64,000 bases of DNA from Tubiluchus corallicola (taxonomy: Eukaryota > Animalia > Priapulida): assembly GCA_030141605.1 (NCBI GenBank), contig JAQGDQ010000003.1, forward strand, positions 620,001 to 684,000, given 5' to 3'. The notes below the pieces were generated by a model, which was not told where the DNA came from, did no database searches, and saw nothing but the letters and a program-made list of their open reading frames with translations. This document shows, piece after piece, positions 1-64,000 of this stretch. Both the position numbers and the translations under genes were made by a program. How positions within the stretch are numbered: position 1 is the stretch's first letter; every line of letters begins with the position of its first letter.

Positions 1-166
1 TTGCATGGTAATTAGTACATTCAGTTTGTATCCAAACTTCAAGTTTTCGTGTTATTGCACAGCTGAGCAGAATTCAATGTATGCATGTAATGACATGTGC
101 ATATTTCAAGATATGTGTACTAGCAGAAGTCTTGAATTTTAGTTTTTTCTGCTTTTCATTTTGTAG

Positions 167-3100
167 AACATTAGGAATGGCTTATGCAGCAGCAACAACA
201 AGTGCGACGGCTACAGCTCTATTTCTCAATAGCCTTGTTAAGGTACTAACAATACATCACATTTGGTGGTACGATTACTTCTGTTGCTGTGTTGTTTAAA
301 TGGAATTTAGCTTTGCCATTAACATCTCACGTACATTTAGTAATTATTTATTACTTGAACCCGATTAATAAAATGAAGACATTGGACAAAATATAGCTGT
401 ACCAATGACTTAGAAAGTAAATATGTGAATATAGAATCTAAGTCTTTTACGGAACTTGCATTCCAGCTGTATCACACAATTAATTTGTTTGTGCTTCAAT
501 TCTATAACTGTATAATGGTATGACTATTACAACATCTATGCATCAATACATTGAAAAATTATATTTCCAATGAATTCAATGTACGACCGATTAAAATGGT
601 TTATTATCTTATTATGTATATTTCCAGAATGCTTCTCCGCTTGTTGGAAGATTTGTTCCATTTGCAGCAGTAGCAGCAGCAAACTGTGTCAATATTCCTT
701 GTATGAGATTTAGGTATGTTTTATTATTAAGTTTCTCAGTTATGACACTTTCCTATTGTGCCCACTTGGTATTCACGGAAATCAAAAATCGCAGAGCATC
801 ATTAAATGCTGTACAGTTAACTGAAAGTAAGTTATAAATCATCTTATTCTGTTTCAATTAACTTAACCATCTTTAATGACAAATTAATATAGGCTATCAG
901 TTCTATTAAGACCAGTTTTCATTTTTTGCCGTGTGTCATTGTTTCTTATTAGCTGCTTAATCATGATCACGTTCTTAGAAACTCTCTAAGTATAGAAAAG
1001 TAACATCCAGATATGGGATTAAACATGGTCAGCTGTACAAAGTGCGGGGACTTACTAGAAACAATGTTGGTAGTTCCAGGTTTTCAATTAACGTGTACAA
1101 ATTATAAAAATGTACCATTGTAGGCTTTATATTTCTGTGGCAGAATGGAAAGCAATTAAAATGTCGGAAAACAACATTACTTATATTACTAAAAATGGTT
1201 TGCTTAAAAACACGAATTTATTTTTATTCCGGAAAAAATGAAAGTTCAAGTGAATCTTTTTTGAGCAGAAATATATTTTTGGATTTCTAAAAATTACTTA
1301 AGACTCATAACAGTAAACACTCATTATAACGAACTATGTTATAAGTAACTTTGGATATAACAGACTATTTTTGCTTGTCCGATCTATTGTGTGTTTGTTA
1401 CAGTGGAAAAGTCCATTAAAAATGAAACTATACATCACCAGGCTGCATGTGTCTGGGTGGGTGTCTCTCAGACTCTTCCCCCAATTAGAACGCGGGTTTG
1501 CTATAGCTGCAGTAAGTGATATAAAAAAAACAGGCAGTGATCAAATTTGCGTTGCATTATGCATATACAAAGAACCAAAAGTAGGTTAACTTACTCTCTA
1601 CCATGAAGTGGTGGGCCCGATTGGCAGAAATTGGTCCAATTGGCTTGAGGCCGGATTAAAGGCAGTCTAAGAAAATTTCATTGCACTAAAATCTTTGTAT
1701 CTGAAATCGAATGTTTCATTTCATGATTACTTTCACAGATTTTTAATGTACGCCTGCACCAATAAGAGTTTTGTACAAGATCTGCTGCGACTAATAAATA
1801 AACATACATATATGTTACAGGGAAATTTTGCATGGTGTTCCTGTGTTTGATGAGAAAGGCAATCGTTTAGGAGATTCAAGACATGCAGCATACAGGGCTA
1901 TTCCAATGGTGGTCATTTCTAGAATTGGTATGGCAAGCCCTGGCATGAGTAAGTCACTATTGTTAGCTTTTGAGTTTTGACATGTTCTTAACTCAGAAGT
2001 ATTTAAAGTTTCCTGTAGTGAGAGAAGAGAGCAGCGGAAAGGGAAAGAGTGATATAATGTTAGTTTATTTTTAGATTTCAATAAACCAGATTAATAACAA
2101 AATAATATCGTTCAGAAATAATAAGTAATTGCATAATTCTTGAGGCTTGGATTCCAAACAAAGGAGTGATTAATTGAGAGAAGTGTTGCCAAAATTGAAC
2201 TTGTATAAGTTTTTATACAAGCCGAAATATTTAAAACAATTTGCATGACAGAAAATAAATAAATCAATAGTTCGTCAAGGAACCCTGATATTTCACTGTT
2301 AATATCATGCTGAAATCACAAAAACACCTTTTGTAAAAATACATTTTGTGCAACATGTATAAAAATTAGTGTTAGAAAAAATTTAATTACTTTTAAGTTT
2401 CAAATTTTGTTTTGATGGGAATAAGACTGAAATTTGATTAGCTTTTGTTGTAATTTCAGTATTTCCAGCCATAGTAATGAACAAACTAGACAAAGGACAG
2501 CTTTTCAAGGTAATTAACAATATATTTGTGTTGACATTTTCATTTCACCAGTTACATAAGTCCATATAAGTCCGTTTTTAATAATTTTTGCTGAATAATG
2601 AGTAAGATTTGACTTGTACGTGTTGAATTGAATATTTTTTATTATGTACACTACACAGAATTTTTTAGAATTTTTGGAAATATAGCTTGGCTTATGCTCT
2701 CAAATCTATTAGTATGTTGACAATGTCTGCAGGGAAGATAAGTGCCATGCTGGGCATTAGGTTCAAGGTACTAGATTCCTACCACGCGTGATGACTCAGC
2801 ATAGAAGACTGAAATTTACAGTTTTAGAATCTGTCATTTTTTTATAGAATCAGCGAGAAAAATTAATGTGTTGTGAGCTAGAACTATGGCTAAGATTATC
2901 TAAGATTATATATATCTTTTTCTAAACTATTTAACATGTTTGTTTTGTTTTTTAGTTATGCGCAAGTAAAAAAATATCATCTATCTATCTCTTTTTCCAC
3001 AAGATCAGTTAAAATTGACTAAATTGACTTATAATTTACAGAATGTATTAATCTACTTATTATGAAAAAATTGTATATCACAAATGACTAGTTTTCAGTT

Positions 3101-6100
3101 AGTATCTTCTTAAAGAGTTATTTATTTATTTTCTCTTTGTTTGTTAATAGAAATATCCATGGTCAGCAGCACCAATACAAATCTTCATGGTAGGCTTTTG
3201 GTAAGTGCTGCTTAATTTTTATTTATATTAAGTCATTATATTACTGTTGCAGCATGGCTAATAATTATTTATATACTGTTGGTGCCGTTTATTAGACTCA
3301 CGGTTAATAGAGTCAGTCACTTAATTGACTCAAAAATACCTAGTACAGGCCGCTTCTATTCAAATGTATATTAAAACTGCCAATAACAGGCTCAGATAGC
3401 TCTGCATAATTGACTCAATATGTCTGCTTCACATGCTTCAGTAAGACACTTTTGTGTGACCAATAAGCTTCTGTGATTTTTATGTCATCTTAGTTCGCTT
3501 TTGTGCTCTAATAGACATAGAAACAATCATGTTAAGTACCATTTTGTTTGTAAGCAGAAACATTTATCATATGCTGATATGCTAGCCTAACAGTTTTGCT
3601 TTGATCAATGCATTCGCTGTAATTAACATTTAATCAGTTGTTGCTGTTATACCAGGGATGTAGGCACAGTACAATAAAGTGTTGCAAAGTCGGTAGAAAC
3701 AAAACTACAGACGAACTACAGACAAAACTACAGAAGCCACATGCGGCGAAATATGGCATCACCAAGTACAAACTACAATTAAAGCATGCCAAGCGCTAAA
3801 CTAATTTGTGAGAATTTGTGTATTATACAGCAACAGATATTCAACATTTTTATCGTTACGAGAATTTTGTGACCAAACTTCTTCGTAAAAATTGAAGCAG
3901 CCAACCTTGCACAATTTTTTGTAACTTTTGTAATAAACGAACTCGTGTGATTTAGAAAAGTAAACTTTTTTAATTTCTTTTTTATTAATTCACTTTATAA
4001 ATTAATAATTTTAAATAACTGCATAGGAATTTAAGCATTACTTCATGTGTAAAATTCATTAATACCCTTTGCAGCGCATGCTAAGCTGATGATTCATACT
4101 TCTATACTGGTAATACTATATCTGTCGGTTAATAGATTCAATCGGTTAATTGGGTCAAAACACTTCCGTCCCAAAGTGAGTCTATTAAGTGGTGCCTACT
4201 ATATATGTGTGTGTATGTGTGTGTGTGTGCGTGCGTGCGTGTATATATATATTATGTTATATATATATTATTGAAGTAACATCACAAATAGATAGAGGTC
4301 TGAGCCTCGCCGTTTCAACTGAGTTCCAGATGGTTCATTTCTACAGCTGACCTAGCGATAAGAAATCCAGCTTTAGTCACACCAGTCGCTCAGTGATGGG
4401 AGTCGAGCTAGCCGACACTTTTGTCGGCTGCGAAGATTTTCGAAATTGCAAACTAGCCACTGGCATAGCAGTGTCTAGTTTTTAGCTGGATTACTGCCAT
4501 ATTTACCTGTCTTGAAGACTTCTTTTGTTTTAGAATTCTGCCTGCCCAATGTCTGCAATTGGCGTAACAGGCTTATGATGATGATGAAATCACTGGTTGA
4601 TATATGGCAAACGCATCAAGATGAGCCTCGCCAAGAGTTGGATTAAAATTATATTTGCAATAAATCCATTTCTTTTTTATAATAATAAAAAAATGATCTC
4701 TAATGCATCATTTAAAGTTGTACATCAGTTTTTTCTGTGTATAACATAGTATTTAAAACAATTTGTCTCATAATTTAACAGTTAACTAACAATTTATCAT
4801 TTATTTAGTTAACAAAAATTCGCAGCCTTAGCTGACTTAGTTGATTTTTTCTTTGAGCCAACTCAACTGAAAGTAAGTCGACTTCGGCCGAGCTAGCTGA
4901 TTTACTGTGTGAGTCAGCTGATGTAGTAGCAACTTACTCAGCTTCAGCCTCTACATATAGATCGAAACCAAACATTCATTTCATAAAATGACATTTTAGT
5001 AAGTAAGTTAAGTAAGCTAAAATGCATAATAGTTAAGAAAAAATAAGTGCTGAAGTAATGGAATTAAAAGCAAATTCAGCAGTAACTATGCAGAATAAAT
5101 AGAAGTAACTTAATTCGTGCTTTAGCTTATATTCAGCACTAATCTTAGACTTGAAGCTTTTATTCCAACAAATTCTTTGGCAAAATAGTGGCAATGTGTG
5201 CATTCAATTGCACTTGTTTTCCTTTTTCACACAGATTTTTCACACTTTCTTCTTAAGACAATTGAGCTTCAAAACAGAGAAACCATTTCCTTGTAAGGTT
5301 CCTATATGTAAGAGGCCCAAAGGAAAAACTGGATTTATATGACATCTAAGATTGTCCAGGGTAAAAATTTGAGAAATATCAACAAAAAGGAACAAGATTG
5401 GCAATATAACTGTGCCATTAATAGAATGGGATACAGAAACGGGATGTGTTATGAGTCTAAAAATACACCTCTCTGTTGGTGTAATACTCCATGTTTGGCT
5501 GTATAATTGATTCCTATAGCCATAATATATTACAGAGATAAATATCTCATGAATATTTATAACTATGTACTTTTATTGCAGCTTGTTGTTTGCAACACCA
5601 CTGTGCTGTGCAATATTCCCACAGAAAAGGTAATTTAGTTTGTATTCTTAAACTAATGCCCAAATTGTTCTTAATAGGACTTCACTTCGTGACAAAACGT
5701 AACAGTAGTCATTGGATGAACATGAACATCACTTTATTGCATGAAATTCTCAATCCGCAGTTCAATCGTGTTTGAGCAAGACATTCGAAACTGCCTTCTT
5801 TAACTTTTCCAATAGTGTTTTTTGGTTCAGTAAAGGTTTTCAATATGGTTTAAAGGCATGCGACTTTCTGTTATGTCAATAATAACTTTAAGTAAGTGGA
5901 GATGCCTTGGCTGTAGAAAATGTTTGTTAGAATTGTGCAGAGCTGGTAATATCTATTACCCGACATGGTAAACAAGATCAAAAGACAAGCATTATAAGTT
6001 GTTGCCTTGTTAAACTTTGTTTTTATTTTGTTCTTTTTGTTTCAGTTCTATGTCTGTATCACATCTTGAACAGGAATTGCAGACAAAAATCGAACAACTG

Positions 6101-6142
6101 GAAAATCCACCCAAAACGGTTTACTTCAATAAAGGCTTGTAA
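167..6142 (+). CDS. SFXN1: Sideroflexin (SFXN1/3-like mitochondrial carrier), 3' part; 5' exons lie upstream of the window
   Basis: Seven phase-consistent GT-AG exons: 167-242, 628-713, 1821-1948, 2460-2509, 3151-3200, 5582-5629, 6046-6142 (TAA). Translation includes [44 protein letters not shown] and the C-terminal VYFNKGL*, all sideroflexin hallmarks. Paralog assignment is approximate. Confidence 0.95.
3276..4201. mobile_element. Degenerate non-autonomous Tc1/pogo-like DNA transposon (MITE) in a sideroflexin intron
   Basis: Imperfect TIRs: ctgttggtgccgtttattagactcac at the left end versus tagtaggcaccacttaatagactcac (reverse complement of the right end). TA flanks both sides, and the subterminal motif cggttaataga..tca..ttaattg..caaaa occurs near 3301 and 4126. 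Confidence 0.6.
4202..4270. repeat. (TG)n/(TA)n microsatellite
   Basis: tatatgtgtgtgtatgtgtgtgtgtgcgtgcgtgcgtgtatatatat... Confidence 0.85.
4293..4953. mobile_element. hAT-like MITE with 8-bp target-site duplication
   Basis: Ends tagaggtctgagc and gcttcagcctcta (reverse complement tagaggctgaagc). Flanks caaataga (4285-4292) and catataga (4954-4961) match at 7 of 8 positions. Confidence 0.7.
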
Positions 6143-7801
6143 AATGAGACAGGTTGGTTTTGCTGGGAAATATGTGCAATAGAATGCCATGCACAGCCTA
6201 GAGTACCTAGACAATCTTTTGTTTTGTTTTTTATTCTCTTTTTACAATCAATTCAGTTTGATTATTTTACTTTTTCCTTACATGTAATTTTTTTACAAGT
6301 TTATTTAGCAAAGAGATGAGATGACAACAGAAAACCAAACAGTCATCAATTTACCACCACAAAGTTTCCCAGTCATTCTTAGAAAGGCATAAAATACCAT
6401 TTATATTGATTACCGCTTATTTAAGTAATGGCCAGGAATCTAGCAGTCAGTGATGTCATGTGATATGAACAAGTACAATATGGGATTGTTCTTAATTGAA
6501 TAATGTCTATTCTGAGACATTTTTATAATCACCACTGTCATAGTCATTTCAATACTATAAAACAAAAATGATAACAAATAATTAAGAGCAGCTAAATTAT
6601 CTGGTTGCTTTTATTTTATTCTGTAGTATGGAATTGACTACTGTACTGGTAATTACATTTTAGAATAAACTTTATTACAAATATAGCCGCTATTATATGA
6701 TAATGGGAGAAGACATTTAAGAACATATCATGAATTTTATTGTGTTATTATATCAAAATTAAGTATTTTGATTTGTGAATGTCTTGATCTTGGATGCTAG
6801 ATGAAATTACGAGTTTTTCATTTTTCTTAAGCATTCAATGTATTGGTGTAGGGCCATTGCAACTTTACACACCTCAGATCCTCAGTAAAAATAAAGAAGT
6901 AGGTTGTTATGTAGTTGAGTTTTTTAAATGGTCTTCTTTTTTAGAAGATTTTTTATATCTATCATATTTGTACTGTTATGCTTTACTGACAGTTTCTTGT
7001 TGTTACCAATTAAGGATCTATTTGCTAGTAAATAAAGAATAGCTAAAATGCCATCTTATCCCACTTTGATATATTGCTGCTAAGTATTTTTGGAGGATAG
7101 TCAAGAACTCCTAAAAACTGCTTCTTGTATTAAAATTATACACGTGTAAATGGCTAATATATGCCAGTGCTTTCTGAGAAGCACATGAAATTGAATTTCA
7201 GTATGAAATGTACGTTTTTGAAAGCTTTAGTTATGTTGATATTTCGTAAAAAAGTGATTTTTTTCCTGTCTGAAACTTCACAGTTAGCAAATTATTTCTT
7301 TATGTTTATATTTCTTTTGCTTGGCAAAGCCATATTTCAGTAAAGCACAGTCTGTGGTCCACAGCAGTGTTAGTTTTCAGGTTATGTATTATTTCTTGTT
7401 GTTTTTGTATGTTAAAGATTCTAACTTAGTTAAAAATGTAACTTGTTTTGTTTAAAAGGGAAAAAAACTAACATTAATTTCTATATACTGTACCACCTGA
7501 TATTTTTGGCTTAATCATTGGAAGGTTATTACATGTATTGGGCTTTGTTTTTGGTTATGTGGAACATTACACTTTTTGTATCTATATTTAATTCATCAGA
7601 CAATAGTTTAAAAGGAACAAGTGCACAGTGCTTATGTTGATTAAATTTCAGCAGTCGTTACCAGAAAGATGATGTATAAAGTTTGTGCTTCTTGTCTTAA
7701 CTTAATTATGAGTTTAACTTTAATTACTTGTGTAAAATTAATACTCGATGAAATTATTTATCCATTCTGAGTTCCTGCAAGAACCCACACACACACACAC
7801 G

Positions 7802-8604
7802 CAGTCAAACCTTGTTATAATGCGAGCCTCGCCATAACGCCAACTTTTGCCCTGGCCCCATTTCCATAGTATATTAAGTATAGGGAATACCGCCAACCTC
7901 GCGCCTACCGCCATCCGGCGACATATCTGCTGTGTCAAGTCTATTTTACATAATAAATTTAGCCCGTTATAACGCCAGCCAAGATAAAGTACAATAAATT
8001 GCTGCTGAAAAACAGCCATGGTATTGTAAAACATGTAAAAACAGTCACTTGTAAAAACAATGACATCTGAACAGAAAAACAATTATGGTGTTTAAGTTAA
8101 GATTTACGCCTTGTTACAGGTGACTATATGAAAGTGAATGTTGAGGTTTTGAGCAACGAGCATGCACTTTAATAGTACAAGAGTTGTGTAGCTAAGCTTC
8201 AGTACTGAACTGATGTGAATTTAATGGCTCTTAAACCTGCTTGACTCAATGTTAAGTTACGTGCAGCTGCTATTTATAATATTAATTGTCCAGCAATGTT
8301 GCGCGGGCCCCCTACCTGCATATTTGTCTTATCAACAGTAGGCTAATTAACTAGTATTTCACAAGATTGCTTCTCTACTTTGTGTTACGTAAAAGTTAAT
8401 GCAGCAAAAATATACAGTATATAACACATTGATTGTTGTAGGTATAATAATATTATACTATTTATCACATATTAAAATTAACTAGAAATCAAAATAGAGG
8501 CTACACAACAGAATGACGTTGATATTTAATGAACGTCTTACCGCCAACCCTGCTAAAGCTCCAAATTTAGTGGTGCCCAGACCTTTTGTTACGAGGTTTG
8601 ATTG
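7802..8604. mobile_element. Tigger/pogo-like MITE between the convergent SFXN and ALMS1-like 3' ends
   Basis: TIRs cagtcaaaccttgttataa and ttgttacgaggtttgattg (reverse complement caatcaaacctcgtaacaa); TA on the right flank; repeated internal ataacgcca/taccgcca motifs. Confidence 0.7.
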
Positions 8605-10258
8605 TACCAGATTTCCAAATGAAATCACGCAGAATAGAATGCAGACATTGTTGAAAGTGATACTGTTACTAGTGTAGTCATACAATCGTTTCCGCTTCAT
8701 TGTAAGCAATAATAAGCTATTGTGTTGCATGGTTATTGTGTACTGTCATGGCAAGATTTGCTGTTTTTTTATGAATCCTAAATTTTCTAATCATGCATTT
8801 TACTGCCATTTCGACCCCATGACATGCTCTAAGCATGCATTGGGGTTATTCTGCTTCTGTGATAGGTATTACCTGTGTTTTTTAACAAAATGGCATCATT
8901 ATTTCTTGAAAAATGCAATATTTACTATATTATTGTAGTACACTGTGAGGCAAACCCATCACTTGAAACCTGTGCCAACAGTTCATGGTTTGTATTTACA
9001 TTTTTAACCACTTCATGTAATTAAACGTTGTTGTTTGTAAACTTTTATTTAATAACTTCTGTTAGATGCAAGGTTTCAGTGACTTCATTTTTTTTTGTTC
9101 TTCAAAGTATTTTGTAATTTTTACTTCTTGATCATTTAGAATCTAAAATCTCAATCACTCATTCAAACATGTAATTACACACTAATACATACACATAACG
9201 AACCGATAATAGTCGAGCATTAAAACATACCTAACACCTGCTGAAAAATAGCTTGACATACACACAGATTTTAATAGCAACAAATCTGATTAGTAATATC
9301 ATGTTCATTGCAGTAGTAGCATTCTGACAATGGCAGTCTACCAACTCTAGTTCTTTATCCAACAGTACCAGGCATGCATTCCATAGTTTAGTATTGAATA
9401 TGTTTGAACACAATGTAATACAGATGTGCTCAAGCATAATCTAATTTCAAGCCGAGTACTGGTCAGAAGAATTGTGTTTAGGACAAAACAAGGAAAACGG
9501 ATTATTACCTATTAATTACATTTTATTACATTTTCTTTGTTGGTATTACATAGTACTTTTTGTAACAAAGAAACATTTATTTTACTTCTGTACAAATGTA
9601 ACTAAGAAGCAAGGTCATTTTTCATAAAAAAGTGCAGTAGAAAAAACATTTATAACTGGAATTTGAGAAAAATCTAAAATAGAATAAACTGTCTTTTGAG
9701 TAATTTGGCTATTGGGACTTGTAAACATGACGGTTATCCAGACTAAAGCAAAGCAACACATTCAAGAAACTGCTTTTCACACAGATAGCAATTATAAATA
9801 ATATTTCATTTGCCATCAATAAAGCTTTACACACAGAGTAATAGCTAGGTAGTATTGATCAACCATGCCTAAAGTAAATGGATATTTCAATCGATACAGA
9901 CTGCAATTATTTACCATACAGTCTACAGTAACAGCCATATAAAGATTGTCAACATTTCTATTAGCTTGGAAGCAAATAGAAATTGGTTGGTTGGTAGTCA
10001 ATGGTAGTTCAAATCAAACAATAATGCAAAAGGTATAAAGTTGTATAAAATGTGTAAGCAAAAACATAAATAGTCCAATAATAGAAGATTTTATCATTTT
10101 CACATTTTAAATATTTAAAAAAATTAAAGATATTAGCTAGTAAAGAACTATATTGCAAGAGTGTGAGTAATACTGATTTAAGTTGCTGCACTATACCAGC
10201 TTCACCAAGTGTAGCTCTACTTGCATGCTTGTTGCGTTATCATACATCTCTTACGCAG

Positions 10259-13200
10259 TCACTGTGCACAAATGCTGTTTAAAGACCAATTAACTTTTCC
10301 CTGCAAAACTTTATCAGTCAGTACCTGGAAAAAGCAATGAATAAAAGCTATACATGTAGTTCATAAAAATATTTGATCCCTTTAATGGTATGTAATAAGC
10401 TAGCAAAATGCAGTAAAGTTAATAAAAAAGTAATTTCTGTGAGATAACATGTCAGTCATCTTAGGCTAAATAGTATGCATGGCGACTGTTTCTGCTCAAT
10501 GACAAAATAACACGGAAGAAAAATTGCAAACTTGTCTAATACCTTTTTATATGTTTGAGCACGAAGTCTGTTTACTTCCTGTTGTCTGAGACGATTTTCC
10601 TCGATACGTTTAAGTTGTACCTCTGGCAATTTGCTGTACATACGCTGAGTTCGAGCCTTCATCTCTTCTTCTGTTATTACCCTCTTTTTACTGAACAAAT
10701 CAGCAGCTAAAAACAATGACAAACTGAACCACAAAAAGCAAAATGTGTAACAAGTCGTTAACAAATATTTTCTTTATTGAGATGCAACAATGAAAGGCAC
10801 GTAAATATGTATTAACAAAAAAATACTTGTTACAGTTTATCACGTAAAACGGAAAATACATAGTGTGCTGCCTATGTATTATAATAAATCATTGCTTTTA
10901 GCTATTGTCTAATAATTCATAATTTAATATTAAGGTCTTCATTTGTAAACATTATTTTTTAATGTACACTCGCAATTTTAAGTGCCATGCATGTGCAGAT
11001 TGCTAAACTCTAGAAAATTGCAAGGCAAGCAGAAATGGGTGCCTTGAGGTAATACAAATTCTATGGTCTGATATATGGGAAACAATGGGTATCATGTTGT
11101 ACAATAGAAAAACTGCATTTGATTGTATGGCAAGAACAACCCTTGAGCGACACACTTTTGAAGCAATGTTCGATCTGCAGGGTAGTGATCCCCCACTGTG
11201 CATGCATGGCATATAAATCTAAGCGTAGCATAGCTGTAGTCCTGAGATTATACAGAATTGAACACAATTCATGTTATTACTGCAATCCTTGCAAAGTCAG
11301 TCATTCAAATTCATTTACATTATAAACAAGAAAATGTACTGCAAATTAGTTAAGCATATATTCAATAATTTATGCACCTTACCCTTTAACACATCTATGG
11401 TGTCAGGCTTGTGTGTTTCATCCATGTTAAGTATTTGTAACTGTTGTGCATGCAGTTTTCTAGCTGCAGCATTTAAACGTACATATCTCTGTCTTTCACG
11501 GCAATGTGTGATGAATGTTGGTTTTGCAAGCAGTAGTGCTTCCTGAAAAACAGTCCAACTACAAAATTCATGCTAGAACTCATTTATTAACACTATGGTA
11601 GAAAAAGAGCATGCAATCATCATACAGCATAAAAGCTTGTGCAAGAATAATAGAAGTAATTACAGAGACCACTTAACAACACTTAATTAATGACTATACA
11701 GTTTACAGACTATAATGTTTCATTTTGTATGGCTTTTAAAATCCCAATTAATTATTGTTTAAGAAGCATTCGTTACCCCTCAAAACGACTCTACATGATC
11801 TTTTATTAAAGAATGCAGAACTGTAAGATAATTTAGTACCTGATTTAAACTAATATGCCAGCTATAGGTATGTTGATGTATATGAAAACATGAAAATGCA
11901 TCTAATACTATTTGATCGATAGCTAAATTGCAAATTTTAGAAGAACTGGCATTTGACATGTTTTAAACCAATTATTTTTTGCCAAGTTCAGTGATAGCAC
12001 ATACCTGAAGTGAAAGACCATCAGTTGCTCCTCCCCAAATTTGCTGACCATCTTTCGTGGGTTTCTGCTTACCAAAAGTAGCTTTCTTTCCTGTAGTAGC
12101 TCTATCCTTTAGTCTTTTGGATGCACTGCCTTCTTTTTTTGCAGGAATAAACCAGCTTAGTCCAGGATGGGGTTGCATATTTTCTTTAGAGGCAGAACTA
12201 TCAGCAGAAGTTCCAGCTTTATATTTGAGCTTAGCATCCAAGCTCCTGGTTGACTTACTACTAGAAGATACTGTATTTGAATCGCTTAATGTAACATCTT
12301 TTGCAATTCGTTTCCTGCTTAGTTTGTTAACTTGAACCGATTTATCACTTCTAATAAGTTTCTTTAATAACGGATCATGGAAATCTTTTAAATTGGAACC
12401 TAGCCTGATATCATGGTAACGAGATTGGGCTACTGATTTCTGACCTACTTTTGTGCTCTTATAGGTATGTTTATCTTTTTGAGGAGGTGTATTTCCATAC
12501 ATTTCCATCAGCTTTTTCCTTTCTGGTGATTTCCTGTACTGTTTCTCATTATGCAACTGTTGTTGTTTTAGTTCCTTTTGCTGTTTGACAAAAAGCAAAT
12601 CTTGCAGCAGAGAAGAATCAGACAACTCGGAACTACTTCTGCCTTGAGATTTTCTTATCTGTTTACGTATCATTAAAATTTTTCTTAAAATTCGCAATTC
12701 TTCTTTATATTTATGAAACATATTTTCATTCGTTATAGTAGAAGAAGAGGTAGTTGAACTTATTGAGCAGCGAGAGCTCAAACAAATTGATACAGATGTG
12801 TCGCTGCAACTAACTGATACAGCACCACTTCTTTCAGAGCCATTTGCAGAAGACGAATGAGGAGAATTTTCGGGTAAGTTCTGCAAGTTGGCACTTTCTA
12901 ATGAATTCTTTAACTCTTTCTTATGCTTTGTTGCTGCTCCACTATTCTGTGTCGCGTGGTTTCTGTGTACTGGTTTTTTATCATATAAAGTAACAGCTTT
13001 AGCACTCAGTCCACGAAGTATACGACTTTTTTTAATCAACTCTAATGATTGTTTATCACTTGCATTCAAAACTTCCTGAAGCAGTTCATCAGATTCTACA
13101 TCAGAACTGTTAGAAAAATGAGATCCTTCTTGCTGCAATTCTGTCGACTTTCTAGAATCTCTTCCACTTCTCATATCATACGAATCCAACAGTTCCGAAA

Positions 13201-16200
13201 GGTAATGAGGTCGGAACTTGATACACTTTCCATCATCTGACAACTCGAACAACATTGATTTGTCATCAGGAGATTGACAATTTCCAGCAATTAATGCACG
13301 CCTAAGTTCAGCAGCTGCTTTAATTAAATTTGCCTGCAGATCTTGTAAATCTTTATTAACAATACCATGCAATTCAATTATTCCGGAAAAAGAATGTTCT
13401 TTAAGCGAAGTTGGCATTTCCTCATTGTGACCAAACAATGGTTTACTGGAATCACTCTTAAAGGAAGAAGACATTCCAGTGCGAGAGTGATCTTCTTCTG
13501 GCTTCTCTGACAAACAAGATATTACAGGAGAAACTCCTCGATCTACGTAGGAATGATTGACATTCTTGTCGCGGGAAGCTAAAGTTTCAACAACTAGTTT
13601 TCGTACAAGTTCTTTGAAATTATTTGGAAGAGAACTACTTAACAGATGATCAAGCACAGAAGACAATCTTTCGTTCCAGGACTTTATCAGAGTTTCTGGA
13701 CTAATTACTTTTAGCTTGTTTGCATCTTCAAGAGTGAAAGTTCCACTTTTGACAAAATCACCACGTTTCTTACAACTACTGGCAGCTGCATTGAAAACGT
13801 GACCGTTTTTCAAGTCGTTTTTAGCTTTCCTTTCTTGTGAAGCATTGTTAGATGAAACACTGCCCTCTTGGCCCAACAGCATTCGTTTTTCTTTGACGTC
13901 ACCCACAGATTTTGCATTTGCTTGAACAGATTTATCACAGATAGCCACTGCTACCATCATATCACTGTTACTTCGACTGTGAGCTCCAGTATCTTTCACA
14001 GCATTATTCCATAAGTCTCTAACAATTTCTAATTCTTTCTCAGAATTTCCTTTTACTTGTTGAATAACCCATGTTGGTATGCTTGCCGGAGCTTCGCCTC
14101 GTTCACTGCTTTTGATGGTAGAGTCACTATCGTCAGAACATCCAGAAACTTGTCTGTGGTTTGAGGCCATTTTCTCAGCCATGGAGACATTATCATTAGT
14201 AACAAGATTTGTTGACCGTTTTCCCTCACCAGTTGAGTACTGGAAAAAGTTCAATCCAAAATCATTTTTCCAAGTATTATTCTGTACTGATTCTGTGGTG
14301 GAATCAGTTTGTACAAGAGGTGCTGATTTGCTTTCTTCTGCTTGATGATGTTGCACATCATTTGCTGTTGAAATTGTCGATGAATGTAATGCGAAGATCG
14401 CTTCACTGCTGCTAAATTGTTCATTTGTCTGTTTTGTGTTGTTTTGTTCTGGAGAAATCAAAACAGAAGTGGAATGTGAAGGATCTTTGGCTTGTTTTGT
14501 TTCATTAGCCAGTTCATCATTTGTACAAGTATTTTCTGTAGTTGCAATTTGTGGTGAAGCAGAAACATGATGGTCTGACAAAAAACCTGATTCCTCTTTA
14601 TCAAGGACTTTTCGACTAAACCTATGAGTCATACTTAATGCGGTGGCTTCAGTTTTTTCTACAGATGAATTTTCATTGGGAGAAACAGGTGTAATATCAG
14701 TAATCTGCTTTTGCTTGTTTTCGACTTTGATTTCGGTTTTTGCTCGTCTAGCGTATATTCCCGGAAAAGCTGCAGCTGGAGCAGATCTGCTGCCAATTAC
14801 ATGAGGAGGAAAGTCAGGAGGAGCTGCGTCTGTAGAACCTGTTAATAAAAACAACTAATACCAGTCTTGCTTGTAAGCTTGCATATTGACTATTACCACA
14901 AGCTTTGTTAAACTTATCAAATAACGAACATATCTGGTACATACAATGACCATTCCTGAAACTAACGCAAAAACTAGTTATTACAGATACACCTAAACAA
15001 CATTTTGCGTTGGCATAACTGCATTTATAAAATTTGAGTACTACAACAGCTCAAGCACTTACTGACTCAACATTCAGCAAGTTTTCTTTTAACTTGCAAT
15101 ACGTATGTTTTTGCCACTATGAATACTGACGTCAAGTCTTGCACTTCTGTAGGAACACAGTGAAACCAACTATAGACCTCCAGCTAAAGAGAGACAAGCT
15201 AAGAAGTCAAGCTAAGTTGAAGTCAAAATCATGGGTGCACAGAGATCAGAATCACTTTTGATCACATAAGAACCAGAATCACATAATGTGTAATTGCTTG
15301 ATGATAAAATATTTGAATAAAAGTTTAGAAATTTATTTTAAGTTACTGAGTCATACAAATTTAGCACACTTATTGTAGCTTTTTTCACTCAACAAATTCC
15401 TTAATTCATTTGTTGCCTTCCTATGCACAAATGAATACGAAACTTGTACTACAAGTAAGAGGGAAATTAATTTCAGACTGCTTGTCTATCTGAGTGAACA
15501 AAAAGTAAAGTTACCCAAAGACAGCAGACATCAATAACCAATCTTTGTGCAAGGTGTTCATTAAAGAATAAAAAACATCATATGCAGCACTTAAAAGACT
15601 TCCATTGTCATGGTAATATTGCCTCTATTTGGAAGAATGTTCACGGCTACAAAATCTTAGCTTGCATTAGTGCAGATGTGTTGCAAGCTTACTATGCTTA
15701 CATTTATATTAGAAGACATAATTTTTGACTTAATGGAGTGGTTCATCACGAGCCAAATTTTGTTAATGCAATTTTAATAATACAAATGCGAACCAAATAT
15801 GATTACTGCAAAATTATATACAAACAAACTGCTTAAGGCAATGGCTTACAAAAACTGAGAACTGCATCAAAAGTAATGCCTAAAGGTGACAGGATTGATT
15901 ACAGTGACTATTGAAAATCTGTCATGGTAGAAGTACCAAGTTAAGTTAACCATTTCTCTTAAAACATCCCCTTACACGGCATCAAAAAAGCAATAACAAT
16001 AGATGTTTAGCTTGTGTAAACTCGGAAAGGCACACAGATCACTAGTTCATTTCAGTCTAATGCTGTGTCTTTGTCTGATTTGTAAGTTCATTATTCGGAA
16101 GAGTGTATGCAAACAAATCTGAGCAGACCTAATTACTACTTGCCAACAATCTAAAAGCAGTATTATCCAGCACAAAGAAAAATGAACATAACCAAGTACA

Positions 16201-19200
16201 AGAATGATGCTGTGCTCAAGCAGATGCATAGCAACATTTATTTACAGATACCAAATAAAACTGATTACATGTATCCATACCTGAATGAGAACTTTCCTCA
16301 GTTGAGCTATGAGAATAAGTCGAACCTACACTAAGCACTCTGGCAGGATGAGATTCTGTACTGCTATACTGACCCACCTTTACCCTGCAAAATTGCCAAG
16401 ATAAATAGAATAAATAGCTAAACAGTCATTTGCCCCAAAGCAGCTCAATAAATATCCACTAAAAATACAGCTGCATTTTCTTAAAAACATTGCCGAGTTT
16501 GGCCCTGTATAAAGCCACTTAAATTTTCTAAAACTTTTATCCTCTTTTCAGTAATAGTACACCTTCACAAAAACAAATTAATTTACACTGCTACTCATTT
16601 ATTATACTTTTATGCAGTACAATATTTTCTTATCAACAACATTTTCTCACAATACTGAAGTGAAATCAATGCTAGTGTAATCAGCACTCTGTGAACAATA
16701 AGTTCAAGCGGCCCTGCAGGTCCAATACAAGTCTGACCTCACTGCGCAAGCTACAAATTAACCAAGCAATTTATGGCAATTAACTATCGGTATTCAACAC
16801 ACACAATGAACGTCTAAATACTAAAAGCATGTTGAGGAAATCAATCAATTCTACTTTACAAGTTGAAGTCAATTTTCAATGAGCTCGTGTTTTACGAGTC
16901 GTAACAGAAAATATGCTTTAACCCTGCTCAGCTTTGTCGTTGACCTATTCAGGACATTGAACTCTTTTAAAAGTGTAAGATTAAATGGAGAAACTCTTGG
17001 ATTGGTTTTGGCTAATGCTTATTTGCTGTTAATTAAACAACTGTTCTTTGTGGTTCAAAATAAGTATAAAATTATAAACTAACAAAAACGTTTCTATATT
17101 GAGTGGTATACGCTTTTTTGACAAAAATATCAAACTGGCATTAATGCATGCAAAAAAGCTTTTTTCAAAAATGATTACTGTGTCAGAAAATAAAATACAG
17201 GACTGTACTACAGAAAATACACAAAATACATCCATGGAATGTTATGGGATAACAAAGCCTTAATGGTGAAAAGACTAATAAAAGGTGTTCTCTGGACACT
17301 AAACAAAGCCGTGTTGCGATGCCTTTTTTAAAATAGGACCGCTATTGCATGTGACAAAAAATGCCAAATTATTTTGCGCAATACGGAAATTTGCTATAAC
17401 TGCCACACATTAAAGCTAACAAAAAGGATAACTAAAACACCACAGCTATTTATATATTTGTATTTCTCAATAGCAGGAAATTTGGTCACGTTCAGGAAGT
17501 TGAAATAGATTGATGTGAATAAGCGAATAGTTTTTAACATCAGTAATACAATATTCTTGTTCTTACATGTTCTTAGTATACTTGTTTTTGATCCTATTTC
17601 TAGTTAATCAGCACACTGTTGGCCAACAGTATTCACTTAACCACAAACAAACTAATTACAACTTTGTGAATACAGTGATAAATTTAGCAAATTTACCAAA
17701 AAAGCAAAAAACGGGGAAAATTAATGCATTTCAACTGTGTACTTTAGTTAATCATGCATTTTTATAATGCTGACGAATTCAGTTTGATGGCCGCATAGAT
17801 AGATGTTGCAGTATAGTCAAATATACATGTTCCAACACCAATTTTTAAGAATACTTACAAATTATTTAAAATAAGGAAAACACAATCCTGACATACCTTG
17901 TTTCATTAATAGAACTCCTTTTTTCTTGTGTGTCTTCAGTTTCCTCATCACTATCAAGAGAAGACCACGGGAACGCGGACCTCGGCATCCAAGCTCGCTT
18001 CACACGAAACTTAGTCCCACCGTTCTCTTTTTCCAAGATCGTATCTTTGTCATTAGAACTGTTGTATTTTGCTCTACTTAAAGAGACCTCACTCGAATCT
18101 TTGCTTTCAAACTGCGTCAGAGAACTAATGCTACTATGTTGTTTTGCACAATCACCAGTATACAGTAGTTCTGCAATTGCATTGTCTGCAGCTCGCTGCA
18201 ACATGGCTCCAATACCTATCCTAGCTTCTTGAGTGGATTCTTCTACAGTGTCAGTAGAAAAATCGTGCTGGAGTCTATTTCCATTGTCTGATGTTGGTGC
18301 TAACTGAGAGTCACTAAACTGTCTTCTGTGAATACTTCTAGAATTAGCAGTTTGAAATGATTTAGAAGCACTCTCTTGGTTAGATGTTTTAATGTCAGAT
18401 ATTACCAACTCATCATCAGGAGCAGTGTTTTCATCGTCCAAACTACTGTCACTTGAAAGCTGATAACTTAGTCTCTTTATAACACTTACACTTGGTAAGC
18501 AAGTGCAAGGTACAGCATTCTCATCTCTTTTTACCACATTTTTAATATGGGCATAAGTTAACTTTTTAGTTTGTAATGGCAATGACTCTGTTGAAGCTGT
18601 GGGATAACCATCATTTTTAACACTACTGCCAAGCAGAAACACTGGCTTTAAACCTGAATGTATTTTTCCACCACTTGAACTGTCACGCATGTCAAACTCT
18701 GATTTTAATCTCGTCTCAAACCGTGAAAAATCTTTTCTATTATGTGTACTGTTGTCCCTTAACTCTTGAAATGTAACATGCATCTTTTGTTCTTTGTCCA
18801 CCATATGTAATTCTGCAGTTTTAAATGTGTCGTCAAATGCCAAAGACAGAGCATTTTCTGGTTCTGGCAAAACAATATTATCAGTAAAGTTAGGACTAGC
18901 AGATCGACAACTTTTAGATTGCCTTATCAAACTTTCATCTTCCTTTTCTGAAGCATCTGAACTTCTTAAATTGTAACTGTTGTCATTACCAATATCATCA
19001 TCTTCAACAAAAAATGCTCCAGCTATGAAGGAATTATCTTTAGTAGCCTCTGAAAATGCTTTTTTATTTTCCAATTCACAAACTCGTGTTTTATTCTCTC
19101 CGAATTTTCTTGAATCAGATATTGTTTCTGTTACATCAGTCACTGCCAAAGCAGTTCTAGAAGTATTAACCCCAGAAATGGTATCAAACTGTTGCTTGTG

Positions 19201-22200
19201 GAATTCATCAATATTCTGATGTGCAGATATGTCTTGACAAGGCACAGTAGTGAGTTCCTGAGTACACTTATTATTCTTTTTATCAAGAGTGTCTTTAGAG
19301 TTTGAGTAGCCAGAGGAGCTAGGAAGACTTCCAAAGTTACTTTTATTTTGTGAAATACCTTGCAAAGGAGGTTCAGGACTACTCCGAGCTGAACTACTTC
19401 CGCCATCTGATACAACCAGAATATTCTTGTTAACATACTCAGTTCTCTGTAGTAAATCTTGAACTCTTTCTTCTAGTGTAGAACTTGGGCGTACTTCCGT
19501 TATGGCAGTCTCTGGAGCTAATTTAGCTAAAATAATGGGTGCATGCAAAGAATTGGCTGTTTTCTGTTCTTCATATGCCGACTTTACTGCTTGTGATGTA
19601 GCATCAATATTCATCATAACCAAGGTGGATCCTTGCTCAGCCTGTACGGCTGGAATGTTGGATGTTTCATTACCACTGATTTTGTTTGATGACTTACTGT
19701 TAGAATTCAGTAATTTTTTGTCTTTCTCTTGTTCAGCTATTCTCACATCCAGTTGTGTTGTGGCCGTTGGAAGAGTTTCAGTATCATTCACTTTGTAAAG
19801 CGATGAATCTGACATAAATTCAACATAAGCTTTATCTGCATACTCTTTTATTTTTTGGACAAATTCTGCAATTTCTTCATTTTTGCTAACAAGAAAGCCT
19901 GGATCAGATACTTTTATACTGCTTTCATTTTCTTGATGAGCAGCATCTATAGTGTCAGGTTTTTCCATTGTTAAACGATCTTGTGAGTTGCTGCTTGGCC
20001 AATTAAATGACATGTCGTCTGACAAATCATCTCTTCTATGCACCTTTTCACCATTAACCTTACAGTCATCCACTCGCTCTAGCATTTCAGTATCGTTGAA
20101 CTGGATTGCTTTATCTTCTGATGTTTTTATGTCCTTTTCCTCATTAAACCTGTCAAACATTTTCTTTTCTACTGATGACGATGGAGGCACTTCTACAATC
20201 GATGATTTTGATTCATTAATCACAGCTGGTATAGAATGAAAGGACAGTTCACCAGTATTTTGTGTCAAGACAACTGTCTTATGACTGCTAAGTAAATAGG
20301 TATCAATGCTCTTATCCAGATTTCCACTAGCATCTGTCTTATAGTCATCACCATCTACATCTGACCGCTGCATAGGAGATGGTTTCAAATACTGAGACAG
20401 ACCAGTGTCATCAATTTCTGAAATCTCCATAACAGTAGAAAGAAAAAAGCTAGGTTCCATATTATCAAAAGCCTGTGTACCCGCATTTAAGCTGGAAGCG
20501 TCCTGTGATAAAGGGGTCAAATAATTCTGTAACAGATTTTCATTTACTGGAACGTTATTAAATTCAGGAAGGGCAACAGGAGTTGACTTCCCACTAGACG
20601 TTTCACTTGTAGAGTCTGAACTTTGGATCCTCTTTTCGCTTTTACTCTGAGATCTGTGAGAAATTTTGAGATGCTGGTTTTCTCCTGAAAACTTAGTTTG
20701 CAAGACCAGTTGGTTTTCTTCATCATCAGCACTGTAGGCATCACTGTACTGAGTATCAGTATCACATGATGATACATTTGAAGTTGGTTCTATTACATTT
20801 ACCACATTGTCCGTGACATGTTTATTTTCAAAGACAGGCTGCAACACTAACTGTTTATCACCACTGGGACAACTCAAAAGCAAACTATTGGCATTTCTTT
20901 CTGTATAATTTGCATTGTTTTCAAAAAATTTGTTTGCCTGGCACATATTCAAAGGGGCATCACCACCGCCATTGTGAAAAGTACTCGGAATCAGAGTTAT
21001 AGGAAAGCTACCACGCCTAACAGAATACTTTTCGCCCTTGTACAAGTCTGGTTCAGATGTACTAATGCGATTATGAAACATCATTTCTGGAGTCACTTCT
21101 GTATAGAAACTGGATTTTTTACTATTGTGTGAAAATGGGCGAGGAATTCTTGATGGCAGTTTCTTGGGTAATAAATTCATGGTACTGATTTTACTAACCC
21201 CACCGGAGTGAATGAATTCGCTTCTGTTACCAGCAGAGAAACTACCAACATCATTACCTGTATTTGATAAAGTAGGACTACGATCTGAATTAGAAATACC
21301 TTCTTTCTCCCTTGAGGGATAATACAGGCTGTTCTCTCTATCTGGAAGCTGTTCATAAATATTTTCCCCTACTTTCCGGGAAACTCGCCATGCAAGAGAG
21401 TCCATTGTACTAGCCGAGTCCACTGAACTTGGTGAAGTTAGACCTGAGCTTATTGCTCCCACATGTAATTTTCTTTGTACAGAGGAAGACAAAGCTTCGA
21501 GTCTGTCGGATGCATGCTTTATGCCAGAATATTCATCATCACTGTGATTGTTATCCGAAGAATAATTTTCATTGACTGACTCACTAGAAAATACATAATT
21601 TTCTCTTTTCGCCTTTCTCACATTAGTAGAATCAAAATTAGTAGACATCGTAAAGTCTTTAACAGTATCTAAATGAGGTTTTAAATCTGCTTGCTGAAGT
21701 TCATGTGACACAGGCGTAAGGTTTGGCAATGACTCCTCAGTTGCTTTTTGATCAATTTTTGAAGTGAATTCATTACCGGGTAATACAGTCAGTGGAGCAT
21801 TACTAAGGAATTCATCAGTATCAGCATAAGCTGTGTAGTTAGTACTCCAAAGCTCACAAGAACCGTCTTCCCCCTTTTCACCTGTTACCGATACTTCATG
21901 TTCTTCCACTTGGCCTAAAAATAAAAACAAAAAAATGCTTTAAAGAAATTTTACTATTGTCAATAGAAGCAAAACTTTAGCATGCTTCAACTAATAAACA
22001 TAAACATGCAAAACATTCACCAGATACAAAGAAAGGTATCTACCTAAAATACTTAAAATGAATATATCTAAGTTAAGGTGGGAGATCGACAAGTCAACAA
22101 AAGGCTTAAGTTACAGTGAGACAGTATCACAGCTATTAGAAACATATAATAACACACTTTTTAAAAATAAAACCAAAAAAATGGATTTCATTAGAGCTAA

Positions 22201-25200
22201 TAAATTTACACATTTACTTGGTTTGCTGAAATGAGACAAACAGAGTTATATACATAGATCTTAAATGTATCGTAAGGATTAACATAAAGAATCTCACATC
22301 TTGTAACTGCCACACAAAAATATTACCTTGAGGCTCACTTTGCAATAACTCAGTCACACAACTGCTACCTGAAATCTGAAAATAAAATACAGTCTTTAAT
22401 ATTTGAAATAAAACCGTCACAAAATAAACTGAATACTCCAAAGTATTTAAAACAATGATAAAAAATTATGCCTCACTATGCAAAAAAATCTTCAACTTCT
22501 GTGATGGAATGAACACTATAGTACTGATATAATAAACTTCTGCTACAAGTGCACCTTCCATAAACAAACAAATTAATAGCCTCAATTAATACTGAGAGAT
22601 GAGAATAGATTTTAAGTCTTGTTATATATTACCACATAATAATTTAACTTAAACGTAGTACTTTTAACAAACAAAAACAAAAAATGAATAATTAATATGC
22701 GAATGCTCGCGTAAATGCAAAAATGCCTACGTTAACAATCAATAATCGGTGTTAGTAATCAATTTAATCATTGTCAAGAAAAATAAAGAAAAAGCACACC
22801 AACAGTGTTTCCTTACCATACTTACAGAACTTTAATTTAATAGTCTACCAAAGTGACACAGAAGTATGTTAAATGCATGATACAAGAACCAGTTGAAAAT
22901 TTCTGAAAACAGCAAATCATAACCCCATTAAGCATGTTTAATCCTAAAAAAAGATTTAACTGTCGTAGACATTACCTGGTAATTCTTTCCACCCAACACA
23001 GTAGAAATAAAACACGTAAATAATAATTTACCTGTGGAAAGCTACATAAAGCACGTTGTTGACTTTTCTCATATTTGCTTGCATCCTCAGCCACCTGAAG
23101 AGAGAAAATAATACTCATGCAGTCTCACTTAAACAAGAATTATTAATAAGTAATGTAGACAATCACGCAACACTTGAAATTAAAGCCTGGTTCGCAGCTG
23201 TCGAAGTCGGCAATAATTATCCTGTACTAGAATTGAGAAATAACAGATGGGTAATCAATAAATAATAATCAACGACACCCGTGCTTTGTCCCACTGCAGT
23301 TAAGCATACCCTTCACATCGTTATGACTTATTAATGAACTCCAGTAATTAGTACTTGTAGTTATGACATACCAAATGATGTTTCCAAGCAACATGCAAAA
23401 TTTTTTGATTTATTTTGCATCTGAATCATGTTGATTTAATATTTAATCAGTTAATTTTAAGCATGTGTGACCTTCACTACTAATGGAACAATTTAAACTC
23501 ACTTAGCTCGTTTCCACTCTGTGCAAAAATTTAATAGCAGTTGTGGCAACAGCGGTGATAGCGGTAGACTAATGGCAGTTGTGACTGTAAGAACTAGCAG
23601 CAGCAAGATTAGTAACAGTGACAGTAGTACAAACACTAGAACATTAGTTAAAAACATTTTTTCGGTTTAAAAATTGAATACAGACACCCATTATCAGCCC
23701 GTACGATAATTCAACTTAGTTCAATGTCAATAAAATTGCAGTCAACTTAAATGCAAAACCAGTTTAAGGGTTCTTGTAAGAAAAAGTGCAGTTTTGATGC
23801 AATTTTGACAACAGTACTGGTGAATGCACTATATTTTAAAATCACAGTTGCATTTTTTATATACAATTTCCACCTTATTCAGTGGGTGTGCTTTTAAGTG
23901 TTTTGAGTTTCTCCTGTTCCACTTCATATTTATAAAAAACTGTTATACCAAATCCGATTATGATCAATTTCTCCACCTGTTTGCTATCAGACAACTTTTA
24001 TCAGGTAGGTGTGTTAGTACTTTGTTTGCATCAGCAGGTTGGGATTAGTTGACTTAGTGATGAGGCCACTATGGATATGAGAAGCCATCGCCTCCTAAAT
24101 TTTGTGGTCAGTTTGCTACTGAGGTCAGCCTTGCACAATTGACATGTTGGTGTGTGAAGTTTATTGGTCAAGACATTTATATCACAGCTTTTTGGGCTTC
24201 GATTCAAAGAGCCCACATTGAAATCCCGGCTCAGTTCTAACTTTTTTTATGTTACCTCCATTTCGGTAAGATTTAGTTTTTAAAATTCAATGCGCGAGTT
24301 TATAAAATCACTAAAAATAATCATTATTCTGTTTGGTAAGTTATAACTGAATAACTGAATCATAAAGATCAATTATAAGGTGCAGCATGGTCTAATTGGC
24401 CTTGGCGCTGGACTTTTAATTCAACAGATCCCATTTCAAATGAAGGTTCAGTTTTAAATTTTTTCACATTTTCTTTTTTAGGTCAAATTTGGTTTTAAAA
24501 ATAAGTATGAGTTACATCATCATTAAATAAATTATTTAAATGAATATAAAGAATTAATAATTGTAAATAATTACTTAACAATTAACCTACAACTAACCAT
24601 AGTAAGGGAAAATATTTAAAGTATATTAAAAAAATCATTTACTCTAGACATCGGATTAGTACTGTATTTATTTTATTGTAATTCCAAATTAGTTTTAGTC
24701 CAGATCTGCAAGGAAAAATATTCAACAAGCAAGTGGTTTCCAAATTCGTAGCTTAGAAATCTTTGTAAATTGTCTGTTGTTGTTGTGATTTGCTGATGTT
24801 TTGCACTGATCGCTGGACTGACCGTTTGCAAGCAGTACCAGAGGCAAATGGTGAACATACCAATTAGTATAGTTAATTAATTTAATTTCAGTAATCTTCT
24901 TATGTGGTTTTACCTATTTCATCTTTCCTGAAATGTTTGGCACCTTCATCTAGCAACAGTAAATTCACAACCCGGTACATGTAAACATGAACTAGTACTA
25001 GAGAACAGGCCCGGCAACTAAAACAGCAAACAAAGAATGAATGCTAATTCACCTCATTCTTGTCATGTGACTCTAAATGGTCTGAAGAAAAGGTCTTGTT
25101 CATTTCACCACCATCTTGCATACACCAGAAACCGTCACTTGAATAAACATTTTGATCAGAAACATCACTTGCTTCTACATGGTTATGTGCACCAACACCA

Positions 25201-25343
25201 GTGGAATCTAGGGGTAACTGAACAACAGATAATGCAGAAGGGAATTCATAAGTTTGTTGAGCTAAGTGAGTAGAATCTATTTGTGATCTATCAACTGGAT
25301 GCTGAGCAATGTTGTAACTGTTATCTTTAATCAGTGATTCCAT
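10259..25343 (-). CDS. ALMS1: ALMS1-like centrosomal/basal-body protein, ~2,582 aa, with C-terminal ALMS motif
   Basis: Exons 5'->3': 25343-25053, 23094-23032, 22375-22327, 21914-17897, 16384-16281, 14838-12005, 11542-11383, 10706-10543, 10324-10259 (TGA); all GT-AG and phase-consistent. C-terminal LSLQEALLLAKPTFITHCRERQ...EEMKARTQRMYSKLPEV...NRLRAQTYKK is the ALMS motif, and internal ESSHSGSTDAAPPDFPPHVIGSR resembles vertebrate ALMS1. The three small 5' exons and the start codon (atcATGg) are less certain. Confidence 0.85.
24379..24451 (+). pseudogene. Degenerate tRNA-derived sequence (tRNA-Lys-like pseudogene or SINE head)
   Basis: A-box-like tggtctaattgg, anticodon-loop-like cttttaa and B-box-like ttcaaat at tRNA spacing, but the stems do not close. 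Confidence 0.35.
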
Positions 25344-26794
25344 GATACCTGTGAAAACAATTAAATAACGAGTTATTAAAGAAAGAAAAAGGCACAAAAC
25401 ATAACAATAATAAAAAATAACAACAACAAAGATAACAACACACACACACAAAACAACAACAACTACAACAATAATAATAGTAGTAATAATAAATAAAAAC
25501 CATGGGTAAATCAAGAATTAGAAAGTTAAATTTAAAAATGTGTTATATACTAATCCTAAATTAAAGACTCATTAAATCCTTGCAATAGGAACACAAATGC
25601 ATAATGGCACAGTAAAAAAGTCAGTTGATCCAGAATGCCCCAAATTTATTTAATTGCTTTGCACATTTAACATTTAAAAACATTTTAACACACACCCAGC
25701 AAACATTTTATCATCTCATCAGATTACCCGATTTATACGATTTTAAACTTTTTTAAATATAGAGTCATCCTATTTCATTTCCTTTTTTTCATTTGAACTT
25801 CTAAATGAGACCACATAAATTATCATTTATCTGACTCTGAACATCTTCTTCTGGTTTTTTGTTCTTAACAGATGTGTGTAATAGACAGAGCTGACAGTTT
25901 TGGCAACACTAACCTATCTTCCCTTCTTTTTGAGGTTTTCCTATCATTTTCTTCATATAGTTACAGTTTATTTAATGTCAGTTTGGAGTACAAACACATT
26001 AGTCTGTAAAGAGTATTGCCTGACACAAACAATTTTAAATATATTACTTGTGGTAATATAAAATCATGGTACCCTAAAGGATACCTAATGGAAACCGAAG
26101 CAAACGAAAAAAATTCATTTAATCTATTAAGAAGGAAAAGACTAAAAAATAAAAAAGCTAGTAAGAAATTTTACTTACAAGACACAAAATTAAATTTTCA
26201 AGGCATACAAAGTTTAAATTTATGAAAGAGGGTTGCAACAGATTTTTTACAATTTTCAACATCTGCACAGCTGATGCAATGGCCAAAATTGTATGTCCTT
26301 CCTGCTACCAGTAATACTTTTCACAGTCAACCCAAGCTATAGATGTTTTGATGTCAATTTGTCATAGTATGCAAAATGTCCTGAACAAAAAACAAAATTC
26401 TTCTAGTATTTGCATTTGTTTTTCATTGTCGGATTTGGACCACATATTAAATGTCTAAAAAAAATTATCAAAGGGCCCCTGAGCTCCAGCTTCCCCAGCC
26501 AGAGTGTCCTTCACATATAAGGTGCACCATCTTCAAACGAAGACTCTGCTCAACGTCTTTGGTGATCGGTTAAGCAAAGATACGATTAATTCACGAAAAG
26601 GCACCTTTATTTTTAAAAGCACAATGAAGTTACAATCAATAATACGAGAAGCTTATATTGCAAAAACAGCTCAGAAATACTAGTCAAAGATGTAGCTTAT
26701 ACTCTCTGTGCTGAAAAAAATAAGAGTATAAAGTTACACCTGACTAAATGTGAAGGACGTTCTAGTTAGGGAAGCTGAACTAGCTGGGTCGATC

Positions 26795-27060
26795 ATGAAA
26801 AGTATTACTGGCAGCAGGAAGACTGTAGACATTTTGTACGGTATTGGACATTGTATCAGTAAAAGCTGTATATAAGAATTTGAAGCAGAGCTGACATTTA
26901 TGGAAAAGTTTGCATCTATGAAGAATGAGCTACACTAGAAGGAATAATGTTACTGCCACATTTGAAAACCTGTTTTGCTTGGATAATTATGATGCCTTTA
27001 TAGAACTCAAGGATGGAAAGGGACACACTTCACGATACATTTGAGATTTGTTTCCAAAAT
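26795..27060 (+). pseudogene. Fossil fragment of a large transposase-like ORF
   Basis: With stops and frameshifts it reads MKSITGSRKTVDILYGIGHCIS..EFEAEL...P.LKTCFAW/DNYDAFIELKDGK/DTLHDTFEICFQN. This resembles GSRK...GHCISY...WDN.D...GKDTLHDT motifs I recall from invertebrate transposon-derived proteins; superfamily not assigned. Confidence 0.55.
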
Positions 27061-28172
27061 ATTTCAAATGAACATATATTGTAGGAAGTAGTAACAGACC
27101 TCAGTAGTGTAGATCAATAATCGTGGCTGCTTACAGATGATACAAATGTTACCTTATTGAAAGGTAGGGGGAGATGAATTCTTACTGTTGCAAACTTGCA
27201 ACTGGAGCTATACAGAAAAAAGTAAGATCAACAAAATGCTCTTTTCAGTTTGAAAACACAGTGACACATTTTATCTGCAGAACGGTTTTCTTTGGTACCA
27301 GCAAAATTTATGAGTGTGTACTTTGCTCTGTAACTCTTTTATCATTTGCTAGTTCAATTAAAAATTTTTGTTTCAATTAGATTTTCTTTGAAAATGTTTA
27401 ACATTCAGTCTTATTAGTGCAATATTCAATTGATTTGATATTATCAATTTAATATTAGATTTGCTAAATTTTATGCATCGTTTCTTGCTAGTAAAAACTG
27501 TCTCGTAAACTTTTTCGCAAAAAATGCAATTAATTCTGTAAACTCTGCTTTGGTTACAACTCACAACTATTGAGTTATAAATATAACAACAATCAAAATG
27601 CGTATAATGCTAAAAGTGCAATTACTCATGTGTAACAGAATTATCGTGTATTAGTTGTGAAAGGTATTGTGAATGCAATCGAGCGTAAGCATTTTGAATT
27701 TTTGAACAGAAATGAACTTAATCTGATACTAGAACGGCTATGTCAAAATTAAGTAATGAATTATTTGTATTGTACTCCCCTTGGCTAACTGCTGTATTAT
27801 TTATTGTCCCTTTCTCTTTAAATTGTTGTAATGCATAAATATTCTTATTTTTTTATGCTACTCACAAATTGAAAATTGTACTGCAATTTTGAAATAAACA
27901 GTAACGACAATAATTACAGTAACTTGTTTGATGCAAATATTATGCAACTTTTGACCCCTTTGGACCACTGTCTGATACAAGGTGGTTTGGTTTTTCTTTG
28001 CCCCAGCCAAACTTGTCAGGCTGGACTTTTAAAGTTCTCCAATCTTCTTTGGTTTCTATATTTGTATATTAAAGAAACAGCAGCACTCTACAATCATGGA
28101 AAGTATCGCAAAACATCTTGCTGCCCATTTTAAGGCAGTCTAGAATCGTCAAACTTTTCTGGGTTATGCTGC

Positions 28173-28270
28173 TAATATCGATCTAATCGGGACTTAAACA
28201 GAGAAGAATTAATAGCACTGAATACATTTTCGAGGAAGTTATTCCATTCGTCAACTACTCCAATCTCTCG
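28173..28270 (-). mobile_element. 3'-end fragment of a CR1/L2-like LINE ORF2
   Basis: Minus strand reads VVDEWNNFLENVFSAINSSLFKSRLDRY*, matching the typical VV..WN.LP..V....S...FK.RLD C-terminus of CR1/L2-clade reverse transcriptases. Confidence 0.55.
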
Positions 28271-29082
28271 TTTACTGCTCCATCTATTGGAGGCTGCTCT
28301 TTGTTTTGGATTTTGTACGCACTCTTCCATTATTTCCTATCTTGGAACGAAATGTAGCTTACCTGTTAAACAGGGGTCATAATTTTACATTTTGATAGCT
28401 ATCAGTATCACTGATATCTATCGACTTAGTATTTCTAATTCCAAAATCTCTGGAATGCCCGTCCTCGAGAAATTGTAAATGCTGTTACTATCGGCTCATT
28501 TAAAAGAAGACTAGATAAATATCTGTATACAAGGGAACTTGTAGTTGTAGAATTCATGTTCGTCGAAGAATGCACTTTGTACTTTTGTCCATCCCAAGCC
28601 AAAAATTTGTAAAAGCCTCCTACTCTTATTTTAATTTGTTCATTGTTAGTCAAAAATAGTACTCTTTCATAGTAGATTATATTCATTACAACTAAGCAAT
28701 TTGCGATTGCGATACTCGACTCTCTCCACCTATCCGAGGCGTTCTCTCCACCTATCCAAGCAAGCAGTTTTACCATGAAATTACGTATTGCAATATACAA
28801 TGCAACTTGAAACTTCAAAATTGAAAATTAACGCCGTGATTAGTAAACAAAAGCAAACTTGATGTCTCGCTGTATGTTGCTATTAAATTTAAGTTTGTTT
28901 TATTGATGCAGCTCAGTTCAGTGCTTGGACCTCTTTTACCAGGAGAGTGTTAAAACTTAAAACAGCTACTCGACTGAGTTGGCTCAAATAAAAAACAAAC
29001 TTACGTAAAACAACTTATTTCTGCAACCAGTATTTTGGATAACAAGCCAATTTTTTAATTCAATTCAATTTATTGCTCAAAC

Positions 29083-29285
29083 TATTATTATTATTATTAT
29101 TATTATAATGTATGTAGGCAAAACACAATACAGAACATACATGTCAAATAGTGCATATATATATATATATAATATATATAATATAATATATTATATTATA
29201 TTATAATATTAATATTATATAATATATTATATATAATATTATATATTATATATAATATAATATATATATAAAATTAATTTATATG
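29083..29285. repeat. (TTA)n and AT-only low-complexity tract
   Basis: A tattattatt run followed by about 120 bp composed almost solely of A and T. Confidence 0.9.
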
Positions 29286-31496
29286 AGCTTTGTGGAAAAG
29301 GTTATTTCCAGTGACAGTAGACTCAAATAAATTTTTCAGGTAAGCAGTAACAATAGTCAACATTTTTGGTATAATTTGTCTTTACATAGATAAGTTAGCT
29401 AGCTAATGAAAAAGAAGTACACTGATACAAAACCACATTTAAATATTGTACTTTTCAGTAATGGAGAAAAAAAAAGAAAAAATGACTTGAGTAGTATTTG
29501 TTTCAGCTATTTGAATAAAAGTTTATAAAGAATAAAATAATAATTAACGAGTTATAAAAGAGTTAAGATAAAAGTTTGCTGCCGTAATGCTGATTTCTTC
29601 TTCCCTGGAAATTGGAGAAGTTGTTGCCGACTTAAGTTCCTTGTACTGATGTGGACTACAATCCAAACTTATAAATATGTGAAGCATGAGCACAAAGCCT
29701 ACAAAAAGCAAAAGAAAAACAATTAATAATCTACACTTTATGCAATACATAATTATGCAGCCATGTTTAAAATATCTCAACTCTTAAGCAGTTGAATACT
29801 TCAAAGATTTCAATTGAATTAAAAACAGTTTATTTGCTCAAATATGTGAGAAAAAATATATATTGGAAAATGCATGACTTGTTATAACTATTACACAAAG
29901 TACCTTCAATAAGTTCACCCTTGAAAACAAACAAAAAAGTTTAATTAATGATTAATTAAGACTAATAACATGAAAAGCCTACCGATATTTACATTAGACA
30001 AAATAATATTATGTTCAACCAGCATTTCTCATTATTGTTTATGTATTTTATAAGGAGTTTTTATGACAATATACTGTATTTAAAATGCACCTAAAATTTC
30101 TGTCTGATTCAACTCTTCAGGCCATATTTAATGACCCATTTTGCTTTTTAATGAGCTAGTAAAGTTTGAGCAGGATTTTTAGGGTTTTATAACGTCCACA
30201 AAGCATAAACTTCTCTTCTTCACTCAGAATCTCTCTTCTGATAAATATTGAACTCTAGATCTTCGTCAAACTAAATTGCATACATATTACAACGCAAGGA
30301 AACATTATCTAGCTACAACGCCAATAGAAATTACAGCATGGTCAGCATCAACTCTACTACCTCATCAAATCTTGCAGTCTTTAATGGCTTCTAAGATCAC
30401 TTTTGTTATAGCATAATCTATAGTTGAACATAGGTCTACTCTTCTATTAGACCAAGAATGTATATCCATACCAAGCCATATACAATTTAGGATGCTTAAA
30501 CCACATGACACACAAAATTGTTCAGTAGTTCTCAATTAGCACTGACTTCACTCCCAAACTCAGCTGCAACTGTGACTATTGCTAAAATCACCCGCTTAAA
30601 ACTATAGCCACCTACAGTTTTAAGCACAACACAACAACTTCCGCATTTCTATTAATATTGTCTATTCTTCTGAAAAATATGTTTGTCATCCAGACCTTTT
30701 TCAACACATTCATTTTATAGACATGCATCTCTTTACATAGGCACCTGTTCCACCTCTTTTCTCCCCTTCCTATTTTCTGCTAACAATAATTTTGTAAGTA
30801 TATTCATGGCCACATTGTACAGTATTGTCATCTCTTAGTGACAAAGAATATTAGTTTCCTAAGGGTAGATTCGCTATGAATAGTTTTGCTCGTAAGATCG
30901 TTCGTTAATAGCATTATTAGGCTTATTCACAAAAATTTCGTACCTAAGAAGATTGTTAAAATGTGATAGCAACTTTTCGAAAAAAAATCCTACGAAATTT
31001 GTTGTGAAAATTTTTGTGAACGTGTAAGATAATCCGGCCCCTGGTTCAACCGCTCAAGGGTCTCTATAATTAGTTTACTTAAATTGTCAACGGTCCCGCG
31101 TTCTAAAAACTAATCCCACAAGGCTCTATTGTTTTTATTTATTTGTTTTCTTCTTCGTAAAAGAAGTTAAAATGCCCATAATTTTCAAGAAATTCTTTAT
31201 TTTTTCATAAGCTTTCGTCCAGAAGCTTCTTCACAAACGTTCTTTTATGATTATAACTATGGCAAATCTTAGAAGAGCTCTCTCTTGTTTTCTTCTTTTG
31301 TTTTCTCTCTGCTCTTAAATTGTTTTTCCTAAGCTATTGCTGATACTTTTACTGCTCTACTGTTGAAAAAACTTTGCACTCCCTCTGTGGGTGCATACTA
31401 CTTTTTACAATAATTAAATGTACGTGAATTAAATTTAATTGTCTGCACTCTGGAGTGGATCAGCCCCTGCGATCCGCCAAATGCGCTGAAAAGAAA

Positions 31497-31538
31497 CAGA
31501 TCACGTGATCTGCGATTTCATCAGCCTTTTTTGCATCG
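31497..31538 (+). promoter_or_regulatory. PSAT1 proximal promoter: palindromic E-box plus C/EBP-ATF (CARE/AARE-like) element
   Basis: Perfect 16-bp palindrome cagatcacgtgatctg (31497-31512); atttcatca (31515-31523, reverse complement TGATGAAAT, fits TGATGxAAx); near-match tttgcatcg (31530-31538). Locally CpG-rich, about 200 bp upstream of the ATG. Confidence 0.55.
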
Positions 31539-31727
31539 CTTGGCTGCTCTAGTACACTGGTAGTGTCTGACACATTTTAGTCATTCTGCCTTCGGAAGGA
31601 TTGCTGCTTTGTCAGATTTGTTTATTTGGGCTGTGTAGTTTCAGCTATTTTTCGTTTTTAAAGTTCGTTTTCTGTCCTTTGCATAGGATTTCACATGCGG
31701 CTTAAACTTGCACGAGTTTCTCACACG

Positions 31728-34700
31728 ATGTTGATGAACGGAACAAAAGTCATAAATTTCGCGGCTGGGCCATCCAAATTACCAGAAAAGGTAAGTAGTC
31801 CTTAGAAGCTAAACCTTTAAAAGTTAGTTTTTTTTGCATGGGCTTCCGCTTAAGTGAAACCTATCTTCTGTTTTAGTTGGGTAGGCTTTATTTAATAAGT
31901 AACTGCTTAATAATAAATAACTTATAATAATACTGTCTTGCTTAGAGGTTAAGCCAGTGCACTCATACAAACCCCTAATTTTTCCACAAAGTAGTTGCCA
32001 GTTAAGGTTTAAACTTTACTAGATACACTGTAGTAGTACCGTATACGAGCGATTGTAAACCTTTACTGTAGAAAATTAATCTTTTCTGTGGAACTACTCA
32101 ACTAGACTCGAAAATGTACATCAATATTCATCAAAGACGAACTTGTGAAGTTTAGAGTTTATAATTAGGCCCTAATGCTGAGTAAGTGCGGCGTTCACAA
32201 AGTGCGATACACCCAATAGTTGTTAAACCCTCTGAATATAATCTAATTGGTATTGAAATGTTGAGGTGAAAGCATTCAGTAATCGCATATCAACCATCAC
32301 TATTAAGAGGTTGCAGCTAGAGATGCATGTACTCAGATATTCATTTGTGATCAGAGAATCAGCATTAACCATTAAATTTGTACTTTTGTTGCGGCCCGAA
32401 TTAAATACATCGTTCAGTATCTAGGCACTATCACTATTAATTGCATTTCTGTGAATGTAGTAGTGAATGAAAACTTTAAACTACTTTACTGTGTTGTTTG
32501 AAAAATATTTATCGTAGTCAACTGTTGTAAATTTCATATTTTTATGCCTGTGCATCTGCACAAATAAGAAATCATTGTTAGATTTTTAGCCAGCTATGGT
32601 TACCATTTAAGTTTACCATTCTTTTTTAATAGGTGCTGGAAAAAGCAGCCAAGGAGATGTGCAACTACAAAAATACTGGTCACAGTGTTATGGAAATGAG
32701 TCATCGGTCATCAGATTTTGGTGACATACTACATAAAACAATTGATCTAGTAAAATCGCTATTGTAAGTGTGTGTATAACAAAGCTTGCCTGAATTATTA
32801 TCAAGCAGTTTTATCATGCAAAGTTTCTTCATTTGTTCTGATAAAAAATGAGTAATATTTTATCTGATTAAAATCCCAAATACTGCTCAAATACAGCCTT
32901 AATTGTTGGACATAAAGTCTCCTTCTGGTGCCAAAGTAATGACTTTTTTTAGTATGATTGCATGTAATGTAAACAGTTTGTCACATCGCAGAAAATGTTA
33001 CTGAATACGAAATTTTGTAGGTACATCTTTTGCGTACTGACATTAAGTTATTATTAACATTTTGTTTAACTTAGGAAAGTTCCAGTGAATTACCATGTGT
33101 TGCTTATGCAAGGTGGGGGAACAACTCAGTTTAGTGCAGTTCCACTCAATCTCATGCAAAGGGGACGGTCAGTTGACTACATTGTTAGTGGTTCTTGGTC
33201 AGCTAAAGCTGCAAAGGAAGCTGAAAAGTTTGGAAAAGTCAACAAAGTTGTTCCTAAAGTAGAAGCACATACGGGTGAGTGATGTGTGCATGTTCACAAG
33301 ATTCCCACTTTCGAGTGTATTGTAGCGACATTTGTTTATAATGTTGATAAGGGCATTCTTAATACAGATTGTTGTTGTATATTCGTGAAGCCGCAGTTAA
33401 GGTTATGGGCATAATCTTCTAAGATGAGACGCAGCATAAACAGAGAGGTGAGATCCATGTTGTGGTAGCAGGCAAGGGTAGTACATGACAGATGAATTTT
33501 CCTAGAGGGAGTTTTCCCATTTTTGCTTAACTTTGACTGCAAAACACAAGCTGTAGATGTATATATATGTATGTATGTATGAAGTTAGCATATTTTTAGA
33601 TTGTTAGATTGACATCATTACCTTAGCATTAAATGTGATTGTAAATGTGTGATCAGAAGTTCATGCTTGTTGATGTTCATTACAGTTTATGCTACAGGCA
33701 CTGACATCATTGCTTATCATCTCCTTGAGTGTCACAAGACAGTTTTTATTGTCAGGTTTCTGTTGTAGTTTCCATGCAGATTTTTTAGTTTTGTGTGGTA
33801 CTATCGAATAATGGATATATTAGAAACAACTGGCAAAAATTATTGGACATAAATTTTAATTAATTTTTTATTTAGGTGTTCCTTGCACAAGTACTTGGGA
33901 TCCATTTGATTCAGAAGCTGCATATGTCTATTACTGCGACAATGAGACCATTCATGGTAAGCTGCTGTTCGCAGGGTGGGCCCTCAAGAATGATAAGTAT
34001 GGTAACTAATTGTACCCGATGGCATTTCTTTTTTCATCATTTGGATGAGCTTAATGCATGTGAGTGATTAATTATAGAGTAAGATCCATAGTTTGCTGTT
34101 TTAAAGTTGTGCTTTTATGAAACTGTATCTTCATTTATGATTAACAGAGATGTGAAAGAGAATCAAGGCTTCGGGGACCACTGTGCAAAAACAGGTTTTG
34201 CTGCAAGCTTTGTTTAAAAAAATGCCTTTTGTGATTGTTACAAAAATAAATAAACATGAAGTTTTTGGGGACCACAGTTATAAAAACATGACTGTGTAGA
34301 AAGCTTCATCGGTACAGTCTTGAGGACCACAGTTTATTGCTGTGTAGAGACTGTTGGTTAGTAATTGCTTCTGATTAAAATTTCAAAATATTTCTGTGTG
34401 CACAGTGTAGAAACCTTCGTTTCTAGTTTACATTTAAATTTTATGTGCTATTATAAGACTGTAGCAGTTTATTTACCACATGCAGTTTGATTAAATTTTA
34501 TTTTGTGCATTCGGGTGCAATTATGGGGTTTAAGAAGTTCAGCCCGTTATCGTCAGTCATTGTCATTTGCTTTGCTTGACCTTTGTCGCTATTTTACAAT
34601 ATTCGTTTAGGCATCGAGTTTCCTTTTGTCCCGGAGACCCACGGCATACCTCTCGTCTGCGACATGTCTTCTAATTTTCTCTCACGACCAGTTGATGTAT

Positions 34701-37700
34701 CAAAGGTGGGTTTGAATTGGCAGCCCGAGTTTTGGCGACTTAAACTCCTGTCGCTAGAATGTTCTGCATTTGACCATCAGGGCTATACAGCCACCAGTGG
34801 AAGCAGATGACAGAACTAAACGATCAGCACAAGATGTGATGGGGGAATATGGCTGCACCATTTCATACTTACAGTCTGTTAATGTATATTGTGTTAATGT
34901 ACCTACATTCCGCCTGTGCATGACGTTGCAGAGCCATGCTTAGCAATTTCGACATTGCCTTTCTCTCCAAGTTATTCCTTTGTTATTTAATAAAGTTATA
35001 TTTTATTTTAGATGTAAGAAGCAGATTGGAATGAAATTGCTGTTGCACAATACACCAGTAGGCACAAGTTGCTCAGAGCATTGCTTAAAGGGCTGTTATG
35101 TGCTTTGCTGAACATGATTGCAACAGCATTTTCACAGTGTCTGAGGAGGTTGTTTTGAAATCTGTCGCACTGTGTCCCTTTTGACTGCAGAGCTCTGCTT
35201 AGCTTTCATGGTTCACAGGCGCTGCAGAGAGTAACAGCATCTTTTCCTCTCATTTTCTACAGAAATCTGGACGACACTTGCCTTGAAGCAGTGAAAATGC
35301 AATTATATTTATGATTTGCATATAGTGATAGTAAATTTTAATAACTTTCATATTTAATACTTATGTAAGGTAGTAGTAAGTATGTAGTATTTCATAAATA
35401 CAATTCAAATGACTTCACATTTAAAAATTTGCGATATTATTCACATGCATTTTTAAGGTCATTGTAATATTTACTTTATAGATTCAACATAATCCTTGAA
35501 ATAATTAGGAGAACCTCATATTTAATTTCTGTGGTACCTTATGGCCATTTTCAAGAGTACTAATGAACTAAACACTATAAAATCTTTTTCAATCCTATTC
35601 CTTGTTGGTACATCTCTAATTTTTTGTAGTGCTGTCTTCTAAATCATTTCTTTCTAGTGTAGCACTAAAGCTTGTATAATAATTTGATATCTAGTGTAAC
35701 ATTAATTCTTGAAAGTAGTTGAAATCAATGCATGAACATAATTATTCGTACTGTGATTGTCTGATCTGTGCTTTAGTTGCTGTAGCTAGTTTAAAGTATC
35801 TGCACTATGTGCCTGACTCTACAAGGTTCTTAGCAAATTCGCTATACATCATTTTTAATAGAATCACATTTAATAACAAAAGAGCAGGAATATCATCTGC
35901 TATGGGAGGCATTTTTATTGGTTAAGGAGATTTTTTGGCATTTTACACTAAAGTAGATCTCATTTGGTCACCAAATTTCACTTTTTGTTTGTTATTCTTA
36001 TGCCTTATTTACAGTGGAATACTACTTACCTCATTCACAAACTAATCACTTTCATTTTTATTATGTCTGCTGATTTTTATTTTTGGCATTAAAAATTAGT
36101 CTGAAACAGAATATGTAAAAATATATATATATAACAAAGTTTCGTGAAACACTAAAGCATTTGTTAAGCTTTACGTATTTTGGGTCACGTCAAGTGTTTG
36201 ATCTGATGATGCTTGCATGTATATGTATATATTTAAAATTTCCCAATGTCTGATGTTAACATGCTGTCAATTTTTAGTTTGCCATTCATAATTGTGTTTT
36301 TAGTATGGTATGATATTTGCTGGTGCACAGAAGAACATTGGCTGTGCTGGGGTGACGGTCGTTATCATTCGCGATGATTTAATAGGTCATGCGATGTCAC
36401 ATTGTCCTACCATGTTAGACTACAAGACGCATGTAGCACATAAGTCACTATATAACACACCTCCAACTTACAGGTATTGTGCTGCTTTCCTTGGTTGCCT
36501 GACTGGTAAACTGTTTTTTAGACGAAATTTAAATGCATTATGAGTAAATTGTGTGATCTGTGTCTCATATTGAGTAATCCGCTGTAAAACTAAAAAAGCA
36601 GTTACCAGTCATAATTTACATGTGTGGTTGTTTGTGTGCTGATATAAAAAAGTCCAAAAAGTCCAATTTACAGAAATTGATTAACTTTCCAATAAATATG
36701 TAAAAATCTGTACAACATGTTGCAACTGAATATTACTCATATATTACAGTATCTACATCATGGGTTTGGTTTTGGACTGGATTCGAGATCATGGTGGTGT
36801 TGAAGTGATGGCACGGAGAGCAAAGGCCAAATCTGAAATGTTGTACAATGCAATTGACCAGTCAAATGGCTTTTATGTGTAAGAATTATTAAGTAATATT
36901 TATTCCATTGAGTTTATTGTTTACATTTCTGCTTTGAGCATTTGCTAAACATTTATATAAATTACATAACAATTTTTGCCAAAATACAATGTGCAACTTT
37001 GAAAAATAAAATTCTTCTTTTATCTTTCTTACAAAGCATTTTTGCATTAGAATTTATGTATGTTTTGATAGAGTGCAATTTGGTAGTTGCTCTTTGAGCT
37101 TTTGAGACTAGATATATGTATATAGTCAGCTATTGCATTTCTCCCTGATTGCGGAACCTATCTGTTACCAACATAATGCACAGAACTTTAAGCTATATTT
37201 TCCTCGTTAATTTAGGTGCCCAGTAGAAGAAAAATTCCGAAGTCGTATGAATATCACATTCCGAATTGGTAGTGAGCCCGGCGATGAAGAACTGGAGAAA
37301 AAATTCCTGGATGATGCAAGTAAGCTGGGAATGAAGCAACTCAAAGGACATAGGTGGGTATAGAGGACAATTGCTATATGTTTTAATCTGTAACAGAAAA
37401 GAAAAGAATGCACAGAAATGTTTGATTGTTGTTGCAACTTGCTATTTGTTGAAGAACAAAGAAGGCTCTTGAAAATCCTTCAGTAAACCAATTGTTATGC
37501 GATCAGTTTGGTTCACCGTTATATTGTTAAAAATGTTGGATTTGACAACATTCTTTGTTAAAGATACATGATGCTAATCATACTGTACCTTGTTAGGCTG
37601 GTTAGCAGAGCATAGGAGGTCCAGTTTTAGAAAATTTGCTGAAGTTTCTAGCTTCAGGCAATGGATTTTAGGTCATAGTTATTTCTTTCCGGCAAATTAT

Positions 37701-38450
37701 AGCAGCCTGCGTTTAGGGGCTGGCCTTGCATGTCTTGAGTTGTCAAGAAATTGGAATGCTCGTCTCAGACCTTGTTAATGATGCAGAAGCTAACCACTGC
37801 AGTTTCTTAGTTTGTAATGTTTTTATTCTAAATGGTAAAATCACTTTTCCCTGTCAGTTAAAAATGCCTTTCAACTGTCCTCTCGCAGCATAGTGTCTGC
37901 AGATCTTTTACTATTGCAAATTAACATACTGTAACTGCAAGGTGAGCTTTTCAGCGTTATTTTGGAAAATAGTCGAAGACCTTGGTTATGCAGATGGATA
38001 TGATTGAAATGCTCCAGTAACATCTAAAAAGTGCATATTGATACAATAGGTGACAGGTGTTCAAGGCCTGTCTGCAATGCAGTATGGTTAAGTTGCAGGC
38101 TTAACTGCGGTACTGTGCAAGTATAAGCACATACTCAGCACCAAGTTTTCTAGCAAGTAACTTAACTACTATGTATGCATAGCGACCTGTTAAATAGCTT
38201 GGGAACAGTGTCAGAATTTAGTGATTTACATAAAAATTTTAATCAAAGTTTGTAACTTGCTCCATATTGTTATGGCTTCCCACTTCACCATTAATGGTGA
38301 TGAGTTTTTTGTTTCAGATCTGTGGGTGGTATACGAGTATCCTGTTACAATGCCATACACATTGAAGAAGTAGAGGTCCTGGTGAATTTCATGGCAGAAT
38401 TTTGTGAACAGCACAGCAGTCCTGCTAAAGTTCAGTCTCAAACTTTATAA
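31728..38450 (+). CDS. PSAT1: Phosphoserine aminotransferase, 379 aa (390 aa from the upstream in-frame ATG at 31695)
   Basis: Nine exons: 31728-31790, 32633-32763, 33075-33274, 33876-33956, 34611-34705, 36304-36473, 36750-36878, 37216-37353, 38318-38450. Motifs [48 protein letters not shown] (PLP lysine), NTPP and KGHRSVGGIR. Confidence 0.98.
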
Positions 38451-39136
38451 TAATATTATCATTATTTATTTACCGCTGTTTAAACTTCTCTTTGCATAAT
38501 TTAAAATAACTCTGAGTAAGCTATGCTCATATTTTTCTCTTATTGCTTAAAACTTCTTGATTTTGGTCTTTCTGATCTCTTACTGTATTGATGTTCAATT
38601 ATTTCTTACAAGTTTAAATGTATCATGATTATGTTAATATTTATGTTAAATACTTATTGATGTTGCTACCTAGCATTCATTATCTACACAATAGTCAACC
38701 AGGATTGTATATAATGTATAACAATTATGTACTTAGTTAGATAATTGTGGGTTATATATCTAATGAATTTTAATTGTACATTTTTGTGTTAGCTTCATTG
38801 TAAAATCAGTAATAATTTTTATTCATTTTGTCATTTTTATTTGACACGTGAAGTACTTTATTGGCTATTAGAAAGTGAAGATTAACAATGTTTAAGAATT
38901 CAGAATTATTTGTCATAAAATAAACAAGTTCTGTTATTAATTACTCTAAACTTTTTTCTTATGTTAATATCATCGTGCATAAGTTCGCAAAAGTTAATTT
39001 CACTTTAACGCGTAGCAGTTGTCACACTGACTGACAAAAATTTGGCACCAAACATTGCAGCCTACAGTGGTAGCAATTGTGTAACCTGAATGTGCAAGAC
39101 AGTTTCATTTTTGTCTCCAAAATGTAGTACAGCATT

Positions 39137-39490
39137 TTCTTCAGTTCAATAACTAGAACGCTGTTAGCTTAGCTTTGTTAGGCTGCCCTGCTTTCTTGTA
39201 TATTAACTGACCTATGGTCATTGCACTTGACGCAGGTGGGGCATTCAGTATTAGGATTGCAGTTCAACTAGATACATTTTATCAAGTTTAATGAGCAGCT
39301 TTCTCAGCGTAGATACATTTTATCAAGTTTAATAAGCAGCCTTCTCAGTGTTCAGTAACTGGAAGAAAGCTGGCTTAATTTTGTTAGGTTACTCTGCTTT
39401 CTTGTAAACATTTAGTAGCCTGGGGTCATTGCACTTGATGCATACGGGGCATTCAATATTAGGATTCAGTAAATGCGTTTTATTAAGAGC
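39137..39490. repeat. Diverged ~205-bp tandem duplication with a nested 41-bp duplication
   Basis: tttgttagg...ctgctttcttgta...ggtcattgcacttga...ggggcattca.tattaggatt occurs twice; tagatacattttatcaagtttaat..gcagc.ttctcag starts at 39269 and 39310. Confidence 0.85.
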
Positions 39491-41375
39491 AAAGTGAATT
39501 AAAACAAGTTTGTTTACGCTCTCTTCGCTACCACTTAGTGTACAACTATTCTTTGATTATCGATTTATCATTAATGGCTGTCATTTTTCGATGTACATGA
39601 TTACATGTGTGATCATCCAGTGTCAATAATTTACGATGAGTTGCTTTACATCCGCTCTATAGTATCTATGCTATGGGTCAACACTGCAATAAGAAAGAGT
39701 GAAATACACAGTCATATTTTTATTTTGCATAGCTGTTAGTCTTGCCCTCTGTATGGTCAGCGTAGACAGTCCACACTATTATTGCCTACGTGACGACGGT
39801 GTCACTGTTAATTAATCACGTCGTATAATAAACTAATGCTGTTTATCAGTTTATTTTGTAGTTTTTGAGGAGAGTAATAGTGACTTTTAAATAATCTTGA
39901 TTAAAACTTCACACGCATTTCTTTCAATTCATTTATCAAACAGCCCAGTTAAGGCATAATGGAGCAATAGTTAACATGCTGCTGCTGGACCCTATGTTTT
40001 TTCTTTTTGTCCAAGTTAAAAATGAAGCTAAGTGAAACCCATAATGACTGCTATTAAATTTTGAAACGAATTTTTTCGGTCGAAAGGAAGGAACCGTGGA
40101 AAATTCGGCTTAAATCTTTATGGCCCGAGTTTGATTTGAACAAGCAAGGTTTGGATTATAAGCTCATTTAATTGGCTGCAATACTCCACGTAAGTTACAA
40201 AGTTAGCTCAGTATGTACCGTTCTGGATAAAACGTTAATTTTTATTAGAAAAATTTAGTATTGCGCATTAGTATTACTATTACTTACTATTATTAATCGC
40301 AATGTCTAGTCTAAATGTAGGCAAAATTACATTTTGTGTCAACCACCTGTTGGGTGTCTTATAATATATTCTGAAAGCGCACAGTGATTTTGAAAGTTAA
40401 TTTTGAAAATCTAAAATGGCCACACGTAACTTCAACTTCAGTGGACGTGCTTCGTGCCGTTATGACCTAGTAGCTAGTTTGCCAAACAGCTAAACACTTT
40501 CAAAGGAGGCCACGACTCTAATTTTACAGTATCAACACGAGCCGTTTCTCTCTAATTTAGTAACAGCTATCAGTTTGCTGACCACTACTACAGTATGCTG
40601 TGGCAACGCAATAATACACTACATACAGTAGTTATCACCACATGTGGGCCATTACACCCTGTTTGATCAACACACAGGTTGGGTATTATAATGGTGTCAG
40701 CAACACCGGCTGAAATTTTCCAAGCCAAGCCGGTGGTAGTTTTCCATTGCTTGGTTTACCCGTTATGGAGAAATTTCCACGCGCGCTTTTATTCAGGTTA
40801 GTAACAGACAAGGCACGCCAAAGAGCATTATTTTTCATTGAATGTGTGTAAAAATGTTTGGAGAAGGACAAGTTCTGGTTGACCTTTAATTTTTTGTCTG
40901 GCATGGTTCGTTTGCATAGTGCACAGACTGAAATTAAACAAAACTGAAAAATTAGACTTAGACAGGCGGCGTGCGTTTGTCAGATAAGGTTGAGATTTTT
41001 GATATTTTGACATATCGAGACATGTTTTTTAGAGACTGAAAAATCCATTTAAAATTCAAGCTTTCTTCTATATTAATTTTAATTAGTTTGTTTCCATAAT
41101 GGCTGTGATATATGGGGCAATAGATAAAACTTAATAATACCAATAGTTAGCCTTTATATACAATTGCTTATTTGCTCACTTGAAATTAATGTAGATCATA
41201 ACACATGCCGTAAGCTGATACTGACAGTGTCAATATTGATATATTAATTATTAGAAAATGAAATTAATAAAAAAATACACAATGGACAAAAACATTTTGA
41301 GTGCACTGTTTTGACCTATCTTCTGGTGAAAGGGAAAACGAAGAAACAGTGTAAAGAAGTCGCCGTTTTCGTACA

Positions 41376-41376
<1 letters not shown>

Positions 41377-41406
<30 letters not shown>
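41377..41406. repeat. (TA)n microsatellite
   Basis: About 15 TA units. Confidence 0.9.
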
Positions 41407-41407
<1 letters not shown>

Positions 41408-44400
41408 CTCAGTATTACAAAATTTCAAAAAATTTGGTGACTTTTGTACTTTCTTTTCTACGTTTCACTTGACTGAAGAACAATGGCACATGGCGACAAA
41501 TGAAACACTGTGTATTTTAAGTTCCTTATAATGAGATTTTTTTCGTAAATGCCTCAATTCTCAATTAAGAATTACTTTCATGTTTTGAATGGTTAATTAC
41601 ATTAATTACAACCAAAGCTTACGAATTATCATTAAATTTTGAAGAGGATTCATTCAAGGCTCTGTTACAACTATAACAAATTATTTGTTATTAATTGCAA
41701 TGATTAAAAACAAGTAAAAAGCAAAAGCAATTTTATTTTATCAATTTTATGTATTTTTAATAAATAACAAATGTACTTACTTTTTGTACTTACATATACA
41801 TTAACGGGCAAAGTTTTAATGAATTTTTTAATTCATACAATGTGATACAAAACAAAACTATTTATAAAATAAAAATCACATGGCTATAATTATGTCAGCG
41901 TTATCACAAAAAGTTGCCGCATAGGTGTATTTACTTCCATAAAATTTGATTTAGTTTATGCAAACGATGCCATTTATTAATTTTAAAAATCTGACAAAAT
42001 TTCTGCATAATTATGTAATGCTTAAATTGCTAATCATGATTTGCAAGTATGACGAAAAATTCTTCTAAACATCCAATGCAAATTGCAACTGGCAAACAAC
42101 TTAACTTCAAAGATCAGAGACAAGGCCATTACATGCTTATAAATAAACTGTTAACTTTAGTTGTAAATGCCTGAGGCCAAGAGGTAAACTAGTTAACAGA
42201 CTAACGTTAGTTTCTTAGGAATGACAGATGAAATTTGGTCTCCTATGCTATTTCTTCTTGCAAAATGGATAGTAAAGAAATTATTGTGCAAATCCGTCTC
42301 TGAGTAGTCGAGAATAAAATGGAAAAGCATAATTATTTCCAGAGTAGATAATACCATAACATGATTTTATACATGGCAGTGTAATAAAGTACATATGACT
42401 TAGCAAGCTAAACGACGACGCTAAGCTGTTTCAGGCCAAACCCTATGGGTGTGATTATATGTATACTGTGTACATCTAAATACATTGTGAGTATTAAATA
42501 CAATTCTCCACTTTACAGTAAACTAAATACATTGTATTAAGTTTGTATTACTCTGCTATTAAAATAAATTATGACTGTATTGCTCTGCTATAAATTAATT
42601 CGTGCAACATAAATGCTAAAGAAAAAACAAAATTAGAACTTGCTTTTTATATTTAAAAATATCAATAAGTATCTAAGCTCATTTTTCAACTCACAGAGGT
42701 TTAACACAAGACATTTTGGTTATGAGTGTGCAATTAAGTACACGTAACAGCATTCTAATACTCAGCACAAATGAGGAAAAATCAGTTGATAATAACTTAA
42801 CTTGTCTGACAAAAAATTTTGCAATCAGTGAATGGTGTTTTACCAACTTTGTGGCATTTTTTATTAAATTTGCTTAATTTTGTGCCTCGGACAAACTCAT
42901 CGTATTCGGTATAATGATTTTGCATTAGACAAAACCATATCAAACATTAAAAGCAATTATTTAGTCAAGTATCCTATAATAAATGTTTGCAGCGGTTTGC
43001 CGGGTGTGGGCAAATTTTGTTTTACACGCTTTGCACTACACAGTTTGTTGCAGGCAGTTTTTTTGCCTTGTGCAACTAGTATTAGATCCATAATAAGCTG
43101 TTATGATTAAGTTTGAAAAAATTACTAATATTTAATAATAGTCTACATATTTAGCATTTACTGCTTATTAAGTCAGATGGCACATGATCATCTTCTGTAA
43201 GACTTAGTGCAAGTAATTATTATTATCCTCCTATAACCTTATATTCTATGGTATTTTATTGTGCTATTTCCTGATATATAATAATTTGAATAACCTGATG
43301 CTAAATCTTTGTAATTAGATTACTTCTTTGGCTAAAATAAAGTTCATAATGACACATATGTGTAGTGTGTACTAGTGCATAGTTATATCAAATTCAAGTA
43401 CATCATTACATATTAACGTTTCTTGTGCATAGGCCTGCCATCTGTAGACAAAGTGGAAAATTAATAAAGGCAAAAATTCATCTCCAGCATCTCAAGGGGA
43501 CTTAACAGATAAGAAGCATAAAACAACTTTACTTTTACAGTAAATGCCATGATTTTCAATATATATATTTGCAATTGTATGCTACAGAATTTTATTTGCA
43601 AGAAATTTGAGACTAAAATTATGATTTTAAACAAAGGACAAAAATAATTTAACTAAAAATTAATGTGATCCATCTCGATCTTAAACGATACAACCTACTT
43701 GAGAATTTCAAATTTGGGAACATTATGTATCTTTAGTAACCAGTTTTCAGGGGCAATAGAAGTTGTGCAGCCAGCAAAGCCACTGCAATCACTTTTTCTT
43801 AGAATTTGATTGTGGTTTCATATTTAGAAGAAAGTCGTTTTCCAAGAATTTATATCTTTACACATTTTTATAATCCTTCTTGTGTTGGCAAACTCAAAAT
43901 TTATTGCAAGCTAAATTCGGCCCTATTTGCAGTTAATCTCTTGGCTACTCAATGTCTGTCTCATAATTATTGCTGACATGTCACAAATGTCAAAAAGGCA
44001 GTATCCATCAGCAATAGTGGGCAAGACTAACTGATAGTGTACAATCAGTGAAGATTACAATGATATTAACTCAGCTTGTGAAAACTTTTATTTCTTACTA
44101 CTATATTACAAAAATCTGTAATATTATTTCTGCCAAAAACAGTTTTTAAGTAACTTTTTCTGTAACTGTAACTGTAGTAATTGGTTAGATGTATGGTTTT
44201 ATTGTAAAATTCGGGATGGCGTAATAAGCAATATTTCATCTGAATGATCACTAAATGTTCGATTTAAAAGTTGATTGTCAAAAAATTCTCCACATGTGGG
44301 AGGGCATTCCCTAACTAGGGGATTAACCTAGTTGCATGCCAATGGTTGTACCAGCTAAATTTTGTTTATGTCGCTTTTGATATTGTAACTAAATCCGTAC

Positions 44401-44634
44401 AAAATGTACCAAAGGACGTCTTTTAGAACATTATAACACTAATTTAGATAGGTAAATTTATAGTTTTGTTTTACTTCTTGTACGGTTACCTCTCAGCCTT
44501 CTCAGACGTTATAAATAAAAATGACAAATTTCATTTTGTTATGATGGGTTCAAAATGATGTATGGGTTAAGGAGTGGTCACTATAGGTAGTGTCACACGT
44601 GTGATTGCCTTAAATATTAAGAAAATATTATTTG

Positions 44635-47600
44635 TTATGAATTATCTTCTAATTCTTGGTTGTTAGAAATGTACGAATTAGGTTTACGTGCTATAAAAAA
44701 CACACAGTCATATGTATACTTCATCATTGAGGCAGGATTTTGAGCATAGCCTGTTGATATATGTTTCTGTTCCACCTGCAACATAGATGGTAAGAAAGTA
44801 CAAATCAAATTATGATCTTGAAGTATAAGTTATCATATTTATGGGTTCATAAGAAAATATTCTAAACTGTGAATAGCGACCACTTTTGGATCCGTGAGAT
44901 TAGACCAATTCAAGAGCAAAAATACTCGATGTTATTTTGGTAATTCTAACTAATTCTTTGCAAATGAAAGCACCTCTAGTGTGTGCAAAATTTAGATATG
45001 TGCACAAAAACTTGATATTCATTGCAGGTATGCAGGTGTCTAAAACTAAATAAAAATTAAGCAGCTATCATGATTAATTTTGCTTTGCTGCGATATCGGA
45101 TTACTAAAAATCTAAATAACCAAATTAATTATGTAATATTAACAAACATATACAGCTAGCAGCTTAACAGTGTACTGAATAAAAGCAGATGCTGTTGAAA
45201 GATTAATCAATAAATGAAAAAGACTCGTCTCTTTGTTGTGATTTGAGGACGACTAACAATATCCTGATCTAGAGATTAGTTAACATTAATTTTAAGATTT
45301 TTCTCTCTAGCTAATTAGCACCATCACATTTTTCAGGAGGTCCCCGAAAGAAAGAATACATGATCACTTTAGTGGCCTGCGACAAATTCCTCGCATGCCA
45401 ACTCAAATTCTTACACGATACTCTCCATGATGGATACTTCCTTGCTTCCTCATAGGAGAGGGACAGTCGTTGCAGGTAATTGCTAAAAGTTGTCACTCAT
45501 CACATAACACCTACACTGGACATTTTGACAAGTGTTGAAATCCTAGAAGGGGGTTATATAATATTTTTGTCAATGTTTGGTTGTCAATAGGTGAATTACC
45601 CCTATTTTGGACATGCTCTCTGGATAACCTTCGACCTTGACCATCACCTCGTCCCACAAGTTATTTCACACCAAAATTCTGAAGCCTAACCCAAGTGGTT
45701 CAGATATGGCTTAAACTCAAACTGTGGATTGTCGATGGACTATGGATGCTTAAAAGACTCCTCACCAGCAATAGCCGAAAACATGGACTGACGATTGTTT
45801 AAATTACCCTTAGTTTCGCATGCAAAAATCATCTTTTAAGGACAGTAAATCATCTTAGCATTTTCTAATGTAGTAAAATAGAAGATCAAACTTGATTTCA
45901 ATGGTATTGAAAAAAGTTCTTACCGTTATATCAAAGCCTATTTGTTTTACAACATGTCTGATGTCTTCATAACTAAGTTCCACTGACGATTCGCCCTCCA
46001 TGTCCGAGTAGTGATACAACAGTGGACCTAAAAAGACGATTAAAAAATTATCATGACCAAGACTATTCAATGACAGTGAATGTTTGTTCTAAAAGCAAAT
46101 GCCACAGTTGAGACTAAAGGATGAACTAGATTTTAACCACTTTTGACATCTCATAAATACAAATCCAGAAAAATATAATTGTAATTGAAATAATATATGG
46201 ATGTTCGTTTTGAAGCAAGGAAACATTTTTCAGCAAAAAATTACGCAAACAACAATCTCACAGCAGTTGCCCTGTATCTGGAAATGTCATGAAAAGCAGC
46301 AACAAAATGATAAACTGTCAAATATTTAATCATAAATGTAGCAAAAGACCCTTGATAAGCAAGAGAATCAGCCCTGGCTAAACAGACAGTGCAATTTTGC
46401 AATGTGCAAAGACAAATGGGTTATGGTAACAGGCTAAGTCACCAGTCCAAATCTAGCTGTATTACTCTAGGCATGGTCAGACAGTGTGCTTGCAAACCAA
46501 AACTGCTAATATGTCGGTATAGTTGAAACAATGTTATGATGATTCAAAGTAGAATGCATCAAAGACTGGGTTGAATACCAATTTTTTTTTCTACAAAAAC
46601 AAATGCTAAATACATTGAACTTTCATATCCTAGCATCAAATCGCCAGCAAAATATTTAAATATACTAAAAATCTAATTTTTATACCCCTTCCTTGCCAAA
46701 CTGCCTAAAAAAATTAGTACTGCAATTAGGAAAAACTCAAACTCAGATACTAGCTCGGTGGAAGCAGCTATTTTGCTTATATTTTTTTCAGTTATCAATC
46801 CCAGATCCTTGTCTGGAAGAGCCTTTCGCTGGATTTAAATGCAACTTCAATGTACTCTTACATCTGTTTGTAGGTTGGCAAGTATTTTCTAGAAACAGGA
46901 CAGCAACAATGGCATACCTTAACAATGATTTTCTCAAGATAATGTTTTTTATAAAGCAGCTTGCATCTCAACTTCAACATAGATTATCACAGCTTCGAAA
47001 TAAAGTAGAGAGATGAGCTTGATATCAAAATTATCCTCATGAAATGAAGATTCAAGGTATGTGAGTGTAACTACAAAAGCTTAACTGCCGATTTATGGAG
47101 TTTTCTGCAATGATGATACATGTAGTTAATTTACAAAAATTGCTTCAGAAATTGGATATCTTCAAGCAGAAGATAGGTCAAATCAATTTAAGAACATTTC
47201 TTAGCACAAAAAGTACTTCTAATAAGCAGTTGTTCACTGGAGAACTGTGCCAAATACAGTCAGAGTACTAGTATCTGTACATACTGCAAGCTTAAGAATG
47301 TATCTAGACAATCATTGGTAAACAGAAATAAAGTAGGGCCTACTGCAAAAACTTTCATAGCATCAGCAATAATTTCATACACATCAACCTAGTCTTCATA
47401 AACAAAGAGCAGCTTTTAGAAATAATCTACACAAATATATATTACCTTTACCAAATATATAAAAGCAGACTTACCCAAATTCATCCATAGGCCTCCGGGT
47501 TTTAATATATGCCAAATTTTTTCAATATATTCTATCACATTTCGAGCCGTGTCAAGGAAGAATACAGTTGCTATACAATGCCAAGCTTCTGAAAGCACAG

Positions 47601-50600
47601 AAAAAGTTTCGAGTATTTCTAAGTTTCTAGAACTAAACCTAACTGCTTTAAAAGATAACCGATTTGGTGATCTTTGCCAACCAATATTGCAATTTTGTAT
47701 GTACAGTGTTATATAATAAGGAACACATTTAATAAAAAACAAATAATAGCAAAAACAATTAATTAGTAATTACTCATATTTTGCCGGAAGTTGATAATTG
47801 CTGACAATGGTGACAATATTTAAGAGCCCACAATTTTTTTTCAAACATGCATACATAATTAAATATAGTTTTTATTTTTTTATTAAATAATAATCATTAA
47901 AAATTTAAGATTAAAATTTTGAAAAATATTTGATAAAAATTTAAAAAGTTGAACATTATACTGAACCTTTGTTTTATGTGAGGAATCAAGTTGATCAGAC
48001 AACGAAAAACAAAACCTTGTACAGCCTTCAATTTAGCAGCTGCAGCTCACTTTATCTCAGTGAAGTGACTATAAACACTTATGATGCGGAACATAGGAGA
48101 AAAGGGATTTTGTTTACATATTAAGCTGGTGAAAAGTTATACAAAAAAGTGACTGCATTTCCAAGGTATCAATAAACAAACAAGTAATCTGATTACTGGA
48201 CTTTAAAGCAAAGTAGTTACGTTACATTACATTATTAGTTATATACTTGAAAATGTGATAGTATTGCTCAATGTCTTAACATTACTCACATACCGAATAT
48301 CCATGGGTACAAACTGCATATTTTAACTATTTACCAGGCAAGGTATAAATTTCTAGAAAGTCACCGGCAGCCATTGAAAAATTGCTGTCTGGGGTAAGTG
48401 TGGATGGATTAACATCTGGAATAGTGACTGCTCTGACTTGGTCTTCTTTTGAAAGCCGATTGCAGTATTGTTGCACAAATGGGTGGATAGTAAATACATT
48501 CACATCTGAACATCTATATGTCAGAATATAAAAATTAAAAAAAATAATATGAAAGTGAATTCTTTGGCAGGAGAAATGCAAACTCTGCTAATGATGGTGT
48601 AAGTACCAATAAAACCAAAGTGAAAAAAAAGATGAGATAAAATGTTAAAAACCCTAGATACACTAATAGAATTCATGTAGTTAGTCATGTTAAGAGAAAA
48701 GCTATATACGTCATAGTTGTAAATAAGTCCCTGCTGAGGCAAATAGAAGTGCTTATATTAAGGCACTGCATTTTTAATTAATGTTTTGAATTGAACTACT
48801 GTTCAAGAAAAAATTACTGTGGAATTTGCCTAATGCCATTAAATTATTAATGCAAGCATATGACTTCATAACAATTTCTTGCTTTAAAAATTTATATTAC
48901 AGTCAGGAATAAACAATTCATTCTTGAAATACCTGTTGAGAATAAAATACGATGCAAAAAGCATAAATAAGCTCCATTCATTGCCCTGGCAAGTATAGCC
49001 TAGACTGGCAATTTCATACGCAAGCCTTCCTAAACCAGCACCCGGTACAAGAACAGATATATTACTCGGATCACTGAAATGAAAGAAAATGTTTGATGAA
49101 GAAAGGGGAAGATTAGGAATAGTGTGTGTTTGTGTAAAGATCAGGACAAGTAGGTTGTTTTAAAAGTCACAATTTTACTTATTTTACTTTTGACATAGCA
49201 AACTTTTTGTTAAACATGGGTCTTAATAAACCTGGCTTAGTGCCTGGATTTTCTATTAGAACACAGTCTTTTTTTCTTATAAGTTTGCCTGTTCTTTTTT
49301 CAATTTTTAGTAATTCTTTCTATTCGAATTGCTTTTTTAAGTCTACCGTTAACATCTTCTGATCACCAACTGCAGAAGAGTTTTTTAATTCCTGCACGCT
49401 ACTGCCAAAATTTAATTGCATCATTCATATTTTGTTAGGTCCAACACTAATGAAATAAAAACAACTTTTTATTCATTGTCTGCAACATAACATGTTATTA
49501 GATCATGATTTTAGACAAAGATGAAATAATTAAAATAACATGGTCCCATGAAAAAGACAAGTGTGCAGTTGCATTTTCCTTAATTTTACAAAAGAACTGT
49601 ACAAGTGTCTCAAAATATTGTTGGTAAAATCTGTTTCTCAAAGAACACTACAAGAATCTACAATAACATCTTACCATTCATTGGGAGGAAAATTTGCTAA
49701 TATGTTGTCAATAATGGGTTTGTAACATGTATTTCGTTCTTCGAGACCTTCTGAACTCCAGTCTCTAACAAACTGTTTCATAGTACTATGAACCTTCTCC
49801 ATGTCAAATGTACTAGCCAGAGGTTCCTTATCATAAACATCTTTCTCATTTGTCTACAAAGTTTAAATTAAATATTATTTGCATGAATAACTAATCAAAC
49901 AGTTGACAGCCTTTGTGAAAAGTAACTTACTGTAAAAACATCTAATGAAAGAATGAAACTTTAGGCAAAGAATAATTTTATTATTGACAAGTCAGTAAAG
50001 CTTCCACATGCTCTGGAATAATTTTTTTCAAGATCTCAGCTGACAGTTTAACTTGGGGTTTTGAAAGACAATTAACGTCAATGTTAGCCATCCTTAGGCA
50101 AGCTTTGTTGACTGCACAATCAGCCGTGCGATATTCTTGACACACCTGCAAAGCCTATGTATGGCTGTTCTTTCAAGACATTAGCTGCATCTTTGTATTG
50201 CTGGTATACATTATACTGTTATGAAAAATGCTCAACTTTTCATTAATTCGCTGGAGTGACACACGCCTGGTTCTAGATTTTATTGCAGACTATTGGTTGT
50301 CTGTATTGTCGATTGAAATTGTAAGTGAATTAATGGAAATACAATAGTCTAATTTTGTCTTTTATATAGGAAGAAATATACTATGCTTATGTTTATGAGT
50401 TGCGGATTAAATCGTTTTGCTATCAGTAAAATATGCAGATTAGTTTAATTTATGACTTGCAAGTTAGATAAAGACATCTAGTTGATTAACTTTAAAAAAA
50501 GAATAAATTAATCTAACGAGGTTAGGTCGATCATATGATGCTGCTTTAATGATCGCAAATGTCATAAATAGCCTACCTGAGGTGAGATGAAATTTATAAC

Positions 50601-52846
50601 TTCAAATTGAGTTAACAAGTATAAATGATTCAATCCTTCAAGGTTAAACTACATTTAAAAATTACAGCCTGAGCACCCAGATCTATGTAGGTTTGCACAG
50701 GTTATAGGAACGGCAATACATGCACATGCTTACAGGGTTTAAAAAATATTATCATAATCGAGTACTTTAAGTTTAAGTCAAAACCGTCTTTAATTGAAGT
50801 AGTCTGGAACTAATATAAAAATAAATTGCTTAATAGCCTAAGCCAATTCTGCAGTGTATTTTCCAAGTTAAGTGCACTTTTTTGTTCACACAACAATCTT
50901 GTATCTTTATACGAGGATACAAAGATCTAAATTTTGTTTCGTGATAACTAAGTGTGCTACGCAAAAAGTACAATGCCTTAACATAAAACAAAAATGACGC
51001 TTAACTCAAAAAAGACTAAGTAATGCAATAAGACTGAAAAAACTGTGCAAACATGGGTAAATACATAATTTTATGTACAATTGTGAATTGAAAACACAGA
51101 TGACAGACACAAGTGATGCACAAATGCACTTACCGAGAGTGACCAGTAGTCAACATTTTCAAACATGTGATCAACAGTGGCAATAATACATTTGATGATT
51201 TCGAAGTTACTGTCAATACACGCACGAACTTCCTTTAAATACTCTAGAAAGTTAGGAACAAGCCTCTGATGACGTTCGGGCATTCGTTTAAAATCTCGTT
51301 CAGTGCGAGCTATCTTCAAATATGAATGTTTTCTGTGAAATTAAAAATAAGTTTTCTTACTTGTATATACATATATAACAAAGGCTGGCAAAAAAGTTGG
51401 TAAAAATTTTCATTAACAGGGAGACATAGCCATGTGGAGCATATTAAGTTGATTGACATCTTGTTTAGGTAATCTTACATGTAACTAGTTAGAGAGTTTC
51501 TTGGGTCACATTAGTCATGTACTTGATGTTACGCAACCAGAATTCAGAATTAATGATTTGAGGGATTATTGAGGGACTTGGGAATCAAATATTTGATCAT
51601 ATTTTTGGCAGCAGGCATACATACAAGTAACAAACATTGGGATCAGTCCTGGTTAAGTAACTAGTATCTAGGCATATAAAACATAAATTCAGGAGTGGTG
51701 TCAGGAGAGAAAAGTAATCAGACATTATATACATGCTTCCGATCAAATCTTTGTGAATCACACATTTCGTATAAAAATCAGCAATGGCAAGTGCTTGATT
51801 AATAGTTCAGAAACCACTAAAGTAGACTAACGAGTTTTGATGATCAGTGACTCTGTCTAACAAACAAATAACCAAGTTAGAAAACATGTCCATATTTCAG
51901 CTCCAGAGAGAAGTGACAATATTTTAACATAAATGACATTTTCTGGATTCTGACTGAACAAAGAAGAATGGTACTATGCATTCTTAGGGGATACAATACT
52001 AGTAAATCTCAAACATTGTTATGAGAATATTCTTGTGGCATTGCCTAATTATAACGTGACAATACAGTTTTGCATTCCGTTAGCTCATTTGGCTACTCTG
52101 GGTCCTAAATAATATGTATTACAAGAAATGCGAAATCATGAGTTATGCAATCTTAGCCCTATTTAAAGGCATTGTTGGAACTAGGTTGTAATCAGAGTCA
52201 CTACAGTAATCACATTACTGGTTACTTATGGGCAATTAAAATTTAATACCTGTAAAAATCATATGTCACAAGGGTTCTACTTTTCAAAGCACATGAAACC
52301 TACGTACATCATGTATGTATACTAACATCATGTATGTATACTAAGTGTAATTATGAGTCAAAAGTTTGACTTTTTATGACTTTCAAACGAATAAACTTTC
52401 TTGAAGAAATATCTTCTAGCAACCAAAAAAGTAGTCCACAATGCAAAAGAATGCAGTGCTCCCCTAGACCCCTAGCTAATTTTTCTTTGGCCCACAGTTC
52501 TTCTAAACCCTGTATCTGCCCCTGTTCAGTATACAGTACTAGTAAGTATGAAAGCAAAAGCTCAAATTTGCTTTAAATTTAGTAATTACCAAGGAGACAG
52601 CCAATCTTTTTTTCAGACGCGGTTACTGTGATTTTAGAAAATGAGCATACCAAATAATTTGATCAATGCACTATTACACTAACGTCAGTCTTGATCTTGT
52701 AATATTTTTTCATTATCGTACATGAAATTTTGCTTGATTTTGTCTTACTTATAATAGTGAAAGGCATTCAGAACTCTGTAGAAATGTTCGCGCTCCTTTC
52801 TCTCTTCTTCTTCATCAAACAGTTTTGCTGTATCATCATTGTCCAT
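44635..52846 (-). CDS. CARNMT1: Carnosine N-methyltransferase (N2227-like SAM-dependent histidine methyltransferase), 384 aa
   Basis: Exons 5'->3': 52846-52749, 51332-51134, 49853-49675, 49073-48933, 48513-48335, 47588-47475, 46027-45924, 44775-44635 (TAA). Motifs [55 protein letters not shown] and NLGPLLYH. Confidence 0.97.
45600..45760. mobile_element. Remnant of a dispersed non-autonomous repeat of the 'tgaccttgacc' type
   Basis: accttcgaccttgacc...accaaaattctgaag...agtggttcagatat...gatggac resembles a repeat layout I recall as common in lophotrochozoan genomes; no termini recognisable. Confidence 0.35.
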
Positions 52847-54149
52847 AACCGTCCGGTCTCAGAATCTTGAGGATTCTGAAAATTGTTTTTACTTTTTAAT
52901 AGTATGGCAAATACGTAACAATCAGTAATGAAATGTGAAGCAATAACCAGATGTTAGTATTGCGGGTGAATGAGGTGATAATATTAGTATAATAAATGAA
53001 CATGTACATAATGAAATGATTAAGGCTTGACAAACAAAGCACTATTTTTACCAAAATTTGAATTATTTGATGCATTTCTTACTACTGTTTAGTACTAAAA
53101 GCAGCAAAATAATAAAACATCAGCATTTTTTGACTGTCAGCTGTTGTCTGCATAATATCTCCACAGTTCCATTTAACTCAGCCGTTTATAGAAAAGAAGT
53201 GTTGTAGTCTTTATCACATATTTATAAAATACGAATCAAAAGTTACAATCAGATGTTTCGTAATCATCGTATAACATAATCGATACTAGCTGCAAAACTA
53301 AGATTCTCAAAGCCAACATAAAAATGCCAAATTAACCATTTAACATTATCAAAAAAATGACTGTACTAGGTATGATCATAAAGGCATGATCATATGATCA
53401 TTTAATTTCAACTCAATTCAGTTTTATTTTCTCTGTATTAGTTGAAAAGATTTGTTTTCTTCTGAGAAGGAGCAGGGAAAACCTGCTGGTCACTTGATCA
53501 GCTGCCACTTTATTAAAAGTAAGCACATTTGGTGGTTTAACTTACATAAGTAGCAAAAATGACAAACAATTATTTTAATCAAATTCTAAATGAAGAGAAG
53601 TAAAATTACGTGATAATTATGAAGACTTGGTATAAGAGGTTACCATTCAGGTAAAAATAACACTATCGTGCGTGAACTTAAAACAAAAGCGAAAACAGTT
53701 ATCGCCAATGTGCAATGCATTTAGCAGATTAATAAACATATCTCATGTCAAATCAAAAGCTAGGATCATTTTAACAGTAAACACAAATAGCTTCTATAGC
53801 AAACGAAAAAGTAAACAGGAAAGGTGTAAAGCGCTAACAGAAGTAACAAAAAGCAGCGTTCCAACCAAAAAATAGGCACTGTCAGCATTTTGTGTATATA
53901 GCTTACATATATTGCAAAATAAGTACGAACGTACTGCATAACTGCATTAAGCAAAAGCAAACAAAAGACAACTCAAAGCAAACAAGAGCATAGCAACACC
54001 TTGATGAACGAGGTACTGCTATTTCAGTATGTTAGGTACGAGTCAAAACTATAAGGTGTAAAAATATAAGGTAAAGCAAAGTTGTTAGGTAAAATAAGAC
54101 AAATCAGAAAGTTAAGATGGAACAACCACGCAAGCTGTATTTTTTGTTA

Positions 54150-54660
54150 TGCAACGTAGTACGGAGCTGCAGCTTCTACCTTACATACAATCCCGTGTAC
54201 AAGCGGATCTTTTTTGGGTGCCCTTACGCAGCCTATAACAATTAAAACGGAATAAAAATTGGTACAAAATTACAAACGCACACGCAAGCAACATCTAAGG
54301 CAATAAGGAAGCTCTTCTGTTTAAGTAGCCGTGACAACACATATCTATGAGCAAACAAGTGTAATGTGGAGATATTGTGGACTTTCACACGCTCAATGTA
54401 CGGCAGGTGCGAGTCCGAGTTTTTTAATTCCAATTCGATACGAACCTAAAACTATAGATTCGAATATTTCAGTACACATACGTTCTTTGGCACTATGGAA
54501 TCCAGGTCCCACTCGATTTTCGTCGAGCGATTGCTTATTTCAATGGCGCATTGCGACGAACCGCGCTACTCTTACGATATGAATATTGATTAGCGCCTGA
54601 GTTTCGCCAGCGGCGGAATAAAAAATTGACATTTGACCCAAGTTTGATGCATACGATTGT
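54150..54660 (-). promoter_or_regulatory. Probable CARNMT1 promoter / non-coding first-exon region
   Basis: CpG-retaining segment between the PBDC1 3' end and the CARNMT1 ATG exon. That exon is preceded by a strong acceptor (ttttcag near 52876), and a candidate donor gtaagg lies near 54184. Confidence 0.45.
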
Positions 54661-55248
54661 ATAAAATGTATTTCAACCTGAATAAATAATTAAATTGCTG
54701 CAAGCAGTGTGATTTTTTCGAAGGAGTGTGTTTATGCTGATTTTTGAAATTTTTCACAACAATAATTATTATTATAACTAAGCACACCACAGTTAGATTT
54801 TAATTTCCGTAACATTTTGTACGTATCTTTAACATAATTTAGCTGTGCACAATTTTAAACAAATTATTTTTAAACAATTACTGCTGAACAAAATCTGGGT
54901 AATACGCATAATTTCTAAAGTATTTCACAAAATAGTAAGATTTAGCACTGAAATCTGCTAATAGACCAAAAACAACTTGGATATCAAGAATTTACAAAAG
55001 CTGAGAACAAACTTAATAACATTTCAGGGGCTGAAATTAACTGGCAAAAAAGGAGAGCTAGCCAGATCCAATTGCTCCTAGATCTTTTAATTCCGATCAA
55101 AATCTGCAATTTTTTTAGAAAACCGAATTGCCGGAACTCAAAGATAAAATCTAACGGTATTTATTTAGCAAAATATTTGTTAAAACAGAAATACAAACAT
55201 GATTGGAAATACAAACAAATTGCTTTTACATGGAAAATTACAAATAGG

Positions 55249-58200
55249 TCATGATTTTTGTCTAATGAAATCATTGTAGCCTTCCTTGTTACGTGCTACT
55301 TCAACTGCAAGGAACTGAATTCTTGTAACTAGAAAAACAAAACAAGAACAGGCTGTTACGTGCTACTTCAACTGCAAGAACCACATAAAACAACGGTCAA
55401 CTAACTAATGGTAATGCTAATGGTAATGGTAAACTACTGAGACCACTGAATGCAATACGGCAAAAAACTACCTGAAGAGAACAACCCATCTGAAGAATGA
55501 CACTTGCCTCCGACCAAAGCGGACTGTGATGTGAAATAGTATGATACACAGTCACAAGTCAGCTTTGGCTGGATTGTAAGCATCGACATGTCTTTCACCA
55601 GAGTCACACAGAAAAACACCAACCTAAAATGGTATTTTCTTCAGAGTAGTCTTTTTTGCAGTCGATTCGCAGCAAAGTGCCAAAATTGAATTCCTCTACC
55701 TTCCCATCATAGTGACTGCAAAATTTGCGCCATAACTGAAAAAACAAAAAATATAAAATATAAAAAATATAAAATGACAAATAATATTAAGCAGATGAAA
55801 CTTTGCAGCTAGTGCATCACCAAAATGTCTGTGATATGAAATTGATGATGAGCACATCAGCAGACGATTTGGTCCACACAGTACAAACGGAGCCACTGCT
55901 TGAATACGCAAAAAATGCACAGGGCTGAAGAAGGCAGCAATGCAAAGTACATCAATAGTAGTAGAAGGAAGAAGAACAAGATGCTGAAGCATCACCAAAT
56001 GGTCTGTGATATGGAAACGAAAAACACACCAGCAGACAATTTGGCTGACACATTAACAAACAACTGCCATGCAAAGTACATCAGCAGAAGCACTGAAAAA
56101 GGCAGAAACATGTGGCAATGCAAGGCTTCGAGGAACAAGATGCTGCTGCATCACCAAATGGCCTGTGATATGAAAATGAAAAGCACACCAGCAGACAATT
56201 TGGCTGACACAGTAACAAACAACTACAATGCAAAGAACAGTAGCAGAAACACTGAACAAGGCAGTAATAAAAAAAGCTTTGAAGAACAAGATAAGATGCT
56301 GCTGCATCACCAAATGGTCTGTGATATGAAAATGATGAAGCACATCAGCAGACAATTTGGCTGACACAGTAACAAACAACTACAATGTAAAGTACATCAG
56401 CAGAAACACTGAAGAAGGCAGTAAAAAAGCTTTTGAAGAACAAGATAAGATGCTGCTGCATCACCAAATGATCTGTGATATGAAAATGATGAAGCACACC
56501 AGCAGACAATTTGGCTGACACAGTAACAAACAACTACAATGCAAAGTACATCAGGAGAAGCATTGAAGAAGGCAGTAACAAATAATGGCAATCCAAAGCT
56601 GTGAAGAACAAGATGCTGCTGCATCACCAAATGGTCTGTGATATGAAAATGAAGCACACCAGCAGACAATTTGGCTGACACAGTAACAAACAACTACAAT
56701 GCAAAGTACATCAGCAGAAACACTGAAGAAGGCAGCAATAAAAAAAGCTTTGAAGAACAAGATAAGATGCTGCTGCATCACCAAATGGTCTGTGATATGA
56801 AAATGATGAAGCACATCAGCAGACAATTTGGACGACACAGTAACAAGAAACTGCAAGATGTGTAGCATAAGGAAAATGCAAAGCTTGCGAAGCACAAAAT
56901 ACAATTGCACCACCAGCTGGTTTAAGAAATGAAAAGCACATCAGCAATACACCAACGAAAAACCGTAAAAAGAATAGCTGTGTGAAACTGTAAGGCAATA
57001 CAATTGCCTTACAGCAGACAATTTAGCTAACACAGACTTGTGACTAAAACTAGAGAACTGATGGCCCCTCTAAACATGATCATCAATAAGAAAAGCATGT
57101 ATGAAATGGTATTTACATCAAAACAGCAGCATCTGGCAACAAATCTTGCATCACCAATGTGACTGTGATATGAAGAAACAGAACATTTCACAGAAACTTT
57201 GGCGAGCAAAAAAAGTTCAGTCCAAATCCCAATTTCAAGCAAGTATTAGTATTAAACTAATGCTGAATTCACTTTTTGATGCAAATAGAAAACAGCCATA
57301 TTACCACTTTAGCATCAGCAGATTTCAATTTTTCCTCATCCACAACATCTACGTGAAAATTTGCGAATGCTTCCCGAAAATGCTTATAAATGTCTTCGTC
57401 ATGAGGCGTCAGACGAAGCAAGCGTGGGTCCACTGCACACAGAAGCTGCAATGAAAAATAAACCAACTGTAATAAAAGCATCACGTTACCACGTTTTAGA
57501 AAATAAATTTCATAATTAAGACGCTCTGTTGCAAAATTACAACGCGCTTAGTTTGCAAGGATACCAAATTAAAAAAGTTAACCAAGAACACGAAAATTCT
57601 AAAAAAAGGCGTTCTATATACTCACGTTGAAGTAAATTTCAGCATGTTCATAAGCTTTCACTGCCCACTGAAGCTCCAACTGAGGCTGCAAAAGAAAAGC
57701 GCACAGGCGTCATTCATGGTTATGCGGGCTTACACGATGTCCTGCTATACCAACTACACACGTTATATATACATGATCCGTGAAGCCTGGCTGAGCGCGC
57801 CAGCGTCGTTCTGTACATATGCATAAATGAGCTAAGAGTCTGCCGCGATCAGGCAGGCCTTAGTACCACAGCTTTGGTAATCGACTCTCTGATAGATCTC
57901 TACTTCATTCAGCTAATAGATACGCTTAATGAGGGCACAAAGAACGACTGGGCAAAGCCTCGTTAACACCAAGTAGCAGCCAACAGCTGGTGGTCAGGTT
58001 ACAATAATTCCCGGGCGTTGCTGAGACGTTAGAGGGACGCTACGACAATGTGGGCGATAAAAATTCACCCATCACGTAAAGCAGCAAATAAACAAATAAT
58101 AGATAGCATCATAGCAAAGAATTTGACAGTAGGGGTTACAGAAACAAATTCGCATAATTTCCTTTTCTGCACAATTATCAACCTTGCACTATACACTATA

Positions 58201-61200
58201 AAAGAAATTTTAGTGCTTAACACTTTCAGGATTCTGTATAATTTTACTTAAACACTGTACTCACTCTTTAGTTATAATAAAATGTTTAAAATTCTACAGG
58301 AAAACAAACGACATCTGGGTTTGACACTCTAAAAATGCAAATAATGAATAAATATTTGCAGTTTCTTCGTTCTTTCTTTTATTCTTTTTTCTCGCAACAA
58401 AAAATTAAATGCAATTTCTTTGTCAAATTTAAAATTCAGAAGTAGAAAAAAGAAACAGACAATAATTTAAAAACAAAAATTATCTTTTACTTCTAGTTGC
58501 AATACAAAAACACCATACACTACACACGGGGTAGAGAAGGGGCCTGAGATGGCAGAATGGGTAAAACTGTAGGAGAAAATGAGAAAAAAATAAAATCTTG
58601 AATGACACTTTTATCGGAATCATTGCCATTGAGAAAGGTTAAGGAAATATTTATACACACGTCATAGACGCCAGCACGTAGGCTAATATTGAAACTATAA
58701 ACTGTGAAAAACTAATATATTTTGACTCAAAGAAGTTAGGACGAGTAAAAATATAAAATGGAATTTAATGAAGTCACTTCTCAATAAATAAAAGGCAAGT
58801 CGCTCCCAAGAAATAATAAATAAAGAATAAGACGAAACTTTACAAAAGATTGAGTGCAATAAGCAAAGAGAGAGCAAAGAAAAAATTCTGAATTAAACTT
58901 AATTAAAATGCATTGCATCTTAAAGCTAAGCTAAAGAAGGAAAACATCACAAATTTCCTAAAAAAATTCTTGATTTCTATAGCCTTTTTAGTTTAGTACT
59001 AAAATCACCAATTGCTGTTTTGATTTTTCTCGAATGTAACTTTTGACATTTTTCTATCAAAAGCTGTGGTACGTGAATGACATACTGAAAAATTATTATT
59101 AAAATAGTAGATGCACTATTTTAGGTACAACAGTGTTGTTTTTAGGCATATATTCAGACAAGAGACGACTCCAGGCAAACAAAAATACAGTTACACAATT
59201 ATTTATGATTATGCACTTAGTTCAAACTGCTGATTACTTATCGATGATTTCATTTATTTTTATTCCTACTGTTTTATCACTGATTCATTTCCTTTATTTT
59301 TATCACAGTTATCTTTAGTTTAATGAATTACAATTTTCATAGCTTGATATTCATATTGTTTTGTTTGTTAATTTAAATATTGTTTCATCCTATTTGCCAT
59401 ACTTATTTATTTATTTTGCAACTTGAATTATAAACTCATTTGAATTCACTATGTTAATTTTTTTCCCCCGTTATCATATTTATTTTTCTTTTTATTTTCA
59501 AAATGTCGGTTATTATTTCCTTGCCCATATTTGTCAGGTCATATAACTTTCTTTAATTTTGGATAGGGGTGCTTGACCTGGTGATGATTTACAATGTTCA
59601 CGGTTTGACAATGCATCATTCTTTTTTCTTTGGTTCTTCTGTTGGCTTGATTTATATTCAATTTTTAGTTTTGTTTTTGTTGAACTGGATTTTGTCTCTT
59701 GACTTACATTCAAATTTTTGTTTTGTTAGCTAATTAAAATTTCGTCTGATCTCATTTGCCATATTTATTTACTGTTTCTAATTCTAAACTCATCTGAACG
59801 TGTCTCAATTTCTGCCAAGTTACTGATTATTATTTATTTGTACATAGCTACTTTGACAGGTCACTTAATTTTCTTTAATTTGGACAAGGGTGCCTGACCT
59901 GGTGACCGTTGGTCTTTTTGTCACACCATCTCTTTTCCATCTTTTTTGTAGTTTTTTGCTTTTGCTTATTTTCATCTTGTAAAAATTTAGAGACAAATAA
60001 ATTACTTACTTACTATTTAGAAAATCTTCCATCCAATGATGATACGGGGCAAATATTGACATCTTTGACTGCATTTGGCAATTTTTGGGATTGCCACATG
60101 TGATCTTTGATGCCATGATCAAGGCAAAACATTACCTTTACCTATGACCTAGCATCTACACTGTCTACACCTGACATTTTGCAGTACCAAAACCTATAAC
60201 ACCTTAGTTGCAATTATTCAAATGCTAGTTCTCAGTCTCTGGGGGAGGAGGTAAAATAATTTTGTCAATGTTGAGTTGTTAGTAGGTGACAGGTCATGGG
60301 TCTAATTACTCGTCGTGAGCTCTGATAACTGTAGGCAATATCTTGAATTCTGATCTTTGACCCCAGAATTATTGCATGCCATGGCCAAAAAGTTGTCACT
60401 AATCACCTAAGGTTGCCTAGCAGAGCTGACAATTTGCAGGACAAAACCTGTCTTATAAAACTATAGTTACAATTATTCGGATGCTAGATCAATGCTGTCT
60501 CCTTCCCTGCAGGAGGGGGTAAAATATATTTGCTATCTTGAGTTGTCAGTGGGTGACAAGTCACTCTAATTCATCAAACTATTCTGCGCCTGCTACTGAC
60601 ATTACTACCTATGTAGCATTGTTCTGGATATGTCGATTGGTGAGTCTGACCATCATCTTGTACCCCATGCCAATGACAAGGACAAGCTGATGCTGACGGT
60701 ATAGGTCAACCAGACTAAGTAAGTGAGGAGCACATGCTGAATGCAATATGAACTTGTCATGTAACAATTAAAATAATTTTTATTATGATATTTAGTATAA
60801 GTAATAGAATGGAATAATAGCTACATAAACACTAAACAATACTGATTACCAATGTATCATCTAGTGAAATTATGTGCAAGTGATCAATGGGTTTAATCTT
60901 GGATCATCAATTCAAAACACATTTCCTTTACTATTTTGCTGGGTAGATAATCTCGACACTAAATAAATTAAGCTTAAGTAATGGGTCATCTGCATTGCAG
61001 GGTATTACGAACTTGATTTTAAGATATATGACTACTACAATAGAATACAACGAACATTACCTAGGTAAATGTAGGTAATATATATTTATTAAAGCAGTCT
61101 TTTTCACGTTGAGAAAGTCTATGTACTAGAATTTAGATCTCACTTGAGGCCTCCAAAATGTGCTTAAATACAGAAAAATGTGTTGGTGGCCGGGGCTCAC

Positions 61201-61902
61201 CCCGGGCCTTGCTGGGGGAGCTTACATCGCTCAACCAGACCCTCTAACTGCTTGTGCGTCAAATTTTTTAAACTTTGGCGGTGCCCATGAATGATTAGTT
61301 TTCGAGTAAATTTCAAAGTTACAATTATAATTACAAAAGAGAACACAGTTTAATGTGTTTTTCAATTTTGTATTATTGAAAGGTGTACACTCACTGTACA
61401 GAGAAAATGATACAAAGAAAAATTGACACCAACAGCATCATGCATTCTTGCGTTGTTTGATGGCTAAACAAAGATAATATAAAATTATGAAACAACAATA
61501 TAATTAAAATGTGTGCATGAATTTATAATGAATCATAAAGTCGCATAGAGGCGTACTAAAGTATTTTACCAAGTCATATTATATCGCCTCATTTGACTAA
61601 TTATACTAAAGTAAATACTAATTCCCTAAACTCATTTGCAGCTCTGATTAAACAAATAATATTTTCAGAGAAACTACTGTCACCATTTCTATTAAGGAGA
61701 GCAGCTCTAGCAAGCGTAACATAACTATTTTGCGAATATAATTTCTGATGTCGGTTTATGAAACATTTGGGTCAAAATCAAAAGGCAATGAACTTACCAA
61801 AGTATATGTACTAATAATATGCATCTATAAACTTACATTATTTCCAAATGATTCAGCTGGTTGCGACAGGACAGAAGCTGCACTAAGCATCCCATCAACC
61901 CC
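55249..61902 (-). CDS. PBDC1: Polysaccharide biosynthesis domain-containing protein 1 (UPF0368/CXorf26); first exon not identified
   Basis: Exons 5'->3': 61902-61837 (GVDGMLSAASVLSQPAESFGNN), 57685-57626 (PQLELQWAVKAYEHAEIYFN), 57445-57305 (LLCAVDP...KLKSADAKV), 55735-55624 (LWRKFC...FNFGTLLRIDC...EENTIL), 55328-55249 (TRIQFLAVEVARNKEGYN...*). Colinear with human PBDC1; AATAAA on the minus strand at 55165-55160. Confidence 0.95.
55509..55573 (-). ncRNA. mir-2: Divergent miR-2/miR-11-family pre-miRNA in the last PBDC1 intron
   Basis: Hairpin uccagccaaagcugacuugugacugug-loop-cacaucacaguccgcuuuggucgga. The 3' arm CAUCACAGUCCGCUUUGGUCGG has seed AUCACAG and matches miR-2 (UAUCACAGCCAGCUUUGAUGAG) at 16 of 22 positions. 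Confidence 0.7.
55813..55880 (-). ncRNA. mir-2: miR-2/13-family pre-miRNA, array copy
   Basis: 3' arm UAUCACAGACAUUUUGGUGAUG (55836-55815) pairs with 5' arm accaaaucgucugcugaugug. Confidence 0.75.
55988..56052 (-). ncRNA. mir-2: miR-2/13-family pre-miRNA, array copy
   Basis: 3' arm UAUCACAGACCAUUUGGUGAUG (56011-55990) pairs with 5' arm gucagccaaauugucugcuggugug. Confidence 0.8.
56146..56212 (-). ncRNA. mir-2: miR-2/13-family pre-miRNA, array copy
   Basis: 3' arm UAUCACAGGCCAUUUGGUGAUG (56170-56149); hairpin as in the other copies. Confidence 0.8.
56302..56369 (-). ncRNA. mir-2: miR-2/13-family pre-miRNA, array copy
   Basis: cugugucagccaaauugucugcugaugug-cuucaucauuuu-cauaucacagaccauuuggugaugcag forms about 26 pairs with 2 single-nt bulges and 1 mismatch; predicted mature 56326-56305. 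Confidence 0.85.
56456..56523 (-). ncRNA. mir-2: miR-2/13-family pre-miRNA, array copy
   Basis: 3' arm UAUCACAGAUCAUUUGGUGAUG (56480-56459). Confidence 0.8.
56619..56683 (-). ncRNA. mir-2: miR-2/13-family pre-miRNA, array copy
   Basis: 3' arm UAUCACAGACCAUUUGGUGAUG (56643-56622). Confidence 0.8.
56773..56840 (-). ncRNA. mir-2: miR-2/13-family pre-miRNA, array copy
   Basis: 3' arm UAUCACAGACCAUUUGGUGAUG (56797-56776); 5' arm cugugucguccaaauugucugcugaugug. Confidence 0.8.
56908..57035 (-). pseudogene. Disrupted miR-2 array copy
   Basis: The mature arm is decayed and lacks the seed (caccaccagctggtttaag). The star arm is split (cacatcagca ... cagcagacaatttagctaacacag) by about 65 bp of extra sequence. 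Confidence 0.55.
57146..57209 (-). ncRNA. mir-2: miR-2/13-family pre-miRNA, most 5' and most divergent array copy
   Basis: 3' arm UAUCACAGUCACAUUGGUGAUG (57170-57149). The 5' arm cucgccaaaguuucugugaaaug resembles canonical mir-2/13 star arms (caaagugguugugaaaug). Confidence 0.8.
57690..58085. promoter_or_regulatory. CpG-rich intronic island, candidate internal promoter or enhancer
   Basis: GC and CpG content is sharply higher than in the flanking intron. Contains a minus-strand TATATAA-like element near 57764-57771, an E-box cagctg and Sox-like acaaag/acaatg motifs. Confidence 0.45.
59533..60565. repeat. Two pairs of diverged direct duplications rich in aggtca/tgacct motifs
   Basis: caggtca...ttctttaattt.gga.a.gggtgc.tgacctggtga occurs near 59533 and 59855. 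ctgaca.tttgcag...caattattc..atgctag...ggtaaaata...tgagttgt.agt.ggtgaca.gtca occurs near 60170 and 60426. Confidence 0.75.
61140..61290 (+). mobile_element. Remnant of a dispersed GC-rich MITE-like family; a related end fragment lies at 52456-52523
   Basis: ggccggggctcacccgggccttgctgggggagcttacatcgctcaaccagaccctctaactg is a degenerate version of a widespread invertebrate repeat; 52456-52523 carries gtgctcccctagacccctagct...tatctgcccctg. Confidence 0.55.
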
Positions 61903-61962
61903 CTGCAAATATACAACGCACAAATTCAGAATTATATAATGTGAAACAATTATGTATTTTAC

Positions 61963-61993
<31 letters not shown>

Positions 61994-63347
61994 TATATTT
62001 CATAAAGCGCACTTTCAAGCACAGTGCTTTCAAAATCGTTGTACAGTAAAACGTCATATATACAGATGCACAATAGAAAGCGAAAGACAACTGCAACAAA
62101 ACTATGTAGAGCAATTGATCTTTTTATACTGTAATTCTGCTTTAATATCTGTACAAATTACAACTCTAAAGTCCGTGTCACACAGAGCAGAACGTAAGGA
62201 GCAAGCCATACAGTGTCTTCCACCTCACAAAAGGCATTTTACGTAATCCTGCATGCTCCTTACTCTAAATAGTAAGGCACTAGAGCAATACGCATATCGT
62301 AATAAAAGATATCATGATGCACCATTACAGGCCTACAATAGTATTAAATGAAAACCAGACCCAATCGTAAACTGTAAGTCAAAACAATCTGCTCTTTAAA
62401 ACATTGAAAGAATGACTTATGTGAAAGAATTAATACTACACAAAAGCAATTTTGTGTTCCTGTAACTAGTTTTTCGTTGTTACGTGCATTTCGCAATTCG
62501 TTACATACATGGGCACTAGTGCCTGGATGTTCGAGAGCTCGTGCCGTGAGCACACCGGTATATTTAAAATTTAAATTTCTATCTTAAAATTTGGCAAGTT
62601 TTTGTATATTACACTGAATGTTGTATAGCAGCACTGTACTTCAATTTCTGCATTTGCAAACACGTTCAACACGCTCACAGAATACTTGTACTGTGATGTC
62701 TGTTTGTTTGTTCGTGATGTCATCAGTAGCTTCGAAAATTAATACCTTCGTTGGTCGATGGTACATTAAAAGTAGTGAAATATTTGCTAAACTAACTACA
62801 ATTTATGTCTACTTTTTTATGTCTACTATGGCTATTTTCCACTTAACTTGAAATCCTGTAGCTGGGCTAACTCAATTATTTCTAGTAAACTTTTCAAAGT
62901 GTCAATAAAATGCGCTAATAATATTTTAACTGATGACACCAAAGTTGATATTGCATTCACTCTTCTTTAAATATCAGGCAATTTAAATATTAAGGCTCAA
63001 CAATCAACATACTTTAACAGCCCTAATTATTATAATACAGATAATTTGTGTCACATTGTAGTGATCCTGTAGTACGCACTACAGCTCAAATTATGGAGGA
63101 AAGGTGCACCTTTTACATAAATTTGAATGTTTTTGTAATCATCACTTCCCATCATAATGTATTTAAAGGTAACTATATTTCATTTTTTCTTTCCCATGGT
63201 TTAACAACATACATGATTTACGCCAAATATCTACAAACCAAAATTACTTAGATCCCAATAAAAATAATTATCACAAATGCAAAAACTAAGCAAAGTTTAA
63301 CTTAATAGTCGCAATATGTCTCTTCTTCTCTTTCCCATGATTGAACA

Positions 63348-63517
63348 TTACTCTATACCTTTTTGTCCACTACAAGATGAAACTTTTATGTTACTCTATA
63401 CCTTTTTGTCCACTACAAGATGAAACTTTTATGTTACTCTATACCTTTTTGTTCACTAGAAGTTAAAACTCTTATGCGACTCTATCCTTTTCGTCCACTG
63501 GATGCTAAGTTTTTATG
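63348..63517. repeat. 43-bp minisatellite, 4 copies
   Basis: ttactctatacctttttgtccactacaagatgaaacttttatg at 63348 and 63391 (identical), and diverged copies at 63434 and 63477. Confidence 0.92.
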
Positions 63518-64000
63518 TTATTATTTAAGCAACAATCGTCTTAAATGCACAACTGATAATGAGTAACATTTCTGGGAGGTGGCAGCTTACCTTGACAACT
63601 TATAGTTGTTTCTCCAACCTTCCTTTCAATATAACGACTTGTGACTTTTCTAGTGTCAATACATGTTGTATAAAATTACAATTTTTAGTTACTCATCTTG
63701 TTATTATAAATGGTGATAAATAAACCCCTCCATCACAATAAGACCCATTACTTAAGAAATTTGCTTAAGTAATGTAATATTCATTTGCTTATTAGAAATC
63801 CATGCTGTATAATGATAATGTACATATTTAGAATTTATATAAGTATCAGATATGGATGCAACGGATCCCCTTTTGCCATTGCCAGATCGGATACGGATCC
63901 GCATGTGCTGGATGCAGTTCCGGATCTACAAATGAATGCAAACAACATATCATTTGTTTAGCCTTTTGTTCATGTGGTTCATGCATAACCTGTCGATTTT

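What the first reader, a model, noticed from the sequence alone, without database searches (positions are those of the whole stretch)
55813..57209. An apparent satellite in a PBDC1 intron is a tandem-amplified miR-2/13 (K-box) microRNA cluster
Seen: on the minus (host sense) strand each ~155-bp monomer carries a ~65-nt hairpin of about 26 pairs. Its 3' arm begins UAUCACAG and continues ..C(A/C)AUUUGGUGAUG-like; 8 copies are intact. Known: miR-2/11/13 share seed AUCACAG, mature from the 3' arm, target K-boxes (CUGUGAUA), are protostome-specific, and miR-13 reads UAUCACAGCCAUUUUGAUGAG. Inference: a recently expanded polycistronic miRNA locus that raises K-box miRNA dosage and would probably be hidden by repeat masking.
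Basis: partly seen in the sequence, partly recalled or inferred. Interest (0 to 1): 0.9.

Follow-up and report, generated by a model that had tools for sequence, protein, structure and literature searches.

The report
Tandem miR-2-like microRNA cluster in PBDC1
Nine microRNA-like hairpins carrying the miR-2 (K-box) seed lie in two introns of the PBDC1 gene of a likely priapulid worm, six of them as a young tandem repeat, and they are likely a working microRNA cluster of a well-known kind in a previously unreported host gene.

Summary
A ninth (CAUCACAG, missed) lies in the next intron, and a decayed unit lies between copies 1 and 2. Only copies 2-7 form the 154-163-nt tandem array. All nine fold like pre-miRNAs (z -3.0 to -5.4), with predicted 57-61-nt precursors. 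Copies 2-6 carry the Drosha CmR motif in register. Stems vary less than spacers (8/64 vs 34/76 columns) and have no indels. Rfam mir-2 matches all nine, but at 17-31 bits, below the 45.5 cut-off, and covariation is inconclusive. The host groups with Priapulus caudatus on a one-gene tree. No mir-71 hairpin lies in the window. Best reading: a divergent MIR-2-family cluster, co-transcribed with PBDC1, growing by unequal crossing-over under birth-and-death turnover (0.75). Expression is untested because no small-RNA reads were available, and selection for dosage is not shown. Tandem mir-2 clusters are well known. What is new is the host gene, the lineage and the satellite-like youth of the array. 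Interest 0.35.

The parts
57149..57205 (-). Copy 1, predicted pre-miRNA (mature 57170-57149); divergent, outside the tandem array
   Evidence: (mir-2 31.2 bits)
56880..57035 (-). Decayed unit(s): 5'-arm stub, 12-bp inverted repeat at 56988-57014, loop remnant without seed
   Evidence: blastn pieces; fold; sequence
56776..56835 (-). Copy 2, predicted pre-miRNA (mature 56797-56776)
   Evidence: (27.1 bits)
56622..56678 (-). Copy 3, predicted pre-miRNA (mature 56643-56622)
   Evidence: (21.1 bits)
56459..56518 (-). Copy 4, predicted pre-miRNA (mature 56480-56459)
   Evidence: (17.1 bits)
56305..56364 (-). Copy 5, predicted pre-miRNA (mature 56326-56305)
   Evidence: (26.7 bits)
56149..56207 (-). 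Copy 6, predicted pre-miRNA (mature 56170-56149)
   Evidence: (21.9 bits)
55990..56048 (-). Copy 7, predicted pre-miRNA (mature 56011-55990)
   Evidence: (26.6 bits)
55815..55874 (-). Copy 8, predicted pre-miRNA (mature 55836-55815); divergent
   Evidence: (29.3 bits)
55510..55570 (-).
   Evidence: mir-2 31.2 bits, mir-11 28.6 bits; z -5.4
55968..56846 (-). Tandem array, 154-163-nt unit (also a 317-nt dimer period), holding copies 2-7
   Evidence: unit alignment (copies 2-6 are 88-96% identical)
55736..57304 (-). PBDC1 intron (1,569 nt, GT..AG) holding copies 1-8
   Evidence: contig records run on from 57305 to 55735 in two runs (table 8)
55329..55623 (-). PBDC1 last intron (295 nt, GT..AG) holding copy 9
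   Evidence: joint 55328-55624 in two runs (table 5)
57305..57445 (-). PBDC1 coding exon upstream of the cluster
   Evidence: Pfam PF04669, E 2.2e-13
55624..55735 (-). PBDC1 coding exon between copies 8 and 9
   Evidence: Pfam PF04669, E 9.1e-14
55249..55328 (-). PBDC1 last coding exon with stop codon
57626..57685 (-). PBDC1 coding exon (inferred from reading frame and splice sites; not scanned with Pfam)
61837..61902 (-). Likely first PBDC1 coding exon (inferred from frame and splice sites only)
55587..55597 (-). 11-mer identical to the first 11 nt of silkworm miR-71, without a mir-71 hairpin; relic or chance
   Evidence: 0.13 expected in the window; no mir-71 hit

Best explanation
Nine seed-bearing hairpins lie sense in two PBDC1 introns and are likely a working polycistronic cluster of divergent MIR-2-family (K-box) microRNAs, predicted to be transcribed with PBDC1, cut by Drosha and Dicer into ~22-nt 3'-arm products beginning UAUCACAG, and so predicted to repress mRNAs bearing K-box sites. 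Shown: seed, hairpins, intron position and orientation, tandem structure, and lower variation in stems than in spacers. Inferred: co-transcription, processing at the predicted sites, Argonaute loading and targets. The array likely grew by unequal crossing-over (long and short units alternate, one unit has decayed), with purifying selection on the arms and birth-and-death turnover of copy number. More miRNA output is a likely side effect, not a shown cause.
For: Seed positions 1-8 are invariant in copies 1-8 and positions 2-8 in all nine. Hairpin z-scores are -2.98 to -5.43, and none of the 16 other seed sites in the window folds alike. Rfam mir-2 is the best minus-strand match at all nine over the full model, E 0.0018-7 for the 2.2-kb search. 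With a 22-nt mature: star 22-24 nt, loop 11-16 nt, precursor 57-61 nt, 17-21 mature bases paired, within MirGeneDB ranges. The CmR motif as defined by MirGeneDB is complete in copies 2-6. Basal UG at -14 is present in 6 of 9 and apical UGU at 21 in 8 of 9 (those two canonical positions are recalled). Copies 2-7: 8 of 64 stem columns vary against 34 of 76 spacer columns (p 3.6e-5); copies 2-6: 5/64 against 21/76 (p 0.004); 0 gap columns in stems against 34 in the spacer. A diverged relative (run X5, 20 differences in 328 exon bases) keeps copy 1's 3' arm region at 55 of 57 bases, while about 90 adjacent bases do not lay, and keeps a two-unit tandem piece. The host groups with Priapulus (SH-aLRT 99), so it is a protostome, where MIR-2 belongs.
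Against: No small-RNA reads were seen, so expression and cut sites are untested. Rfam scores (17.1-31.2 bits) are below the 45.5 cut-off, and in the whole-window scan the best E-value is only 0.054. Covariation is inconclusive: 5 pairs with two-sided change (17 of 500 shuffles), score 0.124 (52 of 500), and slid controls give 4-6 such pairs too. The copies are homologous, so motif counts and column tests are not independent. With a 23-nt mature the basal UG falls out of register. CNNC lies at +16 to +18 in only 4 of 9. In the X5 tandem piece only 12 of 18 differences are listed, all in the spacer; if the other 6 lie in the hairpins the contrast is not significant (p 0.078). The usual partner mir-71 has no hairpin in the window. 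Host placement rests on one gene, a quick tree and one scalidophoran row, with no named annelid or nematode rows.
Confidence: 0.75

Rival explanations
1. A local satellite seeded by one real mir-2-like hairpin: copies 1, 8 and 9 may work, while copies 2-7 are a neutral amplification that is weakly processed or silent and on its way to decay.
For: Whole units including spacers were amplified. One unit has already decayed. Copies 3, 4 and 6 have the lowest Rfam scores, 17-22 bits. No expression data exist.
Against: Among copies 2-7 the seed never varies, stems have no indels, and the stem changes in copies 2-6 are wobble-type or at a bulge. The array copies carry the most complete Drosha motifs. 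A two-unit piece persists in a diverged relative.
Confidence: 0.12
2. A separate, lineage-specific K-box seed family (as mir-6 or mir-11 are in insects), not a direct MIR-2 paralogue; the true mir-71/mir-2 cluster would lie elsewhere in the genome.
For: Below the Rfam mir-2 cut-off; weak hits also to mir-6, mir-11 and mir-43. No mir-71 hairpin in the window. Dispersed, diverged K-box loci are known in flies.
Against: Similarity to the mir-2 consensus extends beyond the seed, on both arms (CAAA in the 5' arm, UUG..GA in the 3' arm; alignments). mir-2 is the top family at every copy.
Confidence: 0.08
3. The expansion is an adaptive, dosage-selected amplification; it is compatible with the best explanation and differs only in cause.
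For: Four copies give an identical mature sequence. Marco et al. name dosage as one possible explanation.
Against: The same paper concludes that drift-driven birth and death dominates. A decayed unit sits in the array. No expression or population data.
Confidence: 0.25
4. An assembly artefact or chance: copies inflated by mis-assembly, or hairpins and seed arising by chance in a repeat.
For: No listed contig spans the whole array.
Against: Units differ by 4-25% with distinct indels. A run from a second study (X3) covers 55322-56161 in one contig with 3 differences and shows deeper, collapsed pieces inside the array. Three divergent copies outside the array have the same seed and fold.
Confidence: 0.02

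Closest known systems
mir-71/mir-2(/mir-13) cluster of protostomes (Rfam RF00047; Marco et al. 2012, PMC3384581; Marco et al. 2010, PMC2956262)
   Same: Same seed on the 3' arm, same hairpin layout, tandem paralogues on one strand, redundant mature products, birth-and-death turnover.
   Different: No mir-71 hairpin within the window. Nine copies, against one to eight per genome in Marco's sample and five in the insect cluster. Spacers are still alignable (88-96% unit identity), so the array is very young. It is hosted in PBDC1 introns (the usual host being a phosphatase-4 subunit gene is recalled; I did not find it in the passages read). Below the Rfam cut-off.
mir-13 subfamily
   Same: Copies 1, 2 and 8 show a one-base gap at the same place of the 3' arm against the Rfam consensus, while copy 9 does not; a one-base deletion marks mir-13.
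   Different: mir-13 is described as arising in the insect ancestor and the host is priapulid-like, so the likeness is probably parallel.
mir-11 and mir-6 (dispersed insect K-box miRNAs; Mohammed et al. 2014, PMC4238352)
   Same: A K-box miRNA acquired by an intron of an unrelated conserved gene (mir-11 in E2f) and near-identical tandem copies (three mir-6). Copy 9 starts with C, as the Rfam mir-11 consensus does.
   Different: Insect-restricted, other host genes; scores 28.6 bits (mir-11, cut-off 45) and at most 21.3 bits (mir-6, cut-off 58).

Membership tests
MIR-2 (RF00047) | Seed AUCACAG at positions 2-8 of a 3'-arm product | tested here: met
   9 of 9 hairpins; the position assumes the predicted 5' end
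MIR-2 (RF00047) | Covariance-model score at or above the Rfam gathering cut-off (45.5 bits) | tested here: not met
   17.1-31.2 bits. Not filed as an Rfam member; filed as mir-2-like, K-box seed family.
MIR-2 (RF00047) | Similarity to the family beyond the seed, on both arms | tested here: met
   Full-model (1-72) alignments; four mir-2 alignments were printed
MIR-2 (RF00047) | Protostome host | tested here: met
   CARNMT1 groups with Priapulus caudatus, SH-aLRT 99, quick tree of 37 rows, one gene
MIR-2 (MirGeneDB) | Hit with the MirMachine MIR-2 model; orthology to Priapulus caudatus Mir-2 genes | not testable with these tools
   Models and entries not held; the supplement lists family names only
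mir-71/mir-2 cluster | Linked mir-71 hairpin within 10 kb | tested here: not met
   No mir-71 hit; only an 11-mer. The window ends 6.8 kb upstream of copy 1, so that side is not covered to 10 kb.
Canonical animal miRNA | Hairpin with 20-27-nt arms, at least 16 mature bases paired, loop of 8 nt or more | tested here: met
   9 of 9 by prediction; arm and loop ranges; the 16-pair threshold is recalled
Canonical animal miRNA | Microprocessor motifs in register (basal UG, CmR, apical UGUG, CNNC) | tested here: met
   CmR 5 of 9, UG 6 of 9, UGU 8 of 9, CNNC 4 of 9; copies are not independent
Canonical animal miRNA | Reads from both arms, homogeneous 5' ends, 2-nt overhangs | not testable with these tools
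   All runs laid are contigs
Canonical animal miRNA | Compensatory covariation in the stem | tested here: inconclusive
   slid controls score as high on two-sided changes
mir-13 subfamily | One-base deletion in the 3' arm | tested here: met
   Copies 1, 2 and 8 in the printed alignments; not copy 9
mir-13 subfamily | Descent from the insect-ancestral duplication | tested here: not met
   Host is not an insect; origin as described
mir-11 (RF00813) | Score at or above 45 bits; insect E2f intron | tested here: not met
   28.6 bits for copy 9; host gene is PBDC1

The most novel reading that the evidence does not exclude
In this priapulid lineage the ancestral mir-71/mir-2 cluster moved into PBDC1, lost mir-71 (leaving an 11-nt relic before copy 9), and is now expanding as a selected, expressed microRNA satellite, one of the largest single mir-2 clusters; its miR-13-type shortened arm would then be older than insects or have arisen twice.
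Probability: 0.15. Interest if true: 0.6.

Novelty: new member of a known kind. Interest (0 to 1): 0.35.

Why it matters
If expressed, it is a snapshot of microRNA cluster growth caught early, with spacers still alignable, intact and decayed units side by side, and copy-specific arms. That makes the open question of dosage selection versus drift (Marco et al. 2012) testable at one locus. It also adds a microRNA annotation in a barely sampled ecdysozoan lineage and shows that simple-repeat masking can cover likely miRNA genes. It does not point to a new mechanism.

Tried and rejected
Own-genome search: no genome held, so other mir-2 or mir-71 loci of this animal could not be sought. Sequencing runs: no RNA holder listed; this is no evidence on expression. 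Low-depth intronic contigs in X5 were used only as relative sequence, not as proof of transcription. Metagenome scan for the mature pattern: 0 matches. Metagenome scan for PBDC1 relatives stopped at 31 of 64 parts with 595 candidate stretches and gave 1 distant locus (62% over 26 aa), which has no seed match. Protein search with the PBDC1 exon: 0 of 8 candidates passed. The ESM Atlas did not answer. The careful tree did not finish, so the quick tree is reported; 8 short unnamed proteins were in the blastp but left out of the tree, and 44 of the 120 listed homologues were used in all. My own covariance model found only its 9 training copies, next best E 0.25, so there are no further copies in the window. 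The other 8 TATCACAG sites are not precursors. Stop-to-stop ORFs across the repeat were not pursued: splicing removes the region, and I did not scan them with Pfam. No K-box core lies within 1.5 kb after the PBDC1 or CARNMT1 coding ends; targets were not otherwise tested. Covariation gave no support. Copy 7's star was mis-computed and redone. Earlier scan findings: none. Literature searches found no report of mir-2 in a PBDC1 intron or of a priapulid mir-2 array; the library lacks most subscription papers and the MirGeneDB site itself.

Full report
Observation. Each lies on the 3' arm of a hairpin with z -2.98 to -4.94. A ninth hairpin with the same seed behind a C lies at 55510-55570 (z -5.43). 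Of 25 ATCACAG sites in the window, the 9 in the cluster fold at -28.6 to -36.7 kcal/mol with 17-21 of 22 bases paired to the upstream arm, and the other 16 reach at best -21.7 and 14. Tandem Repeats Finder reports 5.5 copies of a 154-nt unit at 55978-56846 and a 317-nt dimer period. So only copies 2-7 are a satellite-like array; copies 1, 8 and 9 are older and divergent, and a decayed unit lies between copies 1 and 2. A model built from the nine finds no further copy in the window.

Host gene and organism. The flanking exons match Pfam PBDC1. Contigs in runs X5 and X6 join exons 57305-57440, 55624-55735 and 55249-55328; X5 is labelled 'DNA?' and X6 'RNA?', and I read both as probably cDNA. Copies 1-8 thus lie sense in a 1,569-nt GT-AG intron and copy 9 in the following 295-nt intron. 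Downstream lie CARNMT1 and an ALMS-motif gene. CARNMT1 is closest to Priapulus caudatus (64% in blastp, 468 bits against 412 for the next) and pairs with it at SH-aLRT 99 in a quick tree of 37 rows. The host is therefore likely a priapulid or another scalidophoran but not P. caudatus, whose genome is 45% GC against 30-40% here. This rests on one gene, with no named annelid or nematode rows.

Is it a microRNA cluster? Rfam mir-2 is the best minus-strand match at all nine hairpins over the full model, at 17.1-31.2 bits; none reaches the 45.5 cut-off, and over the whole window the best E-value is 0.054. With a 22-nt mature and 2-nt overhangs, the precursors are 57-61 nt, stars 22-24 nt and loops 11-16 nt, matching MirGeneDB norms. 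The CmR Drosha motif as defined there (C at -5, mismatch at -6/+4, purine at +5) is complete in copies 2-6. Basal UG at -14 is found in 6 of 9, apical UGU at 21 in 8 of 9, and CNNC at +16 to +18 in 4 of 9 (these three positions are recalled). With a 23-nt mature the UG register is lost. The copies are homologous, so these counts amount to a few independent observations.

Selection. Across copies 2-7, 8 of 64 stem columns vary against 34 of 76 spacer columns (p 3.6e-5; for copies 2-6, 5/64 against 21/76, p 0.004), counting columns with at most one gap. The seed is invariant, and gaps fall only in loops and spacers. Run X5 differs at 20 of 328 exon bases, so it is a diverged relative. It keeps 57123-57179 (copy 1's mature arm) at 55 of 57 bases while about 90 neighbouring bases do not lay, and it holds a tandem piece over 55999-56187 whose 12 listed substitutions all lie in the spacer. 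Six further differences there are not listed, and in the worst case the contrast is not significant (p 0.078). Covariation is inconclusive. The array is unlikely to be an artefact: units differ by 4-25%, and a second study's run covers the lower half in one contig and shows deeper collapsed pieces in the array, though no listed piece spans it all.

Mechanism. Shown: seed, folds, position, orientation, repeat structure and the conservation pattern. Inferred: PBDC1 transcription (or an intronic promoter) makes one primary transcript; Drosha and Dicer release ~22-nt 3'-arm products; four copies give one identical product and the others differ outside the seed; these would repress K-box-bearing mRNAs. 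For flies and worms, Marco et al. predict neural-development targets; Notch-pathway and pro-apoptotic targets are recalled. Unequal crossing-over explains the alternating long and short units. Expression could not be tested. I put a working MIR-2-type cluster at 0.75, a mostly silent array at 0.12, a separate K-box family at 0.08 and an artefact at 0.02. Dosage selection as the cause of the expansion is about 0.25.

Comparison and novelty. mir-2 copy number ranges from one to eight per genome, clusters arise by tandem duplication, the ancestral cluster includes mir-71, and mir-13, marked by a one-base deletion, arose in insects; turnover is judged mostly drift-driven. K-box miRNAs also colonise introns of unrelated genes and duplicate in tandem. 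This locus works like those. It differs in host gene, in lacking a mir-71 hairpin in the window, in its nine copies and in its youth. An 11-mer equal to the start of silkworm miR-71 lies 17 nt before copy 9 (0.13 expected in the window); it was noticed after the fact and has no hairpin. Because the Rfam cut-off is not met, I file it as mir-2-like (K-box seed family), not as an RF00047, mir-13 or mir-11 member. Nine searches found no report of this locus. MirGeneDB 3.0 includes P. caudatus, but its entries are not visible here and could already show an orthologous cluster.

Papers seen. PMC3384581: parts 1-2 of 4 and passages. PMC11701709: passages, section 9 and a supplement term search. PMC4238352, PMC2956262, PMC2500172, PMC4405270, PMC4019659, PMC12220506, PMC7523956, PMC10280001 (no mention of microRNA in the main text) and bioRxiv 10.64898/2026.09.16.752239 (its supplement on copy numbers was not seen): passages only. 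Figures were not available.

Verdict. Real feature, interpretation largely right, but a new member of a known kind rather than a surprise. Interest 0.35.

Noticed in passing
window 44680-52846 (-): CARNMT1 (carnosine N-methyltransferase) gene, at least 8 exons, directly downstream of PBDC1; used to place the host.
   Followed up: yes
window 10456-21939 (-): Gene with an ALMS motif exon and two very long open exons (960 and 1357 codons) without Pfam hits, likely an ALMS1-like centrosomal protein (name inferred from the motif).
   Followed up: partly
window 55587-55597 (-): 11-mer identical to the 5' end of silkworm miR-71, 17 nt upstream of copy 9, with no mir-71 hairpin.
   Followed up: partly
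window 56988-57014: Perfect 12-bp inverted repeat inside the decayed unit; run X3 has an 18-base deletion at 57000, and X5 diverges just there, so the unit is decaying differently in different lineages.
   Followed up: partly
window 57690-58100 (-): GC-richer stretch with a TATA-like run at 57763-57771, inside the long PBDC1 intron about 560 nt upstream of copy 1; could be an internal promoter for the cluster (speculation).
   Followed up: no
window 55354-55378 and 55287-55311 (-): About 25 bases of the last PBDC1 exon are duplicated in the intron just upstream of its acceptor, giving a possible alternative AG.
   Followed up: no
window 55538: Runs X1, X2 and X3 all read another base than the window here (loop of copy 9): an allele or an assembly error; it does not touch the arms.
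   Followed up: partly
window 4199-4267: Rfam mir-297 hit (36.6 bits, cut-off 90) over a TG-rich microsatellite; most likely spurious.
   Followed up: partly
window 63348-63499: 43-nt tandem repeat, 3.6 copies, 90% matches.
   Followed up: no
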